53,745 bases of DNA. Origin: Chlamydiota bacterium. GTDB taxonomy: Bacteria > Chlamydiota > Chlamydiia > Chlamydiales > JABHNK01. Positions 1-53,745 of this stretch are shown in pieces; within the stretch, counting starts at the first letter, position 1, and every line of letters begins with the position of its first letter. The notes under the pieces are model-generated. The model was not told where the DNA came from and did no database searches. It saw only the letters and a list, made by a program, of their open reading frames with translations. The DNA lies in assembly GCA_051744985.1 (NCBI GenBank), contig JBNJDP010000004.1:1-53745 (forward strand), read 5' to 3'. The translations under genes and the position numbers were made by a program.

Positions 1-98
1 TCTCTGTTCTAATTCTTCATAGGTAGGTTTCATGCTAAAATACCTTAAAAAATTTCACTCTATCTTGCAATGCTAATTTGCACCCCGTGACCGATTAC
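1..98 (-). mobile_element. Partial insertion sequence, the end nearest the transposase start (element continues leftward out of the window)
   Basis: Read on the minus strand from 98: GTAATCGGTCACGGG (98->84), a 50-nt leader, then ATG at 33-31 opening MKPTYEELEQR..., which runs off the window. The identical 15-mer occurs in inverted orientation at 53652-53666. An IR beginning GTAA and a coiled-coil-like transposase N-terminus recall the IS66 family. The family assignment is tentative. Confidence 0.5.
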
Positions 99-157
99 GA
101 TTATACAAAAATAGCTTGCGATTATCACTTTGCTTTGTGATGTGAGCTTATAGAAGT

Positions 158-197
158 AAAAAAACCGCGGTAAAGTTATATATTACCGCGGTTTTTT
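158..197. terminator. Bidirectional rho-independent terminator
   Basis: A 7-nt A-run, then a perfect 9-bp stem CCGCGGTAA (165-173) / TTACCGCGG (183-191) with a 9-nt loop, then a 6-nt T-run (192-197). It lies directly downstream of the minus-strand small membrane-protein gene and separates that gene from the IS end. Confidence 0.8.
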
Positions 198-313
198 AGT
201 TTAATATTTCTATTATTTTATCGATCTTTGAAAACGTCTTTGATCAAGTCTATAGCAGATAAGCCAGCTTTGGAAGTGTGATAGACGGTCGATCCTATAG
301 CGATGGACGTTAG

Positions 314-589
314 TCAGCCAACAGTAATGGTTGCGAATATTCCAAGTGGTGGTGCAAAGTTCCAAGCACCTGCAACAAGGAAACACCCTATTGCAGATAG
401 GCTTCCACTAAATATAGTGCCAACAATCGCTTCTGCTAATTTTTGGGCATGTTTATCAGCAATTGAGTTGTTGCTAAGACCCATATTATGATTATCATAC
501 TGGGTTTGGGTGCCAGCGTTAATACTATTGGTTGGACCCATATTATGATTATCATACTGGGTTGAGGTAATACTATTAGTTGGACCCAT
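314..589 (-). CDS. Small repeat-containing membrane protein (91 aa as it stands); probably the 5' part of a gene interrupted by an in-frame TGA
   Basis: AGGAG lies 8 nt upstream of the ATG at 589. The N-terminus carries a tandem peptide repeat (MGPTNSI..TQYDNHN twice). The C-terminus is hydrophobic (AIVGTIFSGSLSAIGCFLVAGAW-NFAPP-LGIFATITVG). The frame stays open for 31 more codons after the TGA at 314-316. Confidence 0.6.
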   Translation of the reverse strand: MGPTNSITSTQYDNHNMGPTNSINAGTQTQYDNHNMGLSNNSIADKHAQKLAEAIVGTIFSGSLSAIGCFLVAGAWNFAPPLGIFATITVG

Positions 590-590
590 A
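478..590. repeat. Imperfect tandem repeat (57-nt and 48-nt units) inside the small membrane-protein gene
   Basis: GACCCATATTATGATTATCATACTGGGTT occurs at 478-506 and 535-563. AATACTATT(G/A)GTTGGACCCA occurs at 521-540 and 569-588. Confidence 0.85.
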
Positions 591-680
591 ATTAATTCTC
601 CTATGAATTAGTTAACTTATGCTTATATTATAGCCCAACTGTGAATTATTTATTTTAAGATAGTGTTAAAGTTTTATTAA

Positions 681-716
681 AATAAAAAAGGGCCGATCCA
701 TTGGATCAGCCCTTTG
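681..716 (-). terminator. Rho-independent terminator of the hrcA-grpE-dnaK operon
   Basis: Hairpin AGGGCCGATCC / GGATCAGCCCT (689-713) with one mismatch. On the minus strand it is followed by a T-run. It starts about 55 nt downstream of the dnaK stop. Confidence 0.7.
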
Positions 717-767
717 TATTAAAAAACCAGTGATAGGGTGAGCTATCGAGGTTTAGAAGAACAAAAT

Positions 768-2693
768 TTATTGTTTTTGATCTTCGTCATCATCGACGAT
801 TTCAACATCAGCATCTTCGACGTTATCTTGTTCTGCAGATCCGGCCTGTTCACCTGGCTGAGGGCCTGCTTCGGGACCCTGTTGACCACCAGCAGCTTGA
901 GCCATAGTTTCACCGATCTTTTGCATAGTAGTGTTGAGCTCCTCGGTCTTTTGCTTCATCTGTTCCAAGTCTTGGCTTTCGATAGCTTTTTTAAGCTCGT
1001 CGACTTTACCTTGGATTTCTTGAGATACCTCAGCAGGGATTTTATCTTTAAAATCTGTGAGGGCCTTTTCGGCGCGGAAGCAAAGAGCGTCGGCTTCATT
1101 TTTTGTCTGAGCCTCTTCGAAGCGTTTTTCATCTTCAGCAGAGTGCTTTTCAGCGTCTTTAACCATGCCGTCGATTTCATCTTCGCTTAGACCAGAAGTT
1201 GCTTGGATCTTGATGCTTTGCTCTTTACCGCTCTGCTTATCTTTAGCGGATACATGGAGGATTCCGTTAGCGTCGATATCGAAGGCAACTTCGATCTGAG
1301 GCGTACCTCGAGGAGCTGGTGGAATATCCGTCAGGTCAAAGCGTCCGATCTCTTTGTTGTCCTTTGCCATCTTGCGCTCACCTTGTAATACTACAATAGT
1401 AACCGCAGGCTGGTTATCGGCAGCAGTAGAGAAGACTTGTTTCTTCTGGGTAGGGATGGTAGTGTTGCGCTCTACCAAAGGAGTCATCACTCCACCTAAG
1501 GTTTCGATCCCCAAAGTTAAAGGGATAACGTCTAGCAAGAGAACATCTTTAACTTCTCCAGCTAACACCCCGCCTTGGATAGCAGCACCTACTGCTACTA
1601 CTTCATCAGGGTTGACGCCTTTGTTAGGCTCGCGTCCGAAGATTTCTTGGACTAGCTTTTGCACTGAAGGCATTCTGGACATTCCGCCTACTAGTAGAAC
1701 ATCTTGAATATCTTCTTTTTTTAGTCCAGCATCTTTTAAGGCTTTATAGCAAGGCTCGCGAGTACGTTCGATCAAGCTCAAAGCTAAATTCTCTAGCTGT
1801 GCTCTGCTGAGGGTTATTTGAAGGTGCTTGGGACCAGAAGCATCCATGGTTATGAAAGGCTGGTTGATTTCGGTGCTTTGGGTTGTAGAAAGCTCACACT
1901 TAGCTTTCTCAGCAGCATCCCTCAAGCGCTGAAGGGCCATCTTATCTTTGCGAAGGTCGATGCCGTTTTCTTTTTTGAATTCCTCAACGATCCAGTTGAT
2001 AATGGCGTTGTCAAAGTCGTCGCCGCCCAAGTGCATATCACCGTTGGTGGCTAACACTTCAAAGACTCCGTCGCCAATTTCTAGGATAGAGATATCGAAG
2101 GTTCCTCCTCCTAAGTCAAAAACAGCGATTTTCTTCTCGACATCTTTGTCTAAGCCGTAAGCTAATGCTGCTGCTGTAGGCTCGGGGATGATACGCTTAA
2201 CATCCAGCCCAGCAATGCGTCCTGCATCTTTAGTAGACTGACGCTGAGAGTCGTTAAAGTATGCAGGAACGGTGATGACAGCCTCTTCGACTTCCTCTCC
2301 GAGGTATTCTTCGGCGGTTTTTTTCATCTTTCTAAGAACATGAGCGCTGACTTCTTCTGGGGGAAGAGTCTTATCATCTACTTTAAAAGCTGCATCGCCA
2401 TTATCTTTTTTTACCACCGGAAAAGACACCGTTTCTAGCTCCGACTGAATTTCGCTATATTTGCGACCTATGAAACGCTTAGCCGAATGGAGGGTTTTTT
2501 CGGGGTTGGTAACAGCTTGGCGCTTAGCAGGGGTTCCTACTAGCATTTCATCGCCTTTAAAAGCGATAATCGAAGGTGTTGTTCTTGTACCTTCGGCGGA
2601 GGTGAGCACTTTAGCTTGTCCACCTTCCATCACTGCTACGCAGGAGTTAGTGGTTCCAAGGTCAATGCCTATAATAGGTTTCTTTTTAGCCAT
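768..2693 (-). CDS. dnaK: Molecular chaperone DnaK (Hsp70)
   Basis: 641 aa with Hsp70 signatures [56 protein letters not shown] and DLGGGTFD, plus an acidic C-terminus. It is very similar by eye to chlamydial DnaK. The start lies 1 nt after the grpE stop. Confidence 0.98.
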
Positions 2694-2694
2694 G

Positions 2695-3294
2695 TTATTC
2701 TCCTTGTTTGTTTTCTTCTTCTTGATTTTGATTGATTTCTAAAATTTCTTCAGCTTCAGCTGCTGGGGTTTTGGCGACCTTAACATGTGCAGGCCTAATG
2801 ATTCTGTCGCCCATCTTGTATCCGGGAGCAAATTCTTCTAAAATCCAGTTGTCTGTTTGTTCTTCGGTTTCTACAGTTTCGATAGCCTCGTGGAAATGAG
2901 GGTCGAAATGGCAGTTTTCAGCATGGTAGATAGTGATACCTTGATTGGCGATAACTTCCTTAAATTGGTTGAGGATCATCTGAAAGCCTAAAGCCCAGTG
3001 TTTAACCTCATCGGACTGTTCTTCAGAAAAGCTAAGAGCTTTATCAAAGTAATCTAAAGAAGGTAAAAATTCTAAGATCACATCTTGGATAATAAATTTG
3101 GTGTGATCTTGCTTTTCTTTCGTCAAGCGCTTTCTTATATTTTCCGATTCGGCTAAAACTCGTAAATACTTGTCTTTATAATCTTCAAGTTCTTCCTTGA
3201 GCTGGTTGAGTTCTTTTTCGGAAATTTCTACCATCTTTTCAGATTCTTCGGATTTATTTTTGTCCTCTTTTTTAGGGGCATCTTTTTTTGACAT
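2695..3294 (-). CDS. grpE: Nucleotide exchange factor GrpE
   Basis: 199 aa with a charged coiled-coil N-terminus ([30 protein letters not shown]) and a beta-rich C-terminus. It sits between hrcA and dnaK. Confidence 0.93.
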
Positions 3295-3310
3295 CGATTA
3301 GTACTCCTTA

Positions 3311-4450
3311 TTATGATTGATCTTCTAGTAGAAGATGTTCTTCCTTGTTCAAATACAGCGAACCTGTTTGAGGGTGGCGGAAGCTAATTTGAAATTTATA
3401 TAAACTTTGGGTTAGGGTGGCGCTTATTTGATCGGCTATTTTCTCTAGCAGTTCAAAATAATGGTCGTAAGGCATTCTGAGAGGCCCTAAAATACCTATA
3501 GCCCCTGTAGGAGAGCGGTTAATATGATAAGGATGGCTGATGACGGCGCAGTGGCTGCCAATACCGACCTCGGATTGGAGATCTTCACCTATCCAATATT
3601 TTTTGCTATTAGTTCTTAATGATTCTTTAAGGAGGTGGCGCATAGCTTCGTCATTTTCAAACAGTGATAAACCACTAGCGAGAGCAAAGGCATCGCTAAA
3701 CTCAGGGTGGGTTAGAAGTCTAGAAAAGCCTGTTTGATGGAGATCCTCATGACTGAAGTTCGAATAGCCTACCATGTAACGAACAATTAGCTCGTCGTAG
3801 AAATCGTGGGCCAAGGATAGTTCTTCATCGCTTAGATCCGTAGGATGGTCGAGCTTGGTCATACGCCAATGAAAATAATTTTCTATTCTCTTTAGCGTAA
3901 AAGAGCTTATCTTAGTATTAGAGAAAAGAGTATGGGTGTGTACAAGTCCAAAATCAGTGATGATAACCCCTAGGCAGCGCTGATCATCAATGTTGACTAG
4001 TTTGATATCTCTAATAAAGTCGTGGTCGAAGCGGGGAGCGGATAAAAATACAGCACATTGGCTTAGCTCGCTGAGAACCTCGGCGGCATTTTGAAGGTAC
4101 CCCGCAATCTCTTTGGTTTCACCGATTTCAAGGCGTGCTAGAAATTTTTCTTCTTGAGGGCTTAGTCCCGTTGTTTTTGTCTGTAGTAAAGTCTTTTCAG
4201 CATATGCCTTGAAAGCCTTGTCAGTAGGGATGCGCCCTCCTGAGGTGTGCTGCTGATGCAAATAACCCTTCTTTTCTAAGTTGGCGAAGTAGTTGCGAAT
4301 GGTTGCAGAACTTAAGTCGCCAAAGCCATGCTCTTTCAATGTTTGCGATCCAATAGGCTTGCTGGAAGTGATATATAAGTCCACTAAACCTAGCAAGACT
4401 AGTTGCTCGCGTTCACTTTTGCTATGCTTTTTTAAGTCATTAAATTTCAT
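3311..4450 (-). CDS. hrcA: Heat-inducible transcription repressor HrcA
   Basis: Carries the HrcA signature SSATIRNYFANLEKKGYLHQQHTSGGRIPTDKAF. I place the start at ATG 4450 (MKFNDLKK...). The longer GTG-initiated ORF to 4522 would run through the CIRCE-like operator. Confidence 0.9.
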   Translation of the reverse strand: MKFNDLKKHSKSEREQLVLLGLVDLYITSSKPIGSQTLKEHGFGDLSSATIRNYFANLEKKGYLHQQHTSGGRIPTDKAFKAYAEKTLLQTKTTGLSPQEEKFLARLEIGETKEIAGYLQNAAEVLSELSQCAVFLSAPRFDHDFIRDIKLVNIDDQRCLGVIITDFGLVHTHTLFSNTKISSFTLKRIENYFHWRMTKLDHPTDLSDEELSLAHDFYDELIVRYMVGYSNFSHEDLHQTGFSRLLTHPEFSDAFALASGLSLFENDEAMRHLLKESLRTNSKKYWIGEDLQSEVGIGSHCAVISHPYHINRSPTGAIGILGPLRMPYDHYFELLEKIADQISATLTQSLYKFQISFRHPQTGSLYLNKEEHLLLEDQS

Positions 4451-4515
4451 ATAAGAAGGAAGATTAAAATTTAAAACACCATCATAACGGACTATATTTT
4501 TATAAGCAACCCTTT

Positions 4516-4542
4516 TTAGCACTCTTATAGTTAGATTGCTGG
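4516..4542 (-). promoter_or_regulatory. CIRCE-like HrcA operator, one perfect arm and one degenerate arm
   Basis: The plus strand reads TTAGCACTC-TTATAGTTA-GATTGCTGG, against the consensus TTAGCACTC-N9-GAGTGCTAA. Arm scores are 9/9 and 6/9. It lies 66 nt upstream of the proposed hrcA ATG, in the only intergenic gap in front of the operon. Confidence 0.45.
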
Positions 4543-4547
4543 ATTAC

Positions 4548-5264
4548 TTAAGTGCAAAGTGTCAGAGCGTATAATTTGGCAGGTTGATCTAAGAGCAGGG
4601 CGTTGGCACAGTCGTTGAGGGTAGTTCCGGTAGTCATAACATCATCGACGATCAAGATGTTTTTATCGACGAGATCGAAATTACGTTTCAAAGTAACTTT
4701 AGAGGGGTGGTTATATTTACGCTGAGAGGCAGGAAGGAAAGTTTGAGAAAAACGGCTATTAGTGATCTGAAAAGGGTTGATGACCTCGACATCGATATAG
4801 TCAGCAAATGCTAAAGCTAGAAGGTGAGCTTGATTGTATCCGCGGCGTAGTCGTCTGAGATAAGAGGTCGGGACAGGAGCGATGAGGTCGGGTTTAGGCC
4901 ATCTCAGACGCATCCACTGGCTATACATTAATTTAGCGGCATAGCCGGCTAAAAAAGGCTGAGAATAATACTTTAGTGACTTTACTATAGTAGCTGCTGC
5001 TCCCTGATAAGGAAGAGCAGCGGCACGCTTTACAAAAGGTGATGGTTTTTTATGACACCTATAGCAATGATTAGTTACAGAATTATACTGGGAGGTGAAA
5101 CAACGTGGGCAGCGTTGGGAAGGGTTGATTATAGTAAGCTCTTCGTAACAGTAGGCACAGAAGATGAAATCAGATGATGGTTCTACTTTTTGAAGACAGT
5201 GGAGGCATAGAGGAGGGAAGCACAGCTGACGAAGCTTGAGAAGGCTACTTTTCAGCATGAGCAT
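4548..5264 (-). CDS. comF: ComF-family protein (zinc-ribbon N-terminus plus phosphoribosyltransferase domain)
   Basis: Four CxxC pairs in the N-terminal 75 aa and the PRPP-binding motif ILIVDDVMTTGTT near the C-terminus. The start overlaps the 3' end of the upstream giant ORF by about 20 nt. Confidence 0.8.
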   Translation of the reverse strand: MLMLKSSLLKLRQLCFPPLCLHCLQKVEPSSDFIFCAYCYEELTIINPSQRCPRCFTSQYNSVTNHCYRCHKKPSPFVKRAAALPYQGAAATIVKSLKYYSQPFLAGYAAKLMYSQWMRLRWPKPDLIAPVPTSYLRRLRRGYNQAHLLALAFADYIDVEVINPFQITNSRFSQTFLPASQRKYNHPSKVTLKRNFDLVDKNILIVDDVMTTGTTLNDCANALLLDQPAKLYALTLCT

Positions 5265-8200
5265 ATTCTACGGGTTGTTTTTGGAAAGTGTAAGAGGGAT
5301 CTTGTAGGGTGCCTCGGATGGTGATAGTAAATAATTCGGCAAGTTTGAAAAGGATGTTGTATTGCTTCATTTTAATTTTAATGTAAAGGTTGCCATTAAA
5401 ATCCATAAAAGAAGTATCGCCTGGCTTTTTTGAGAGGAGGAACTTGGAGATATGACCTTCACTATAAATGTCTTTCAGCTCAGTGAGTTCCACTCTCCCA
5501 TTTCTAATTTGGTATAAGATGGTACCTTTAACAGGAGTGAGCATGTCGGGATCAAGACCGATGCGGGCAATAAGGTCAGCGGGGATAGCTAGCAAAGATT
5601 TCATGCCACTATTTTTTTTGCTGTTGTTGAACTTAAGATAACCATGGCCTTGGTAGCTGTTTTTATTAAAAAGTTCTCCTTGGAGGTTTTCGAGGCGTAG
5701 CTCATCAATAATGAGAGGGCGAGAGGCACCGCGTCCTTGAGATGAGCTTTCATAGAGGATGCTGGGACGCAAATTTTCAATGGATAGATAGGGGGAGAAA
5801 AAATACCAGCCACGATAATCGCTATGCTTAAAACTTATCTGTGGACAGTGGAAAGTGCCAGCATGGTCTTTAACTTGGATGTTTTTAAGGTAGGTATGCT
5901 GAGGAAGCCAATTAATTTGGGCGTATAGGTTGTCAAAGTTGTACCCCAAAAGTCCAAAATGGCGACCTTTAAGGGTGCCTTTAAATCGGATTTTATGCCA
6001 ATCGTCTTTGTTTAGACTGCATTGGCCTACCATTTCATAGCCATCACCAACCTGCAAGCTTTCGAGCTGTTGTTGTAAATATTCGGGGAATAACCACTTA
6101 AGTTCAGCGAAGTTCATTTGCACCTTTCCTTGGAAGAGGTAGGCTTGGTTTGAGGAATAGTTGCGTAGAGGTAAGATATAAGCTTTAAGACCCGAAAAAT
6201 TACCTTCGATAGTATCGAACTGTAATCCTTGGCTTTCTGAGCGATGCCAGTTGCAGGTTAGCGGCTGCAAACCTTTTACATGTAGCTCTTCAGGAGATTC
6301 ATCACTTAAATTGAGCTGGCCTTCTTTAAGATCAGGGAAGTCAGCAGAGCCATGAACCCAGAAAGTGTGTTGATGGTAGCGGTATTGTGAGGCCCAGTAC
6401 AGTTGATGCAAGTGATAAGAGAGGGTAGAATTTTTAATGTCGTGGTCATAGTTAAGAAAACGGTATGTGCCAGCCTTTAAAGAAAGATCCCATGAAAAGT
6501 CATCGGGGAAAGCGTATAGGCTGAAGCTTCCTTGAAGAGGGGAATTTTTTTTGAGGGTCGGCAGTTCTTCCAAAAATAGGTGTCGAGAATGGTTGTCGAA
6601 AGTTTTTTCTAAAAGGCTACGTAAGCTTTTAAGGTGATGGTAGGGGATAGAAAATTCTAGCCCTTCGAAGGCTAGGGAATGAGTATCTATGCGGTATTTA
6701 AATTTGTTGAGAGTAAACTGCAAATTGTTACTAGGATATCGATTGGTAAACTTTATGCCGTTAATGATCGGATTATCTAAAGCTATCTTTATATGAGAAT
6801 CGATCTCCCATAAACGCTCAGGAACCTTTAAGAAGATTTTCATGTCGCCAGCAGCTTGTAAGTTCCCTTGAGGGAACCAATCTTTTAGTACCGAGGAAAT
6901 AAGGGGGAACTTATCATGGTCAGCGAGGTTCATCTGGAAATTATTTAAATGCCCTTGAAAAAAGCCTTCCTTAGGATGATAATCACCTTCTAAGTCAAAA
7001 ATTACTCTGTGATGAAAAGAACCGTGAAGTTCCTCTAAACGCCACAGATTTTCTTTTTGTAGGAGTCGGCTGTTTATTTCAAGGCCATCGCATTTATAGT
7101 TGTTGACTGTCCACAACTTTCCTTGCTTGGAACCTTGCCATGATAAGCTATTTACAAGGCTATCACCTACTGTTAAGTCATCACCATCGAAAGCAAAATT
7201 ATAAGCCTTTGGGGAAGGGTCAAAGGAGATAGAGCCTTTCAGCTCTCCTAGAAGGGGTAGATCTTGGTAAATGTTAAGGGGATCGCTAGGGATATCGATT
7301 AAGCCGGCTTTAAGAAGGCGTGAAAGGTTAGCTATTAGCGAGTATAAGGGAACTTGAGGGTAAGCTTCTAAAGCTGTAATTTCTCCTAAAGAGCTAGTTT
7401 TAAGATTAACGATATGAGGATTAATGTCTCCAAAGTGAGTAAGCTGTTCATCGAAAGTCCAATGATAGATTGGAGATTCTTTTTGTATCTGGCCTTTAAA
7501 GCGGGCGATTTCACCAATAGAGAAAGCTGTTAAAGAAAGATCAAAATCAGAGGTTTGGGGAGTAAATGTTATCGAGGGAATGTTTATCTCATAGGAGTCC
7601 TGTTGACCTTGGGGGCCGACAGTTAAGCTACCTTTTCCGTCCTTAAGAGTCAATTTTTCGCTGGGGTAGAGGTATTCTAAGTCTACAGAGCCATTATAAA
7701 GTGATAAATTGTTAGGGGAATACGACCCTTCACCATTGAGTATCTGGCCGTATAAAGCGGTTTCAAGATCTAATTTGCCGGAGTGGATCTTCATGGTAAT
7801 TAAAGAAGGATGAGGACCATTATTTACTAAGCCTTGGTAAGGATAATCCCATGTTGGAAGATCTATAAAATGAGAACAAAAATTCTGAAGGTCGGGTAGC
7901 TTACTGCTGTATTCTTGGATGGTAAAATCGATGGTTGTTGTATCTGAAAGAGTATGATCTATATCAATGTTACCTTGAAAAGCTACTTCTTCACAGCTGG
8001 TAGTAATATCGGCAATATTGATAGAGCCTTCTTTGAAATTAACCATAGCGGAAATGTCTTCGAAAATTATTCCCGAATTTTTTTCTAAATACCAGGCTTT
8101 TTCGATGGGAAGATACCCCATATAGGTGTGGTTGATAAAATCATAAGAGTGATAGCCATAATTATCATTGTTAACTCCCACATCGGGTAGGTTGATCTCT

Positions 8201-10221
8201 AAGTTGCTATTGGTAAGAGTTACATCAGACACTTGATATTCAAAAGAAAGGCTTTTAGATGTGAATTTTCCCTGGAGTTGGCCTTGACCGCTGATCGAAA
8301 AGTTGTCATTTTTAAAAATAAAGGGGCTAGCAAACTTTTGCAATGGTAATTGTGAGATGCTGAAATACCCCTTTTCAAGGGATAAGGCCGAGGTGTTGAA
8401 ACCAAAAAGAAGTTTGCTGTATTCGGTGTTATTAGAAATCGTTGCTTGCCCTTCACCTTCTATTCCACCTTGATAGGGCATGAGTGTAGTATTTACAATT
8501 ATATTGTCGTCAGGAAAGCCTTTGTTGATGGCAGTTTTTATGTTGTCATTAAAGAGGGATGCAAAGTCGCTACCCAAGCCTTCTAAGCGGCAAGCGAGAG
8601 CTTGGTCTTGCTGGGAGCCATCAACTTCGGCATTGACCTTAATATTACCACATTGTGCTGTAAGGGCAGATTTTATGATCACCCCTTCATCGATAACTAG
8701 CTCGGAATTTATTCTTTCCAATTCCAAAGAAGGTAAGATAGGAGTATAGCATTTGATACTACCTTCGTTAAGGCTCAAGGAGGTGGTTAGGGTCGTTGAA
8801 GGATAGGGGTGGCTAAAGTCTATGTTTGCCGTCCCCTGAGCTTTTGATAGAAAGCCTTGTACTCTATGAGTTTCTGATTGAAAGGAGGCATCTTTGAGGG
8901 AAAGATTTTTGATCTCCACCAGGGAAATTTGTTCTTCACTTAAACCTAGAGAGATGTTGCCGTCGAAAGTTCCTCCTAAGATACTAAAATCTGAGGAATA
9001 CTGGGAGATAATAAAATCGAGCTCGTGTTGAGTTAAATTACTGAAAGATAAATCCAAATAGTTTTGAGGATCCATAATCATGGCAATTTTGCGAGGGGCA
9101 TTGCCGGGAGGTTTAATGGTTAATTGACTTTGGATAAAAGGCCTATCAAAGGCTATAAGGTTCATAGTGCCTTCAAGCTCAAGCGGATAACGTTGGTCTA
9201 GAGCTTTAATTCCATGTCCTTTTAGATGACTTATTCCATCCACAATTTCCAGTTCTCCACTGATAGCTTCGATGGAGTTATAAGGTAAGTTAAGATAACC
9301 ATCTTCAGGGATAATAACATAGCTATCGGTAGTGCTTATTAGGGCATTAAAAGTTTCGATAAGACTATTAGGAGGAGAGGACGGGAATTGGTAATGCGCA
9401 TGGTTTTCAAAGAAAAAGTCTACAAGAGGAGCCTCAAATTCTGTTGATCCTTGAGGGGAAGAAACTATAAGGTTGGAGAGTGCCAGCTTACCTCCTAAAG
9501 AGGGTGCTGATAAAGCTGGGCGCTCTAAGTTTAAAATACCATCGAGGGTACCTTTATGCCATTGTCCTCTTTTTACTATGCTGGGGTAAAAGAAAGCTAT
9601 AGTATCAAAAAGGGGCCGGCCTGATGTGTGGTAGAAGGTTAGTGATGAGTGCTGATCTCCTTCGAATTCTTGATGATGAAAGCTTAAAGAGCCTTCATCT
9701 TGTGAAAAAGATATCTTTAAATCCGTTTCATTCCTGGGAGAGGGAAGACGATAGCCTGAAAAAGTGATCTCCTCCCGCAGGGTGGCTTCTTCATAAAGCT
9801 TGCAGGACCCATGGTTAAAGCTTAGCTTTGCCGTTAGTTGAGGAGTAAAAATTAACTTCTTAATATCGAAAGGAAGAGGAGGTAATGCACTAGATTTTTT
9901 AGTGATCTGGATTTCTGGTGAGAAGAGTCTAATATTAGGAATAATTTTAAAATGAGCCAGATCGACGTTGTAGCTAATTTCTACCCTTTCCGCTTTAAAT
10001 TGATAACTCCCTTCTTGGTGATTGAAAAAAGTGACGTTGGCGATCTTAACTCGTCCGTCATCAGTAATGGATGTTTTTTCATAAGCCGCTTGGGAGTTAA
10101 AAGCTTGTTCACAAAAGATGTTTAGCCGCCATTCTACCAGCTTGACAAAAAGCGGCTGACGAAAAGCCACGATTCCTATGGCCATCAGGACGATAAGGTT
10201 AAGAAAGATGAATTTTTTCAT
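5245..10221 (-). CDS. Giant envelope protein with an N-terminal signal anchor, AsmA/TamB-like by architecture only
   Basis: An uninterrupted ORF of about 1660-1690 aa. The likely start is MKKFIFLNLIVLMAIGIVAF (ATG 10221); the ORF track extends it to 10320. It has beta-rich, low-complexity-free composition and no catalytic motif I recognise. Its existence as a gene is certain, but the family call is weak. Confidence 0.5.
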   Translation of the reverse strand: MKKFIFLNLIVLMAIGIVAFRQPLFVKLVEWRLNIFCEQAFNSQAAYEKTSITDDGRVKIANVTFFNHQEGSYQFKAERVEISYNVDLAHFKIIPNIRLFSPEIQITKKSSALPPLPFDIKKLIFTPQLTAKLSFNHGSCKLYEEATLREEITFSGYRLPSPRNETDLKISFSQDEGSLSFHHQEFEGDQHSSLTFYHTSGRPLFDTIAFFYPSIVKRGQWHKGTLDGILNLERPALSAPSLGGKLALSNLIVSSPQGSTEFEAPLVDFFFENHAHYQFPSSPPNSLIETFNALISTTDSYVIIPEDGYLNLPYNSIEAISGELEIVDGISHLKGHGIKALDQRYPLELEGTMNLIAFDRPFIQSQLTIKPPGNAPRKIAMIMDPQNYLDLSFSNLTQHELDFIISQYSSDFSILGGTFDGNISLGLSEEQISLVEIKNLSLKDASFQSETHRVQGFLSKAQGTANIDFSHPYPSTTLTTSLSLNEGSIKCYTPILPSLELERINSELVIDEGVIIKSALTAQCGNIKVNAEVDGSQQDQALACRLEGLGSDFASLFNDNIKTAINKGFPDDNIIVNTTLMPYQGGIEGEGQATISNNTEYSKLLFGFNTSALSLEKGYFSISQLPLQKFASPFIFKNDNFSISGQGQLQGKFTSKSLSFEYQVSDVTLTNSNLEINLPDVGVNNDNYGYHSYDFINHTYMGYLPIEKAWYLEKNSGIIFEDISAMVNFKEGSINIADITTSCEEVAFQGNIDIDHTLSDTTTIDFTIQEYSSKLPDLQNFCSHFIDLPTWDYPYQGLVNNGPHPSLITMKIHSGKLDLETALYGQILNGEGSYSPNNLSLYNGSVDLEYLYPSEKLTLKDGKGSLTVGPQGQQDSYEINIPSITFTPQTSDFDLSLTAFSIGEIARFKGQIQKESPIYHWTFDEQLTHFGDINPHIVNLKTSSLGEITALEAYPQVPLYSLIANLSRLLKAGLIDIPSDPLNIYQDLPLLGELKGSISFDPSPKAYNFAFDGDDLTVGDSLVNSLSWQGSKQGKLWTVNNYKCDGLEINSRLLQKENLWRLEELHGSFHHRVIFDLEGDYHPKEGFFQGHLNNFQMNLADHDKFPLISSVLKDWFPQGNLQAAGDMKIFLKVPERLWEIDSHIKIALDNPIINGIKFTNRYPSNNLQFTLNKFKYRIDTHSLAFEGLEFSIPYHHLKSLRSLLEKTFDNHSRHLFLEELPTLKKNSPLQGSFSLYAFPDDFSWDLSLKAGTYRFLNYDHDIKNSTLSYHLHQLYWASQYRYHQHTFWVHGSADFPDLKEGQLNLSDESPEELHVKGLQPLTCNWHRSESQGLQFDTIEGNFSGLKAYILPLRNYSSNQAYLFQGKVQMNFAELKWLFPEYLQQQLESLQVGDGYEMVGQCSLNKDDWHKIRFKGTLKGRHFGLLGYNFDNLYAQINWLPQHTYLKNIQVKDHAGTFHCPQISFKHSDYRGWYFFSPYLSIENLRPSILYESSSQGRGASRPLIIDELRLENLQGELFNKNSYQGHGYLKFNNSKKNSGMKSLLAIPADLIARIGLDPDMLTPVKGTILYQIRNGRVELTELKDIYSEGHISKFLLSKKPGDTSFMDFNGNLYIKIKMKQYNILFKLAELFTITIRGTLQDPSYTFQKQPVEYAHAEK

Positions 10222-10409
10222 ATTAAGGTCATCATAACTAATCGGGTTTTCGTGATAAAGATTTTTTCCTTTCACAAAACTCTGGAGGGCAATCCGTCTC
10301 GTGATATCTTCTAACATCACAGGTTAAAGAAAAGGTTGACAAATTCCAAGGGTGAGGAGAAGAATGAAATTAAATTATTAATGTAAAACATTCTTTGGAG
10401 GAGGTGTTT

Positions 10410-10598
10410 ATGAAAGCTTATGTAGATCAAGAACTTTGTACTGGATGCGGTGCTTGCGTTGAAACATGCCCACAAGTTTTTGAAATGAGCGAAGGAAAAG
10501 CTTACGCTTATGCTGAAGCCGTTCCAGCAGACGCTCAAGATGATTGTCACGATGCTGCTGATGGATGTCCTGTAGATGCTATCAGTATCGAAGAATAG
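10410..10598 (+). CDS. fdx: Small ferredoxin (single [4Fe-4S]/[3Fe-4S] cluster type)
   Basis: 62 aa: MKAYVDQELCTGCGACVETCPQVF...DGCPVDAISIEE, i.e. CxxCxxC...CP plus a distal CP. GGAGGAGG precedes the ATG at 10410; the TTG start at 10395 in the ORF track is unlikely. Confidence 0.85.
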   Translation: MKAYVDQELCTGCGACVETCPQVFEMSEGKAYAYAEAVPADAQDDCHDAADGCPVDAISIEE

Positions 10599-10679
10599 CT
10601 ATTCCTTCAGGGAAAAGAGGCGGGGCGAAAATTTGTGGCCCGGCATAATAGAAACATGCTAACCATTTGAGGTAGAAGG

Positions 10680-11102
10680 ATGGAAGGTGAAGTGGGTAAA
10701 GATGGATTTCCGCCTCAGCATCAAGATAGATCTCCTGGGATCGAAGCTGAGATGACCCCGCAACCATTATGTCTAGGTAAGTGGTATCGTGGGAGTTCTC
10801 ATCTGCTTGACTATAGCACTACCAAGGCTGCAGAAATTGGCTTTACTCGCTCGATGGCTCGTATTGTGGGTAAAAGAGGTATAAGAGTCAACGCTGTAGC
10901 TCCCGGACCGGTTTGGACACCTTTAACGCCTTCAACTTTTGATGAAGAGCATGTTAAAACTTTTGGGCAGCATACCTTAATGGGTAGAGCAGCATAGCCC
11001 GAAGAGATAGCTCCGAGTTATGTTTTTCTAGCAGCTCATGACTCCATTTATTTTACAGGATCAGTTTTACATCCTGATGGGGGATTAATCGTTAATGACT
11101 AG
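10680..11102 (+). pseudogene. Decayed short-chain dehydrogenase/reductase (YghA/YhxC-like general-stress SDR)
   Basis: N-terminal residues (..[23 protein letters not shown]) run directly into the catalytic YxxxK segment ([11 protein letters not shown]...[16 protein letters not shown]), so the whole Rossmann NAD(P)-binding part is missing. An in-frame TAG at 10995-10997 is followed by 34 more in-frame SDR-like codons (PEEIAPSYVFLAAHDSIYFTGSVLHPDGG...). Confidence 0.8.
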
Positions 11103-11107
11103 GTTAT

Positions 11108-12316
11108 ATGATGAATAAGAATATCGTAATTATCGGAGGAGGCTTTGGAGGGTTAGCGGCTTATGATTATTTAATCCGCAACGATAATCAGCTGCCTGAG
11201 GGTTATAAAATTATCTTAGTAGATCAAAAAAAGACCTTCGATTATCTGCCTATGGTTCCCGATGTTTTGGCTGGCTGGCTTGAGCCTCAGCATGCTGTGG
11301 TTGACTTGGCAGGTTATGTTAAAAAGCGTCGAGGGGAATTTATCCTCGGTAGTTTAGAAGAAATTGACCAGGATAATAAGAAGCTTAAAATAGAAGGTAG
11401 GTGGCTTGATTATGAGCAGCTTATCATAGCTGCTGGAGGTGAGGTTAACTATTATGGACTTGAACAAGCTAAAGAGCACTGCTTACCCCTTAATTCTGTC
11501 CAAGGAGCCTTGTCTATCCAGGAAGCCTTACGGCGAAAGTGTCGCCACCACTTGCCTCCTGAAGTTGTAGTAGTGGGAGGCGGTTATACAGGAGTGGAGA
11601 CTGCTCTAAGTATTCATTACCTGGCGCGAGAAAATCAGCAGGCTGTTCGCATTACAATAATCGAGAAAACTCCTCAAATTTTGAGTGGGTTACCGGATTC
11701 TATAAGGCAGCAAGCTGAAAAAGAGTTAGATAAAAGAAGTATACCTATCCTAACCGAAGAAACTCTCCAAACATGTACCGATGATGTCGTGGTGACGAGC
11801 TCAGGAAGAACTTTTGACAATGCTCTCTGTATCTGGTCGGCAGGAGTTAGAGCACCCCTTTGCTTAAGTTGCTTGCAGGGAGAGAAGGCGTCTTCGCGAG
11901 TAAAAGTTAATGAAACCCTTCAACCCGTTGGTGATTATCCTTCTAATATATTTATTATAGGCGATTGTGCCGCTTTTACAGCACTTGATAGTGAATATCC
12001 TTTAAGGATGTCAATTATGTTTGCTTTAGAAGAAGGAAAGATCGCAGCAGAAAATATCCTTCGTTCCTTAGCAGGTAAGGATCTTAAAAAATATAACCCT
12101 GTAGACTTAGGCTATCTTATTCCCCTTGTTTATCACAAGGCTCCTGGGAAGGTTCTAGGATTTAAAGTCCCGGGGTGGTTAGGGTATTTATTGCATTATC
12201 TTTTATGCCTTTATCGAGCTAAGGCAGAGAATATTCCTGGTATTTTGAAGGACCTTATAGTAGGTAGAATCCTACATAAAAAAGGTGTGAAGATTAAAGA
12301 TGAAGAAAGAGGTTAG
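11108..12316 (+). CDS. ndh: Type II NADH:quinone oxidoreductase-like FAD-dependent oxidoreductase
   Basis: 402 aa with two dinucleotide-binding motifs (IVIIGGGFGGLAA and VVVVGGGYTGVETA), IIGDCAAF, and a hydrophobic C-terminal helix. A sulfide:quinone reductase cannot be excluded. Confidence 0.7.
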   Translation: MMNKNIVIIGGGFGGLAAYDYLIRNDNQLPEGYKIILVDQKKTFDYLPMVPDVLAGWLEPQHAVVDLAGYVKKRRGEFILGSLEEIDQDNKKLKIEGRWLDYEQLIIAAGGEVNYYGLEQAKEHCLPLNSVQGALSIQEALRRKCRHHLPPEVVVVGGGYTGVETALSIHYLARENQQAVRITIIEKTPQILSGLPDSIRQQAEKELDKRSIPILTEETLQTCTDDVVVTSSGRTFDNALCIWSAGVRAPLCLSCLQGEKASSRVKVNETLQPVGDYPSNIFIIGDCAAFTALDSEYPLRMSIMFALEEGKIAAENILRSLAGKDLKKYNPVDLGYLIPLVYHKAPGKVLGFKVPGWLGYLLHYLLCLYRAKAENIPGILKDLIVGRILHKKGVKIKDEERG

Positions 12317-12379
12317 TGACAAAGCTTTTATTGTTAAGGTAGCTTATTAACCTATTATATAAATAACAGAGGGACAGGT

Positions 12380-15214
12380 ATGTATTTAATATTGTTTGTA
12401 TTTCTTATCGCTGCTAGCATCTATTGCTTGCAACGAGGGATAAACTCTCGCAACCATTGGTATAGTGCAGCTGGAGTTGCTTTATTGGCCTTGGTAAGCG
12501 CTTTTTTGTTGGGGGCAAAAATTTGGGTTGAAGCCCTCTGGTTTGGGGAGTTGGACTATATTGGCCGCTTTTGGACCGAAATCTTTGCCAAAGCCGGATT
12601 TAGCATCGTTAGTGGTTTGATAACCTTGGGGGTGATGTATCTCTTGACCTGGTACTTGGCGAATATTAGACCTATTATCAGAAGGACTGTTCTTATCATA
12701 AGTGCTTTTATAGGTCTGGGCTGGGGTTATCTTAATTGGGCTTTAATTTTGAAATTTTGGTATAGCACCCTTGCAGGGGTGAGCGACCCTATTCTAGAAA
12801 GAGACATAAGTTTTTATCTTTTTAGCCTTCCATTGTATCAGAGCATCTATGTTTTGGTTCTTTTTTTGGCGATGTTGAGCGTAGCAGCTTATATGCTTGC
12901 TTTGCTGGGGCGCATTCATTCTTGGATCCGAGGCATGGAAATCCCTCACCATTTATCGGGAGGGCGTGCCATCTATTCGGGACTTTATCTTAGTGCTGCG
13001 GCTTTGATCTTTGTTTTAGCCTGGGGACGCTATTTAGATCGTTTTCGGCTACTCTTTTCAAAATGGGGCGTAGTCAACGGAGCCGGCTGGACAGATGTTA
13101 ATGTGCGCCTTCCCGCCTATTGGGTAGTGATAGCGGTGATGGTGCTAGTGGGAGTTTTTTTGTTGATAACGCCTTGGAGAAGAAAGTTCGTCGATCAGTT
13201 AACCCACGATGCTCGTGGTGTTAATAAACATCTGACATTTTTTATTTCGGCAGCTATAGCAATAGGTGGGGTAACTTTTATTGCTTTAGGGGTAATCCCT
13301 GCTTTGTTTCAGTGGCTGCTAGTAGAGCCTAATGAAATCTCTTATGAAAGTCCTTATATTGACAATAATATCCAATTTACCCGACAGGCTTTTAAGCTAA
13401 ACACTGTTCAGGTGCGTGATTTTCCGGCGGTAGAAAGTTTTGGGAAACAGGATGTCGCTGAAAGTTCTCAAGTTTTCGACAATATCCGCTTATGGGATCG
13501 GCGTGCTTTGCAGGAAGTTTATAACCAGTTTCAGGAAATACGCCTTTATTATAATTTCTATGATGTCGATGTCGATCGATATAATATCGACGGTAAATAT
13601 AGTCAGGTGATGATTTCCGCTAGAGAAATGCAGCCTAGCAACTTGCCTGCGCGCAGTCAGACTTTTGTCAACAAACGCTTCAAGTATACTCATGGTTATG
13701 GGATAACACTTACAAAGGTTAACGAATTCACTCCAGATGGATTACCCAACCTCTTAATCAAGGATATTCCGCCTAAGTGGGAGTATCCTAACTTGGCTGT
13801 CGATAGGCCCGAAATCTATTACGGTGAGCTAACCTATGACCCTGTGATTGCTAACTCTTCGGAAAAAGAGTTCGACTACCCCAAGGGCGACAAAAACGTC
13901 TATACTCATTATCAGGGACAGGGGGGTATTCCCATCAGCAACTTATGGCGCAAGTTTTTGTTTGGGTGGCGCTTTGATGGTACTACACTGTTTGTTTCAA
14001 ACTACCCTACTCCTGATAGTCGGATGATGTACCGCCGTCAGATAAAAGAGAGAGCTAAAGCTTTAGCTCCTTTCTTAGACTTTGATGACGATGCCTATGT
14101 GGTGCTGGCTGATGGTAAGCTTTATTGGATACTTGATGCCTATACCAGTACTAACTACTATCCTTATAGCGAGGAGTTTACTCTCGAGGGTATTGAGGGC
14201 TATACACAAGGACGCCAGTCAGAATTTTTTAAGTCCAAGAGACGAGGGCCTTTCATGAAATCTGCAAATTATCTACGTAATTCTGTAAAGGTTGTTATCG
14301 ATGCTTATGATGGTTCAGCGGATTTTTATGTTTTCGATCCGCAAGATCCTATTATCAAGGTCTGGCAAGCTATATTCCCTAGCATGTTTAAGGAACGGCA
14401 GGAAATGCCTACCAGCCTGATGGAGCATGTGAGATATCCGCGGGGATTCCTCTTAATGCAGGGGTTGGCCTACGCTAAATATCATATGAAAGATGTTGAT
14501 GTTTTTTATAACCAAGAAGATTTGTGGGTAAGAGCTACTGAAAAATATCGTGGGCAAGTTCAAGCTGTCGAACCTTATTATATTTTATGGCAGCCACCGG
14601 GGACCAATGAGGTTGAATTTATTTTGATGCAGCCTTTTACCCCTAAAAATAAACAGGTCTTGATAGGCTGGATCGCTGGGATGTGTGACGGCGATAATTA
14701 TGGTAAATTTTTAGCTTATCAATTCCCTAAAGAAAAAAGAGTCATCGGACCGCAGCAAGTCGAAACGAAAATCGACCAGGATGCTGAGCTTTCTTCTCAG
14801 CTCTCTCTTTGGGATCAACTAGGATCGAGAGTGATCAGAGGTAATGTTTTGGCTATGCCTATAGGGGAAATCTTGTTGTATGTTGAGCCTATCTATCTCC
14901 AGTCGGACACATCAGCTTATCCTGAGCTACGCTTGGTAGTTTTGATGCATAACGATAATCTAGCTTATGCCGAAAATTTTCCAGAAGCTTTGAAAGTATT
15001 ATTGGGTGAATCTACCAGTAATATTAAAGGTGTTCCTGCAGGGATGAGCGATAAAACTTCCCTTAACCAGCTTATCGAAGAAGCTGATAATTCTTTCGAT
15101 AGGTATTTGCGTAAGATGGGAGACCAAGATTTTGAAGGTGCTTCGGAAGCCCTTGATGATTTGCAAGATAAGCTGGAGAAGCTTATGGAAAAATCTCAAG
15201 ATAATTCTAGGTAA
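12380..15214 (+). CDS. UPF0182-family integral membrane protein
   Basis: 944 aa with about 7 N-terminal TM helices followed by a large soluble domain (..NIRLWDRRALQEVYNQFQEIRLYYNFYDVDVDRY..). Size and architecture match the UPF0182 family as I remember it. Confidence 0.6.
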   Translation: MYLILFVFLIAASIYCLQRGINSRNHWYSAAGVALLALVSAFLLGAKIWVEALWFGELDYIGRFWTEIFAKAGFSIVSGLITLGVMYLLTWYLANIRPIIRRTVLIISAFIGLGWGYLNWALILKFWYSTLAGVSDPILERDISFYLFSLPLYQSIYVLVLFLAMLSVAAYMLALLGRIHSWIRGMEIPHHLSGGRAIYSGLYLSAAALIFVLAWGRYLDRFRLLFSKWGVVNGAGWTDVNVRLPAYWVVIAVMVLVGVFLLITPWRRKFVDQLTHDARGVNKHLTFFISAAIAIGGVTFIALGVIPALFQWLLVEPNEISYESPYIDNNIQFTRQAFKLNTVQVRDFPAVESFGKQDVAESSQVFDNIRLWDRRALQEVYNQFQEIRLYYNFYDVDVDRYNIDGKYSQVMISAREMQPSNLPARSQTFVNKRFKYTHGYGITLTKVNEFTPDGLPNLLIKDIPPKWEYPNLAVDRPEIYYGELTYDPVIANSSEKEFDYPKGDKNVYTHYQGQGGIPISNLWRKFLFGWRFDGTTLFVSNYPTPDSRMMYRRQIKERAKALAPFLDFDDDAYVVLADGKLYWILDAYTSTNYYPYSEEFTLEGIEGYTQGRQSEFFKSKRRGPFMKSANYLRNSVKVVIDAYDGSADFYVFDPQDPIIKVWQAIFPSMFKERQEMPTSLMEHVRYPRGFLLMQGLAYAKYHMKDVDVFYNQEDLWVRATEKYRGQVQAVEPYYILWQPPGTNEVEFILMQPFTPKNKQVLIGWIAGMCDGDNYGKFLAYQFPKEKRVIGPQQVETKIDQDAELSSQLSLWDQLGSRVIRGNVLAMPIGEILLYVEPIYLQSDTSAYPELRLVVLMHNDNLAYAENFPEALKVLLGESTSNIKGVPAGMSDKTSLNQLIEEADNSFDRYLRKMGDQDFEGASEALDDLQDKLEKLMEKSQDNSR

Positions 15215-15223
15215 TAAGAACGG

Positions 15224-15250
15224 CGGGAGCCGTCATAGAGGCGGCTCCCG
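15224..15250 (+). terminator. Stem-loop after the UPF0182 gene (possible terminator)
   Basis: Perfect 9-bp GC-rich stem CGGGAGCCG / CGGCTCCCG with a 9-nt loop, 10 nt after the stop. The downstream T-run is weak (TAAAATTT). Confidence 0.45.
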
Positions 15251-15276
15251 TAAAATTTAATAAGGAGGAATTTATC

Positions 15277-15786
15277 ATGAAGATTGCAATCTTATTAGAA
15301 GATGACTATCAAGTTTTAGAAGCCTGGTACCCTTATTTTCGCCTTAGGGAAGAAGGTATAGAGACGGTTTTCGTCGGTTGTGGCGAAGAACAAGAATACC
15401 TCAGCAAGGAGGGGTATTCTGCTGTAGAAGAAATTTCTATCAATAATATTGATGCATCGGATTTCGATGGCGTTGTAATACCTGGTGGCTATGCTCCTGA
15501 CCATCTGCGTCGTTCAGGAGAGGTTACAAGTTTTGTAAAAAAGCTCTTCGAGCAACAAAAGTTGGTAGCTGCCATCTGTCATGCAGGGTGGGTACTCGTA
15601 TCAGCAGGTATCTTAAAGGGTAAAAAGGCCACCTGTTTTTCAGGAATAAAAGATGACATCATCAACGCAGGAGCAGAGTATAAAGATAAAGAAGTGGTTG
15701 TGGATGGTAACCTGATTACTTCTCGCAATCCTTACGATCTACCGGCGTTTTCAAAAGCTTTGATAAAATTTTTAAAAAATAAATGA
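15277..15786 (+). CDS. DJ-1/PfpI-family protein (type 1 glutamine amidotransferase-like)
   Basis: 169 aa with the nucleophile-elbow motif AAICHAGWVL and an overall PfpI/YhbO-like pattern. AGGAGG precedes the ATG. Confidence 0.85.
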   Translation: MKIAILLEDDYQVLEAWYPYFRLREEGIETVFVGCGEEQEYLSKEGYSAVEEISINNIDASDFDGVVIPGGYAPDHLRRSGEVTSFVKKLFEQQKLVAAICHAGWVLVSAGILKGKKATCFSGIKDDIINAGAEYKDKEVVVDGNLITSRNPYDLPAFSKALIKFLKNK

Positions 15787-15798
15787 TGAGGTAAAGTT

Positions 15799-16194
15799 AT
15801 GTATGGTTGGGCTAGCTTACCATTAAGGATCGGGTTGGGGATAATGTTTATCGCTCACGGTATGCAAAAAGTTTTTGGAGCTTTTGGCGGATCCGGCATC
15901 GGAGGTTTTGAAGTATTGCTGAATGACCTAGGCTTTACTATGCCCTTGTTTTGGGCGTATTTTGCAGCTTATACGGAATTGCTAGGAGGTCTATGTTTAT
16001 TATTAGGAATCTTTACTCGTATAGCTGCTTCGGCACTTTTTATCTTGATTGTAGTCGCTGGGGTCACTGTTCACTTGAATAGTGGTTTTTTTGCTAACAA
16101 CAATGGCATTGAGTATCCTTTGGTAATAGCCAGCGCAACACTTTCTTTAGCATTGCTAGGCTCGGGGAGGTACGCTTTAAGCCACAGGTTTTAG
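15799..16194 (+). CDS. DoxX-family membrane protein
   Basis: 131 aa with four hydrophobic helices and a DoxX-like N-terminus LRIGLGIMFIAHGMQKVFGAFGG. Confidence 0.75.
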   Translation: MYGWASLPLRIGLGIMFIAHGMQKVFGAFGGSGIGGFEVLLNDLGFTMPLFWAYFAAYTELLGGLCLLLGIFTRIAASALFILIVVAGVTVHLNSGFFANNNGIEYPLVIASATLSLALLGSGRYALSHRF

Positions 16195-16334
16195 CACTCC
16201 CTATTGATGATATGCCTTATGATTGAAATTAGGTCACAATCGTAGGGCTAGAGAGGGAGTTTCTACTTTATGGGAATGAAGTTATTTTGTTATAAGTATA
16301 TCTCTTTTATACAACAATAAATTGGAATATACTT

Positions 16335-18740
16335 ATGAAACTTCCTCTCTCCTGGTTAAAAGAATATGTTGAAATCGAGCATTCTCCCGAAGAGGTTGCG
16401 CACCTACTTACTATGGCAGGTTTAGAAGTCGATGCCGTAGAATATTACCGGCCTCCTTTTACGGGAGTAGTGGTAGGAGAAGTTTTGGAAACAACTCCTC
16501 ATCCCGATGCTGATAAACTTTGCCAAGCTAAAGTTTTTGATGGTCAAGAAACTCATGATCTTATCTGTGGAGCGCCTAACTGCCGCCCCGGCTTACGAAC
16601 GGCTTTTGCTAAGGTAGGCGGTGTCTTAAAAGATGCTAAAGGTAAAGATTTTAAGATCAAAAAGTCCAAAATTCGCGGTATAGAATCTTATGGCATGCTA
16701 TGCTCGGGAAGCGAGCTTCAGCTTACCGATGAGCATAATGGTATTTTGGAGCTTGGCACTGAATATCCTTTGGGTGCTGACCTTTCTTTGCAATTTAGCG
16801 AAGTCGTTTTTGAAATTTCCTTAACGCCAAACCTTGGCCATTGTAATAGTGTGCTGGGGATAGCACGGGAATTTGCTGCTTTAACAGGTAGCCCTCTCAA
16901 AATTCATCCTAGTCATGTTGTTGAAGATGAGCAGGAGTCTATCCATAAGCTTGCTCAAGTGTTGGTTGAAGACCGTCAGCACTGTTTGCGTTATGGATGT
17001 CGGGTGTTAAAAGATGTTTGTATTGGGCCTTCACCCCTTTGGTTGCAGACGAAGTTAATGCACTGTGGGGTTCGTAGCGTTAACAATGTTGTCGATATTA
17101 CCAACTTAGTGATGATGGAGCTTGGGCAGCCTATACATGCTTTTGACTATGATTTAATATCTGGACATCAAGTGACAATAAGAGCTGCTAAGCCAGGAGA
17201 GAAACTGATAACCCTAGACGGGGTAGAAAGGAGTTTGAATGAAGAGTCTTTACTGATTTGCGACCATGAGAAACCCCTTGCTTTAGCAGGTATTATGGGT
17301 GGTGAAAACTCAGAGGTCACCGACAGTACGGCTAATGTTTTAATTGAAGCTGCTTATTTTGAGCCTACTAATATCAGGCGTACTAGCAAAGCTTTAGGGG
17401 TGTCGACGGAGTCTTCTAAACGTTTTGAGCGTGGTGTCGATCCTAACAATGTTATCGAAGCTCTCGATAAGGTTGCCGAGCTTATCAACACTTTAGCAGG
17501 AGGTAAGGTAGCTCAGGGGGTTATCGATATTAAAGAAGTTGAATTTCACGAAAAAGTTGTTACCTGTAGGCTGTCACGTATCAATAAGATTTTAGGTATG
17601 CAGCTGGCCGTCGGAGAAATTCAGGATATCTTCAAGCGCCTGCAATTTTTTAACCAGTGGGATGGTGATGATACTTTTAGTATTAGAGTTCCTTCTTTTC
17701 GTCATGACATTCAACAAGAAATCGATCTTATCGAGGAGGTTGTCAGAGTCTATGGTTATGAGAATATCCCTAAAGATGAGGTAGCTTTTTCGATATCGAA
17801 AATACCCCATGCCCCTATATATCTGTTGGAAAAAGAAGTGCGCCAGCGGTTGATAGCTGAAGGGTTGCAGGATTTCATCAATTGTGATTTGATCAGCCCT
17901 TCCCAAGCTGAATTATGGGCAGACAATTCTGCTTCTTTGGTAAAAATTATTAACCCCACCTCTACTGAGCAGTCAGTATTGCGCCCTTCTTTGCTTCCTG
18001 GGCTTTTGGAAGTCATCAAACACAACTTCCACCATGATACTTATGATGTCAGCGGCTTTGAAGTAGGACGTATTCATTATAAGGCGGGGGATGATTATTA
18101 TGAAAATTCTATGGCTGCAATAGTTTTGACCGGCAATAGCTCTTATCCTCATTGGAGTGAAGAAGGTTCTGAAGTGGATTTTTTTAGCATCAAAGGTATT
18201 GTTGAAAACCTTTTTGCTGGCTTGGAATTAGAAAACTTAACCTTTAAAAGGTCACAACTTCCGGTTTTTCATCCAGGCCGTCAGGCTTCCATCTTCAAAG
18301 ATGAAATTGATATCGGCGTCATCGGTGAGCTTCATCCAGCCCTTTTAAGTCAGCAAGGTGTAGGCCAGCGGATTTTTTTCGCTGAGATCAACCTCGACAA
18401 TATTCTAAAGATGCAGCCTCACACTAAAACCATGGAGCCTTTACCTCAATACCCAGGCTCAGAACGTGATTGGACTATTACCATTAAAGAGGACCTGCCT
18501 ATCCAGGATATTATAGACATTATGGAAGAAGCTCCTTCTAAATTATTAAAGGAAGTGTCTTTTGTAGGACAATATTATGATGAGCAAAAAGTCGGCTCGG
18601 GATGGAAAAACGTTACCTTCAATATGCTTTATCGCAGTGATAAAAAAACTGTCTCTTTAGCAGCTGTTGAAAAAGACCATGCTAAGGTTGTTAGTTATAC
18701 CCTAGAAAAGCTTGAAAAAAAGGATTTAATACGTGTCTAA
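16335..18740 (+). CDS. pheT: Phenylalanine--tRNA ligase beta subunit
   Basis: 801 aa with the canonical N-terminus MKLPLSWLKEYV and a tRNA-binding domain (..HPDADKLCQAKV..), B3/4, B5 and C-terminal FDX-ACB-like regions. No pheS is adjacent. Confidence 0.95.
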   Translation: MKLPLSWLKEYVEIEHSPEEVAHLLTMAGLEVDAVEYYRPPFTGVVVGEVLETTPHPDADKLCQAKVFDGQETHDLICGAPNCRPGLRTAFAKVGGVLKDAKGKDFKIKKSKIRGIESYGMLCSGSELQLTDEHNGILELGTEYPLGADLSLQFSEVVFEISLTPNLGHCNSVLGIAREFAALTGSPLKIHPSHVVEDEQESIHKLAQVLVEDRQHCLRYGCRVLKDVCIGPSPLWLQTKLMHCGVRSVNNVVDITNLVMMELGQPIHAFDYDLISGHQVTIRAAKPGEKLITLDGVERSLNEESLLICDHEKPLALAGIMGGENSEVTDSTANVLIEAAYFEPTNIRRTSKALGVSTESSKRFERGVDPNNVIEALDKVAELINTLAGGKVAQGVIDIKEVEFHEKVVTCRLSRINKILGMQLAVGEIQDIFKRLQFFNQWDGDDTFSIRVPSFRHDIQQEIDLIEEVVRVYGYENIPKDEVAFSISKIPHAPIYLLEKEVRQRLIAEGLQDFINCDLISPSQAELWADNSASLVKIINPTSTEQSVLRPSLLPGLLEVIKHNFHHDTYDVSGFEVGRIHYKAGDDYYENSMAAIVLTGNSSYPHWSEEGSEVDFFSIKGIVENLFAGLELENLTFKRSQLPVFHPGRQASIFKDEIDIGVIGELHPALLSQQGVGQRIFFAEINLDNILKMQPHTKTMEPLPQYPGSERDWTITIKEDLPIQDIIDIMEEAPSKLLKEVSFVGQYYDEQKVGSGWKNVTFNMLYRSDKKTVSLAAVEKDHAKVVSYTLEKLEKKDLIRV

Positions 18741-18771
18741 TAGAATAAAATTAACAACAACAGGTTTTGTG

Positions 18772-19716
18772 ATGAAAAAAATATTAACATCAGCTTTTTT
18801 AACTGTTTTAATGCTTACTAGTGTGCAATGCACAAAAACCTCTCATGGAGTGGTTAAAGAGCAATATGTTCATCAATATGGTGTTACTTTAAATAAGAGT
18901 GACTGGATGAACCGCGGAGGCAATGGACAGATAATTTCCACATTGAAAAATGGAGTGCTGGTTACTAAGAACTACCGCGGTGGAGTTCTAGAAGGTAAGA
19001 CCACTTATACTTTCCCTCACAGCCTTACAGTCGCTAAAGTCAAAGAATACCGCGACGGTAACCTCGTTATGGTTACCGATAATTACACTGCTGGAACACC
19101 GTTGCGGTGTCAGGAATTTTTGGATGAAAATGCTGTAAAACTTACCAGCTGGTATCCTTCCGGAACGCCTAAAAGCATAGAAACTTTTAACGGAGGTCTT
19201 TTAGTTTCCGGTGAATATTTCGACCGTGAAAATAAAAAAGATTCTGCTGTTAAAGACATGAACGGCAATCGCATTGTGCGCGATGAATATGGTGAGATGA
19301 TTTCCGAAGATGTTATCGAAGAAGGGGAGCTTGTGGTAAGCAAAACTTTTTACCACTCAGGAACGCCTAAAAGTATTACGGAATTTAATGATGGCATGAT
19401 TGATGGTAAGCGCCAGACTTTTCTCCCTAATGGAGAGCCTCTAGCTGTTGAAAATTGGATCGAAGGCCGCCAAGACGGTGTTACCGTAGTCTTTAAAGAC
19501 GGTGCTAAATTCGCCGAAGTACCTTATGTTAATGGGGTTAAACATGGTGTTGAAAAGCGCTTTAAGCAAGAAGATTTTGTTGCAGAGAAGATTACATGGG
19601 AAAATGGAAGTCGTACTGGACCTACCTATTACTATGTTGACGGTAATAAAGAGGTCGAATGGTACTTAGAAGGCAAAAAAGTTTCTAAGCTGACTTATGA
19701 AGAAAGGCACCGTTAA
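18772..19716 (+). CDS. Secreted, possibly lipid-anchored, MORN-variant repeat protein (YwqK-like repeats)
   Basis: Signal peptide MKKILTSAFLTVLMLTSVQC, then repeated units of the type W/FYxSGTPKSIxxFNxGxxxGxxxxF. The start is taken at ATG 18772 rather than the GTG at 18733. Confidence 0.6.
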   Translation: MKKILTSAFLTVLMLTSVQCTKTSHGVVKEQYVHQYGVTLNKSDWMNRGGNGQIISTLKNGVLVTKNYRGGVLEGKTTYTFPHSLTVAKVKEYRDGNLVMVTDNYTAGTPLRCQEFLDENAVKLTSWYPSGTPKSIETFNGGLLVSGEYFDRENKKDSAVKDMNGNRIVRDEYGEMISEDVIEEGELVVSKTFYHSGTPKSITEFNDGMIDGKRQTFLPNGEPLAVENWIEGRQDGVTVVFKDGAKFAEVPYVNGVKHGVEKRFKQEDFVAEKITWENGSRTGPTYYYVDGNKEVEWYLEGKKVSKLTYEERHR

Positions 19717-20212
19717 GCCTATAGAAAATACTATGAGGGTCGCTAAAGCCCCAGGAGTATCGGTAGATTTTTTTGTTGAGGGCGATCTTATCACTAAGGT
19801 TGCCCTTAATCTTTCTAGCAATTTTGAATCCAGGGTTATCGGAAACCAGCATCTCAATGAATCTATTTTGGGATGGTTGGAAAGCTATCTCTCGATAGGG
19901 AATACCTCTTTAGACTTGCCTTTAGCACCTTTTAAGCTTCCTTCTTTTAGCAGGCAGGTTATGGCGGTTTTGCCTTCCATCCCTCGAGGACAGGTCTTGA
20001 CCTATCGGCAGCTTGCTGAAAAACTCGGCAATCCTAATGCTGCTCGTGCTGTTGGTAGGGCTTGTGGCTCCAATATCTATCCCTTAATTTTTCCTTGTCA
20101 CCGTGTTGTTGCTTCTAACGGTAAGATCGGCGGCTTCTCAGCAGGAGGTATTGAAGTTAAAAAACGCCTCCTGAACTTCGAAGCAGTAGGAAAAAATTAT
20201 TCTTCCTCTTGA
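19697..20212 (+). CDS. ogt: Methylated-DNA--protein-cysteine methyltransferase
   Basis: Active-site motif IFPCHRVV and helix-turn-wing LTYRQLAEKLGNPNAARAVGRACGSN. The start could alternatively be the internal ATG at 19733. Confidence 0.88.
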   Translation: MKKGTVKPIENTMRVAKAPGVSVDFFVEGDLITKVALNLSSNFESRVIGNQHLNESILGWLESYLSIGNTSLDLPLAPFKLPSFSRQVMAVLPSIPRGQVLTYRQLAEKLGNPNAARAVGRACGSNIYPLIFPCHRVVASNGKIGGFSAGGIEVKKRLLNFEAVGKNYSSS

Positions 20213-20376
20213 TGTTGCTCTTGCAATATTTCGTGAGCGGCAAGCTTGACGCTCTCTAATCCCTTTTCAAAACCTATAGTCTTTAAAAGGTTGTCGACAT
20301 AACTCAACTCGCTAGCCAACTGGTCGTTGGCAAATTCTAAATGGGCTATTTGTTTTCTAAGTTCTTGTTCTTTCAT
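20197..20376 (-). CDS. Unannotated small ORF (59 aa), predicted helical/coiled-coil with an acidic C-terminus
   Basis: Hand translation gives MKEQELRKQIAHLEFANDQLASELSYVDNLLKTIGFEKGLESVKLAAHEILQEQHQEEE*. GGAGG lies 7 nt upstream of the ATG at 20376. It is the only sizeable ORF in the 227-bp gap between ogt and rsmB, and it is preceded by a sigma-54-type promoter. It falls just below the ORF-track size cutoff. Confidence 0.6.
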   Translation of the reverse strand: MKEQELRKQIAHLEFANDQLASELSYVDNLLKTIGFEKGLESVKLAAHEILQEQHQEEE

Positions 20377-20408
20377 GACAGCACCTCCACATTCTTTACT
20401 TTTTTGAA

Positions 20409-20424
20409 TGCAAGAAGTGTGCCA
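20409..20424 (-). promoter_or_regulatory. Sigma-54 (-24/-12) promoter
   Basis: The minus strand reads TGGCAC-ACTTC-TTGCA, matching all 11 fixed positions of TGGCAC-N5-TTGCA with correct GG-N10-GC spacing. It lies 15 nt after the rsmB stop and 32 nt before the ATG of the 59-codon ORF. Confidence 0.65.
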
Positions 20425-20439
20425 AAGTTGGCGCGAAGG

Positions 20440-21651
20440 TTATTTTTTTCTTAGCAGCCCTAAATAGCCACCATCATACCCTTCGGAGTTGGGGGTGATA
20501 GTCTTTTGGAAGCAATTTTCTAAAGGGCAATGGTGGGAGGCCCAATGATATAGAGCCTGATTTTCTGTGGGGAGGATACTACACGTTAGATAGGCGAGAT
20601 AGCCGCCGGTTTTAAGGAGGTTAGAGGAGTGAGCTATCAATTGTTGTTGAGTTTTGTTGAGGTTATGGATGTTGTCAGGGGATAGTCGCCAGCGAGCTTC
20701 TGCTCTTCTAGCCAGTGTTCCGCTATTGCTACAAGGGACGTCGACGATAACAAGGTCGAATTTTTCTTCGGTTTGCAAATTCTGTCCTTGGGAGCATGTT
20801 AAGTGAACATCAAGTCCATATTTGTCGAAGTTTTCTTTCAATAGAGATAATTTTTGTTGAGAGACATCATTAGCATATAGAGTGGCGTTTGGGAAAAGGT
20901 CATGAGCCGCTAGAGTTTTTCCTCCTGGAGCAGCACACAGATCTAAAATAGTGCTAGGGGTACAGATCTTATCTTGTAGTGTAGCCATCAAAGTGGCAGG
21001 AGTGAGGTTTTGGATGTAATAGCCCTGAGACTGTGAGAGAAAAGGGATTAGTTTGGAGTCCTTGATAACCGCTAATTTTTCAGAACAGTATTTTAAGCCC
21101 TCGATATGAGGAAGGTCTTTTTGGCGGATCCTAACAGTGGTAGAAGGTGTAGCATTACCTGCAGCCAAGATATCCTTGACAACTTCTAGGCTATAGCTAG
21201 CGAGAAGTTCATCGATAAAATAAGAAGGGTAAGAGTAGGCAACATCCCAAGATGTGGGCGGTTCGATAGTAACTCTGGAAATATTGGCTAAGATGGCATG
21301 TAGGAAGGCTTTAAAGCGTGGGCGGCAGTGTTTAGTAGCGATTTTAAGGCTCTCATCGATAATAGCGTAGAGCGGTATCCTATCCATGAAATAATGCTGG
21401 TAAAGAGCTGTTCGTAGCAAAGCTCTTTCTTGGAGCTTGACCTTCAACTTTGAACTACCCGCCAATTGACGAGCGTAGTAGTCGAGGGTGAGAGCTCTTT
21501 TAAGGGTTCCGGAAGCAATCTCTCTTGCGAGATTATAATCAGGAGCAGAGGGAGACGAATGTCTTTGCCACTGCTCCAAAGTATCAGTAGCATAAAGGCT
21601 ACCTCGCAAGGATGCTAGCACCGCTTTGTAAGCGGCTTCGCGAGCGGTCAT
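20440..21651 (-). CDS. rsmB: 16S rRNA (cytosine-C5)-methyltransferase RsmB/Sun
   Basis: NusB-like N-terminal domain, SAM-binding LDLCAAPGGKT, and catalytic motifs DVPCSNSGT and YLTCSILPTEN. It overlaps the serS stop by 4 nt. Confidence 0.88.
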   Translation of the reverse strand: MTAREAAYKAVLASLRGSLYATDTLEQWQRHSSPSAPDYNLAREIASGTLKRALTLDYYARQLAGSSKLKVKLQERALLRTALYQHYFMDRIPLYAIIDESLKIATKHCRPRFKAFLHAILANISRVTIEPPTSWDVAYSYPSYFIDELLASYSLEVVKDILAAGNATPSTTVRIRQKDLPHIEGLKYCSEKLAVIKDSKLIPFLSQSQGYYIQNLTPATLMATLQDKICTPSTILDLCAAPGGKTLAAHDLFPNATLYANDVSQQKLSLLKENFDKYGLDVHLTCSQGQNLQTEEKFDLVIVDVPCSNSGTLARRAEARWRLSPDNIHNLNKTQQQLIAHSSNLLKTGGYLAYLTCSILPTENQALYHWASHHCPLENCFQKTITPNSEGYDGGYLGLLRKK

Positions 21652-22886
21652 GCTATCACTTCTTTGCCTACATAACTTTGAAGGACTTCAGGGACCTTAA
21701 TAGTTCCATCAGCTTGTTGATAGTTTTCCATAATGGCTATTAAAGTTCGTCCGATGGCGATGGTGGTATTGTTAAGGGTATGGACATAGTCTAAAGAGCC
21801 GTCGGACTTTTTATAGCGGATGTTTAGGCGGCGAGCTTGGTAGTCAGTAGTATTGGTCGCGCTGGTCATCTCACGATAAGCTTTGTCTACTGGAGAGAAG
21901 TATTCCAGGTCATACTTTATATAGCCTGGACCATTCATATCTCCAGAGCATATGTTGACGACACGATAAGGTATTTTTAGCCCTTGGTAAAGCTTTTCCG
22001 ACAAAGCAATAAATTGATCGAAGAGAGCCATAGATTCCTCAGGTTTAGCGAAGGCGAACATCTCAACCTTATCGAATTGGTGAACCCTAAAGATACCTTT
22101 TTTGTGCTTGCCATGGGCGCCGGCCTCTTTGCGGAAGCATGAGGAAAATCCTGCATATTTTTTGGGAAGTTGCTCTTCGGGAAGCACTTCTTTGGAGTGA
22201 TAGGCAGCTAGGGGCATCTCAGCGGTAGCTATCAAGAACAGCTCTTCGTCTTCAATCTTATAGATATCAGGAGCTTCACGCTTTGGTAAGTATCCAGTGC
22301 CTGAAGCCACCTCTTTTCTGATAAGTTCAGGGGTAATCATCGGTAAGAATCCTGCCGAAGTAACGATATCCATAGCGTATTTTATCAATGCGAATTCCAG
22401 CATGACGGCATCCCCGGTCAGAAAATAAAAACCGGAGCCAGAGATTTCAGCCGCCTTTTTGGTATTGAAAAGCTGTAATTTTTCACCCAACTCTTCATGG
22501 TCTAGGGGAGTGAAATCAAGTTCAGGGTTACCACCCCAGCGACGTATCTCTAGGTTATCATCATCATCTTGTCCTTTAGGTACATCGGGGTGTAGCATGT
22601 TGGGAACTGCTAGGTGGATCTCTTTAACATCTTCTGTAAGAGATTTTAGCTGGGCTTCGAGATCTTTAAGCTCGCCCTTGATCTCTTTGCTTCTTTGAAT
22701 ATTGTCTGGGGAATGTTTTTTGCTAAGCTGGTTCCTTTCAGCGCGTAGGTTTTCGACTTTCGTAACCAAAGCTAGCCGCTGGTTATCAAGCTCTATTAAT
22801 TTGTCGACTTCGACATCTACCCCTCTTTTAGAGAGCATAGCTTTGACGTCCTCGGCATGATCTTTAATATATTTTATATCCAACAT
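21648..22886 (-). CDS. serS: Serine--tRNA ligase
   Basis: 412 aa with an N-terminal coiled-coil arm (MLDIKYIKDH...) and class II motifs (..FRKEAGAHGKHKKGIFRVHQFDKVE.., ..NNTTIAIGRTLIAIMENYQ). Confidence 0.96.
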   Translation of the reverse strand: MLDIKYIKDHAEDVKAMLSKRGVDVEVDKLIELDNQRLALVTKVENLRAERNQLSKKHSPDNIQRSKEIKGELKDLEAQLKSLTEDVKEIHLAVPNMLHPDVPKGQDDDDNLEIRRWGGNPELDFTPLDHEELGEKLQLFNTKKAAEISGSGFYFLTGDAVMLEFALIKYAMDIVTSAGFLPMITPELIRKEVASGTGYLPKREAPDIYKIEDEELFLIATAEMPLAAYHSKEVLPEEQLPKKYAGFSSCFRKEAGAHGKHKKGIFRVHQFDKVEMFAFAKPEESMALFDQFIALSEKLYQGLKIPYRVVNICSGDMNGPGYIKYDLEYFSPVDKAYREMTSATNTTDYQARRLNIRYKKSDGSLDYVHTLNNTTIAIGRTLIAIMENYQQADGTIKVPEVLQSYVGKEVIA

Positions 22887-22896
22887 GGCTTTACTC

Positions 22897-24249
22897 CTAG
22901 ATGAATAAGCTTAACAATATAATACTTATGATTACGGGCGCTAAATATTTGATGATAAACTTCCACGCTTTGCCCAGTACCGTGAATTTACTTCGTCCTT
23001 TTTTCAGCTCTCGAAGAGCTTGATCGGCACCCCATATCCAACCGACAAAGATTGCTAGTAATAATCCCCCAACAACCATTCCTAAACTTCCCCAGGTGAA
23101 GTCCATAATATCGTAGAAACTTGTCTGGTCGATGAAATTAAAATGAAGAGTACTTAAAAAATTGTTGGCGCCTTTGGAAAGCCCCGAAGGAATGCCCAGC
23201 AATAAAGCCGCTCCACCTACTGTCCAAACCGCTTTCTTGCGTGACCAATGTCGGGAGTCTATCAAATATGCTACGGGGATTTCTAATAAGGCTATGCTTG
23301 TTGTCAGAGCAGCAAAGCCTAGCAAAATAAAAAAAGCTGAACCAAACAGCATCCCAAAAGGCATAGCTTTAAAGACCACAGGCAAGATCTTGAAGGTTAA
23401 CCCCACGCCTTGATCAGGTTGGTGACCAAAAGCGAATAGTGCCGGAAAAATTACTAGACCGGACATTATGGCTACCAAAGTGTCAAAAGCGGCAATATAT
23501 GTTGCAGATGATACCAGGTCTTCTTCGTTGTTGGCATAGCTGCCATAAGTGATTAAAACAGCTTCGCCGACACAAAGTGAAAAAAAAGCTTGGCTTAAGG
23601 CGTACAAGAAAATTTTTAGGTTGAGGCTGCTGAAATCGGGCTTGAGGTAAAAAGTAAGCCCCTCCATACAATTGGGTAGCGTCAGAGAACGAATTATTAA
23701 AATGACCAAAATGAAAAATAGGATAGGCATCAATATCTTGCTATAGCGCTCGATACCTTTGGTGATGCCTTTACTGACAATATAAATTACCAGCAACATG
23801 AAAATGAGCATCCCTGACAAGACGTAGAAAGGATTAGAGGCGTAATTTTCTAGCGTAATTTCGTGGCCAGTCATCATCTGGATAGTAAACCCAAAGGTCC
23901 AGCTAGCGACAACAGTGTAATAAGAAAGGATAAAAAAGGCTGTTAATATCCCCAGTGCTCCCACAAGCTTCCAGGGGCTTTTTTTGCCTTTTAGGTCTTC
24001 AATAGCACATACAGGGTTTTTATGAGTATGGCGTCCAAGGGCGAACTCTGTTAATATCATCGGCAACCCTAATACTGCTACGCAGACAAGGTATATCATC
24101 ACAAAAGCAGCTCCACCACATTGCGCGGTAATATAGGGAAAGCGTTGGATGTTCCCTAAACCTATCGCTGCCCCTGAGGTTGCTAGAATAAAGCCTAGTT
24201 GTGAGCCCCATTTGCTTCGGGGGCGCTGTTTTTTCATTTTGATTTCCAT
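22897..24249 (-). CDS. Sodium-dependent transporter, neurotransmitter:sodium symporter (SNF) family
   Basis: 450 aa with about 11-12 TM helices and the N-terminal signature WGSQLGFILATSGAAIGLGNIQRFPY. Confidence 0.85.
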   Translation of the reverse strand: MEIKMKKQRPRSKWGSQLGFILATSGAAIGLGNIQRFPYITAQCGGAAFVMIYLVCVAVLGLPMILTEFALGRHTHKNPVCAIEDLKGKKSPWKLVGALGILTAFFILSYYTVVASWTFGFTIQMMTGHEITLENYASNPFYVLSGMLIFMLLVIYIVSKGITKGIERYSKILMPILFFILVILIIRSLTLPNCMEGLTFYLKPDFSSLNLKIFLYALSQAFFSLCVGEAVLITYGSYANNEEDLVSSATYIAAFDTLVAIMSGLVIFPALFAFGHQPDQGVGLTFKILPVVFKAMPFGMLFGSAFFILLGFAALTTSIALLEIPVAYLIDSRHWSRKKAVWTVGGAALLLGIPSGLSKGANNFLSTLHFNFIDQTSFYDIMDFTWGSLGMVVGGLLLAIFVGWIWGADQALRELKKGRSKFTVLGKAWKFIIKYLAPVIISIILLSLFI

Positions 24250-24295
24250 AATCTGTTAAAGTTCATGATATTATGCCTTAAAAAGATTTTTTTCG

Positions 24296-26281
24296 CTAGC
24301 CTAGACTGATCTCAAGTTTTTGGTATTTTCTCATAAGGTCTCGATATTTTGCTGCTTGCTCGAAGTTATAATTTTTAGCGGCTTCACTCATCAAAGATGT
24401 GTATTCTTTGATTTTCTTCTGAACTTCTTCCGAAGAGAGAAGCTTCTCCTCGATGTTAGCTTGAGGTTTTTTAATTGCAACAGCATTGAGAGCTATTTCT
24501 GCAGGGATTTCCCGTCTGACAGTTTGAGGGGTAATGCCGTGTTGGAGGTTATAAGCCTCTTGGATTTTGCGGCGCTCTTGAGTAATCGTAACAGTATTTT
24601 TAATGGAGGAGGTTATCTTGTCGGCGTACATGATTACCCGACCTTCAGCATTACGAGCTGCTCGTCCACAGGTTTGGATGAGTGATGTTTCGCTGCGCAA
24701 AAAGCCTTCTTTATCAGCATCGAGGATAGCTACTAGTGATACTTCAGGGATATCGAGACCTTCTCGTAGAAGGTTGATGCCTACTAAAACATCGAATGTT
24801 CCGCTGCGCAGCTCCCTGATAATTTGAATTCTTTCTAGGGTGTCGATATCGGAATGGAGGTATTTAGCTTTAACTCCGAGATCTTTAAGATATTGTGTCA
24901 GTTCTTCAGCAAGCCGTTTAGTGAGGGTAGTAACTAGGACTCTTCCTCCCTGCTCGGAATGGGTGCGAATTTCATCTAAACAATCGTCGACTTGGTTTTC
25001 TGATGGTCGCAGTTCGATTTCGGGATCTAAAAGGCCTGTAGGCCTTATGATCTGTTCTATAACTTCTCCTTGTGCTTGTCGGACTTCCCATGGTGAAGGT
25101 GTAGCAGAGACATAAACAGCTTGGTCGATACGTTGGAAGAATTCTTCAAAAGATAGAGGGCGGTTATCATAAGACGATGGGAGGCGGAAGCCAAAATCTA
25201 CTAGGGCACTTTTACGAGCGCGATCGCCGTTATACATAGCATGGAGTTGAGGTAGCGTCTGGTGGGACTCATCGATAAAGATTAGGTAATCCTGGGGGAA
25301 GTAGTCCAACAGACAAGGCGGAGGTTCCCCAGCTTCACGGCCACTGAAATGGCGCGAGTAGTTTTCTATACCTTTACAATAGCCGACTTCTTTGATCATT
25401 TCGAGGTCATGCATAGTACGCTGTTTTAAGCGTTGTAGCTCGAGAAGCTGTTGATTTTTTTTAAAAAATTCTAGCCGCTCATAGAGCTCGGTTCTGATGG
25501 AAGTCATAGCTTGCTCACGAATTCCTTCGGGGGTCACAAAGTGAGAACCAGGATAAAGGGTAAGGCTGTCAGGGCGTGTTAAAACTTTACCAGTAAGGGG
25601 GTCGATCTCGCTGATAGCTTCAATTTCATTACCAAAGAATTCCAAGCGTATTGCCAAAGATTCTTCATAGGCAGGAAAGATTTCTATAATATCGCCGCGC
25701 ACCCTAAAGGTGCCTCGCCGAAAGTCTAGGTCGTTGCGGGGATAGTGCATTTCTACCAGCTGGAGAAGAAGATCATCGCGTTGCCGCTCTTGGCCTACTT
25801 TTAAGGGTAAGTTTAGGCTATCATAATATTCGGGTGATCCTAGTCCATATATACACGATACCGAAGCGATAATAAGCACATCTTGCCGCTCTAGTAACGA
25901 GCGTGTGGCGCTAAGGCGCATCCTCTCGATTTGCTCGTTGATGGCCATATCTTTTTCGATAAAAGTATCAGTGCGAGGAATATAAGCTTCTGGCTGATAA
26001 TAGTCGTAGTAGGAGACAAAGTATTCTACAGCATTGTTGGGGAAGAAGTTTTTGAATTCCTGGTAAAGTTGAGCTGCCAAAGTCTTGTTGTGGGCGATAA
26101 CTAATGAAGGCTTCTGGATTTCAGCGATAACATTGGCGATAGTAAAAGTCTTGCCTGATCCGGTAATTCCTAGCAAAACTTGGGCCTTGTTTCCGGCATG
26201 AATATTTCTGCTGAGGCGTTCTATAGCTTGAGGCTGGTCGCCAAAAGGCGATAAATTTGTGTGTAGCTCAAACATAGACAC
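24296..26281 (-). CDS. uvrB: Excinuclease ABC subunit B
   Basis: 661 aa with Walker [11 protein letters not shown], helicase motifs, and a C-terminal UVR domain ([15 protein letters not shown]). Confidence 0.97.
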
Positions 26282-26300
26282 CCTTATGATTTAACATCAG

Positions 26301-27356
26301 TTATTTATCACGCCTTTGTCTTGCTAGTCGAGAAATTTTATTCCAGCAGCCACTAATTCCCATAGCGCTGCGCATCTCTTTGATGGTTTCTTCTGCTAGC
26401 TTATTTGTTTTTAGGGTTCCTTCATAGATGATCTGCTCTACTAGGCCTTTTTCGCTGGCGAACATTTTCCTTTTCTCTCTAATAGGTTCTAGATAGTTGT
26501 TAAGAGCGGCAGCTAATTTGTCTTTGACCTCAACATCCCCGACAGTTCCTTGGCGATAGCGTTCTTTGAGGTCGTTGATTTCCTCAGTATTGGAATTGAA
26601 AAGATCGTGATAAATAAATACTGGATTGCCTTCAACATTTCCTGGAACGTTGGCATGGACCCTGTTAGGGTCGGTATACATCCCTTTAACCTTTTTTGTG
26701 ACAGTTTTTGCATCATCAGAAAGATAGATGGCATTGCCCGCTGATTTGCTCATCTTGCCTTTGCCGTTAGTGCCTATAAGGGTGGGATGGGCGCTGAGCA
26801 TGACCTCGGGGGCAGGAAAAACTTCCCCGTAATATTGGTTGAACTTACGTGCAATATCACGAGCTAGTTCAACATGAGCTTCGTTGTCCTTGCCAACAGG
26901 TATTATATGCGATCGCAGCATCAAAATGTCAGCACTCATCAACACAGGGTATCCTAATAGTCCTAAAGGCATATTATTTTCGTCTAAGTGAGCATTATGG
27001 GCCATCTCTTTCAAGCTTGGCAGGCCCGTAAGCCTATTAGTATTGACAAGCATTTCGAAGAATAGATTCATCTCGTAAACTGCTGGAATGGCTGATTGCA
27101 GATAAATAGTAGACTTCTCGGGGTCGATGCCGCAAGCTAGGTAGTCTAAGACCATATCTTTGATGTTTTCGCGCATTGCTAAGATATTTTCTTTTTGCGG
27201 CTTAGTAGTCAACATATGCAAGTCGGCGATAAAAAAGTAACAGTCATAATTATCTTGAAGAGCTACTCGATTTTTTATCGATCCGATATAATGGCCGAGA
27301 TGTAGCTTTCCTGTAGGGCGGTCGCCGGTGAGTATTTTTTTCTGAGGGGCGTTCAT
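26301..27356 (-). CDS. trpS: Tryptophan--tRNA ligase
   Basis: 351 aa with a HIGH-type motif ([11 protein letters not shown]) and KMSKS. Its ATG overlaps the upstream permease stop (ATGA). Confidence 0.95.
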
Positions 27357-28576
27357 TGTGTTATCTCCATGATTGATAAGATTCCTGTTTTAACGACCAT
27401 CTCTATTGCTATAATTGCAATGCTGATGATGAAAACCATAATTAATGCAGCCTTGCCACCAGGAGCTTGATAAGCTCCCTCAACCTTCATCTTATAGCGC
27501 CCTGACCATACCATCGCAGCCGGCAGCAAGCACAACAAGGTTATTACGCCAAAAGCTCCAGCGTACTCTAAGGCTGTTAAAAAAGCTCTAGGGTAGGTCA
27601 AAGCTACTGTTAGCGGTGGTAAAAAGGCAATGCATGCTAATAAGAGCTTGCCTGAAGGGGTCTTTTTTACTTTTAGGCCATCGGCTAAAAAATCAGTTAA
27701 GCTTAGCGAAACCCCCAAGAAAGAGGTTACGATAGCAAAGAATGCTAGAAAGTTGGAAACAACAGAGATCCAAGGTTCTTGAAGGATTTCCTGCATAGGT
27801 TTTATAGCACTTGTACCTTTTATCCATGCTTCGGTGAGACCCGGAGACCCGTTCATGGGAAGTACTCCTAGAACGATGAACTCCCAGAGGATATACACCA
27901 AAAAAGGAATGATACTTCCAATAAATAAGGAGGTTTTCATCTTGGGAAGGTCGCGCTTGAAATAAGATGTCAAGGTTGGAATGATGATATGATAACCAAA
28001 GGAAGTGACAATTACTGAGAAGGCCAACGGCATATAGGCAAAATTGGTTTCCTCAAGAAGTTGCTTATCAACATGAGGGGTGATGAAAATAATTATAATA
28101 AAATAGGTCACCGCCAGCCCTACCATCAAGGCTCTGTTAAGATGGTCAACAGCGCTAGTACCTTGGTACACAAAGTACCCGAAAATCATTAGAAAAGGTA
28201 TAGGGCCTAGCCAACTAGGGATTGGCATGCCAGTAGCAGCTTTCAAAAAGGTTACTAGTAAATCTGAGCCCAATGAGATATAGGCGGTGTTAAGAAGATA
28301 AAGTAAAAAAAGATAAGCGCTCCACGCTAAAGCTTTGCCGACACCTCCTAAGGTGTACTCAGCCATCGTAATCAAGTTTTCTTCTTTTTCTTGGTATAGG
28401 TTGACTTCAAGCATTAAAAAAGCTGTGTAAAGCATTAAACCCCAGATGATCAGGAAAGCAAGAAGTGCGGGATAAAACCCGGCAATACCGGTAGAGATAG
28501 GCAGAGCCAACATTCCAGCGCCTATGGTTGTCCCTGCTACAAGCAAGATCCCTCCTAAGAGTTTGCTATGTTTCAT
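27353..28576 (-). CDS. tyrP: Aromatic amino-acid (Tyr/Trp) permease, HAAAP family, copy 2
   Basis: 407 aa with 11 predicted TM helices and the N-terminal signature [20 protein letters not shown]. It is a paralogue of the adjacent gene. Confidence 0.85.
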
Positions 28577-28592
28577 ATTATATAGGTCCTTA

Positions 28593-29840
28593 TTATTCTT
28601 GAATTATATCTATCTCTTCTATTCCCGGCAGGGTTTCCTCGGACTGCGATAGCGGAGAGTAACCAAACTCTTGAATCCCTTCCAAAGAGAATACTATTAC
28701 CGCAGCGATTATTACTATTATTAAAGCTGTTTTTCCTCCTGGAAGAGGGTTGTCAAGCTGCATATTCTTTTTATACCTGCCAGACCATGCCATCAGAGCA
28801 GGTAAAATCCAGAATAGAATAACAGCGCCAAAACCTCCTGCGTAGTTGATGGCCGTTAAAAAAACGTTAGGGTGGGTGACAGCAATAATAAAAGGAGGGA
28901 TAAAGACAATCCCACAGAGAGCCGCCTTACCGAGAGTCGTCTTTTTTATGCTAAGGCCATCAGCCATAAAGTCTACAAAGCTTAAGGCAACACCTAACAA
29001 GGATGTTACTACTGCAAAGAAACCAAAAAAATCAGCTATGGTGATAATCAAGGGGCTGCCTACGGCGTTTCTTAGAGCATGGGTAGCAATATCACCATCC
29101 TGAAGAGCAGTAGCAATACCTCCGATAGGGATAATTCCCATAACCATTCCGCACCATAAGATATAGACGATTAAAGGTATGGCGCTGCCTACAATTATGG
29201 CTATCCGCAATCTTTTTGCATTACCTTTAAGGTAATCATTTAAACTGGGAATGAGATTATGGTAGCCAAAAGAGGTTATTAATACAGGAGTAACCCATGG
29301 AGCAATATTCCAGCGCTTATAAGTAAGAAATGATGGTGTCACATGCCCGCTGCCAACAAAGATCAAGGCAATATAAGTTATTACTAAGCCCAGGATTAAG
29401 TAACGGTTGAACCCGTCAACATGTCTGGTTCCTAAAAAAATCAGAAAACTGAATAAAAGAGTGAAAAATAAACTGCCTACCCACTCCGGCAGCGAGCTAG
29501 CAAAACAGTAGTTATAAAAGCCGCTGATCAACCCTCCACTACCAGCAATATAGGCGATCATTAAAGAATAAAATAAAAATAAGTATATTATCCAAGCAAC
29601 AGCCTTTCCTGCTCGCCCCAGGGTTCTTTCAGCCATAGTGATGATGCTGATATTTTCACCATACCATAAATTGACTTCCAGTAATAGTAATCCTGTATAG
29701 GTCATAAATAGCCATACAACTAATAACATCACTAAAGAGGGTAGAAATCCCGATAGTCCTGTAATTACAGGTATGGCAAGCATTCCGGCGCCAATGCAGC
29801 AGCCAGCTACTAAGAGTATTCCTCCAAAAGTTTTATTCAT
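28593..29840 (-). CDS. tyrP: Aromatic amino-acid (Tyr/Trp) permease, HAAAP family, copy 1
   Basis: 415 aa with [20 protein letters not shown] and the same helix pattern as the downstream copy. The two copies have diverged, with no long identical DNA stretch seen. Confidence 0.85.
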   Translation of the reverse strand: MNKTFGGILLVAGCCIGAGMLAIPVITGLSGFLPSLVMLLVVWLFMTYTGLLLLEVNLWYGENISIITMAERTLGRAGKAVAWIIYLFLFYSLMIAYIAGSGGLISGFYNYCFASSLPEWVGSLFFTLLFSFLIFLGTRHVDGFNRYLILGLVITYIALIFVGSGHVTPSFLTYKRWNIAPWVTPVLITSFGYHNLIPSLNDYLKGNAKRLRIAIIVGSAIPLIVYILWCGMVMGIIPIGGIATALQDGDIATHALRNAVGSPLIITIADFFGFFAVVTSLLGVALSFVDFMADGLSIKKTTLGKAALCGIVFIPPFIIAVTHPNVFLTAINYAGGFGAVILFWILPALMAWSGRYKKNMQLDNPLPGGKTALIIVIIAAVIVFSLEGIQEFGYSPLSQSEETLPGIEEIDIIQE

Positions 29841-29865
29841 AACGAGGGGGGGTTGGGTAATCTTG

Positions 29866-31497
29866 CTAGGTCTTGCTTTTCTTTTCAGCGATACGCTGTT
29901 CTTGGCTTAACCTGCCAAGGTCATAACCCTCGTAGTCGACGAACTTGAAAAAGCTTTCAAAATGAGGATAGGCAGCAATAACCTCTTGGGCCATCTTTTG
30001 AGCAATATGGCGGTAGTTGATGTGGCCGGCAGAGGCTGAACGCATCTCGCAAAGCCACTGCAATTCGCGCAAGTTAATATGGAAATACCAGCGTATATTA
30101 TAAGCCATAGGAACAATATATTGGGCTTCTTCGGGCAGCTCTTTGGCGATCAAAGTATAAGCTTCACGAGCTTTATCCATAGCTATGCGGTAGTTGGCTT
30201 CCATATCGGTACCTAAAATTTCTTGAGGGATAAAATATCCATAGTTACAACTTAGCAGTTGTCTTTGTTGAGAAGTCATCCTATGGCGCTGGAGGTCACG
30301 ATAAACACCGAAGTCCGCTATAATCTCAAAACAAAATTCAGCCCTTTCTAAAGCCCTTGGAGATTTGTGTCGGCGATTTTCTCGGGGATTGGTAGCAGCG
30401 TCGAAGATCCTATCCAAGTCCTCTTCAGGTAGCTGGGCGCAAACTTCTTCAAGTTCTTCAAGACCTTTATCGCAGTGTTTGTACATAAGAGATGCTGCAA
30501 CTTTAGTAGCTGCTTCATGGTCTGAGGATATCAAGCGCACCCCAGGAGAGGTGTTAGATTTAGGGAAGTCAGTATATTGCTGGGTGACGAGGTTTAGTTC
30601 TTCTTCCATAGCTTCGGTGAACTCAGCAAATGATTGGTGATATTTATGGCTGGGCTCGCTGCGCCGTACAAAAGAAGGTATAACTTTAGCAAGCTCGTTG
30701 TAGATTTCCTTGCCTGCCGATTGTAGTTCAGCTAAATTATGACATTCCATTTTATGGATAAGGTATTCGAAAAAACGCCCGTTGCCATAAAGACCTAAGT
30801 TGGTCATGGTCGATGCTGGCAATAAGCCTCTTAAGCAATCGAGAACTTTTGCTCGTAATGAAGATGTGTAGGCAGCTTGAGATGTTTCACCATCTTTAGG
30901 GAATTTCTTTTTCATCAACTCCGTTAAAGGAGGGATAAGGTTGCTATAAGTGTCAAAGAGCATGTTGCAGGTATCGATATACTGGTTGCGATACGCCGAA
31001 GTCATCAAAATCGGCTCTCGGTAGAACATGTACTCTCCATTGACTTTTTGGTCGAAATAAATATAGCGGGTAGACTTTTCTAGGGGCGAGCCTCCTATCC
31101 TGGAATCTTCGATAGCTTTTGCTGCAATCATAGAAACATTTTCTACAGCAAGGTGGGCGCCGCCCATCTCTCCTACAGAATCATCGCCGAAGCCGTCGAG
31201 GATACGGTCGTAGAAATTTTGTGCTTTTTTAAGTGCCAAATAAGGAACATCTTTACTCTCGCTAGACTGTTCATCGATTTCAGCTAGAGCCTGAAAGCCG
31301 GATTCGTCGCTAGAAAGAAACTCCTTGAGAAGTAGAGCGCGTAAGCCTAAAGTTGAACGAGAATAACGGGAAAATAATGCCCCTTTAATAACTTCGGGAA
31401 GGTTAAATAGTACAAAAACATTGCCGGTAGTGCTGGAAACATAATTGTTAAGAATATTAATCTGCTCTTCTGACAAACCTTCGACATTTTCTTCCAT
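29866..31497 (-). CDS. thyX: Flavin-dependent thymidylate synthase ThyX, long chlamydial-type form
   Basis: 543 aa with the ThyX motif RHRMTS (in LQRHRMTSQQRQ) in the C-terminal half. The length matches the roughly 530-aa ThyX of Chlamydia. Confidence 0.85.
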   Translation of the reverse strand: MEENVEGLSEEQINILNNYVSSTTGNVFVLFNLPEVIKGALFSRYSRSTLGLRALLLKEFLSSDESGFQALAEIDEQSSESKDVPYLALKKAQNFYDRILDGFGDDSVGEMGGAHLAVENVSMIAAKAIEDSRIGGSPLEKSTRYIYFDQKVNGEYMFYREPILMTSAYRNQYIDTCNMLFDTYSNLIPPLTELMKKKFPKDGETSQAAYTSSLRAKVLDCLRGLLPASTMTNLGLYGNGRFFEYLIHKMECHNLAELQSAGKEIYNELAKVIPSFVRRSEPSHKYHQSFAEFTEAMEEELNLVTQQYTDFPKSNTSPGVRLISSDHEAATKVAASLMYKHCDKGLEELEEVCAQLPEEDLDRIFDAATNPRENRRHKSPRALERAEFCFEIIADFGVYRDLQRHRMTSQQRQLLSCNYGYFIPQEILGTDMEANYRIAMDKAREAYTLIAKELPEEAQYIVPMAYNIRWYFHINLRELQWLCEMRSASAGHINYRHIAQKMAQEVIAAYPHFESFFKFVDYEGYDLGRLSQEQRIAEKKSKT

Positions 31498-31685
31498 TGC
31501 TGAAATCCTCGCTAAAACCTAAAACTTTTTGTTGCAAATTCTTTTGGATTATCTGTCCAAATTTTGCGACAATAAAATAATAGGGTGCCACAATTTACTG
31601 AAGCTCGCAAGGGAAAAGTTTATTGGCTCATAACTTTGTGGTTTGATATCATAATCTATAGTTAACTTTTAAAGCTTAGTGACAT

Positions 31686-32531
31686 ATGTTTAATAATAAC
31701 GTAAGAGATTGGAACTCTCGGGGGATAATTCCCGGGCCCGGAGAAAGTCGGCAAGACTATTTCAAACGAGGAGAGGGCCTCTTAAAAAAAAGTTCTGATA
31801 GTCCGAGCCCTATTCCTGAGGAGCACCTGCGTACCCCTTTGAATACCTGTTGGAGGTTATTTGGAGTCACTCCCGACTGGGTAGTTTGTTATTATAGTAA
31901 TCGACAGCTAGCATCTTGGCATGGAGGCGCAACTTTGTATGAAGAGGAGGGGGGGCAAACGATAGATATTGAAATACAGTTGCGCCAAGCTTTTAAGTAT
32001 AAGGATTCTTACCTTGGGATATATTCTCGGGATGAAATTTTAGCTCACGAGCTTGTTCATGCTGGCAGGATGGCTTTTCCTGATTCCTGTTTTGACGAAT
32101 TTCTAGCTTACCGTACCTCTTCCAGCTCTTTACGTAAATTTTTAGGGCCTCTATTTACTAACTCCATAGGAGCAGTAATTTTTTTGTCATTGATAGTATT
32201 AGCGCTACTATTCCAAATGATGGGGTTGATAATAGATGCTCATTGGTTTGAAGAAATTGTCTGGGGGGTGCAGCTTTTGCCTTTGGGGGTAGTAGCTTAT
32301 GCTTTGGGAAAATTACTCTATCGTCATCATCATCTGCATAGATGTAAGAGTAATTTAGAGTGTGCAGGAGTTAGTTATCCTTGGCATGTGATCTATCGTT
32401 TGTCTGATAAAGAGATTTATTTGTTATCTCAGGGTGATTATAGCAAGATAAAATCTCTGGTAGAAAATTATGCTCATAGCTCCTTGCGTTGGCAGATGAT
32501 AGTAGAAACTTATTTCCTTGAGGTTCAATAA
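31686..32531 (+). CDS. Membrane protein with an HExxH zinc-metallopeptidase-like motif
   Basis: 281 aa with ILAHELVHAGRMAF followed by FDEFLAY, then two TM helices (IGAVIFLSLIVLALLFQMMGLII and LLPLGVVAYALGKLLY) and a His/Cys-rich tail (HRHHHLHRC). Confidence 0.5.
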   Translation: MFNNNVRDWNSRGIIPGPGESRQDYFKRGEGLLKKSSDSPSPIPEEHLRTPLNTCWRLFGVTPDWVVCYYSNRQLASWHGGATLYEEEGGQTIDIEIQLRQAFKYKDSYLGIYSRDEILAHELVHAGRMAFPDSCFDEFLAYRTSSSSLRKFLGPLFTNSIGAVIFLSLIVLALLFQMMGLIIDAHWFEEIVWGVQLLPLGVVAYALGKLLYRHHHLHRCKSNLECAGVSYPWHVIYRLSDKEIYLLSQGDYSKIKSLVENYAHSSLRWQMIVETYFLEVQ

Positions 32532-33997
32532 ATTTTTCTTTGGCTGGTGCTGGGGATGTTTAAGGCATAGCGGTATTTGGTGACCGTACGACGGGCGCAG
32601 CTGATACCTTCTTCTTGTAGTTTTTGGGAAATTGCTTGGTCGGAGAGGGGCTTGCTCTTGTCTTCGGTATCGACAATGGTTTGAACCATATCTTTAACGC
32701 TCGAGGCAGCAATAGATAGCCCTTTTGCATTGGTATATTCACAGCTAAAAAAAGATCTCAAAGGTAATAACCCTCTAAAGCAATGAAGGTGTTTGCCAGA
32801 TATGGCTCTGGCGACAGTAGACTCATGAATTTCAAGCTCTTCAGCTATGGCTTTCATCGTTAAGGGGTTGAGCATACCTCTCCAGCTGGAAAAGAATGGC
32901 TGTTGTTTTGTTACTAAAACTTCGGCAATCCTATGGAGTGTATACTGGCGTTGATCAACATTCTTCATTAGCCACCGACCGGCATTGATCTTATCATTGA
33001 TATAGCTTTTGATTTTGTTTGGAACCTTTTTATCCTTGAGCATAGCTAAATACTGAGGTTGTAATCGCATTGTAGGTAGCTGCTCATCGTTGACGGTGAT
33101 GATAAATTCTCCATTATTTTGGTGTATTTCAATGTCAGCAACTAGAGGAGGTGTAGGTCGGGAAGAGTATGCTAGGCCGGGGTGTAAGTCTAAGTGAGCG
33201 ATAACCTTGTCGATAGCCTCGCGGACAGCTGGCGTCGACACTTTGAGTTTTTTTGCGATAGCAGGGAGCTTGTTGTGAAGCATCTCTTGGTAATGGTTTT
33301 TTATGATCTTATAAGCTAATGAACCCTGTTGGTGATGGCAGCATAGCTGGATGAGTAACGATTCCTGAAGGTTTGAAGCCCCTATTCCATAGGGGGTAAA
33401 AGTCTTAATAATAGGTAAGACAGCCTTGAGAGTTTCTTCTGGGATATCGTTTAGTAAAGCTATCTCTATCAGCGGACTATCCAAAAATCCGCGTTTATCG
33501 AGGTTGCCAATGATAATTTTTGAGGCCTCTATTTCTTGAGGAGTGTCGAAAACTTCGTGTGCTTGCTGTAATAAATGCTCTCGAAGAGTAGAGGATGAGG
33601 TAAGAGAGCTTTCCAGAAAAGCTCGTAGTTTCTCATCAGCATGGGGCTGCTGGTTAGTATAACCGCTACTTTCGTTCATATAGTCTAAAAAATTTTCCGA
33701 CAAACTTTGAATAGTTTGATAGTCGTCCTCGTCAAAGTCTACTTCTTTGTCGGGAGAGGGTTCTTTGGAACCAGAAGATTCTAGTGAGTTTTCATCGAAT
33801 TCTTTGTTATCAGCATGTTCGAGAATGGGGTTGTCTTCGATGGCATTTTCTAAAACTGCTGAGAGCTCCGTAATAGGTGCCTGTAAGATATTAAGAGCTT
33901 GCTGCATATGGGGGGAAATCATCAGACGTTGATACTGTTTAATAGCTTGCTGATTTTCTTGGTGGATTTCTAATGAAAAGTCTTTAGTCATGTCCAT
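32525..33997 (-). CDS. rpoN: RNA polymerase sigma-54 factor
   Basis: 490 aa with a Gln-rich region I (QENQQAIKQYQRLMISPHMQQALNILQ), an acidic region II, a C-terminal HTH, and the RpoN box ARRTVTKYR. Confidence 0.95.
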   Translation of the reverse strand: MDMTKDFSLEIHQENQQAIKQYQRLMISPHMQQALNILQAPITELSAVLENAIEDNPILEHADNKEFDENSLESSGSKEPSPDKEVDFDEDDYQTIQSLSENFLDYMNESSGYTNQQPHADEKLRAFLESSLTSSSTLREHLLQQAHEVFDTPQEIEASKIIIGNLDKRGFLDSPLIEIALLNDIPEETLKAVLPIIKTFTPYGIGASNLQESLLIQLCCHHQQGSLAYKIIKNHYQEMLHNKLPAIAKKLKVSTPAVREAIDKVIAHLDLHPGLAYSSRPTPPLVADIEIHQNNGEFIITVNDEQLPTMRLQPQYLAMLKDKKVPNKIKSYINDKINAGRWLMKNVDQRQYTLHRIAEVLVTKQQPFFSSWRGMLNPLTMKAIAEELEIHESTVARAISGKHLHCFRGLLPLRSFFSCEYTNAKGLSIAASSVKDMVQTIVDTEDKSKPLSDQAISQKLQEEGISCARRTVTKYRYALNIPSTSQRKIY

Positions 33998-34019
33998 ATC
34001 CCTAGCCCCATAATTATTA

Positions 34020-34826
34020 TTAGGAGCGCAATTTTAGGCATTGCAAAAGTGTTTCTTGAGATTTTGAGGATAGGGTCGTCAAGGCAGGTTTAATGCCTCT
34101 CTCGGAGATTTCAAAGGCTTTCATATTATTGCATACTAACCCATCGAGCTTAACGCCTATCCCTTGAAGGTTAGTGATATTACCCCAATCGGAGAACATC
34201 TCCAAAGCAAGCTCGCAAGCGGTGATCATAAAAAAAATCTTTCTTCCGGGGTTTTGGTGGACGATTTTGAAGATTTGTTCCCCAATATAATGGGTGGTAG
34301 TGATCACCAGTGGGATGATACGTTCCTGGGGAAGGAAATTAAAAGCTTTGCCGATATAACATTGGCGACAAACTGGGTCGTCGGGGTTTGCATTACAATG
34401 AGTAGAAAAACGTTTAGCAGGGCATTCAAAGGGCTTATGACAATAAGAAAAACCTACGATAAGCAACGAATCATCATCACGGAGCTGATCCTTAAAGTCT
34501 GCCAAGCTTTTAAGGTTGTAGAGAAAGAGATCTCCTTCACGTCGACGAGCTTTTCTTCGTAAGAGAGATAGGATAAAACGCCAGCTATATTTGAAAGGGT
34601 GCTTAAGGAATTGGGCTCTTAATCGTCCCCCGTGATCATATTTTATGAGATGTTTTAGAGCTTTCCAGGGCAGGTTTTTTGCAGTTTTAGTAGTAATACT
34701 TATTGGCTGCTTAGGGCAGGCTGTTGTTTTAAGAGGGGAATGCTGAGAGGCTTTTTGCGCTCCTGCTTCCCACTCTTTTTCGGCTTCGTCCCAATGGTGG
34801 TATCGATAAAGAAATTTTCTATCCAT
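34020..34826 (-). CDS. Cysteine-rich hypothetical protein (possibly DUF116-like)
   Basis: 268 aa with the Cys cluster SYCHKPFECPAKRFSTHCNANPDDPVCRQCYIGK, followed by a region resembling a nucleotide-binding-like fold (IFFMITACELALE). It sits 2 nt downstream of the 249-aa ORF and 22 nt upstream of rpoN. Confidence 0.4.
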   Translation of the reverse strand: MDRKFLYRYHHWDEAEKEWEAGAQKASQHSPLKTTACPKQPISITTKTAKNLPWKALKHLIKYDHGGRLRAQFLKHPFKYSWRFILSLLRRKARRREGDLFLYNLKSLADFKDQLRDDDSLLIVGFSYCHKPFECPAKRFSTHCNANPDDPVCRQCYIGKAFNFLPQERIIPLVITTTHYIGEQIFKIVHQNPGRKIFFMITACELALEMFSDWGNITNLQGIGVKLDGLVCNNMKAFEISERGIKPALTTLSSKSQETLLQCLKLRS

Positions 34827-34828
34827 TG

Positions 34829-35578
34829 TTAGGAATTTAGGTTTTGTAGCGCAATTTCATGGAAGTCTTCCAAGGTCTCTTCAAGATCTTTACGTTGTTT
34901 GGGTTCTAGGTCTGTAGGCCAGTAGCTTTCAAGTTTAGCAAAAGTAGAAGATTCTAAAAATAGTTTGGGAGTATCAGACTTCCCCCAAAAAGGAGGAGCC
35001 TCCATGCTTTTTTCGAATAGCTCCTCTACTGTTTGTTGTTGCTCTTCCTCAAAGTGTTGAAGAAAATCTTCTGTATCCATAGTTTCTAAATTTTGGCATA
35101 AATAAATTATGAGCGCCAGGGACTGTAGGTCATCATCACTATTGTTGAGGAGGTAAGCAGCAGCTAAGATTTTCCACTCTTGGGGGCTCTCTTTTTTCCA
35201 TAAAAACTTTGCTGCCTGAAGTTTAGAAGAGTCGTCTGTGCCACATAAAAGTTCTTCTTGCTCTATAGTCCGTAAAGTCTTGGACGCAAGTGAGGAGTCT
35301 TTAGGATAGGCTAGTAGTATGTAAGCAGCTTGGCGGCGAACAGTGCGGTCTAGGGCGCTATCGCCCATCACTTTCCTGCAGCTTCGACGCAAGCTATTTT
35401 CATGAGGGTTAAAATGGAAAAAGGATGTTATTTTATGCCATAGATGGGTTAGAAAACCCCGCTCTTTGACGATGAAATGCCGTCCCCGCCAGTAAGCTAG
35501 GTGGTTATGGGGTTCAAAAGGTTTTTGAGTGTTGATGGTAACCTCAGGGCCGGCGAAGATATTAATTTTTATGGTCAT
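34829..35578 (-). CDS. Hypothetical protein (helical, acidic C-terminus)
   Basis: 249-aa ORF and the first gene of the apparent hyp-CysRich-rpoN operon. I recognise no motif in it. Confidence 0.55.
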   Translation of the reverse strand: MTIKINIFAGPEVTINTQKPFEPHNHLAYWRGRHFIVKERGFLTHLWHKITSFFHFNPHENSLRRSCRKVMGDSALDRTVRRQAAYILLAYPKDSSLASKTLRTIEQEELLCGTDDSSKLQAAKFLWKKESPQEWKILAAAYLLNNSDDDLQSLALIIYLCQNLETMDTEDFLQHFEEEQQQTVEELFEKSMEAPPFWGKSDTPKLFLESSTFAKLESYWPTDLEPKQRKDLEETLEDFHEIALQNLNS

Positions 35579-35669
35579 AGCACCCTCTTTTGTCGATATT
35601 TTTTAAAGATTGTGGTATTAGAAAGATTTATGTTATCATATATAACAGATCTAAACAATCTAACCTTAG

Positions 35670-36404
35670 ATGAAAATAATACGCAAACATTTTAAAAGTA
35701 TTTCTTCTACCAACAGTTGGCTGAAAAAGGATCTTCGCTCTTGGAATAACGATGAGATGATGGTCATCAGCTCAGATCAACAAATATCAGGGCGAGGGCG
35801 GGGCGAGCGTTACTGGGCTTCACCGGCTGAAGGAAACATTTATCTTAGTTTTGGTTTTAAACTCCCTCTTCCTTGCGATTATGTTGCTAACGTTGCTCAA
35901 GTGCTGGCTATTGCGGCCGTTAAAGCATGTCAAGAACTAGGCTTTAAGGTTAAAATAAAGTGGCCTAACGACCTTATTCTTAACGGTAACAAGCTGGGAG
36001 GGGTTTTGTGCGAAGTCATAACGGAGCGTGATCATTGCAGAGTGGTAGCAGGGATAGGCTTAAACGTCAACATGTCCTCAGAGGTGCTAGCGTCTATCGA
36101 TCAACCTGCAACATCCCTAAAAGCTGAAACAGGACAAGAATATGATCATAATGCTATTAGAACTCTTATAGAAAAATATTTTTTTGAGGCTTTGCAAATT
36201 TTAAAAGAACAGGGTTTTTACCCTTTTTATCTAGTATTAGATAAGCTGCTATACTTGAAAAAAGAAAAGATCGCCATCGATGACGGAAAGCGGCAATTTG
36301 AGGCTGTGTGGGAAAAACTTAATGGCGATGGCAGTATCAGGCTACGTAAGCTTGATGGATCTGTAGTAGATATTGCTGGGGGAGAGATCTCTTATATTAA
36401 CTAA
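35670..36404 (+). CDS. birA: Biotin--[acetyl-CoA-carboxylase] ligase (class I, no HTH domain)
   Basis: 244 aa with the signature GRGRGERYWASP and KWPNDLILNGNKLGGVL. Confidence 0.9.
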   Translation: MKIIRKHFKSISSTNSWLKKDLRSWNNDEMMVISSDQQISGRGRGERYWASPAEGNIYLSFGFKLPLPCDYVANVAQVLAIAAVKACQELGFKVKIKWPNDLILNGNKLGGVLCEVITERDHCRVVAGIGLNVNMSSEVLASIDQPATSLKAETGQEYDHNAIRTLIEKYFFEALQILKEQGFYPFYLVLDKLLYLKKEKIAIDDGKRQFEAVWEKLNGDGSIRLRKLDGSVVDIAGGEISYIN

Positions 36405-36440
36405 TTATATTAACTAAACTTCATTTAAAGGTAATTTTAT

Positions 36441-38573
36441 ATGCGTATTACACCTAATAATAATCTTCATCACTTGTCGCAATCGGCTCCTGTAACACCC
36501 GAAGGGCGTCCATTAGACCCACGTGAGGAGGCTACTATAAGAGCTGCTCAGGAAAACCTAGGGCATCTTCAAGATGCCCTATCTGGAGACCACTCTCCCA
36601 TATCTCCTGCGAGTGCACGTCTTTTAAGTAGTTCTCCACATAATTTTTCGCCTTCATTTAATACGAGCTTGGATAAAATGGTAGAACGAGCAGCGCGGGA
36701 ACCTTATAGACCTAATGTAGAGGGGAGTGCTCAATATGTGTCCGTAGATCCAGAGAGTGCAATAGTAATGAAGCAAGGAGCAGAAGCATATTTTCATACT
36801 ACTATGTGTTATGAGATCGACAAATCGCTAGGCTTCAATGTGGTTCCAGAATCAGCCGTTTCATCCGTTCCAAAATATCAGACGGATATAGTTCTCCAAG
36901 ATGATGGAACTCCTAAGGAATATATTGAAGGGGTAACTGCTCAAGGTACAGCTATCCTTCTTGAGTCTGAAAAAATACCTAATGAAATACTTGAAGTTGT
37001 TGATACCCCCTTAGGTGTTTTTTTAACCGATGGCCTACATGAGTGGCACCTAGAGACAAATACTGAGAATGAGCAAAGTGTTCAAAATAATAACATTCTA
37101 GATACCCTTATTAAAGAAGGAGGCGTTGAGTTTTCGCAGCTTGAAGCAGCTGATGAAGAGCTATTCTTATATCCTACAAGTGTGCATCGCTATCCTATAA
37201 TTCAAGACTCAGAGGGTAAACTATACATTAAAATTGGAGAACAGCAGTATGTTCTCAGGACTTGTAAGGATGGTTCTTGCCAAATAGAAGGTTGGCGAGA
37301 TGGAGCTGCTTATGAGTGGCAAATACTCCAAGAATACGAAGAAGATGTTAGTGATAGTGATAGTGATATAGTTTTTGGATACAGTAGCGATGATGATACA
37401 GGTGAGGTCGTTAGCGATAGTGATAGCGATGATGATACAGGTGAGGTCGTTAGCGATAGTGATAGCGATGATGACGTGGAAACAAATGCTTATGTAGTAT
37501 GTAAAGATTTTATGATCCCTATAGTAGAAGGGAGGCAGATCTCATATGCCGGCAATAGTTATAACGTTTCAAATATGGGCGAGGGTTCTTATGATATAGT
37601 CCGTCAAGGTGAATCTAGTAACCCTGATCTTCCGGAAGAATATGACAATGAAGGGATTGATGAAGTAGTGATTGGTGAAAAGCACTATATTACTCCTCAG
37701 TCATTTTATCATGAGTTCCAGGGTGATGAGAACCATAAATATGTTGAGCTGGAAGGGAATAGATTTTATTTTGAGAATGGCCAGCTTAGCCTTAAAGATA
37801 TGCCTTCTTTGGCGCAACAATACATCCCAGATTTATATCAAGGTAATTTGTCAAAGCTTAGTCAGGAAGAGCTTAAGGAATTTTGTGATAAAATTAACTC
37901 GCAGAGCTTGATAAATACTATTATCATGAGTGCTCTGGTATCCCCCCAAGATGGTAAAGTCTATTACAAACCTTCTCAGAATAATTATGTTTTTCAAGAG
38001 GAAGCTACTCAGCCAGAGGAGTATAAGGTTTGGATGATCGACCTTGATGACACCATGCCCTCCAATAATGAGCAATCTGCTATTATAAAAGATGCCTCTT
38101 CCCTGCGCTGTGGTTTATTGGGGCTGCCTAGTTGTCTTAGAGAACTTGGCGCAGATGACAAAAAATATACTTTACAGCAACTGAGGCATGTTCTCGATCA
38201 GCGTGAGAAGCTTACGAATCTACTAGGAGAATATCGCCCATTTGTAGAAGAGCATTTTCCTAGTGAGAATCCTGAAGATATCTTCGACGAGCAGCATATT
38301 CAAGCTTTTGAAGAAAGACTTAACAACCTTCATCAGTTCTTGGATAGCGAACAAGCTCAAGGGGAGTTTAGCTTATTGGATGTTGTCGGCGCAATTATCC
38401 CTTCATATCGTAGAGAATGGGACGCTTATACAGCCGCCGAAACACCGTTAGATCCTATGCAGATAGCTGATTATATAGGTTGTATGCCTGATGGCCTAGC
38501 TCAAGATCGAGGTTGGGCGGATTTTACGGCGTCTGATTTGGCTACCCTTTTTTCAGAGGGCAAGGCGGAATAG
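36441..38573 (+). CDS. Hypothetical 710-aa protein: disordered N-terminus, acidic SD-repeat insertion, PI3/4-kinase-like motifs (candidate secreted effector)
   Basis: The first ~100 aa are Pro/Ser-rich with no signal peptide. Kinase-like motifs by eye: AIVMK(111)QG, YEIDKSLGFNVVPES (124-138), SPQD(504)GK...QNNYVF, and WMID(534)LDD. An acidic repeat lies at aa 303-346. See findings. Confidence 0.5.
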   Translation: MRITPNNNLHHLSQSAPVTPEGRPLDPREEATIRAAQENLGHLQDALSGDHSPISPASARLLSSSPHNFSPSFNTSLDKMVERAAREPYRPNVEGSAQYVSVDPESAIVMKQGAEAYFHTTMCYEIDKSLGFNVVPESAVSSVPKYQTDIVLQDDGTPKEYIEGVTAQGTAILLESEKIPNEILEVVDTPLGVFLTDGLHEWHLETNTENEQSVQNNNILDTLIKEGGVEFSQLEAADEELFLYPTSVHRYPIIQDSEGKLYIKIGEQQYVLRTCKDGSCQIEGWRDGAAYEWQILQEYEEDVSDSDSDIVFGYSSDDDTGEVVSDSDSDDDTGEVVSDSDSDDDVETNAYVVCKDFMIPIVEGRQISYAGNSYNVSNMGEGSYDIVRQGESSNPDLPEEYDNEGIDEVVIGEKHYITPQSFYHEFQGDENHKYVELEGNRFYFENGQLSLKDMPSLAQQYIPDLYQGNLSKLSQEELKEFCDKINSQSLINTIIMSALVSPQDGKVYYKPSQNNYVFQEEATQPEEYKVWMIDLDDTMPSNNEQSAIIKDASSLRCGLLGLPSCLRELGADDKKYTLQQLRHVLDQREKLTNLLGEYRPFVEEHFPSENPEDIFDEQHIQAFEERLNNLHQFLDSEQAQGEFSLLDVVGAIIPSYRREWDAYTAAETPLDPMQIADYIGCMPDGLAQDRGWADFTASDLATLFSEGKAE
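37386..37474 (+). repeat. 39-bp perfect tandem repeat (2 full units plus 11 nt) encoding SDSDSDDDTGEVV
   Basis: AGCGATGATGATACAGGTGAGGTCGTTAGCGATAGTGAT at 37386-37424 repeats exactly at 37425-37463, and a third unit starts at 37464. A related GTTAGTGATAGTGATAGTGAT lies just upstream. Confidence 0.9.
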
Positions 38574-38861
38574 CCAGCCTGCACTTTCTGGAGAATGATT
38601 GAGCAGCTCAGGGGTTTCCTTGAGCTGCTCATTAACTTCTAATACCGTGCCCGCTATGGGAGAATATATCTCGGTAGCAGCTTTGGTGGATTCCAATAAG
38701 ACAGCCTGCTCACCGTAGTCCAGCTTTTGCCCAACAGTAGGCAAGTCAACAAAAACTATGGCGCCAAACTCCTCGCTGGCATGGGCGGTGATGCCTATTA
38801 TTCCTCGATCACCGTCGATTTCCATCCAAGTATGAGACTCTTCATAGCGTTGCTTACTCAT
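38553..38861 (-). CDS. gcvH: Glycine-cleavage-system H protein / lipoyl carrier
   Basis: Lipoyl-lysine motif LLESTKAATEIYSPIAG and a C-terminal GWLFRL. The start is taken at MSKQRYEESHTWM (ATG 38861), which overlaps the upstream gene's stop (ATGAGTAA). No gcvP or gcvT is in the window. Confidence 0.9.
   Translation of the reverse strand: MSKQRYEESHTWMEIDGDRGIIGITAHASEEFGAIVFVDLPTVGQKLDYGEQAVLLESTKAATEIYSPIAGTVLEVNEQLKETPELLNHSPESAGWLFRLAL

Positions 38862-53745: not shown

What the first reader, a model, noticed from the sequence alone, without database searches (positions are those of the whole stretch)
20197..20424. Consensus sigma-54 promoter driving an unannotated 59-codon ORF that converges on and overlaps ogt
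The minus strand at 20424->20409 reads TGGCAC-ACTTC-TTGCA. All 11 fixed positions of the TGGCAC-N5-TTGCA consensus match, with correct GG-N10-GC spacing. An exact 11-position match is expected far less than once in ~107 kb of two-strand sequence, since 4^11 is about 4.2 million. I checked a dozen other TGGCAC/GTGCCA occurrences in the window by eye, and none has a TTGC at the right distance. Downstream, 32 nt separate the motif from an ATG (20376) that is preceded by GGAGG at 7-nt spacing. That ATG opens a 59-aa helical, acidic-tailed ORF that the 60-aa ORF track misses. The window also encodes RpoN itself (32525-33997). Sigma-54 regulons in Chlamydiota are small and tied to late-stage development, and as I recall small hypothetical ORFs were among the first predicted chlamydial sigma-54 targets. 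The ORF's last 16 nt overlap the 3' end of ogt on the opposite strand and I see no terminator. A sigma-54-activated transcript would therefore also run antisense into ogt.
Basis: partly seen in the sequence, partly recalled or inferred. Interest (0 to 1): 0.72.

Follow-up and report, generated by a model that had tools for sequence, protein, structure and literature searches.

The report
Known chlamydial sigma-54 promoter–small gene unit
The motif is a genuine-looking sigma-54 promoter, but it drives this uncultured chlamydia's copy of Ctl0021/CT652.1, a small protein already published as one of the two validated sigma-54 targets in Chlamydia, so it is a new example of a known thing and not a new kind of thing.

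Summary
TGGCAC-ACTTC-TTGCA lies at 20424->20409 (-). It is 32 nt upstream of an ATG that has a GGAGG Shine-Dalgarno 7 nt before it. That ATG opens a 59-codon ORF (20376->20197), whose last 16 nt overlap the 3' end of ogt on the other strand. rpoN is in the window, on the minus strand.

The ORF is a full-length orthologue of Ctl0021/CT652.1 (53% identity to the Protochlamydia protein, 44% to the C. muridarum one). A 2025 ChIP-seq study found that sigma-54 binds only ctl0021 and ctl0052 in C. trachomatis. The same study predicted a sigma-54 promoter upstream of ctl0021 orthologues in Chlamydia-related bacteria.

I repeated that test on 60 orthologous loci. A GG-N10-GC element of TGGCA type sits a median of 33 nt before the ATG in 47 of 56 loci where I could place an ATG start. 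Most extra copies of the motif precede paralogues of the same gene.

The convergent overlap with ogt is peculiar to this contig. In 22 loci ogt lies upstream on the same strand. Antisense control of ogt is therefore unsupported as a conserved function. What the protein does remains unknown; it is predicted to be a helical hairpin. Interest is low to moderate.

The parts
20409..20424 (-). Sigma-54 -24/-12 promoter element TGGCAC-ACTTC-TTGCA (GG at 20423-20422, GC at 20411-20410)
   Evidence: exact match, chance mean 0.01; published PWM 13.5 against a cut-off of 10; ranked first in the window with an independently built PWM; the same element is conserved upstream of orthologues and paralogues.
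20397..20399 (-). Predicted transcription start, 12 nt downstream of the C of the -12 GC (inferred, not measured)
   Evidence: Inferred from the standard sigma-54 promoter geometry. It is consistent with ChIP peaks about 50 bp upstream of the ctl0021 coding region in C. trachomatis (PMC12282069).
20384..20388 (-). Shine-Dalgarno GGAGG, 7 nt before the ATG
   Evidence: Read directly. It is largely unpaired in the predicted sigma-54-initiated leader.
20197..20376 (-). 59-aa orthologue of Ctl0021/CT652.1 (Chlamydiota-specific small protein, predicted helical hairpin)
   Evidence: ORF; 53% and 44% identity to published orthologues, E 2e-19 and 7e-16; 176 representative clusters; 1,037 family members; 13 invariant columns. 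AlphaFold2 pLDDT 92, helices 2-34 and 40-58.
20197..20212 (.). 16-nt convergent overlap between the 3' ends of the small ORF (-) and ogt (+)
   Evidence: Coordinates. The arrangement was not seen in any related locus.
19697..20212 (+). ogt (methylated-DNA--protein-cysteine methyltransferase)
20440..21651 (-). rsmB/sun 16S rRNA m5C methyltransferase, upstream on the same strand. Its stop codon is 15 nt before the -24 element.
20374..20424 (-). 18-bp imperfect inverted repeat that pairs the promoter element with the SD/ATG region (local curiosity, not conserved)
   Evidence: dG -18 to -25 kcal/mol, z -2.6 to -4.6; such pairing is no more frequent in orthologues than in a permutation null.
32525..33997 (-). 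rpoN (sigma-54), intact, three domains
34020..34826 (-). 268-aa conserved hypothetical. In 29 related loci it lies downstream of the small gene on the same strand, in about 10 of them immediately. Here it sits directly upstream of rpoN.
   Evidence: No family hit.

Best explanation
The element at 20424->20409 (-) is the sigma-54 promoter of this organism's copy of ctl0021/ct652.1, the small gene that is the most widely conserved sigma-54 target in the phylum Chlamydiota.

Proposed mechanism:
1. RNA polymerase carrying the RpoN encoded at 32525-33997 (-) binds the GG-N10-GC element as a closed complex.
2. An NtrC-type AAA+ activator (a CtcC homologue, which in Chlamydia has no DNA-binding domain and so needs no upstream enhancer) remodels it to an open complex late in the developmental cycle.
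3. Transcription starts near 20398.
4. The resulting leader of about 22 nt carries a free GGAGG, and the 59-aa protein is translated.

The protein is predicted to be a two-helix hairpin with the invariant G-F-x-x-G at the turn and an acidic tail. By analogy with C. trachomatis it is a late-stage product made around RB-to-EB conversion, and possibly a type III secretion substrate.

What is shown here: the sequence features, the orthology, the conservation of the promoter, and the presence of rpoN. What is inferred from C. trachomatis data: sigma-54 occupancy, late timing, the start site, activator dependence and secretion.

The convergent overlap with ogt results from a lineage-specific rearrangement. 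It is most likely incidental.
For: - **Motif.** Exact and statistically unexpected. It is intergenic and in the sense orientation, 32 nt from the ATG. It is the top PWM hit in the window with two independent matrices.
- **Orthology.** The ORF matches published Ctl0021 proteins (Table S1 of PMC12282069; alignments). A family of 1,037 proteins, where named all from Chlamydiota, has 13 invariant positions, all present here.
- **Promoter conservation.** Of the 56 loci (out of 60 fetched) where I could place an ATG start, 47 carry a GG-N10-GC element of TGGCA type a median of 33 nt before the ATG. The strict core TGGCAY-N5-TYGCW is present in 37 of 56, where about 0.09 would be expected from the background rate. 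Of the 15 further strict-core hits in the 60 loci, 9 lie 26-52 nt upstream of extra paralogous copies of the same gene (a tenth adjoins a paralogue) and 2 lie upstream of orthologues whose start I had not placed.
- **The motif travels with the gene.** The upstream neighbour is usually ogt or something else. Here it is rsmB, and the motif is still present.
- **Sigma factor.** rpoN is intact in the window.
- **Literature.** Sigma-54 ChIP-seq in C. trachomatis L2 finds only ctl0021 and ctl0052, only at 28-36 hpi, with peaks about 50 bp upstream of the coding region and no sigma-66 binding. The paper cites start sites mapped by Mathews & Timms 2000 (PMC12282069). CtcC lacks a DNA-binding domain (PMC7482065). 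A CT652.1-BlaM fusion was scored as secreted (PMC12671076).
Against: - There is no transcript, start-site or ChIP data for this uncultured organism.
- No bEBP/CtcC gene (GAFTGA motif) lies in these 53.7 kb, so the presence of the activator is unverified.
- rsmB ends only 15 nt upstream on the same strand with no convincing terminator. Read-through transcription could therefore also express the ORF.
- One clade of orthologues (8 loci whose proteins start MHMKK/MHMEK/MHTKK) has a sigma-70-like promoter instead, so sigma-54 control of this family is not universal.
- Two RNA-seq studies of the C. trachomatis sigma-54 regulon did not recover ctl0021 (as discussed in PMC12282069).
- The protein's function is unknown. 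Foldseek and PDB sequence searches found nothing informative.
Confidence: 0.88

Rival explanations
1. The small ORF is expressed mainly as the last gene of the serS-rsmB transcription unit, by read-through from a housekeeping (sigma-66) promoter. The sigma-54-like motif would then be non-functional or only a minor contributor in this organism.
For: The ORF is on the same strand as rsmB. The gap from the rsmB stop to the ORF's ATG is 63 nt. No intrinsic terminator was detected on the minus strand in that gap. No sigma-70-like promoter was detected in the gap either.
Against: The motif is an exact consensus and is conserved at the same distance in 47 of 56 orthologous loci with quite different upstream genes. 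It accompanied the gene through the rearrangement. In C. trachomatis the ctl0021 promoter binds sigma-54 and not sigma-66. In a read-through RNA the promoter sequence pairs with the SD in an 18-bp hairpin, which would work against translation.
Confidence: 0.07
2. The biologically important output is antisense. The sigma-54 transcript runs into ogt and down-regulates it late in development. The peptide would be secondary.
For: The ORFs overlap convergently by 16 nt. Downstream of the ORF stop the hairpins have no U-tract, so a transcript could continue into ogt.
Against: The convergent geometry is unique to this contig. In 22 related loci ogt is upstream and co-directional, and in 2 it is downstream and co-directional. 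The peptide is strongly conserved as a protein. Rho-dependent termination after the stop codon cannot be excluded.
Confidence: 0.04
3. The motif is a chance match and the ORF is a spurious short reading frame.
For: The ORF is short (59 aa), has no Pfam or NCBIfam family, and the first word-indexed search returned only itself.
Against: Exhaustive HMMER finds 176 representative clusters and the profile search finds 1,037 proteins. AlphaFold2 gives pLDDT 92. The chance of the exact motif is about 0.01 per window. The motif is conserved across loci.
Confidence: 0.01

Closest known systems
ctl0021 / ct652.1 sigma-54 promoter-gene unit of Chlamydia trachomatis (Mathews & Timms 2000; sigma-54 ChIP-seq in PMC12282069)
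   Same: The protein is orthologous: 38-44% identity to Chlamydia spp. proteins, the same length, and the same invariant residues. The promoter has the same architecture (TGGCAY-N5-TYGCW with GG-N10-GC) and the same position 30-45 nt before the ATG. The genome encodes RpoN.
   Different: The spacer and -12 flank differ: ACTTC-TTGCA here against the Chlamydiaceae-type AATTT-TCGCT consensus. The genomic context differs, with rsmB upstream and ogt convergent. There are no experimental data for this organism.
Predicted sigma-54 promoters upstream of ctl0021 orthologues in Chlamydia-related bacteria (Protochlamydia, Parachlamydia, Simkania; Table S1 of PMC12282069)
   Same: These are the closest protein relatives: 53% identity to the P. 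amoebophila protein and 42-43% to those of Parachlamydia and Simkania. The promoter is of the same -12 TTGCA type. The window site scores 13.5 on that paper's own PWM, within the range of those entries (10.7-14.4).
   Different: This lineage is not in that table. Its SerS, RpoN and PheT are singletons at 90% identity. It has a single copy, whereas P. naegleriophila and several MAGs have tandem arrays. The gene is inverted relative to the pheT-MORN-ogt block seen in other environmental chlamydiae.
Canonical enhancer-dependent sigma-54 promoters of Proteobacteria (e.g. glnAp2, nifH; consensus of Barrios et al. 1999, as cited in PMC7482065)
   Same: The -24/-12 core and spacing are identical to the bacterial consensus TGGCAC-N5-TTGCW.
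   Different: No upstream activator-binding sites are expected or evident. The DNA upstream is rsmB coding sequence, and chlamydial CtcC lacks a DNA-binding domain.

Membership tests
Sigma-54 (RpoN) -24/-12 promoter | GG and GC dinucleotides separated by exactly 10 nt within TGGCAC-N5-TTGCW | tested here: met
   all 11 fixed positions match. Chance mean is 0.01 per window.
Sigma-54 (RpoN) -24/-12 promoter | Non-coding location, sense orientation, and a suitable distance upstream of a gene with a ribosome-binding site | tested here: met
   intergenic, 32 nt before the ATG, GGAGG 7 nt before the ATG. The orthologue median is 33 nt.
Sigma-54 (RpoN) -24/-12 promoter | The organism encodes an intact sigma-54 | tested here: met
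   (AID, CBD and DBD domains, all near full length). (RpoN box ARRTVTKYR).
Sigma-54 (RpoN) -24/-12 promoter | The organism encodes a bEBP AAA+ activator (GAFTGA motif; CtcC/NtrC type) | tested here: inconclusive
   no GAFTGA-like motif in any frame of the 53.7-kb window. The rest of the genome is not available.
Sigma-54 (RpoN) -24/-12 promoter | The element is conserved in orthologous promoters | tested here: met
   present in 47 of 56 loci. The strict core is in 37 of 56, against about 0.09 expected. It also precedes paralogous copies.
Sigma-54 (RpoN) -24/-12 promoter | Sigma-54 holoenzyme binding, activator- and ATP-dependent open-complex formation, and a start site about 12 nt after the GC | not testable with these tools
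   Shown only for the C. trachomatis orthologue in the literature.
Ctl0021 / CT652.1 small-protein family | Full-length sequence homology to published Ctl0021 orthologues | tested here: met
   (E 2e-19 and 7e-16; 36-53% identity over the whole length); the window protein scores 98 bits against the family profile.
Ctl0021 / CT652.1 small-protein family | Family-invariant residues (A11 L13 E14 D18 Q19 E23 L30 L31 G35 F36 G39 K44 E49) and a size of 55-75 aa | tested here: met
   13 columns invariant across 57 sequences, all present in the window protein, which is 59 aa.
Ctl0021 / CT652.1 small-protein family | Restricted to Chlamydiota | tested here: met
   the named hits are Chlamydia, Protochlamydia, Parachlamydia, Waddliaceae or Chlamydiales MAGs, except one MAG labelled Verrucomicrobia. 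The literature agrees.
Ctl0021 / CT652.1 small-protein family | Late developmental expression; type III secretion | not testable with these tools
   Reported for C. trachomatis only: RT-qPCR and ChIP, BlaM assay.
Cis-antisense (convergent-overlap) regulatory pair with ogt | The convergent overlapping arrangement is conserved among relatives | tested here: not met
   in 22 loci ogt is upstream on the same strand, and in 2 it is downstream on the same strand. No locus shows convergence.
Cis-antisense (convergent-overlap) regulatory pair with ogt | A transcript actually extends into the partner gene | not testable with these tools
   There is no canonical terminator, but there are no RNA data either.

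The most novel reading that the evidence does not exclude
In this lineage a local inversion turned the conserved sigma-54 unit to face ogt. Late sigma-54 firing would then produce an antisense RNA that silences ogt during RB-to-EB conversion. In addition, the unusually long 18-bp complementarity between the promoter and the Shine-Dalgarno region keeps rsmB read-through transcripts translationally silent, so the small protein is made only from sigma-54-initiated mRNA.
Probability: 0.07. Interest if true: 0.45.

Novelty: new member of a known kind. Interest (0 to 1): 0.27.

Why it matters
The finding gives a confident functional annotation to a 59-codon gene and its promoter in an uncultured chlamydial lineage that a 60-aa ORF cut-off would miss. 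It also adds independent comparative support, across 60 species-level genomes, for the published view that sigma-54 -> ctl0021 is an ancient, phylum-wide regulatory unit in Chlamydiota.

The comparative work produced three smaller leads for specialists.
1. Tandem paralogue arrays exist in which most copies carry their own sigma-54 core motif.
2. One clade appears to have swapped the sigma-54 promoter for a sigma-70-type promoter.
3. A 268-aa conserved hypothetical gene usually follows the small gene, probably in an operon. In this window it sits next to rpoN instead.

None of this changes the basic picture. The main open question remains what the Ctl0021 protein does.

Tried and rejected
1. 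**Curated families.** Pfam and NCBIfam have no family for the peptide.
2. **Word-indexed search.** A single-sequence homologue search returned only the peptide itself. Homology emerged only from the literature table, the exhaustive HMMER search and the profile search.
3. **Exact-sequence look-up.** The peptide is not on record elsewhere. A cluster look-up of SerS, RpoN and PheT gave singletons, so the organism could not be named.
4. **Second canonical target.** The TPR protein at 43701-44786 (-) shows only generic TPR similarity to Ctl0052/CT683 (E 1e-6 over 76 aa), and there is no GG-N10-GC upstream. I rejected it as that orthologue.
5. **Promoter::SD hairpin as a conserved translational gate.** The pairing is strong in the window. 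Among orthologues it is seen in 17 of 47, against 15.0 +/- 2.3 in a promoter/leader permutation null. I rejected it as a conserved feature.
6. **Terminator after the ORF.** No canonical terminator was found, only hairpins without U-tracts.
7. **Structure comparison.** Foldseek against the PDB gave 0 hits, and the PDB profile search gave only coiled-coil noise with E >= 0.08.
8. **Waddlia papers.** I checked two papers for direct RpoN data in a Chlamydia-related bacterium and found none.
9. **Mathews & Timms 2000.** The paper (PMC94762) is not held in the library, so its start-site mapping is cited second-hand through PMC12282069.
10. **Paralogues and activator.** No paralogue of the peptide and no bEBP gene lie in the window.

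Full report
**1. The observation**

Reading the minus strand shows TGGCAC-ACTTC-TTGCA at 20424->20409. GG is at 20423-20422 and GC at 20411-20410, which is the canonical GG-N10-GC spacing.
- The pattern TGGCACNNNNNTTGCA has this single match in the window, even with one mismatch allowed.
- An exact match arose in only 1 of 100 dinucleotide-preserving shuffles, mean 0.01.
- The ORF list confirms a 59-aa ORF at 20376->20197 (-). GGAGG lies at 20388-20384, 7 nt before the ATG, and 32 nt separate the motif from the ATG.
- The neighbours are rsmB/sun (20440..21651 -), whose stop codon is 15 nt upstream of the motif, and ogt (19697..20212 +), which overlaps the ORF's 3' end by 16 nt.
- RpoN is encoded at the stated coordinates but on the minus strand, with all three sigma-54 domains and an RpoN-box variant, ARRTVTKYR.

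**2. What the ORF is**

Curated libraries have no family for the peptide, and a word-indexed search returned only the peptide itself. The literature gave the key.

A 2025 study (PMC12282069) ran sigma-54 ChIP-seq in C. trachomatis L2 and found exactly two bound sites, upstream of ctl0021 (= ct652.1) and ctl0052 (= ct683).
- Binding was seen only at 28-36 hpi.
- Peaks were centred about 50 bp upstream of the coding regions.
- No sigma-66 binding was found at these promoters.

The study also states that Ctl0021 is conserved in all Chlamydia and in Chlamydia-related bacteria (one exception), with a putative sigma-54 promoter upstream in every case. Its Table S1 lists the orthologue sequences and a HOMER matrix.

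I aligned the window peptide with those sequences.
- Identity is 53% to the P. amoebophila protein (E 2e-19), 44% to the C. muridarum protein (E 7e-16), and 36-53% to all nine sequences compared, collinear over the whole length.
- An exhaustive HMMER scan finds 176 representative clusters, all 43-110 aa.
- A profile search finds 1,037 proteins. Every one that carries a source name is called 'hypothetical' or similar, and every named source organism is a chlamydia.
- Across a 57-sequence alignment, 13 columns are invariant, and the window protein has all of them.

The ORF is therefore a real gene and the orthologue of Ctl0021/CT652.1.

**3. Is the promoter more than a motif match?**

*Published matrix.* With the published HOMER matrix (cut-off 10) the window site scores 13.5. 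That is within the range of the Protochlamydia, Parachlamydia and Simkania entries. The next best position in the window scores 4.9.

*Independent loci.* I fetched 60 orthologous loci from a species-level genome collection and examined the DNA upstream of each orthologue. I could place an ATG start in 56 of them.
- In 47 of the 56, the best upstream hit is a TGGCA-type element with exact GG-N10-GC spacing. It lies a median of 33 nt before the ATG (interquartile range 30-40); the window value is 32.
- The strict core TGGCAY-N5-TYGCW occurs within 100 nt upstream in 37 of 56 loci. The background rate in the remaining 781 kb of strand sequence is 0.0015 per 100 nt, which predicts about 0.09.
- Those 'background' hits are largely true positives. 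Of 15 further strict-core hits in the 60 loci, 9 sit 26-52 nt upstream of additional paralogous copies of the same small gene, and a tenth directly adjoins one. Two more sit upstream of orthologues whose start I had not placed (L021, L045).

*Second matrix.* A matrix built only from the 47 orthologue promoters ranks the window site first of about 107,000 positions, at 19.5 bits. That equals the median score of the true sites (19.6). It is also the only one of the five best-scoring sites that lies outside a gene.

*The motif travels with the gene.* The upstream neighbour in most loci is ogt or an unrelated gene. In the window it is rsmB, and the element is still present at the same distance.

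**4. Mechanism**

By homology, the RpoN holoenzyme binds the element as a closed complex. An NtrC-type AAA+ activator then drives open-complex formation late in development.

Chlamydial CtcC lacks a DNA-binding domain (PMC7482065). The absence of any enhancer is therefore expected, even though the DNA upstream of the promoter is rsmB coding sequence.

The start site is predicted near 20398. That gives a leader of about 22 nt in which the SD is essentially unpaired.

No bEBP gene lies in the window, so the presence of the activator in this genome is unverified.

AlphaFold2, run with the family alignment, predicts with high confidence (pLDDT 92.3) a helix (2-34), a turn (35-39, the invariant G-F-x-x-G) and a second helix (40-58), followed by an acidic tail. 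Neither Foldseek against the PDB nor a PDB profile search gives an informative relative.

For the C. trachomatis protein the literature reports that:
- it is a 6.6-kDa predicted type III substrate;
- a BlaM fusion was scored as secreted, with the overall call 'possibly secreted';
- a GFP fusion is nuclear in transfected cells, which is weak evidence for so small a fusion partner (PMC12671076).

My best reading is a late, sigma-54-dependent small protein made around RB-to-EB conversion, possibly packaged as an early secretion substrate. The biochemical function is unknown.

**5. The ogt overlap and the antisense idea**

No canonical intrinsic terminator follows the ORF. Two hairpins downstream lack U-tracts. 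A transcript could therefore continue into ogt.

Synteny argues against a selected antisense function. Other environmental chlamydiae share the block pheT > MORN-like protein > ogt > [sigma-54 promoter] small gene, all on one strand.
- ogt lies upstream and co-directional in 22 loci. In seven of them it ends within about 120 nt of the small gene's start.
- ogt lies downstream and co-directional in 2 loci.
- No locus shows convergence.

The window's convergent overlap is a lineage-specific rearrangement, in which the small gene and its promoter are inverted relative to the block.

**6. Rival: read-through from rsmB**

The 63-nt gap between the rsmB stop and the ORF's ATG contains no terminator on the minus strand and no sigma-70-like promoter. 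Some read-through is therefore plausible.

In such an RNA the promoter sequence (UGGCACACUUCUUGCAUUC) pairs with the SD region (GAAUGUGGAGGUGCUGUCA) in an 18-bp hairpin, with z of -2.6 to -4.6. That would disfavour translation of read-through RNA.

I tested whether this pairing is a conserved device, and it is not. In 17 of 47 orthologues at least 5 SD-zone nucleotides pair with their own promoter. A null that swaps promoters and leaders between loci gives 15.0 +/- 2.3, and 53 of 200 permutations reach the observed value. The pairing is a generic consequence of pyrimidine-rich sigma-54 promoters meeting purine-rich SDs. The window's long version is a curiosity.

**7. Origin and novelty**

The window's SerS, RpoN and PheT are singleton clusters at 90% identity, from an NCBI contig of exactly the window's length. 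The best PheT identity to any fetched locus is about 50%.

This is therefore an uncultured, fairly deep chlamydial lineage that is not in the published table. The finding is a new member of a known, published kind. It is not a new mechanism.

**8. By-products**

- Tandem arrays of 2-3 paralogues, most copies with their own sigma-54 core motif, occur in several MAGs. This echoes the four copies in P. naegleriophila listed in Table S1.
- Eight loci whose proteins start MHMKK/MHMEK/MHTKK lack any GG-N10-GC upstream. In the two loci I scanned, the position about 55-60 nt upstream carries TTGATA-16-GATAAT or TTGAAA-16-GATAAT instead. This suggests a promoter swap to the housekeeping sigma factor.
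- A 268-aa conserved hypothetical (window 34020-34826 -) lies downstream of the small gene on the same strand in 29 loci, often with gaps of only about 20-90 nt. In the window it lies 14 kb away, directly upstream of rpoN. It has no family or PDB relative.
- The second-best sigma-54-like site in the window (28223-28238 +, TGGCATGCCAGTAGCA, 17.6 bits) lies inside a gene and antisense to it. It is probably chance.

**9. Verdict**

The feature is real and functionally interpretable, but it is the already described chlamydial sigma-54 -> ctl0021 unit. Interest is low to moderate (0.27). The antisense and hairpin readings remain unexcluded but unlikely.

Noticed in passing
window 34020-34826 (-), next to rpoN 32525-33997 (-); loci L011, L015, L019, L025, L030, L031, L039, L045, L047, L049 and 19 others: A 268-aa conserved hypothetical with no Pfam, NCBIfam or PDB relative. 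In 29 of 60 related loci its homologue (27-53% identity, 44-53% in 28 of them) lies downstream of the Ctl0021 orthologue on the same strand, often only about 20-90 nt away, which suggests an operon. In the window it is detached from the small gene and sits 23 nt upstream of rpoN, co-oriented. A functional link to sigma-54 is possible but untested.
   Followed up: partly
loci L003, L012, L013, L035, L036, L043, L051, L056 (upstream of the orthologue): In this clade the orthologues start MHMKK/MHMEK/MHTKK and lack any GG-N10-GC element. In the two loci scanned (L012, L035) an AT-rich sigma-70-like promoter (TTGATA/TTGAAA-16-GATAAT) lies about 55-60 nt before the ATG. This looks like a replacement of sigma-54 control. 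Whether these genomes have lost rpoN could not be checked.
   Followed up: partly
loci L029, L037, L038, L040, L046, L048, L050, L060: Additional paralogous copies of the small gene lie within a few kb of the matched copy. Each extra copy has its own TGGCAY-N5-TYGCW core, 26-52 nt upstream in all but L050, where it directly adjoins the ORF. This resembles the four-copy array of Protochlamydia naegleriophila in the published table. The window has a single copy.
   Followed up: partly
window 20374-20424 (-): An 18-bp imperfect inverted repeat pairs the sigma-54 promoter element with the Shine-Dalgarno/ATG region (dG -18 to -25 kcal/mol). It would sequester the SD only in rsmB read-through RNA. 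Among orthologues such pairing is no more frequent than in a permutation null.
   Followed up: yes
window 28223-28238 (+): The second-best sigma-54-like site in the window is TGGCATGCCAGTAGCA (17.6 bits on the orthologue-derived PWM, partly palindromic). It lies inside ORF 27353..28576 (-) and antisense to it. It is probably a chance intragenic hit of the kind the published scan also reports.
   Followed up: no
window 16335-20212 (+) versus 20197-20376 (-): The block pheT > MORN-like 327-aa protein > ogt is conserved and co-directional with the small gene in many environmental chlamydiae. In the window the small gene and its promoter are inverted relative to this block, and rsmB-serS, which are not found near the orthologue in any fetched locus, now lie upstream of it. 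At least two rearrangements are implied.
   Followed up: partly
window 20418-20435 (+): A weak terminator-like hairpin with a T-run lies on the plus strand, overlapping the sigma-54 promoter about 200 nt downstream of the ogt stop. If it is used, the ogt 3' UTR would be antisense to the entire small gene.
   Followed up: no
window 43701-44786 (-): A 361-aa TPR protein. It is not a convincing orthologue of the second canonical sigma-54 target Ctl0052/CT683 (generic TPR similarity only), and it has a TTGACA-containing upstream region with no -24/-12 element.
   Followed up: yes

Follow-up and report, generated by a model that had tools for sequence, protein, structure and literature searches.

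A predicted atypical kinase with a type II PI4K-like core and a large acidic insertion encoded by an uncultured salt-lake chlamydia

Introduction

What is encoded by a 710-aa open reading frame (ORF) lying in the genome of an uncultured salt-lake chlamydia (Chlamydiota), and could its product be a kinase that acts inside a host cell? The question is raised by a 53,745-nt stretch of DNA, the whole of which is called here the window, and in which an earlier note had read this ORF as a candidate effector whose PI3/4-kinase-like catalytic motifs are split by a large insertion. Injected atypical kinases of intracellular bacteria have repeatedly been a source of new host-manipulation chemistry, and in the literature searched we found no injected atypical kinase with the fold of the type II phosphatidylinositol 4-kinases (PI4KII) for Chlamydiota.

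Results

The ORF occupies positions 36441..38573 on the + strand (the strand of every feature given below), running from an ATG start to a TAG stop just as had been described. The ATG at 36441 is the earliest start downstream of an in-frame stop, and direct reading of the sequence placed a likely ribosome-binding site, AAAGG (36427..36431), 9 nt upstream of it. Taken together, its homologues, AlphaFold2 and Foldseek point to this CDS as a divergent member of an unannotated family of atypical kinases with a PI4KII fold. The ORF begins 36 nt downstream of birA, and the neighbouring genes (birA, gcvH, lplA and rpoN) are housekeeping ones. Among the annotated genes of the window we detected no type III secretion system (T3SS) genes, chaperone genes or effector cluster near the ORF, and the 53,745 nt hold no paralogue of it. 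A scan for promoters and terminators was uninformative (11 promoter-like sites versus 9.1 expected). Salt-lake metatranscriptome contigs, among which there may be DNA, span most of the kinase gene with 100% identity at a depth of 7-10, with a putative 5' end near 36360; the upstream birA had a depth of 0 in the same comparison.

An exhaustive HMMER search recovered 58 distant relatives, about 25-34% identical across the matched stretches and none of them annotated. The query itself was the only match of a word-indexed homology search, the low-complexity repeat having probably exhausted the search words. The alignment of the query with its 58 relatives (59 sequences, mean column identity 16%) contains only five invariant columns, of which D504, N515 and D534 make up three, and K111 is invariant in 56 of 56 full-length members. 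The motifs that had suggested a kinase are all at the residues assigned to them (AIVMK(111)QG, EAYFH...VVPES at 115-138, SPQD(504)GK, NNYVF at 514-518 and WMID(534)LDD), and this pattern of invariance places them far beyond chance. The check for conservation of the proposed K111, D504, N515 and D534 among relatives was thus borne out, with one correction: the Asn pair 514/515 had been put forward as a unit, and only N515 is conserved, most members having Ser at position 514. This Asn lies at D+11, versus D+5 in PI4KII and in ordinary kinases. Residues G505, K506, I533, D536, R556 and P563 are each at least 93% conserved in the family. Of the 50 columns best conserved in the family the query matches 35, among them every catalytic one, and its departures from the family (R501S, P112Q and L511P) could reduce activity.

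A profile scan of genome contigs with a 13-sequence sub-alignment yielded 3 loci only, so that the taxonomic range of the family is poorly sampled. All the relatives that are labelled or have an informative context come from chlamydia-like or small-genome bacteria, where they lie beside effector-type genes such as those for a YopJ-family acetyltransferase and an ankyrin-repeat protein. No conserved small partner gene accompanied the kinase genes in the contexts inspected, namely the window, L001, L005, L006 and the P0012 contig. The family was previously unannotated, is found in chlamydia-like (PVC) bacteria and is without a Pfam or NCBIfam model.

Searches of Pfam, NCBIfam and PDB sequences with the query, and of PDB with the family profile, returned nothing meaningful. 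The earlier note had proposed PF00454 as a profile check, and here it gave no match: neither the query nor the family consensus matched this profile, which was absent from the 25 listed of the 40 families for the 59 members. Comparison by hhalign with PI4KIIalpha gave an E value of 0.11 (the sequence used was that of PDB 4hnd except at the Cys residues of the CCPCC motif that had been engineered to Ser there), and a local hhalign against a PI4KII profile, built from near-identical vertebrate sequences only (Neff about 2), gave 0.07. The latter paired IDLD with the beta-strand 'IKYD' and R556-x-GL with 'IDNGL', and we rejected it as a PI4KII alignment, since the invariant N515 and D534 find no partner in it and the predicted strand order contradicts it. 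The spore-coat kinase family CotH (PF08757) was reached at E <1 by 3 of the 59 members (best E 3.9e-4), and the C-lobe of the family consensus matched it with an E of 1.1e-3 over profile positions 160-293, covering most of the aligned C-lobe. The score was 19 bits, versus a gathering cut-off of 23.8 bits, and no CotH entry appeared among the best 50 matches of either PDB fold search; membership in CotH was rejected, as a match below threshold and without structural support among those best 50. At the sequence level, none of the profile methods yielded a significant link from this family to one of kinases.

The fold was addressed with AlphaFold2 models of the query (pLDDT 78.1, pTM 0.67) and of a short relative, P0007 (pLDDT 91.3, pTM 0.87). 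In these models the protein has the bilobal fold of the PKL superfamily, in which a sheet and alphaC form the N-lobe and the C-lobe is helical, and carries its catalytic set: a beta3 Lys, a catalytic Asp, a downstream Asn and a metal-binding Asp. The secondary-structure elements follow the canonical kinase order, strand-strand(K)-helix-strand, then hinge strand-helices-loop(D...N)-hairpin-D. When the query model was searched against PDB with Foldseek, the top 12 matches were all PI4KII (best E 1.7e-3, probability 1.00), with a TM-score that is low owing to the insertion. The P0007 model gave PI4KIIalpha/beta as its top 8 matches, the best being 4hnd_A (E 7.9e-6), and superposed on PI4KII over both lobes and 460 aligned columns with a target-normalised TM of 0.52-0.53. 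Behind PI4KII ranked PI4KIIIbeta, Vps34, PI3K and ordinary protein kinases, the matches of the models being kinases almost throughout, and the top matches of a BFVD fold search included phage proteins whose annotation names a PI3K/PI4K catalytic domain. The structure search that had been suggested therefore returned a kinase fold that is best on PI4KII, and the type II PI4K-like reading of the earlier note stands on conservation in 58 relatives and on two independent models whose best PDB match is PI4KIIalpha/beta.

According to the alignment and AlphaFold2, the N-lobe core (aa 96-145; 36726..36875) comprises two strands, the putative ATP-binding Lys K111 (codon 36771-36773) within the family motif VFKPG, an alphaC-like helix (aa 114-130) that begins 3 residues past K111, and the beta4 'VVP' strand. 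The hinge strand and C-lobe (aa 456-710; 37806..38570) form a helical bundle extending to the C-terminus with a pLDDT mostly >90. They contain the hinge Q459 (37815-37817), the catalytic loop SPQD504GK506...N515 (D504 codon 37950-37952; N515 codon 37983-37985), the metal-binding motif I533-D534-L-D536 (D534 codon 38040-38042) and an activation-loop-like segment, R556-x-G558-L559...P563. From the topology and the Foldseek superposition, K111, D504, N515 and D534 appear to converge on one nucleotide pocket.

Between the two lies an acidic, beta-rich insertion (aa 146-455; 36876..37805), delimited by DSSP, pLDDT, landmark spacing and charge, at the position of the I2 insertion of PI4KIIalpha; residue and insertion positions of the latter were taken from PMC3974213. 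Its length is about 310 aa in the query and ranges from about 100 to 420 aa in the family as a whole; no member lacks an insertion of at least about 100 aa, which makes it a family trait. Its net charge is -56 in the query, with a family median of -23, versus +6 for the I2 of PI4KIIalpha; for the whole 710-aa protein the net charge amounts to -86. The estimate of some 240 extra residues was numerically right, since K111 and D504 are 393 aa apart versus 156 aa in PI4KIIalpha. A large insertion is indeed present, then, but it does not cut the fold in two, as it is itself folded and beta-rich and is housed inside the N-lobe. The acidic SD repeat was likewise confirmed: 2.3 perfect copies of a 39-bp unit lie in tandem at 37385-37474, after a run of the hexamer TAGTGA. 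A repeat scan and AlphaFold2 delimit the corresponding loop to aa 302-347 (37344..37481), predicted to be disordered with a pLDDT of about 30; the SDSDSDDDTGEVV repeat is thus modelled as a disordered loop inside the beta-rich acidic module.

By composition and AlphaFold2, the N-terminal region (aa 1-95; 36441..36725) could act as a secretion signal or as a binding site for a chaperone. It is polar and rich in S, T, P and N, and, as had been noted, no hydrophobic signal-like stretch indicative of a signal peptide is found at the N-terminus. The Pro/Ser-rich character also proved correct, with Pro and Ser accounting for 24 of the first 100 residues; the description of these ~100 residues as disordered was only partly right, because AlphaFold2 predicts disorder at residues 1-22 and 41-64 and helices at 27-46 and 71-86. 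Most members of the family likewise begin with a polar N-terminus that has no signal peptide. A polar, disordered N-terminus without a Sec signal peptide is permissive for a T3SS substrate and is not specific to one.

Discussion

The best explanation of these results is that the ORF probably encodes a catalytically competent atypical kinase from an unannotated PVC family, with a two-lobed core that is nearest to the eukaryotic type II PI4Ks; that the 710-aa protein transfers phosphate in some form is the firmer part of this proposal, and we regard it as very likely. The family is a new, family-level variant of the known PI4KII fold. In the mechanism that we propose, K111 (VFKPG) would hold the ATP phosphates and I533 would pack against the adenine, while D504 in the (R/S)PQDGK loop would serve as the catalytic base. 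K506 and N515 (D+11) may touch the gamma-phosphate and a metal ion, and D534 in IDLD(E/D) would bind Mg2+. A folded, acidic, beta-rich module sits in the N-lobe, after strand beta4 and before the hinge strand (Q459). To our knowledge of the fold this acidic domain is unprecedented; it is grafted exactly at the membrane-binding site of the human enzyme, in a protein whose catalytic set is intact and whose model is of high confidence.

Where the kinase would act is less certain. Its N-terminal composition and lineage distribution make effector status plausible, and on balance we lean towards its delivery into the host cell, probably via type III secretion. A kinase that stays inside the chlamydial cell to serve metabolic or developmental signalling, its polar N-terminus being merely a linker, is a less probable alternative which nonetheless agrees with the housekeeping neighbourhood, 36 nt past birA, and with the lack of adjacent genes for a secretion apparatus or chaperones among those annotated in the window. 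Against this alternative, effector genes of chlamydiae are commonly dispersed among housekeeping genes. Moreover, the family is very divergent, fast-evolving and lineage-restricted, with N-termini and insertions that are highly variable, and the informative relatives from chlamydia-like and small-genome bacteria adjoin YopJ-like and Ank genes. These features count for delivery by secretion and against a purely internal role.

A second question concerns the substrate. We put the chances that it is a protein at about even, those of a phosphoinositide clearly lower, and those of some other molecule lower still. A protein substrate would perhaps be basic, drawn by the acidic module. The principal competitor for this part of the proposal is that the protein is a true phosphatidylinositol 4-kinase, or a PI kinase of some other kind, which is secreted and makes PI4P on inclusion or host membranes. 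Several observations speak for it: type II PI4Ks alone occupy the top structural matches of both models, ahead of PI4KIIIbeta, Vps34 and PI3K; the VFKP, I-D and (L/F)PQA motifs are held in common with PI4KII at matching spacing; and the family conserves a hydrophobic and basic activation-loop-like segment, H..R.GLMGFPQA. In addition, PI kinases are secreted by Legionella and Francisella, and Chlamydia inclusions depend on PI4P. Nevertheless, the lipid-kinase reading is weakened because the protein has a strongly acidic module where PI4KIIalpha has the basic I2, which together with the overall charge disfavours docking on anionic membranes, and because I1, the source of the PI-pocket residues and of the membrane anchor in PI4KIIalpha, is missing; a PF00454 match is likewise absent. 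We therefore consider a PI kinase unlikely, and protein kinase activity more likely. The PI4KII fold need not dictate a lipid substrate, since a wheat type II PI4K is reported to have protein kinase activity (threonine autophosphorylation; PMC3741686).

A more elaborate version of the same idea, which we find rather improbable, is that the family constitutes a bacterial type II PI4K lineage in which the palmitoylated I1 and the basic I2 were swapped for an acidic beta-module that docks on a basic host or inclusion-membrane protein. Chlamydia trachomatis has been reported to recruit host PI4KIIalpha; if this lineage existed, environmental chlamydiae would make PI4P on their own vacuole with no such recruitment, and the perfect in-frame SD repeat would tune docking or serve as a phospho-regulated switch. 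Least probable of all is a kinase fold put to other chemistry, such as the AMPylation of SelO, the glutamylation of SidJ (both among several atypical kinase-fold families with non-kinase activities) or nucleotidyl transfer, or an inactive scaffold, as the odd D-x10-N catalytic loop and the loss of the family R501 and P112 in the query might suggest, because the family conserves the K/D/N/D set and the D+2 Lys in the manner of true phosphotransferases, and every one of its nearest structural neighbours is a true kinase.

The two main possibilities for the substrate differ in what they would imply. If the protein were a lipid kinase, it would change the view of PI4P supply in chlamydiae; if it is a protein kinase, as we favour, it would represent a new family of effector kinases that bring their own module for docking substrates.

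Comparison with known systems

Human PI4KIIalpha/beta (4hnd, 4hne, 4pla and 4wtv; PF00454) are the best structural match of both models and over both lobes. The family shares with them the VFKP Lys strand, a non-glycine 'G-loop' and the I-D metal motif, and it likewise carries insertions at the I2 and I3 positions. The distance from the hinge Gln to the catalytic Asp is 45 aa in the query and 47 aa in PI4KIIalpha (45-50 aa overall), and an (L/F/Y)PQA motif follows 24-36 aa past the I-D metal motif in both the family and PI4KIIalpha. In contrast, the I1 palmitoylation insertion (CCPCC) of PI4KIIalpha, which supplies E157, Y159, R181 and L184 of the PI pocket as well as the membrane anchor (PMC3974213), is absent from the query, where the Lys is separated from 'VP' by 25 aa versus 57 aa. 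The I2 of PI4KIIalpha is a 39-aa, RK-rich membrane-binding loop, whereas the family has its acidic beta-rich module of 100-420 aa, and the catalytic loop reads D-G-K-x8-N in the family and D-R-G-N-D-N in PI4KII. Finally, the family is bacterial and PI4KIIalpha/beta are human, with no significant sequence-profile match between them.

CtkA of H. pylori, Fam20A/C and actin-fragmin kinase, which among protein kinases come closest to PI4KIIalpha in structure, were much weaker matches (probability 0.25-0.6) and have no sequence motifs in common with the family beyond the catalytic residues. Legionella LepB, MavQ and LegA5 and Francisella OpiA are secreted PI kinases that rewrite vacuole identity; none of them was among the matches listed in the PDB fold searches. 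CotH, an atypical PKL fold related to Fam20C, is the sole Pfam family with sequence similarity, sub-threshold, among the families listed. It resembles our family in being a bacterial atypical kinase, and its substrates are charged, Ser-rich repeat proteins (PMC7821199), but it is a spore-coat enzyme without a large N-lobe insertion and is not a candidate effector.

That an effector kinase can be stretched has a functional precedent in XopC2, representing T3 effector kinases of Xanthomonas and Legionella, in which K147 and D391 are 244 aa apart in an unusually long kinase domain (PMC8445998). As described there, XopC2 also has no Pfam domain, a disordered N-terminus and a K/D/N/D set. The likeness is one of description: XopC2 differs in having a P-loop-like motif and a D+5 Asn and in belonging to different phyla.

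Identification of a divergent protein family

The kinase-like gene comprises 710 codons (36441-38573, plus strand) and starts at the first ATG following an upstream in-frame stop codon, with an AAAGG sequence 9 nt 5' of this ATG. All the motifs singled out in the earlier note as kinase landmarks were found at the residues it gave, namely K111 (AIVMKQG), N514/N515 (NNYVF), D504 (SPQDGK) and D534 (WMIDLDD), and the acidic SD repeat proved to be encoded by 2.3 perfect tandem copies of a 39-bp unit (37385-37474). As that note also described, the N-terminus is devoid of a hydrophobic stretch that could constitute a signal peptide and is rich in Pro and Ser, which account for 24% of residues 1-100.

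Searches of Pfam, NCBIfam and PDB sequences with the 710-aa query returned no match, and a word-indexed homology search recovered only the query itself. An exhaustive HMMER search of 1.84 billion cluster representatives identified 58 relatives (E 1e-16 to 1e-3, 24-34% identity), the matches falling mainly on query residues about 470-685. Column identity in the 59-sequence alignment averaged 16%, and only five columns, D504, N515, D534, G558 and L559, were invariant; K111 was kept in all 56 full-length members. This invariance implies that the residues proposed from the sequence belong to a genuine protein family and are its most strongly constrained positions, with the exception of N514, since within the proposed Asn pair it is N515 that is conserved. 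The family consensus reads DVY...VVFKPG..AA..A..C..LA.L.GL...VP in the N-lobe and F..RID..SFI.AF..TILLRPQDGK...L.ESN.LF....L.P.LIDLDET.P..N....H.VR.GLMGFPQA in the C-lobe. The query is a divergent member: of the 50 most conserved columns it retains 35, among them all the putative catalytic ones, and it departs from the family at R501S, P112Q and L511P.

Predicted fold and family assignment

An AlphaFold2 model of the query built with the family alignment was usable (pLDDT 78.1, pTM 0.67). It predicted an all-beta region at about 160-460, a helical C-terminal region with pLDDT mostly above 90, and disorder at residues 1-22, 41-64 and 302-342, the latter corresponding to the SD repeat; of the disordered N-terminus of about 100 aa previously proposed, only the first two of these segments were thus recovered. 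In a Foldseek search of the PDB, human PI4KIIalpha and PI4KIIbeta (type II phosphatidylinositol 4-kinases) occupied places 1-12 (best E 1.7e-3, probability 1.00), followed by Vps34, PI4KIIIbeta and PI3Kdelta and, further down, by CtkA, Fam20A and HipA. Because the insertion lowers the Foldseek scores of the query, the short relative P0007 (481 aa) was also modelled (pLDDT 91.3, pTM 0.87). Its places 1-8 were again PI4KIIalpha/beta, ahead of PI4KIIIbeta and ordinary protein kinases, and the best match, 4hnd_A (E 7.9e-6), extended across 460 alignment columns with a target-normalised TM of 0.52, indicating that both lobes align. The best matches among viral predicted structures included phage proteins whose annotation names a PI3K/PI4K catalytic domain. 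In both models the predicted elements follow the canonical kinase order: two strands, of which the second bears the Lys, lead into an alphaC-like helix and strand beta4; after the insertion come the hinge strand containing Q459, a pair of helices, the D504...N515 loop, a beta-hairpin and D534. The type II PI4K-like fold first recognized by eye was therefore recovered, and on these models no known kind is structurally closer than type II PI4K.

By sequence, membership in PF00454 was nevertheless not detectable: the profile matched neither the query nor the family consensus, and it was absent from the 25 families listed, of 40, for the 59 members; hhalign against PI4KIIalpha, with a single sequence or a shallow profile, gave E 0.07-0.11. 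The only sequence hint pointed to CotH of Pfam, a Fam20C-related atypical protein kinase (PMC7821199), with 19 bits against a cut-off of 23.8 bits, E 1.1e-3 for the consensus C-lobe and a match at E < 1 in 3 of the 59 members. This assignment was likewise not supported, the match being below the cut-off; the top 50 Foldseek fold matches of each model contained no CotH structure. Together, the structural match to PI4KII, the lack of a PF00454 match and the sub-threshold CotH hit led us to place these proteins within the protein-kinase-like superfamily as a new family whose core resembles PI4KII, and not in the PI3/4-kinase family. Our literature search retrieved no account of chlamydiae encoding a kinase with the PI4KII fold.

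Genomic context, expression and effector status

The annotated genes of the window (GC about 42%) include dnaK, hrcA, pheT, uvrB, thyX, rpoN, birA, gcvH, lplA and transporters, together with several ORFs without a Pfam match. Two large ORFs had none at E < 1e-3 (5245-10320, minus, 1691 aa; 38854-41124, minus, 756 aa). The ThyX homologue (29866-31497, minus) has 543 aa, and the best of its two Thy1 stretches is confined to residues about 326-512, implying a long N-terminal extension or a duplication. Two copies of TTATATTAACTAA form a perfect 13-bp tandem repeat (36392-36417) across the birA stop codon, 24 nt 5' of the kinase ATG. The convergent gcvH (38553-38882, minus) shares 21 nt with the 3' end of the kinase ORF (38553-38573), leaving no space for a terminator between them.

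In a salt-lake metatranscriptome run 82% of the sampled words of the kinase gene were present, and contigs of 100% identity from one such metatranscriptome cover 36360-37057 and 37406-38904 at a word depth of 7-10. The depth of birA, directly upstream, was 0, and one contig terminates at 36360, abutting Illumina adapter sequence, which weakly hints that the kinase gene may have a separate 5' transcript end within the 3' part of birA, this evidence consisting of contigs rather than reads, with DNA carry-over possible.

That the query is a secreted effector is plausible but unproven. Most family members have polar N-termini without a signal peptide, the family is fast-evolving, and the labelled relatives stem from one Parachlamydiaceae MAG and one MAG labelled Verrucomicrobia. 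The relative P0023 is encoded on a 1.25-Mb contig (L005), where its neighbours within a few kb (13093-13605 and 304-5484) include genes for a YopJ-family acetyltransferase (PF03421) and for a protein of 1726 aa with a faint TPR match, and a weak 'Phospholipase-like' gene, in what looks like an effector-rich neighbourhood; another member lies near an ankyrin-repeat gene. Against this reading, no T3SS or chaperone genes were seen among the annotated genes of the window, and no paralogue of the query lies within it. The relative P0003 lies directly 5' of a complete chemotaxis cluster (MCP, CheW, CheR and CheA-like; contig L001, 4043-11901), an unusual setting in an obligate intracellular lineage, should this contig be chlamydial.

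Comparison with PI4KIIalpha and possible substrates

We compared the landmarks with the PI4KIIalpha sequence, identical to that of PDB 4hnd except for Cys-to-Ser substitutions engineered into the CCPCC motif. The positions in PI4KIIalpha, the query and P0007, respectively, are K152, K111 and K77 for the ATP-binding Lys; Q261, Q459 and Q254 for the hinge Gln; D308, D504 and D304 for the catalytic Asp; N313, N515 and N314 for the downstream Asn; D346, D534 and D330 for the metal-binding Asp; and P370, P563 and P366 for the Pro of (L/F/Y)PQA; the 'VP' after alphaC is at P209 in PI4KIIalpha and P136 in the query. The hinge Gln and the catalytic Asp are separated by 47, 45 and 50 aa, respectively, so the extra length sits between beta4 and the hinge strand. 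The K-to-D distance is 393 aa in the query versus 156 aa in PI4KIIalpha, about 237 aa longer and in agreement with the insertion of about 240 aa estimated earlier; as this distance varies between 220 and 527 aa among the members, an insertion is a family trait. Nearly all members carry an acidic low-complexity patch in the insertion, within the K-to-D region (in the best 25-aa window the median is 10 D/E), so the SD repeat takes a family-wide feature to an extreme and is not an oddity.

The conservation of K111, D504-G505-K506, N515, I533-D534 and D536 supports a putative active phosphotransferase. K111 and I533 are the apparent equivalents of K152 and I345 of PI4KIIalpha, where the K152A and F263A/I345A changes abolish activity (PMC3974213). 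As for its substrate, several points lean towards a protein, perhaps a basic one: the D+2 position is a Lys, as it is in Ser/Thr kinases, there is the sub-threshold CotH hint, and protein kinase activity has been reported for a wheat type II PI4K (PMC3741686). A lipid mechanism like that of PI4KIIalpha would fit the shared core, yet the PI4KIIalpha-specific insertions argue against it. Of these three (Zhou et al., PMC3974213), I1 (157-190), the palmitoylation insertion, supplies four of the seven residues that line the PI pocket and also the membrane anchor; it is missing from the family, in which 25 aa separate the Lys from 'VP' instead of 57. At the site of I2 (217-255), which is RK-rich and membrane-binding, the family has instead a predicted folded, beta-rich module that is acidic in nearly all members (median net charge -23), reversing the charge from +6 in PI4KIIalpha to -56 in the query. 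The extreme acidity of the query as a whole (net charge -86) also argues against such a lipid mechanism. The site of I3 (318-340), in the C-lobe, also holds a variable insert in many members. Beyond PI4KIIalpha, a precedent for the stretched K-to-D distance in an effector kinase is the type III effector XopC2, where it reaches 244 aa (PMC8445998).
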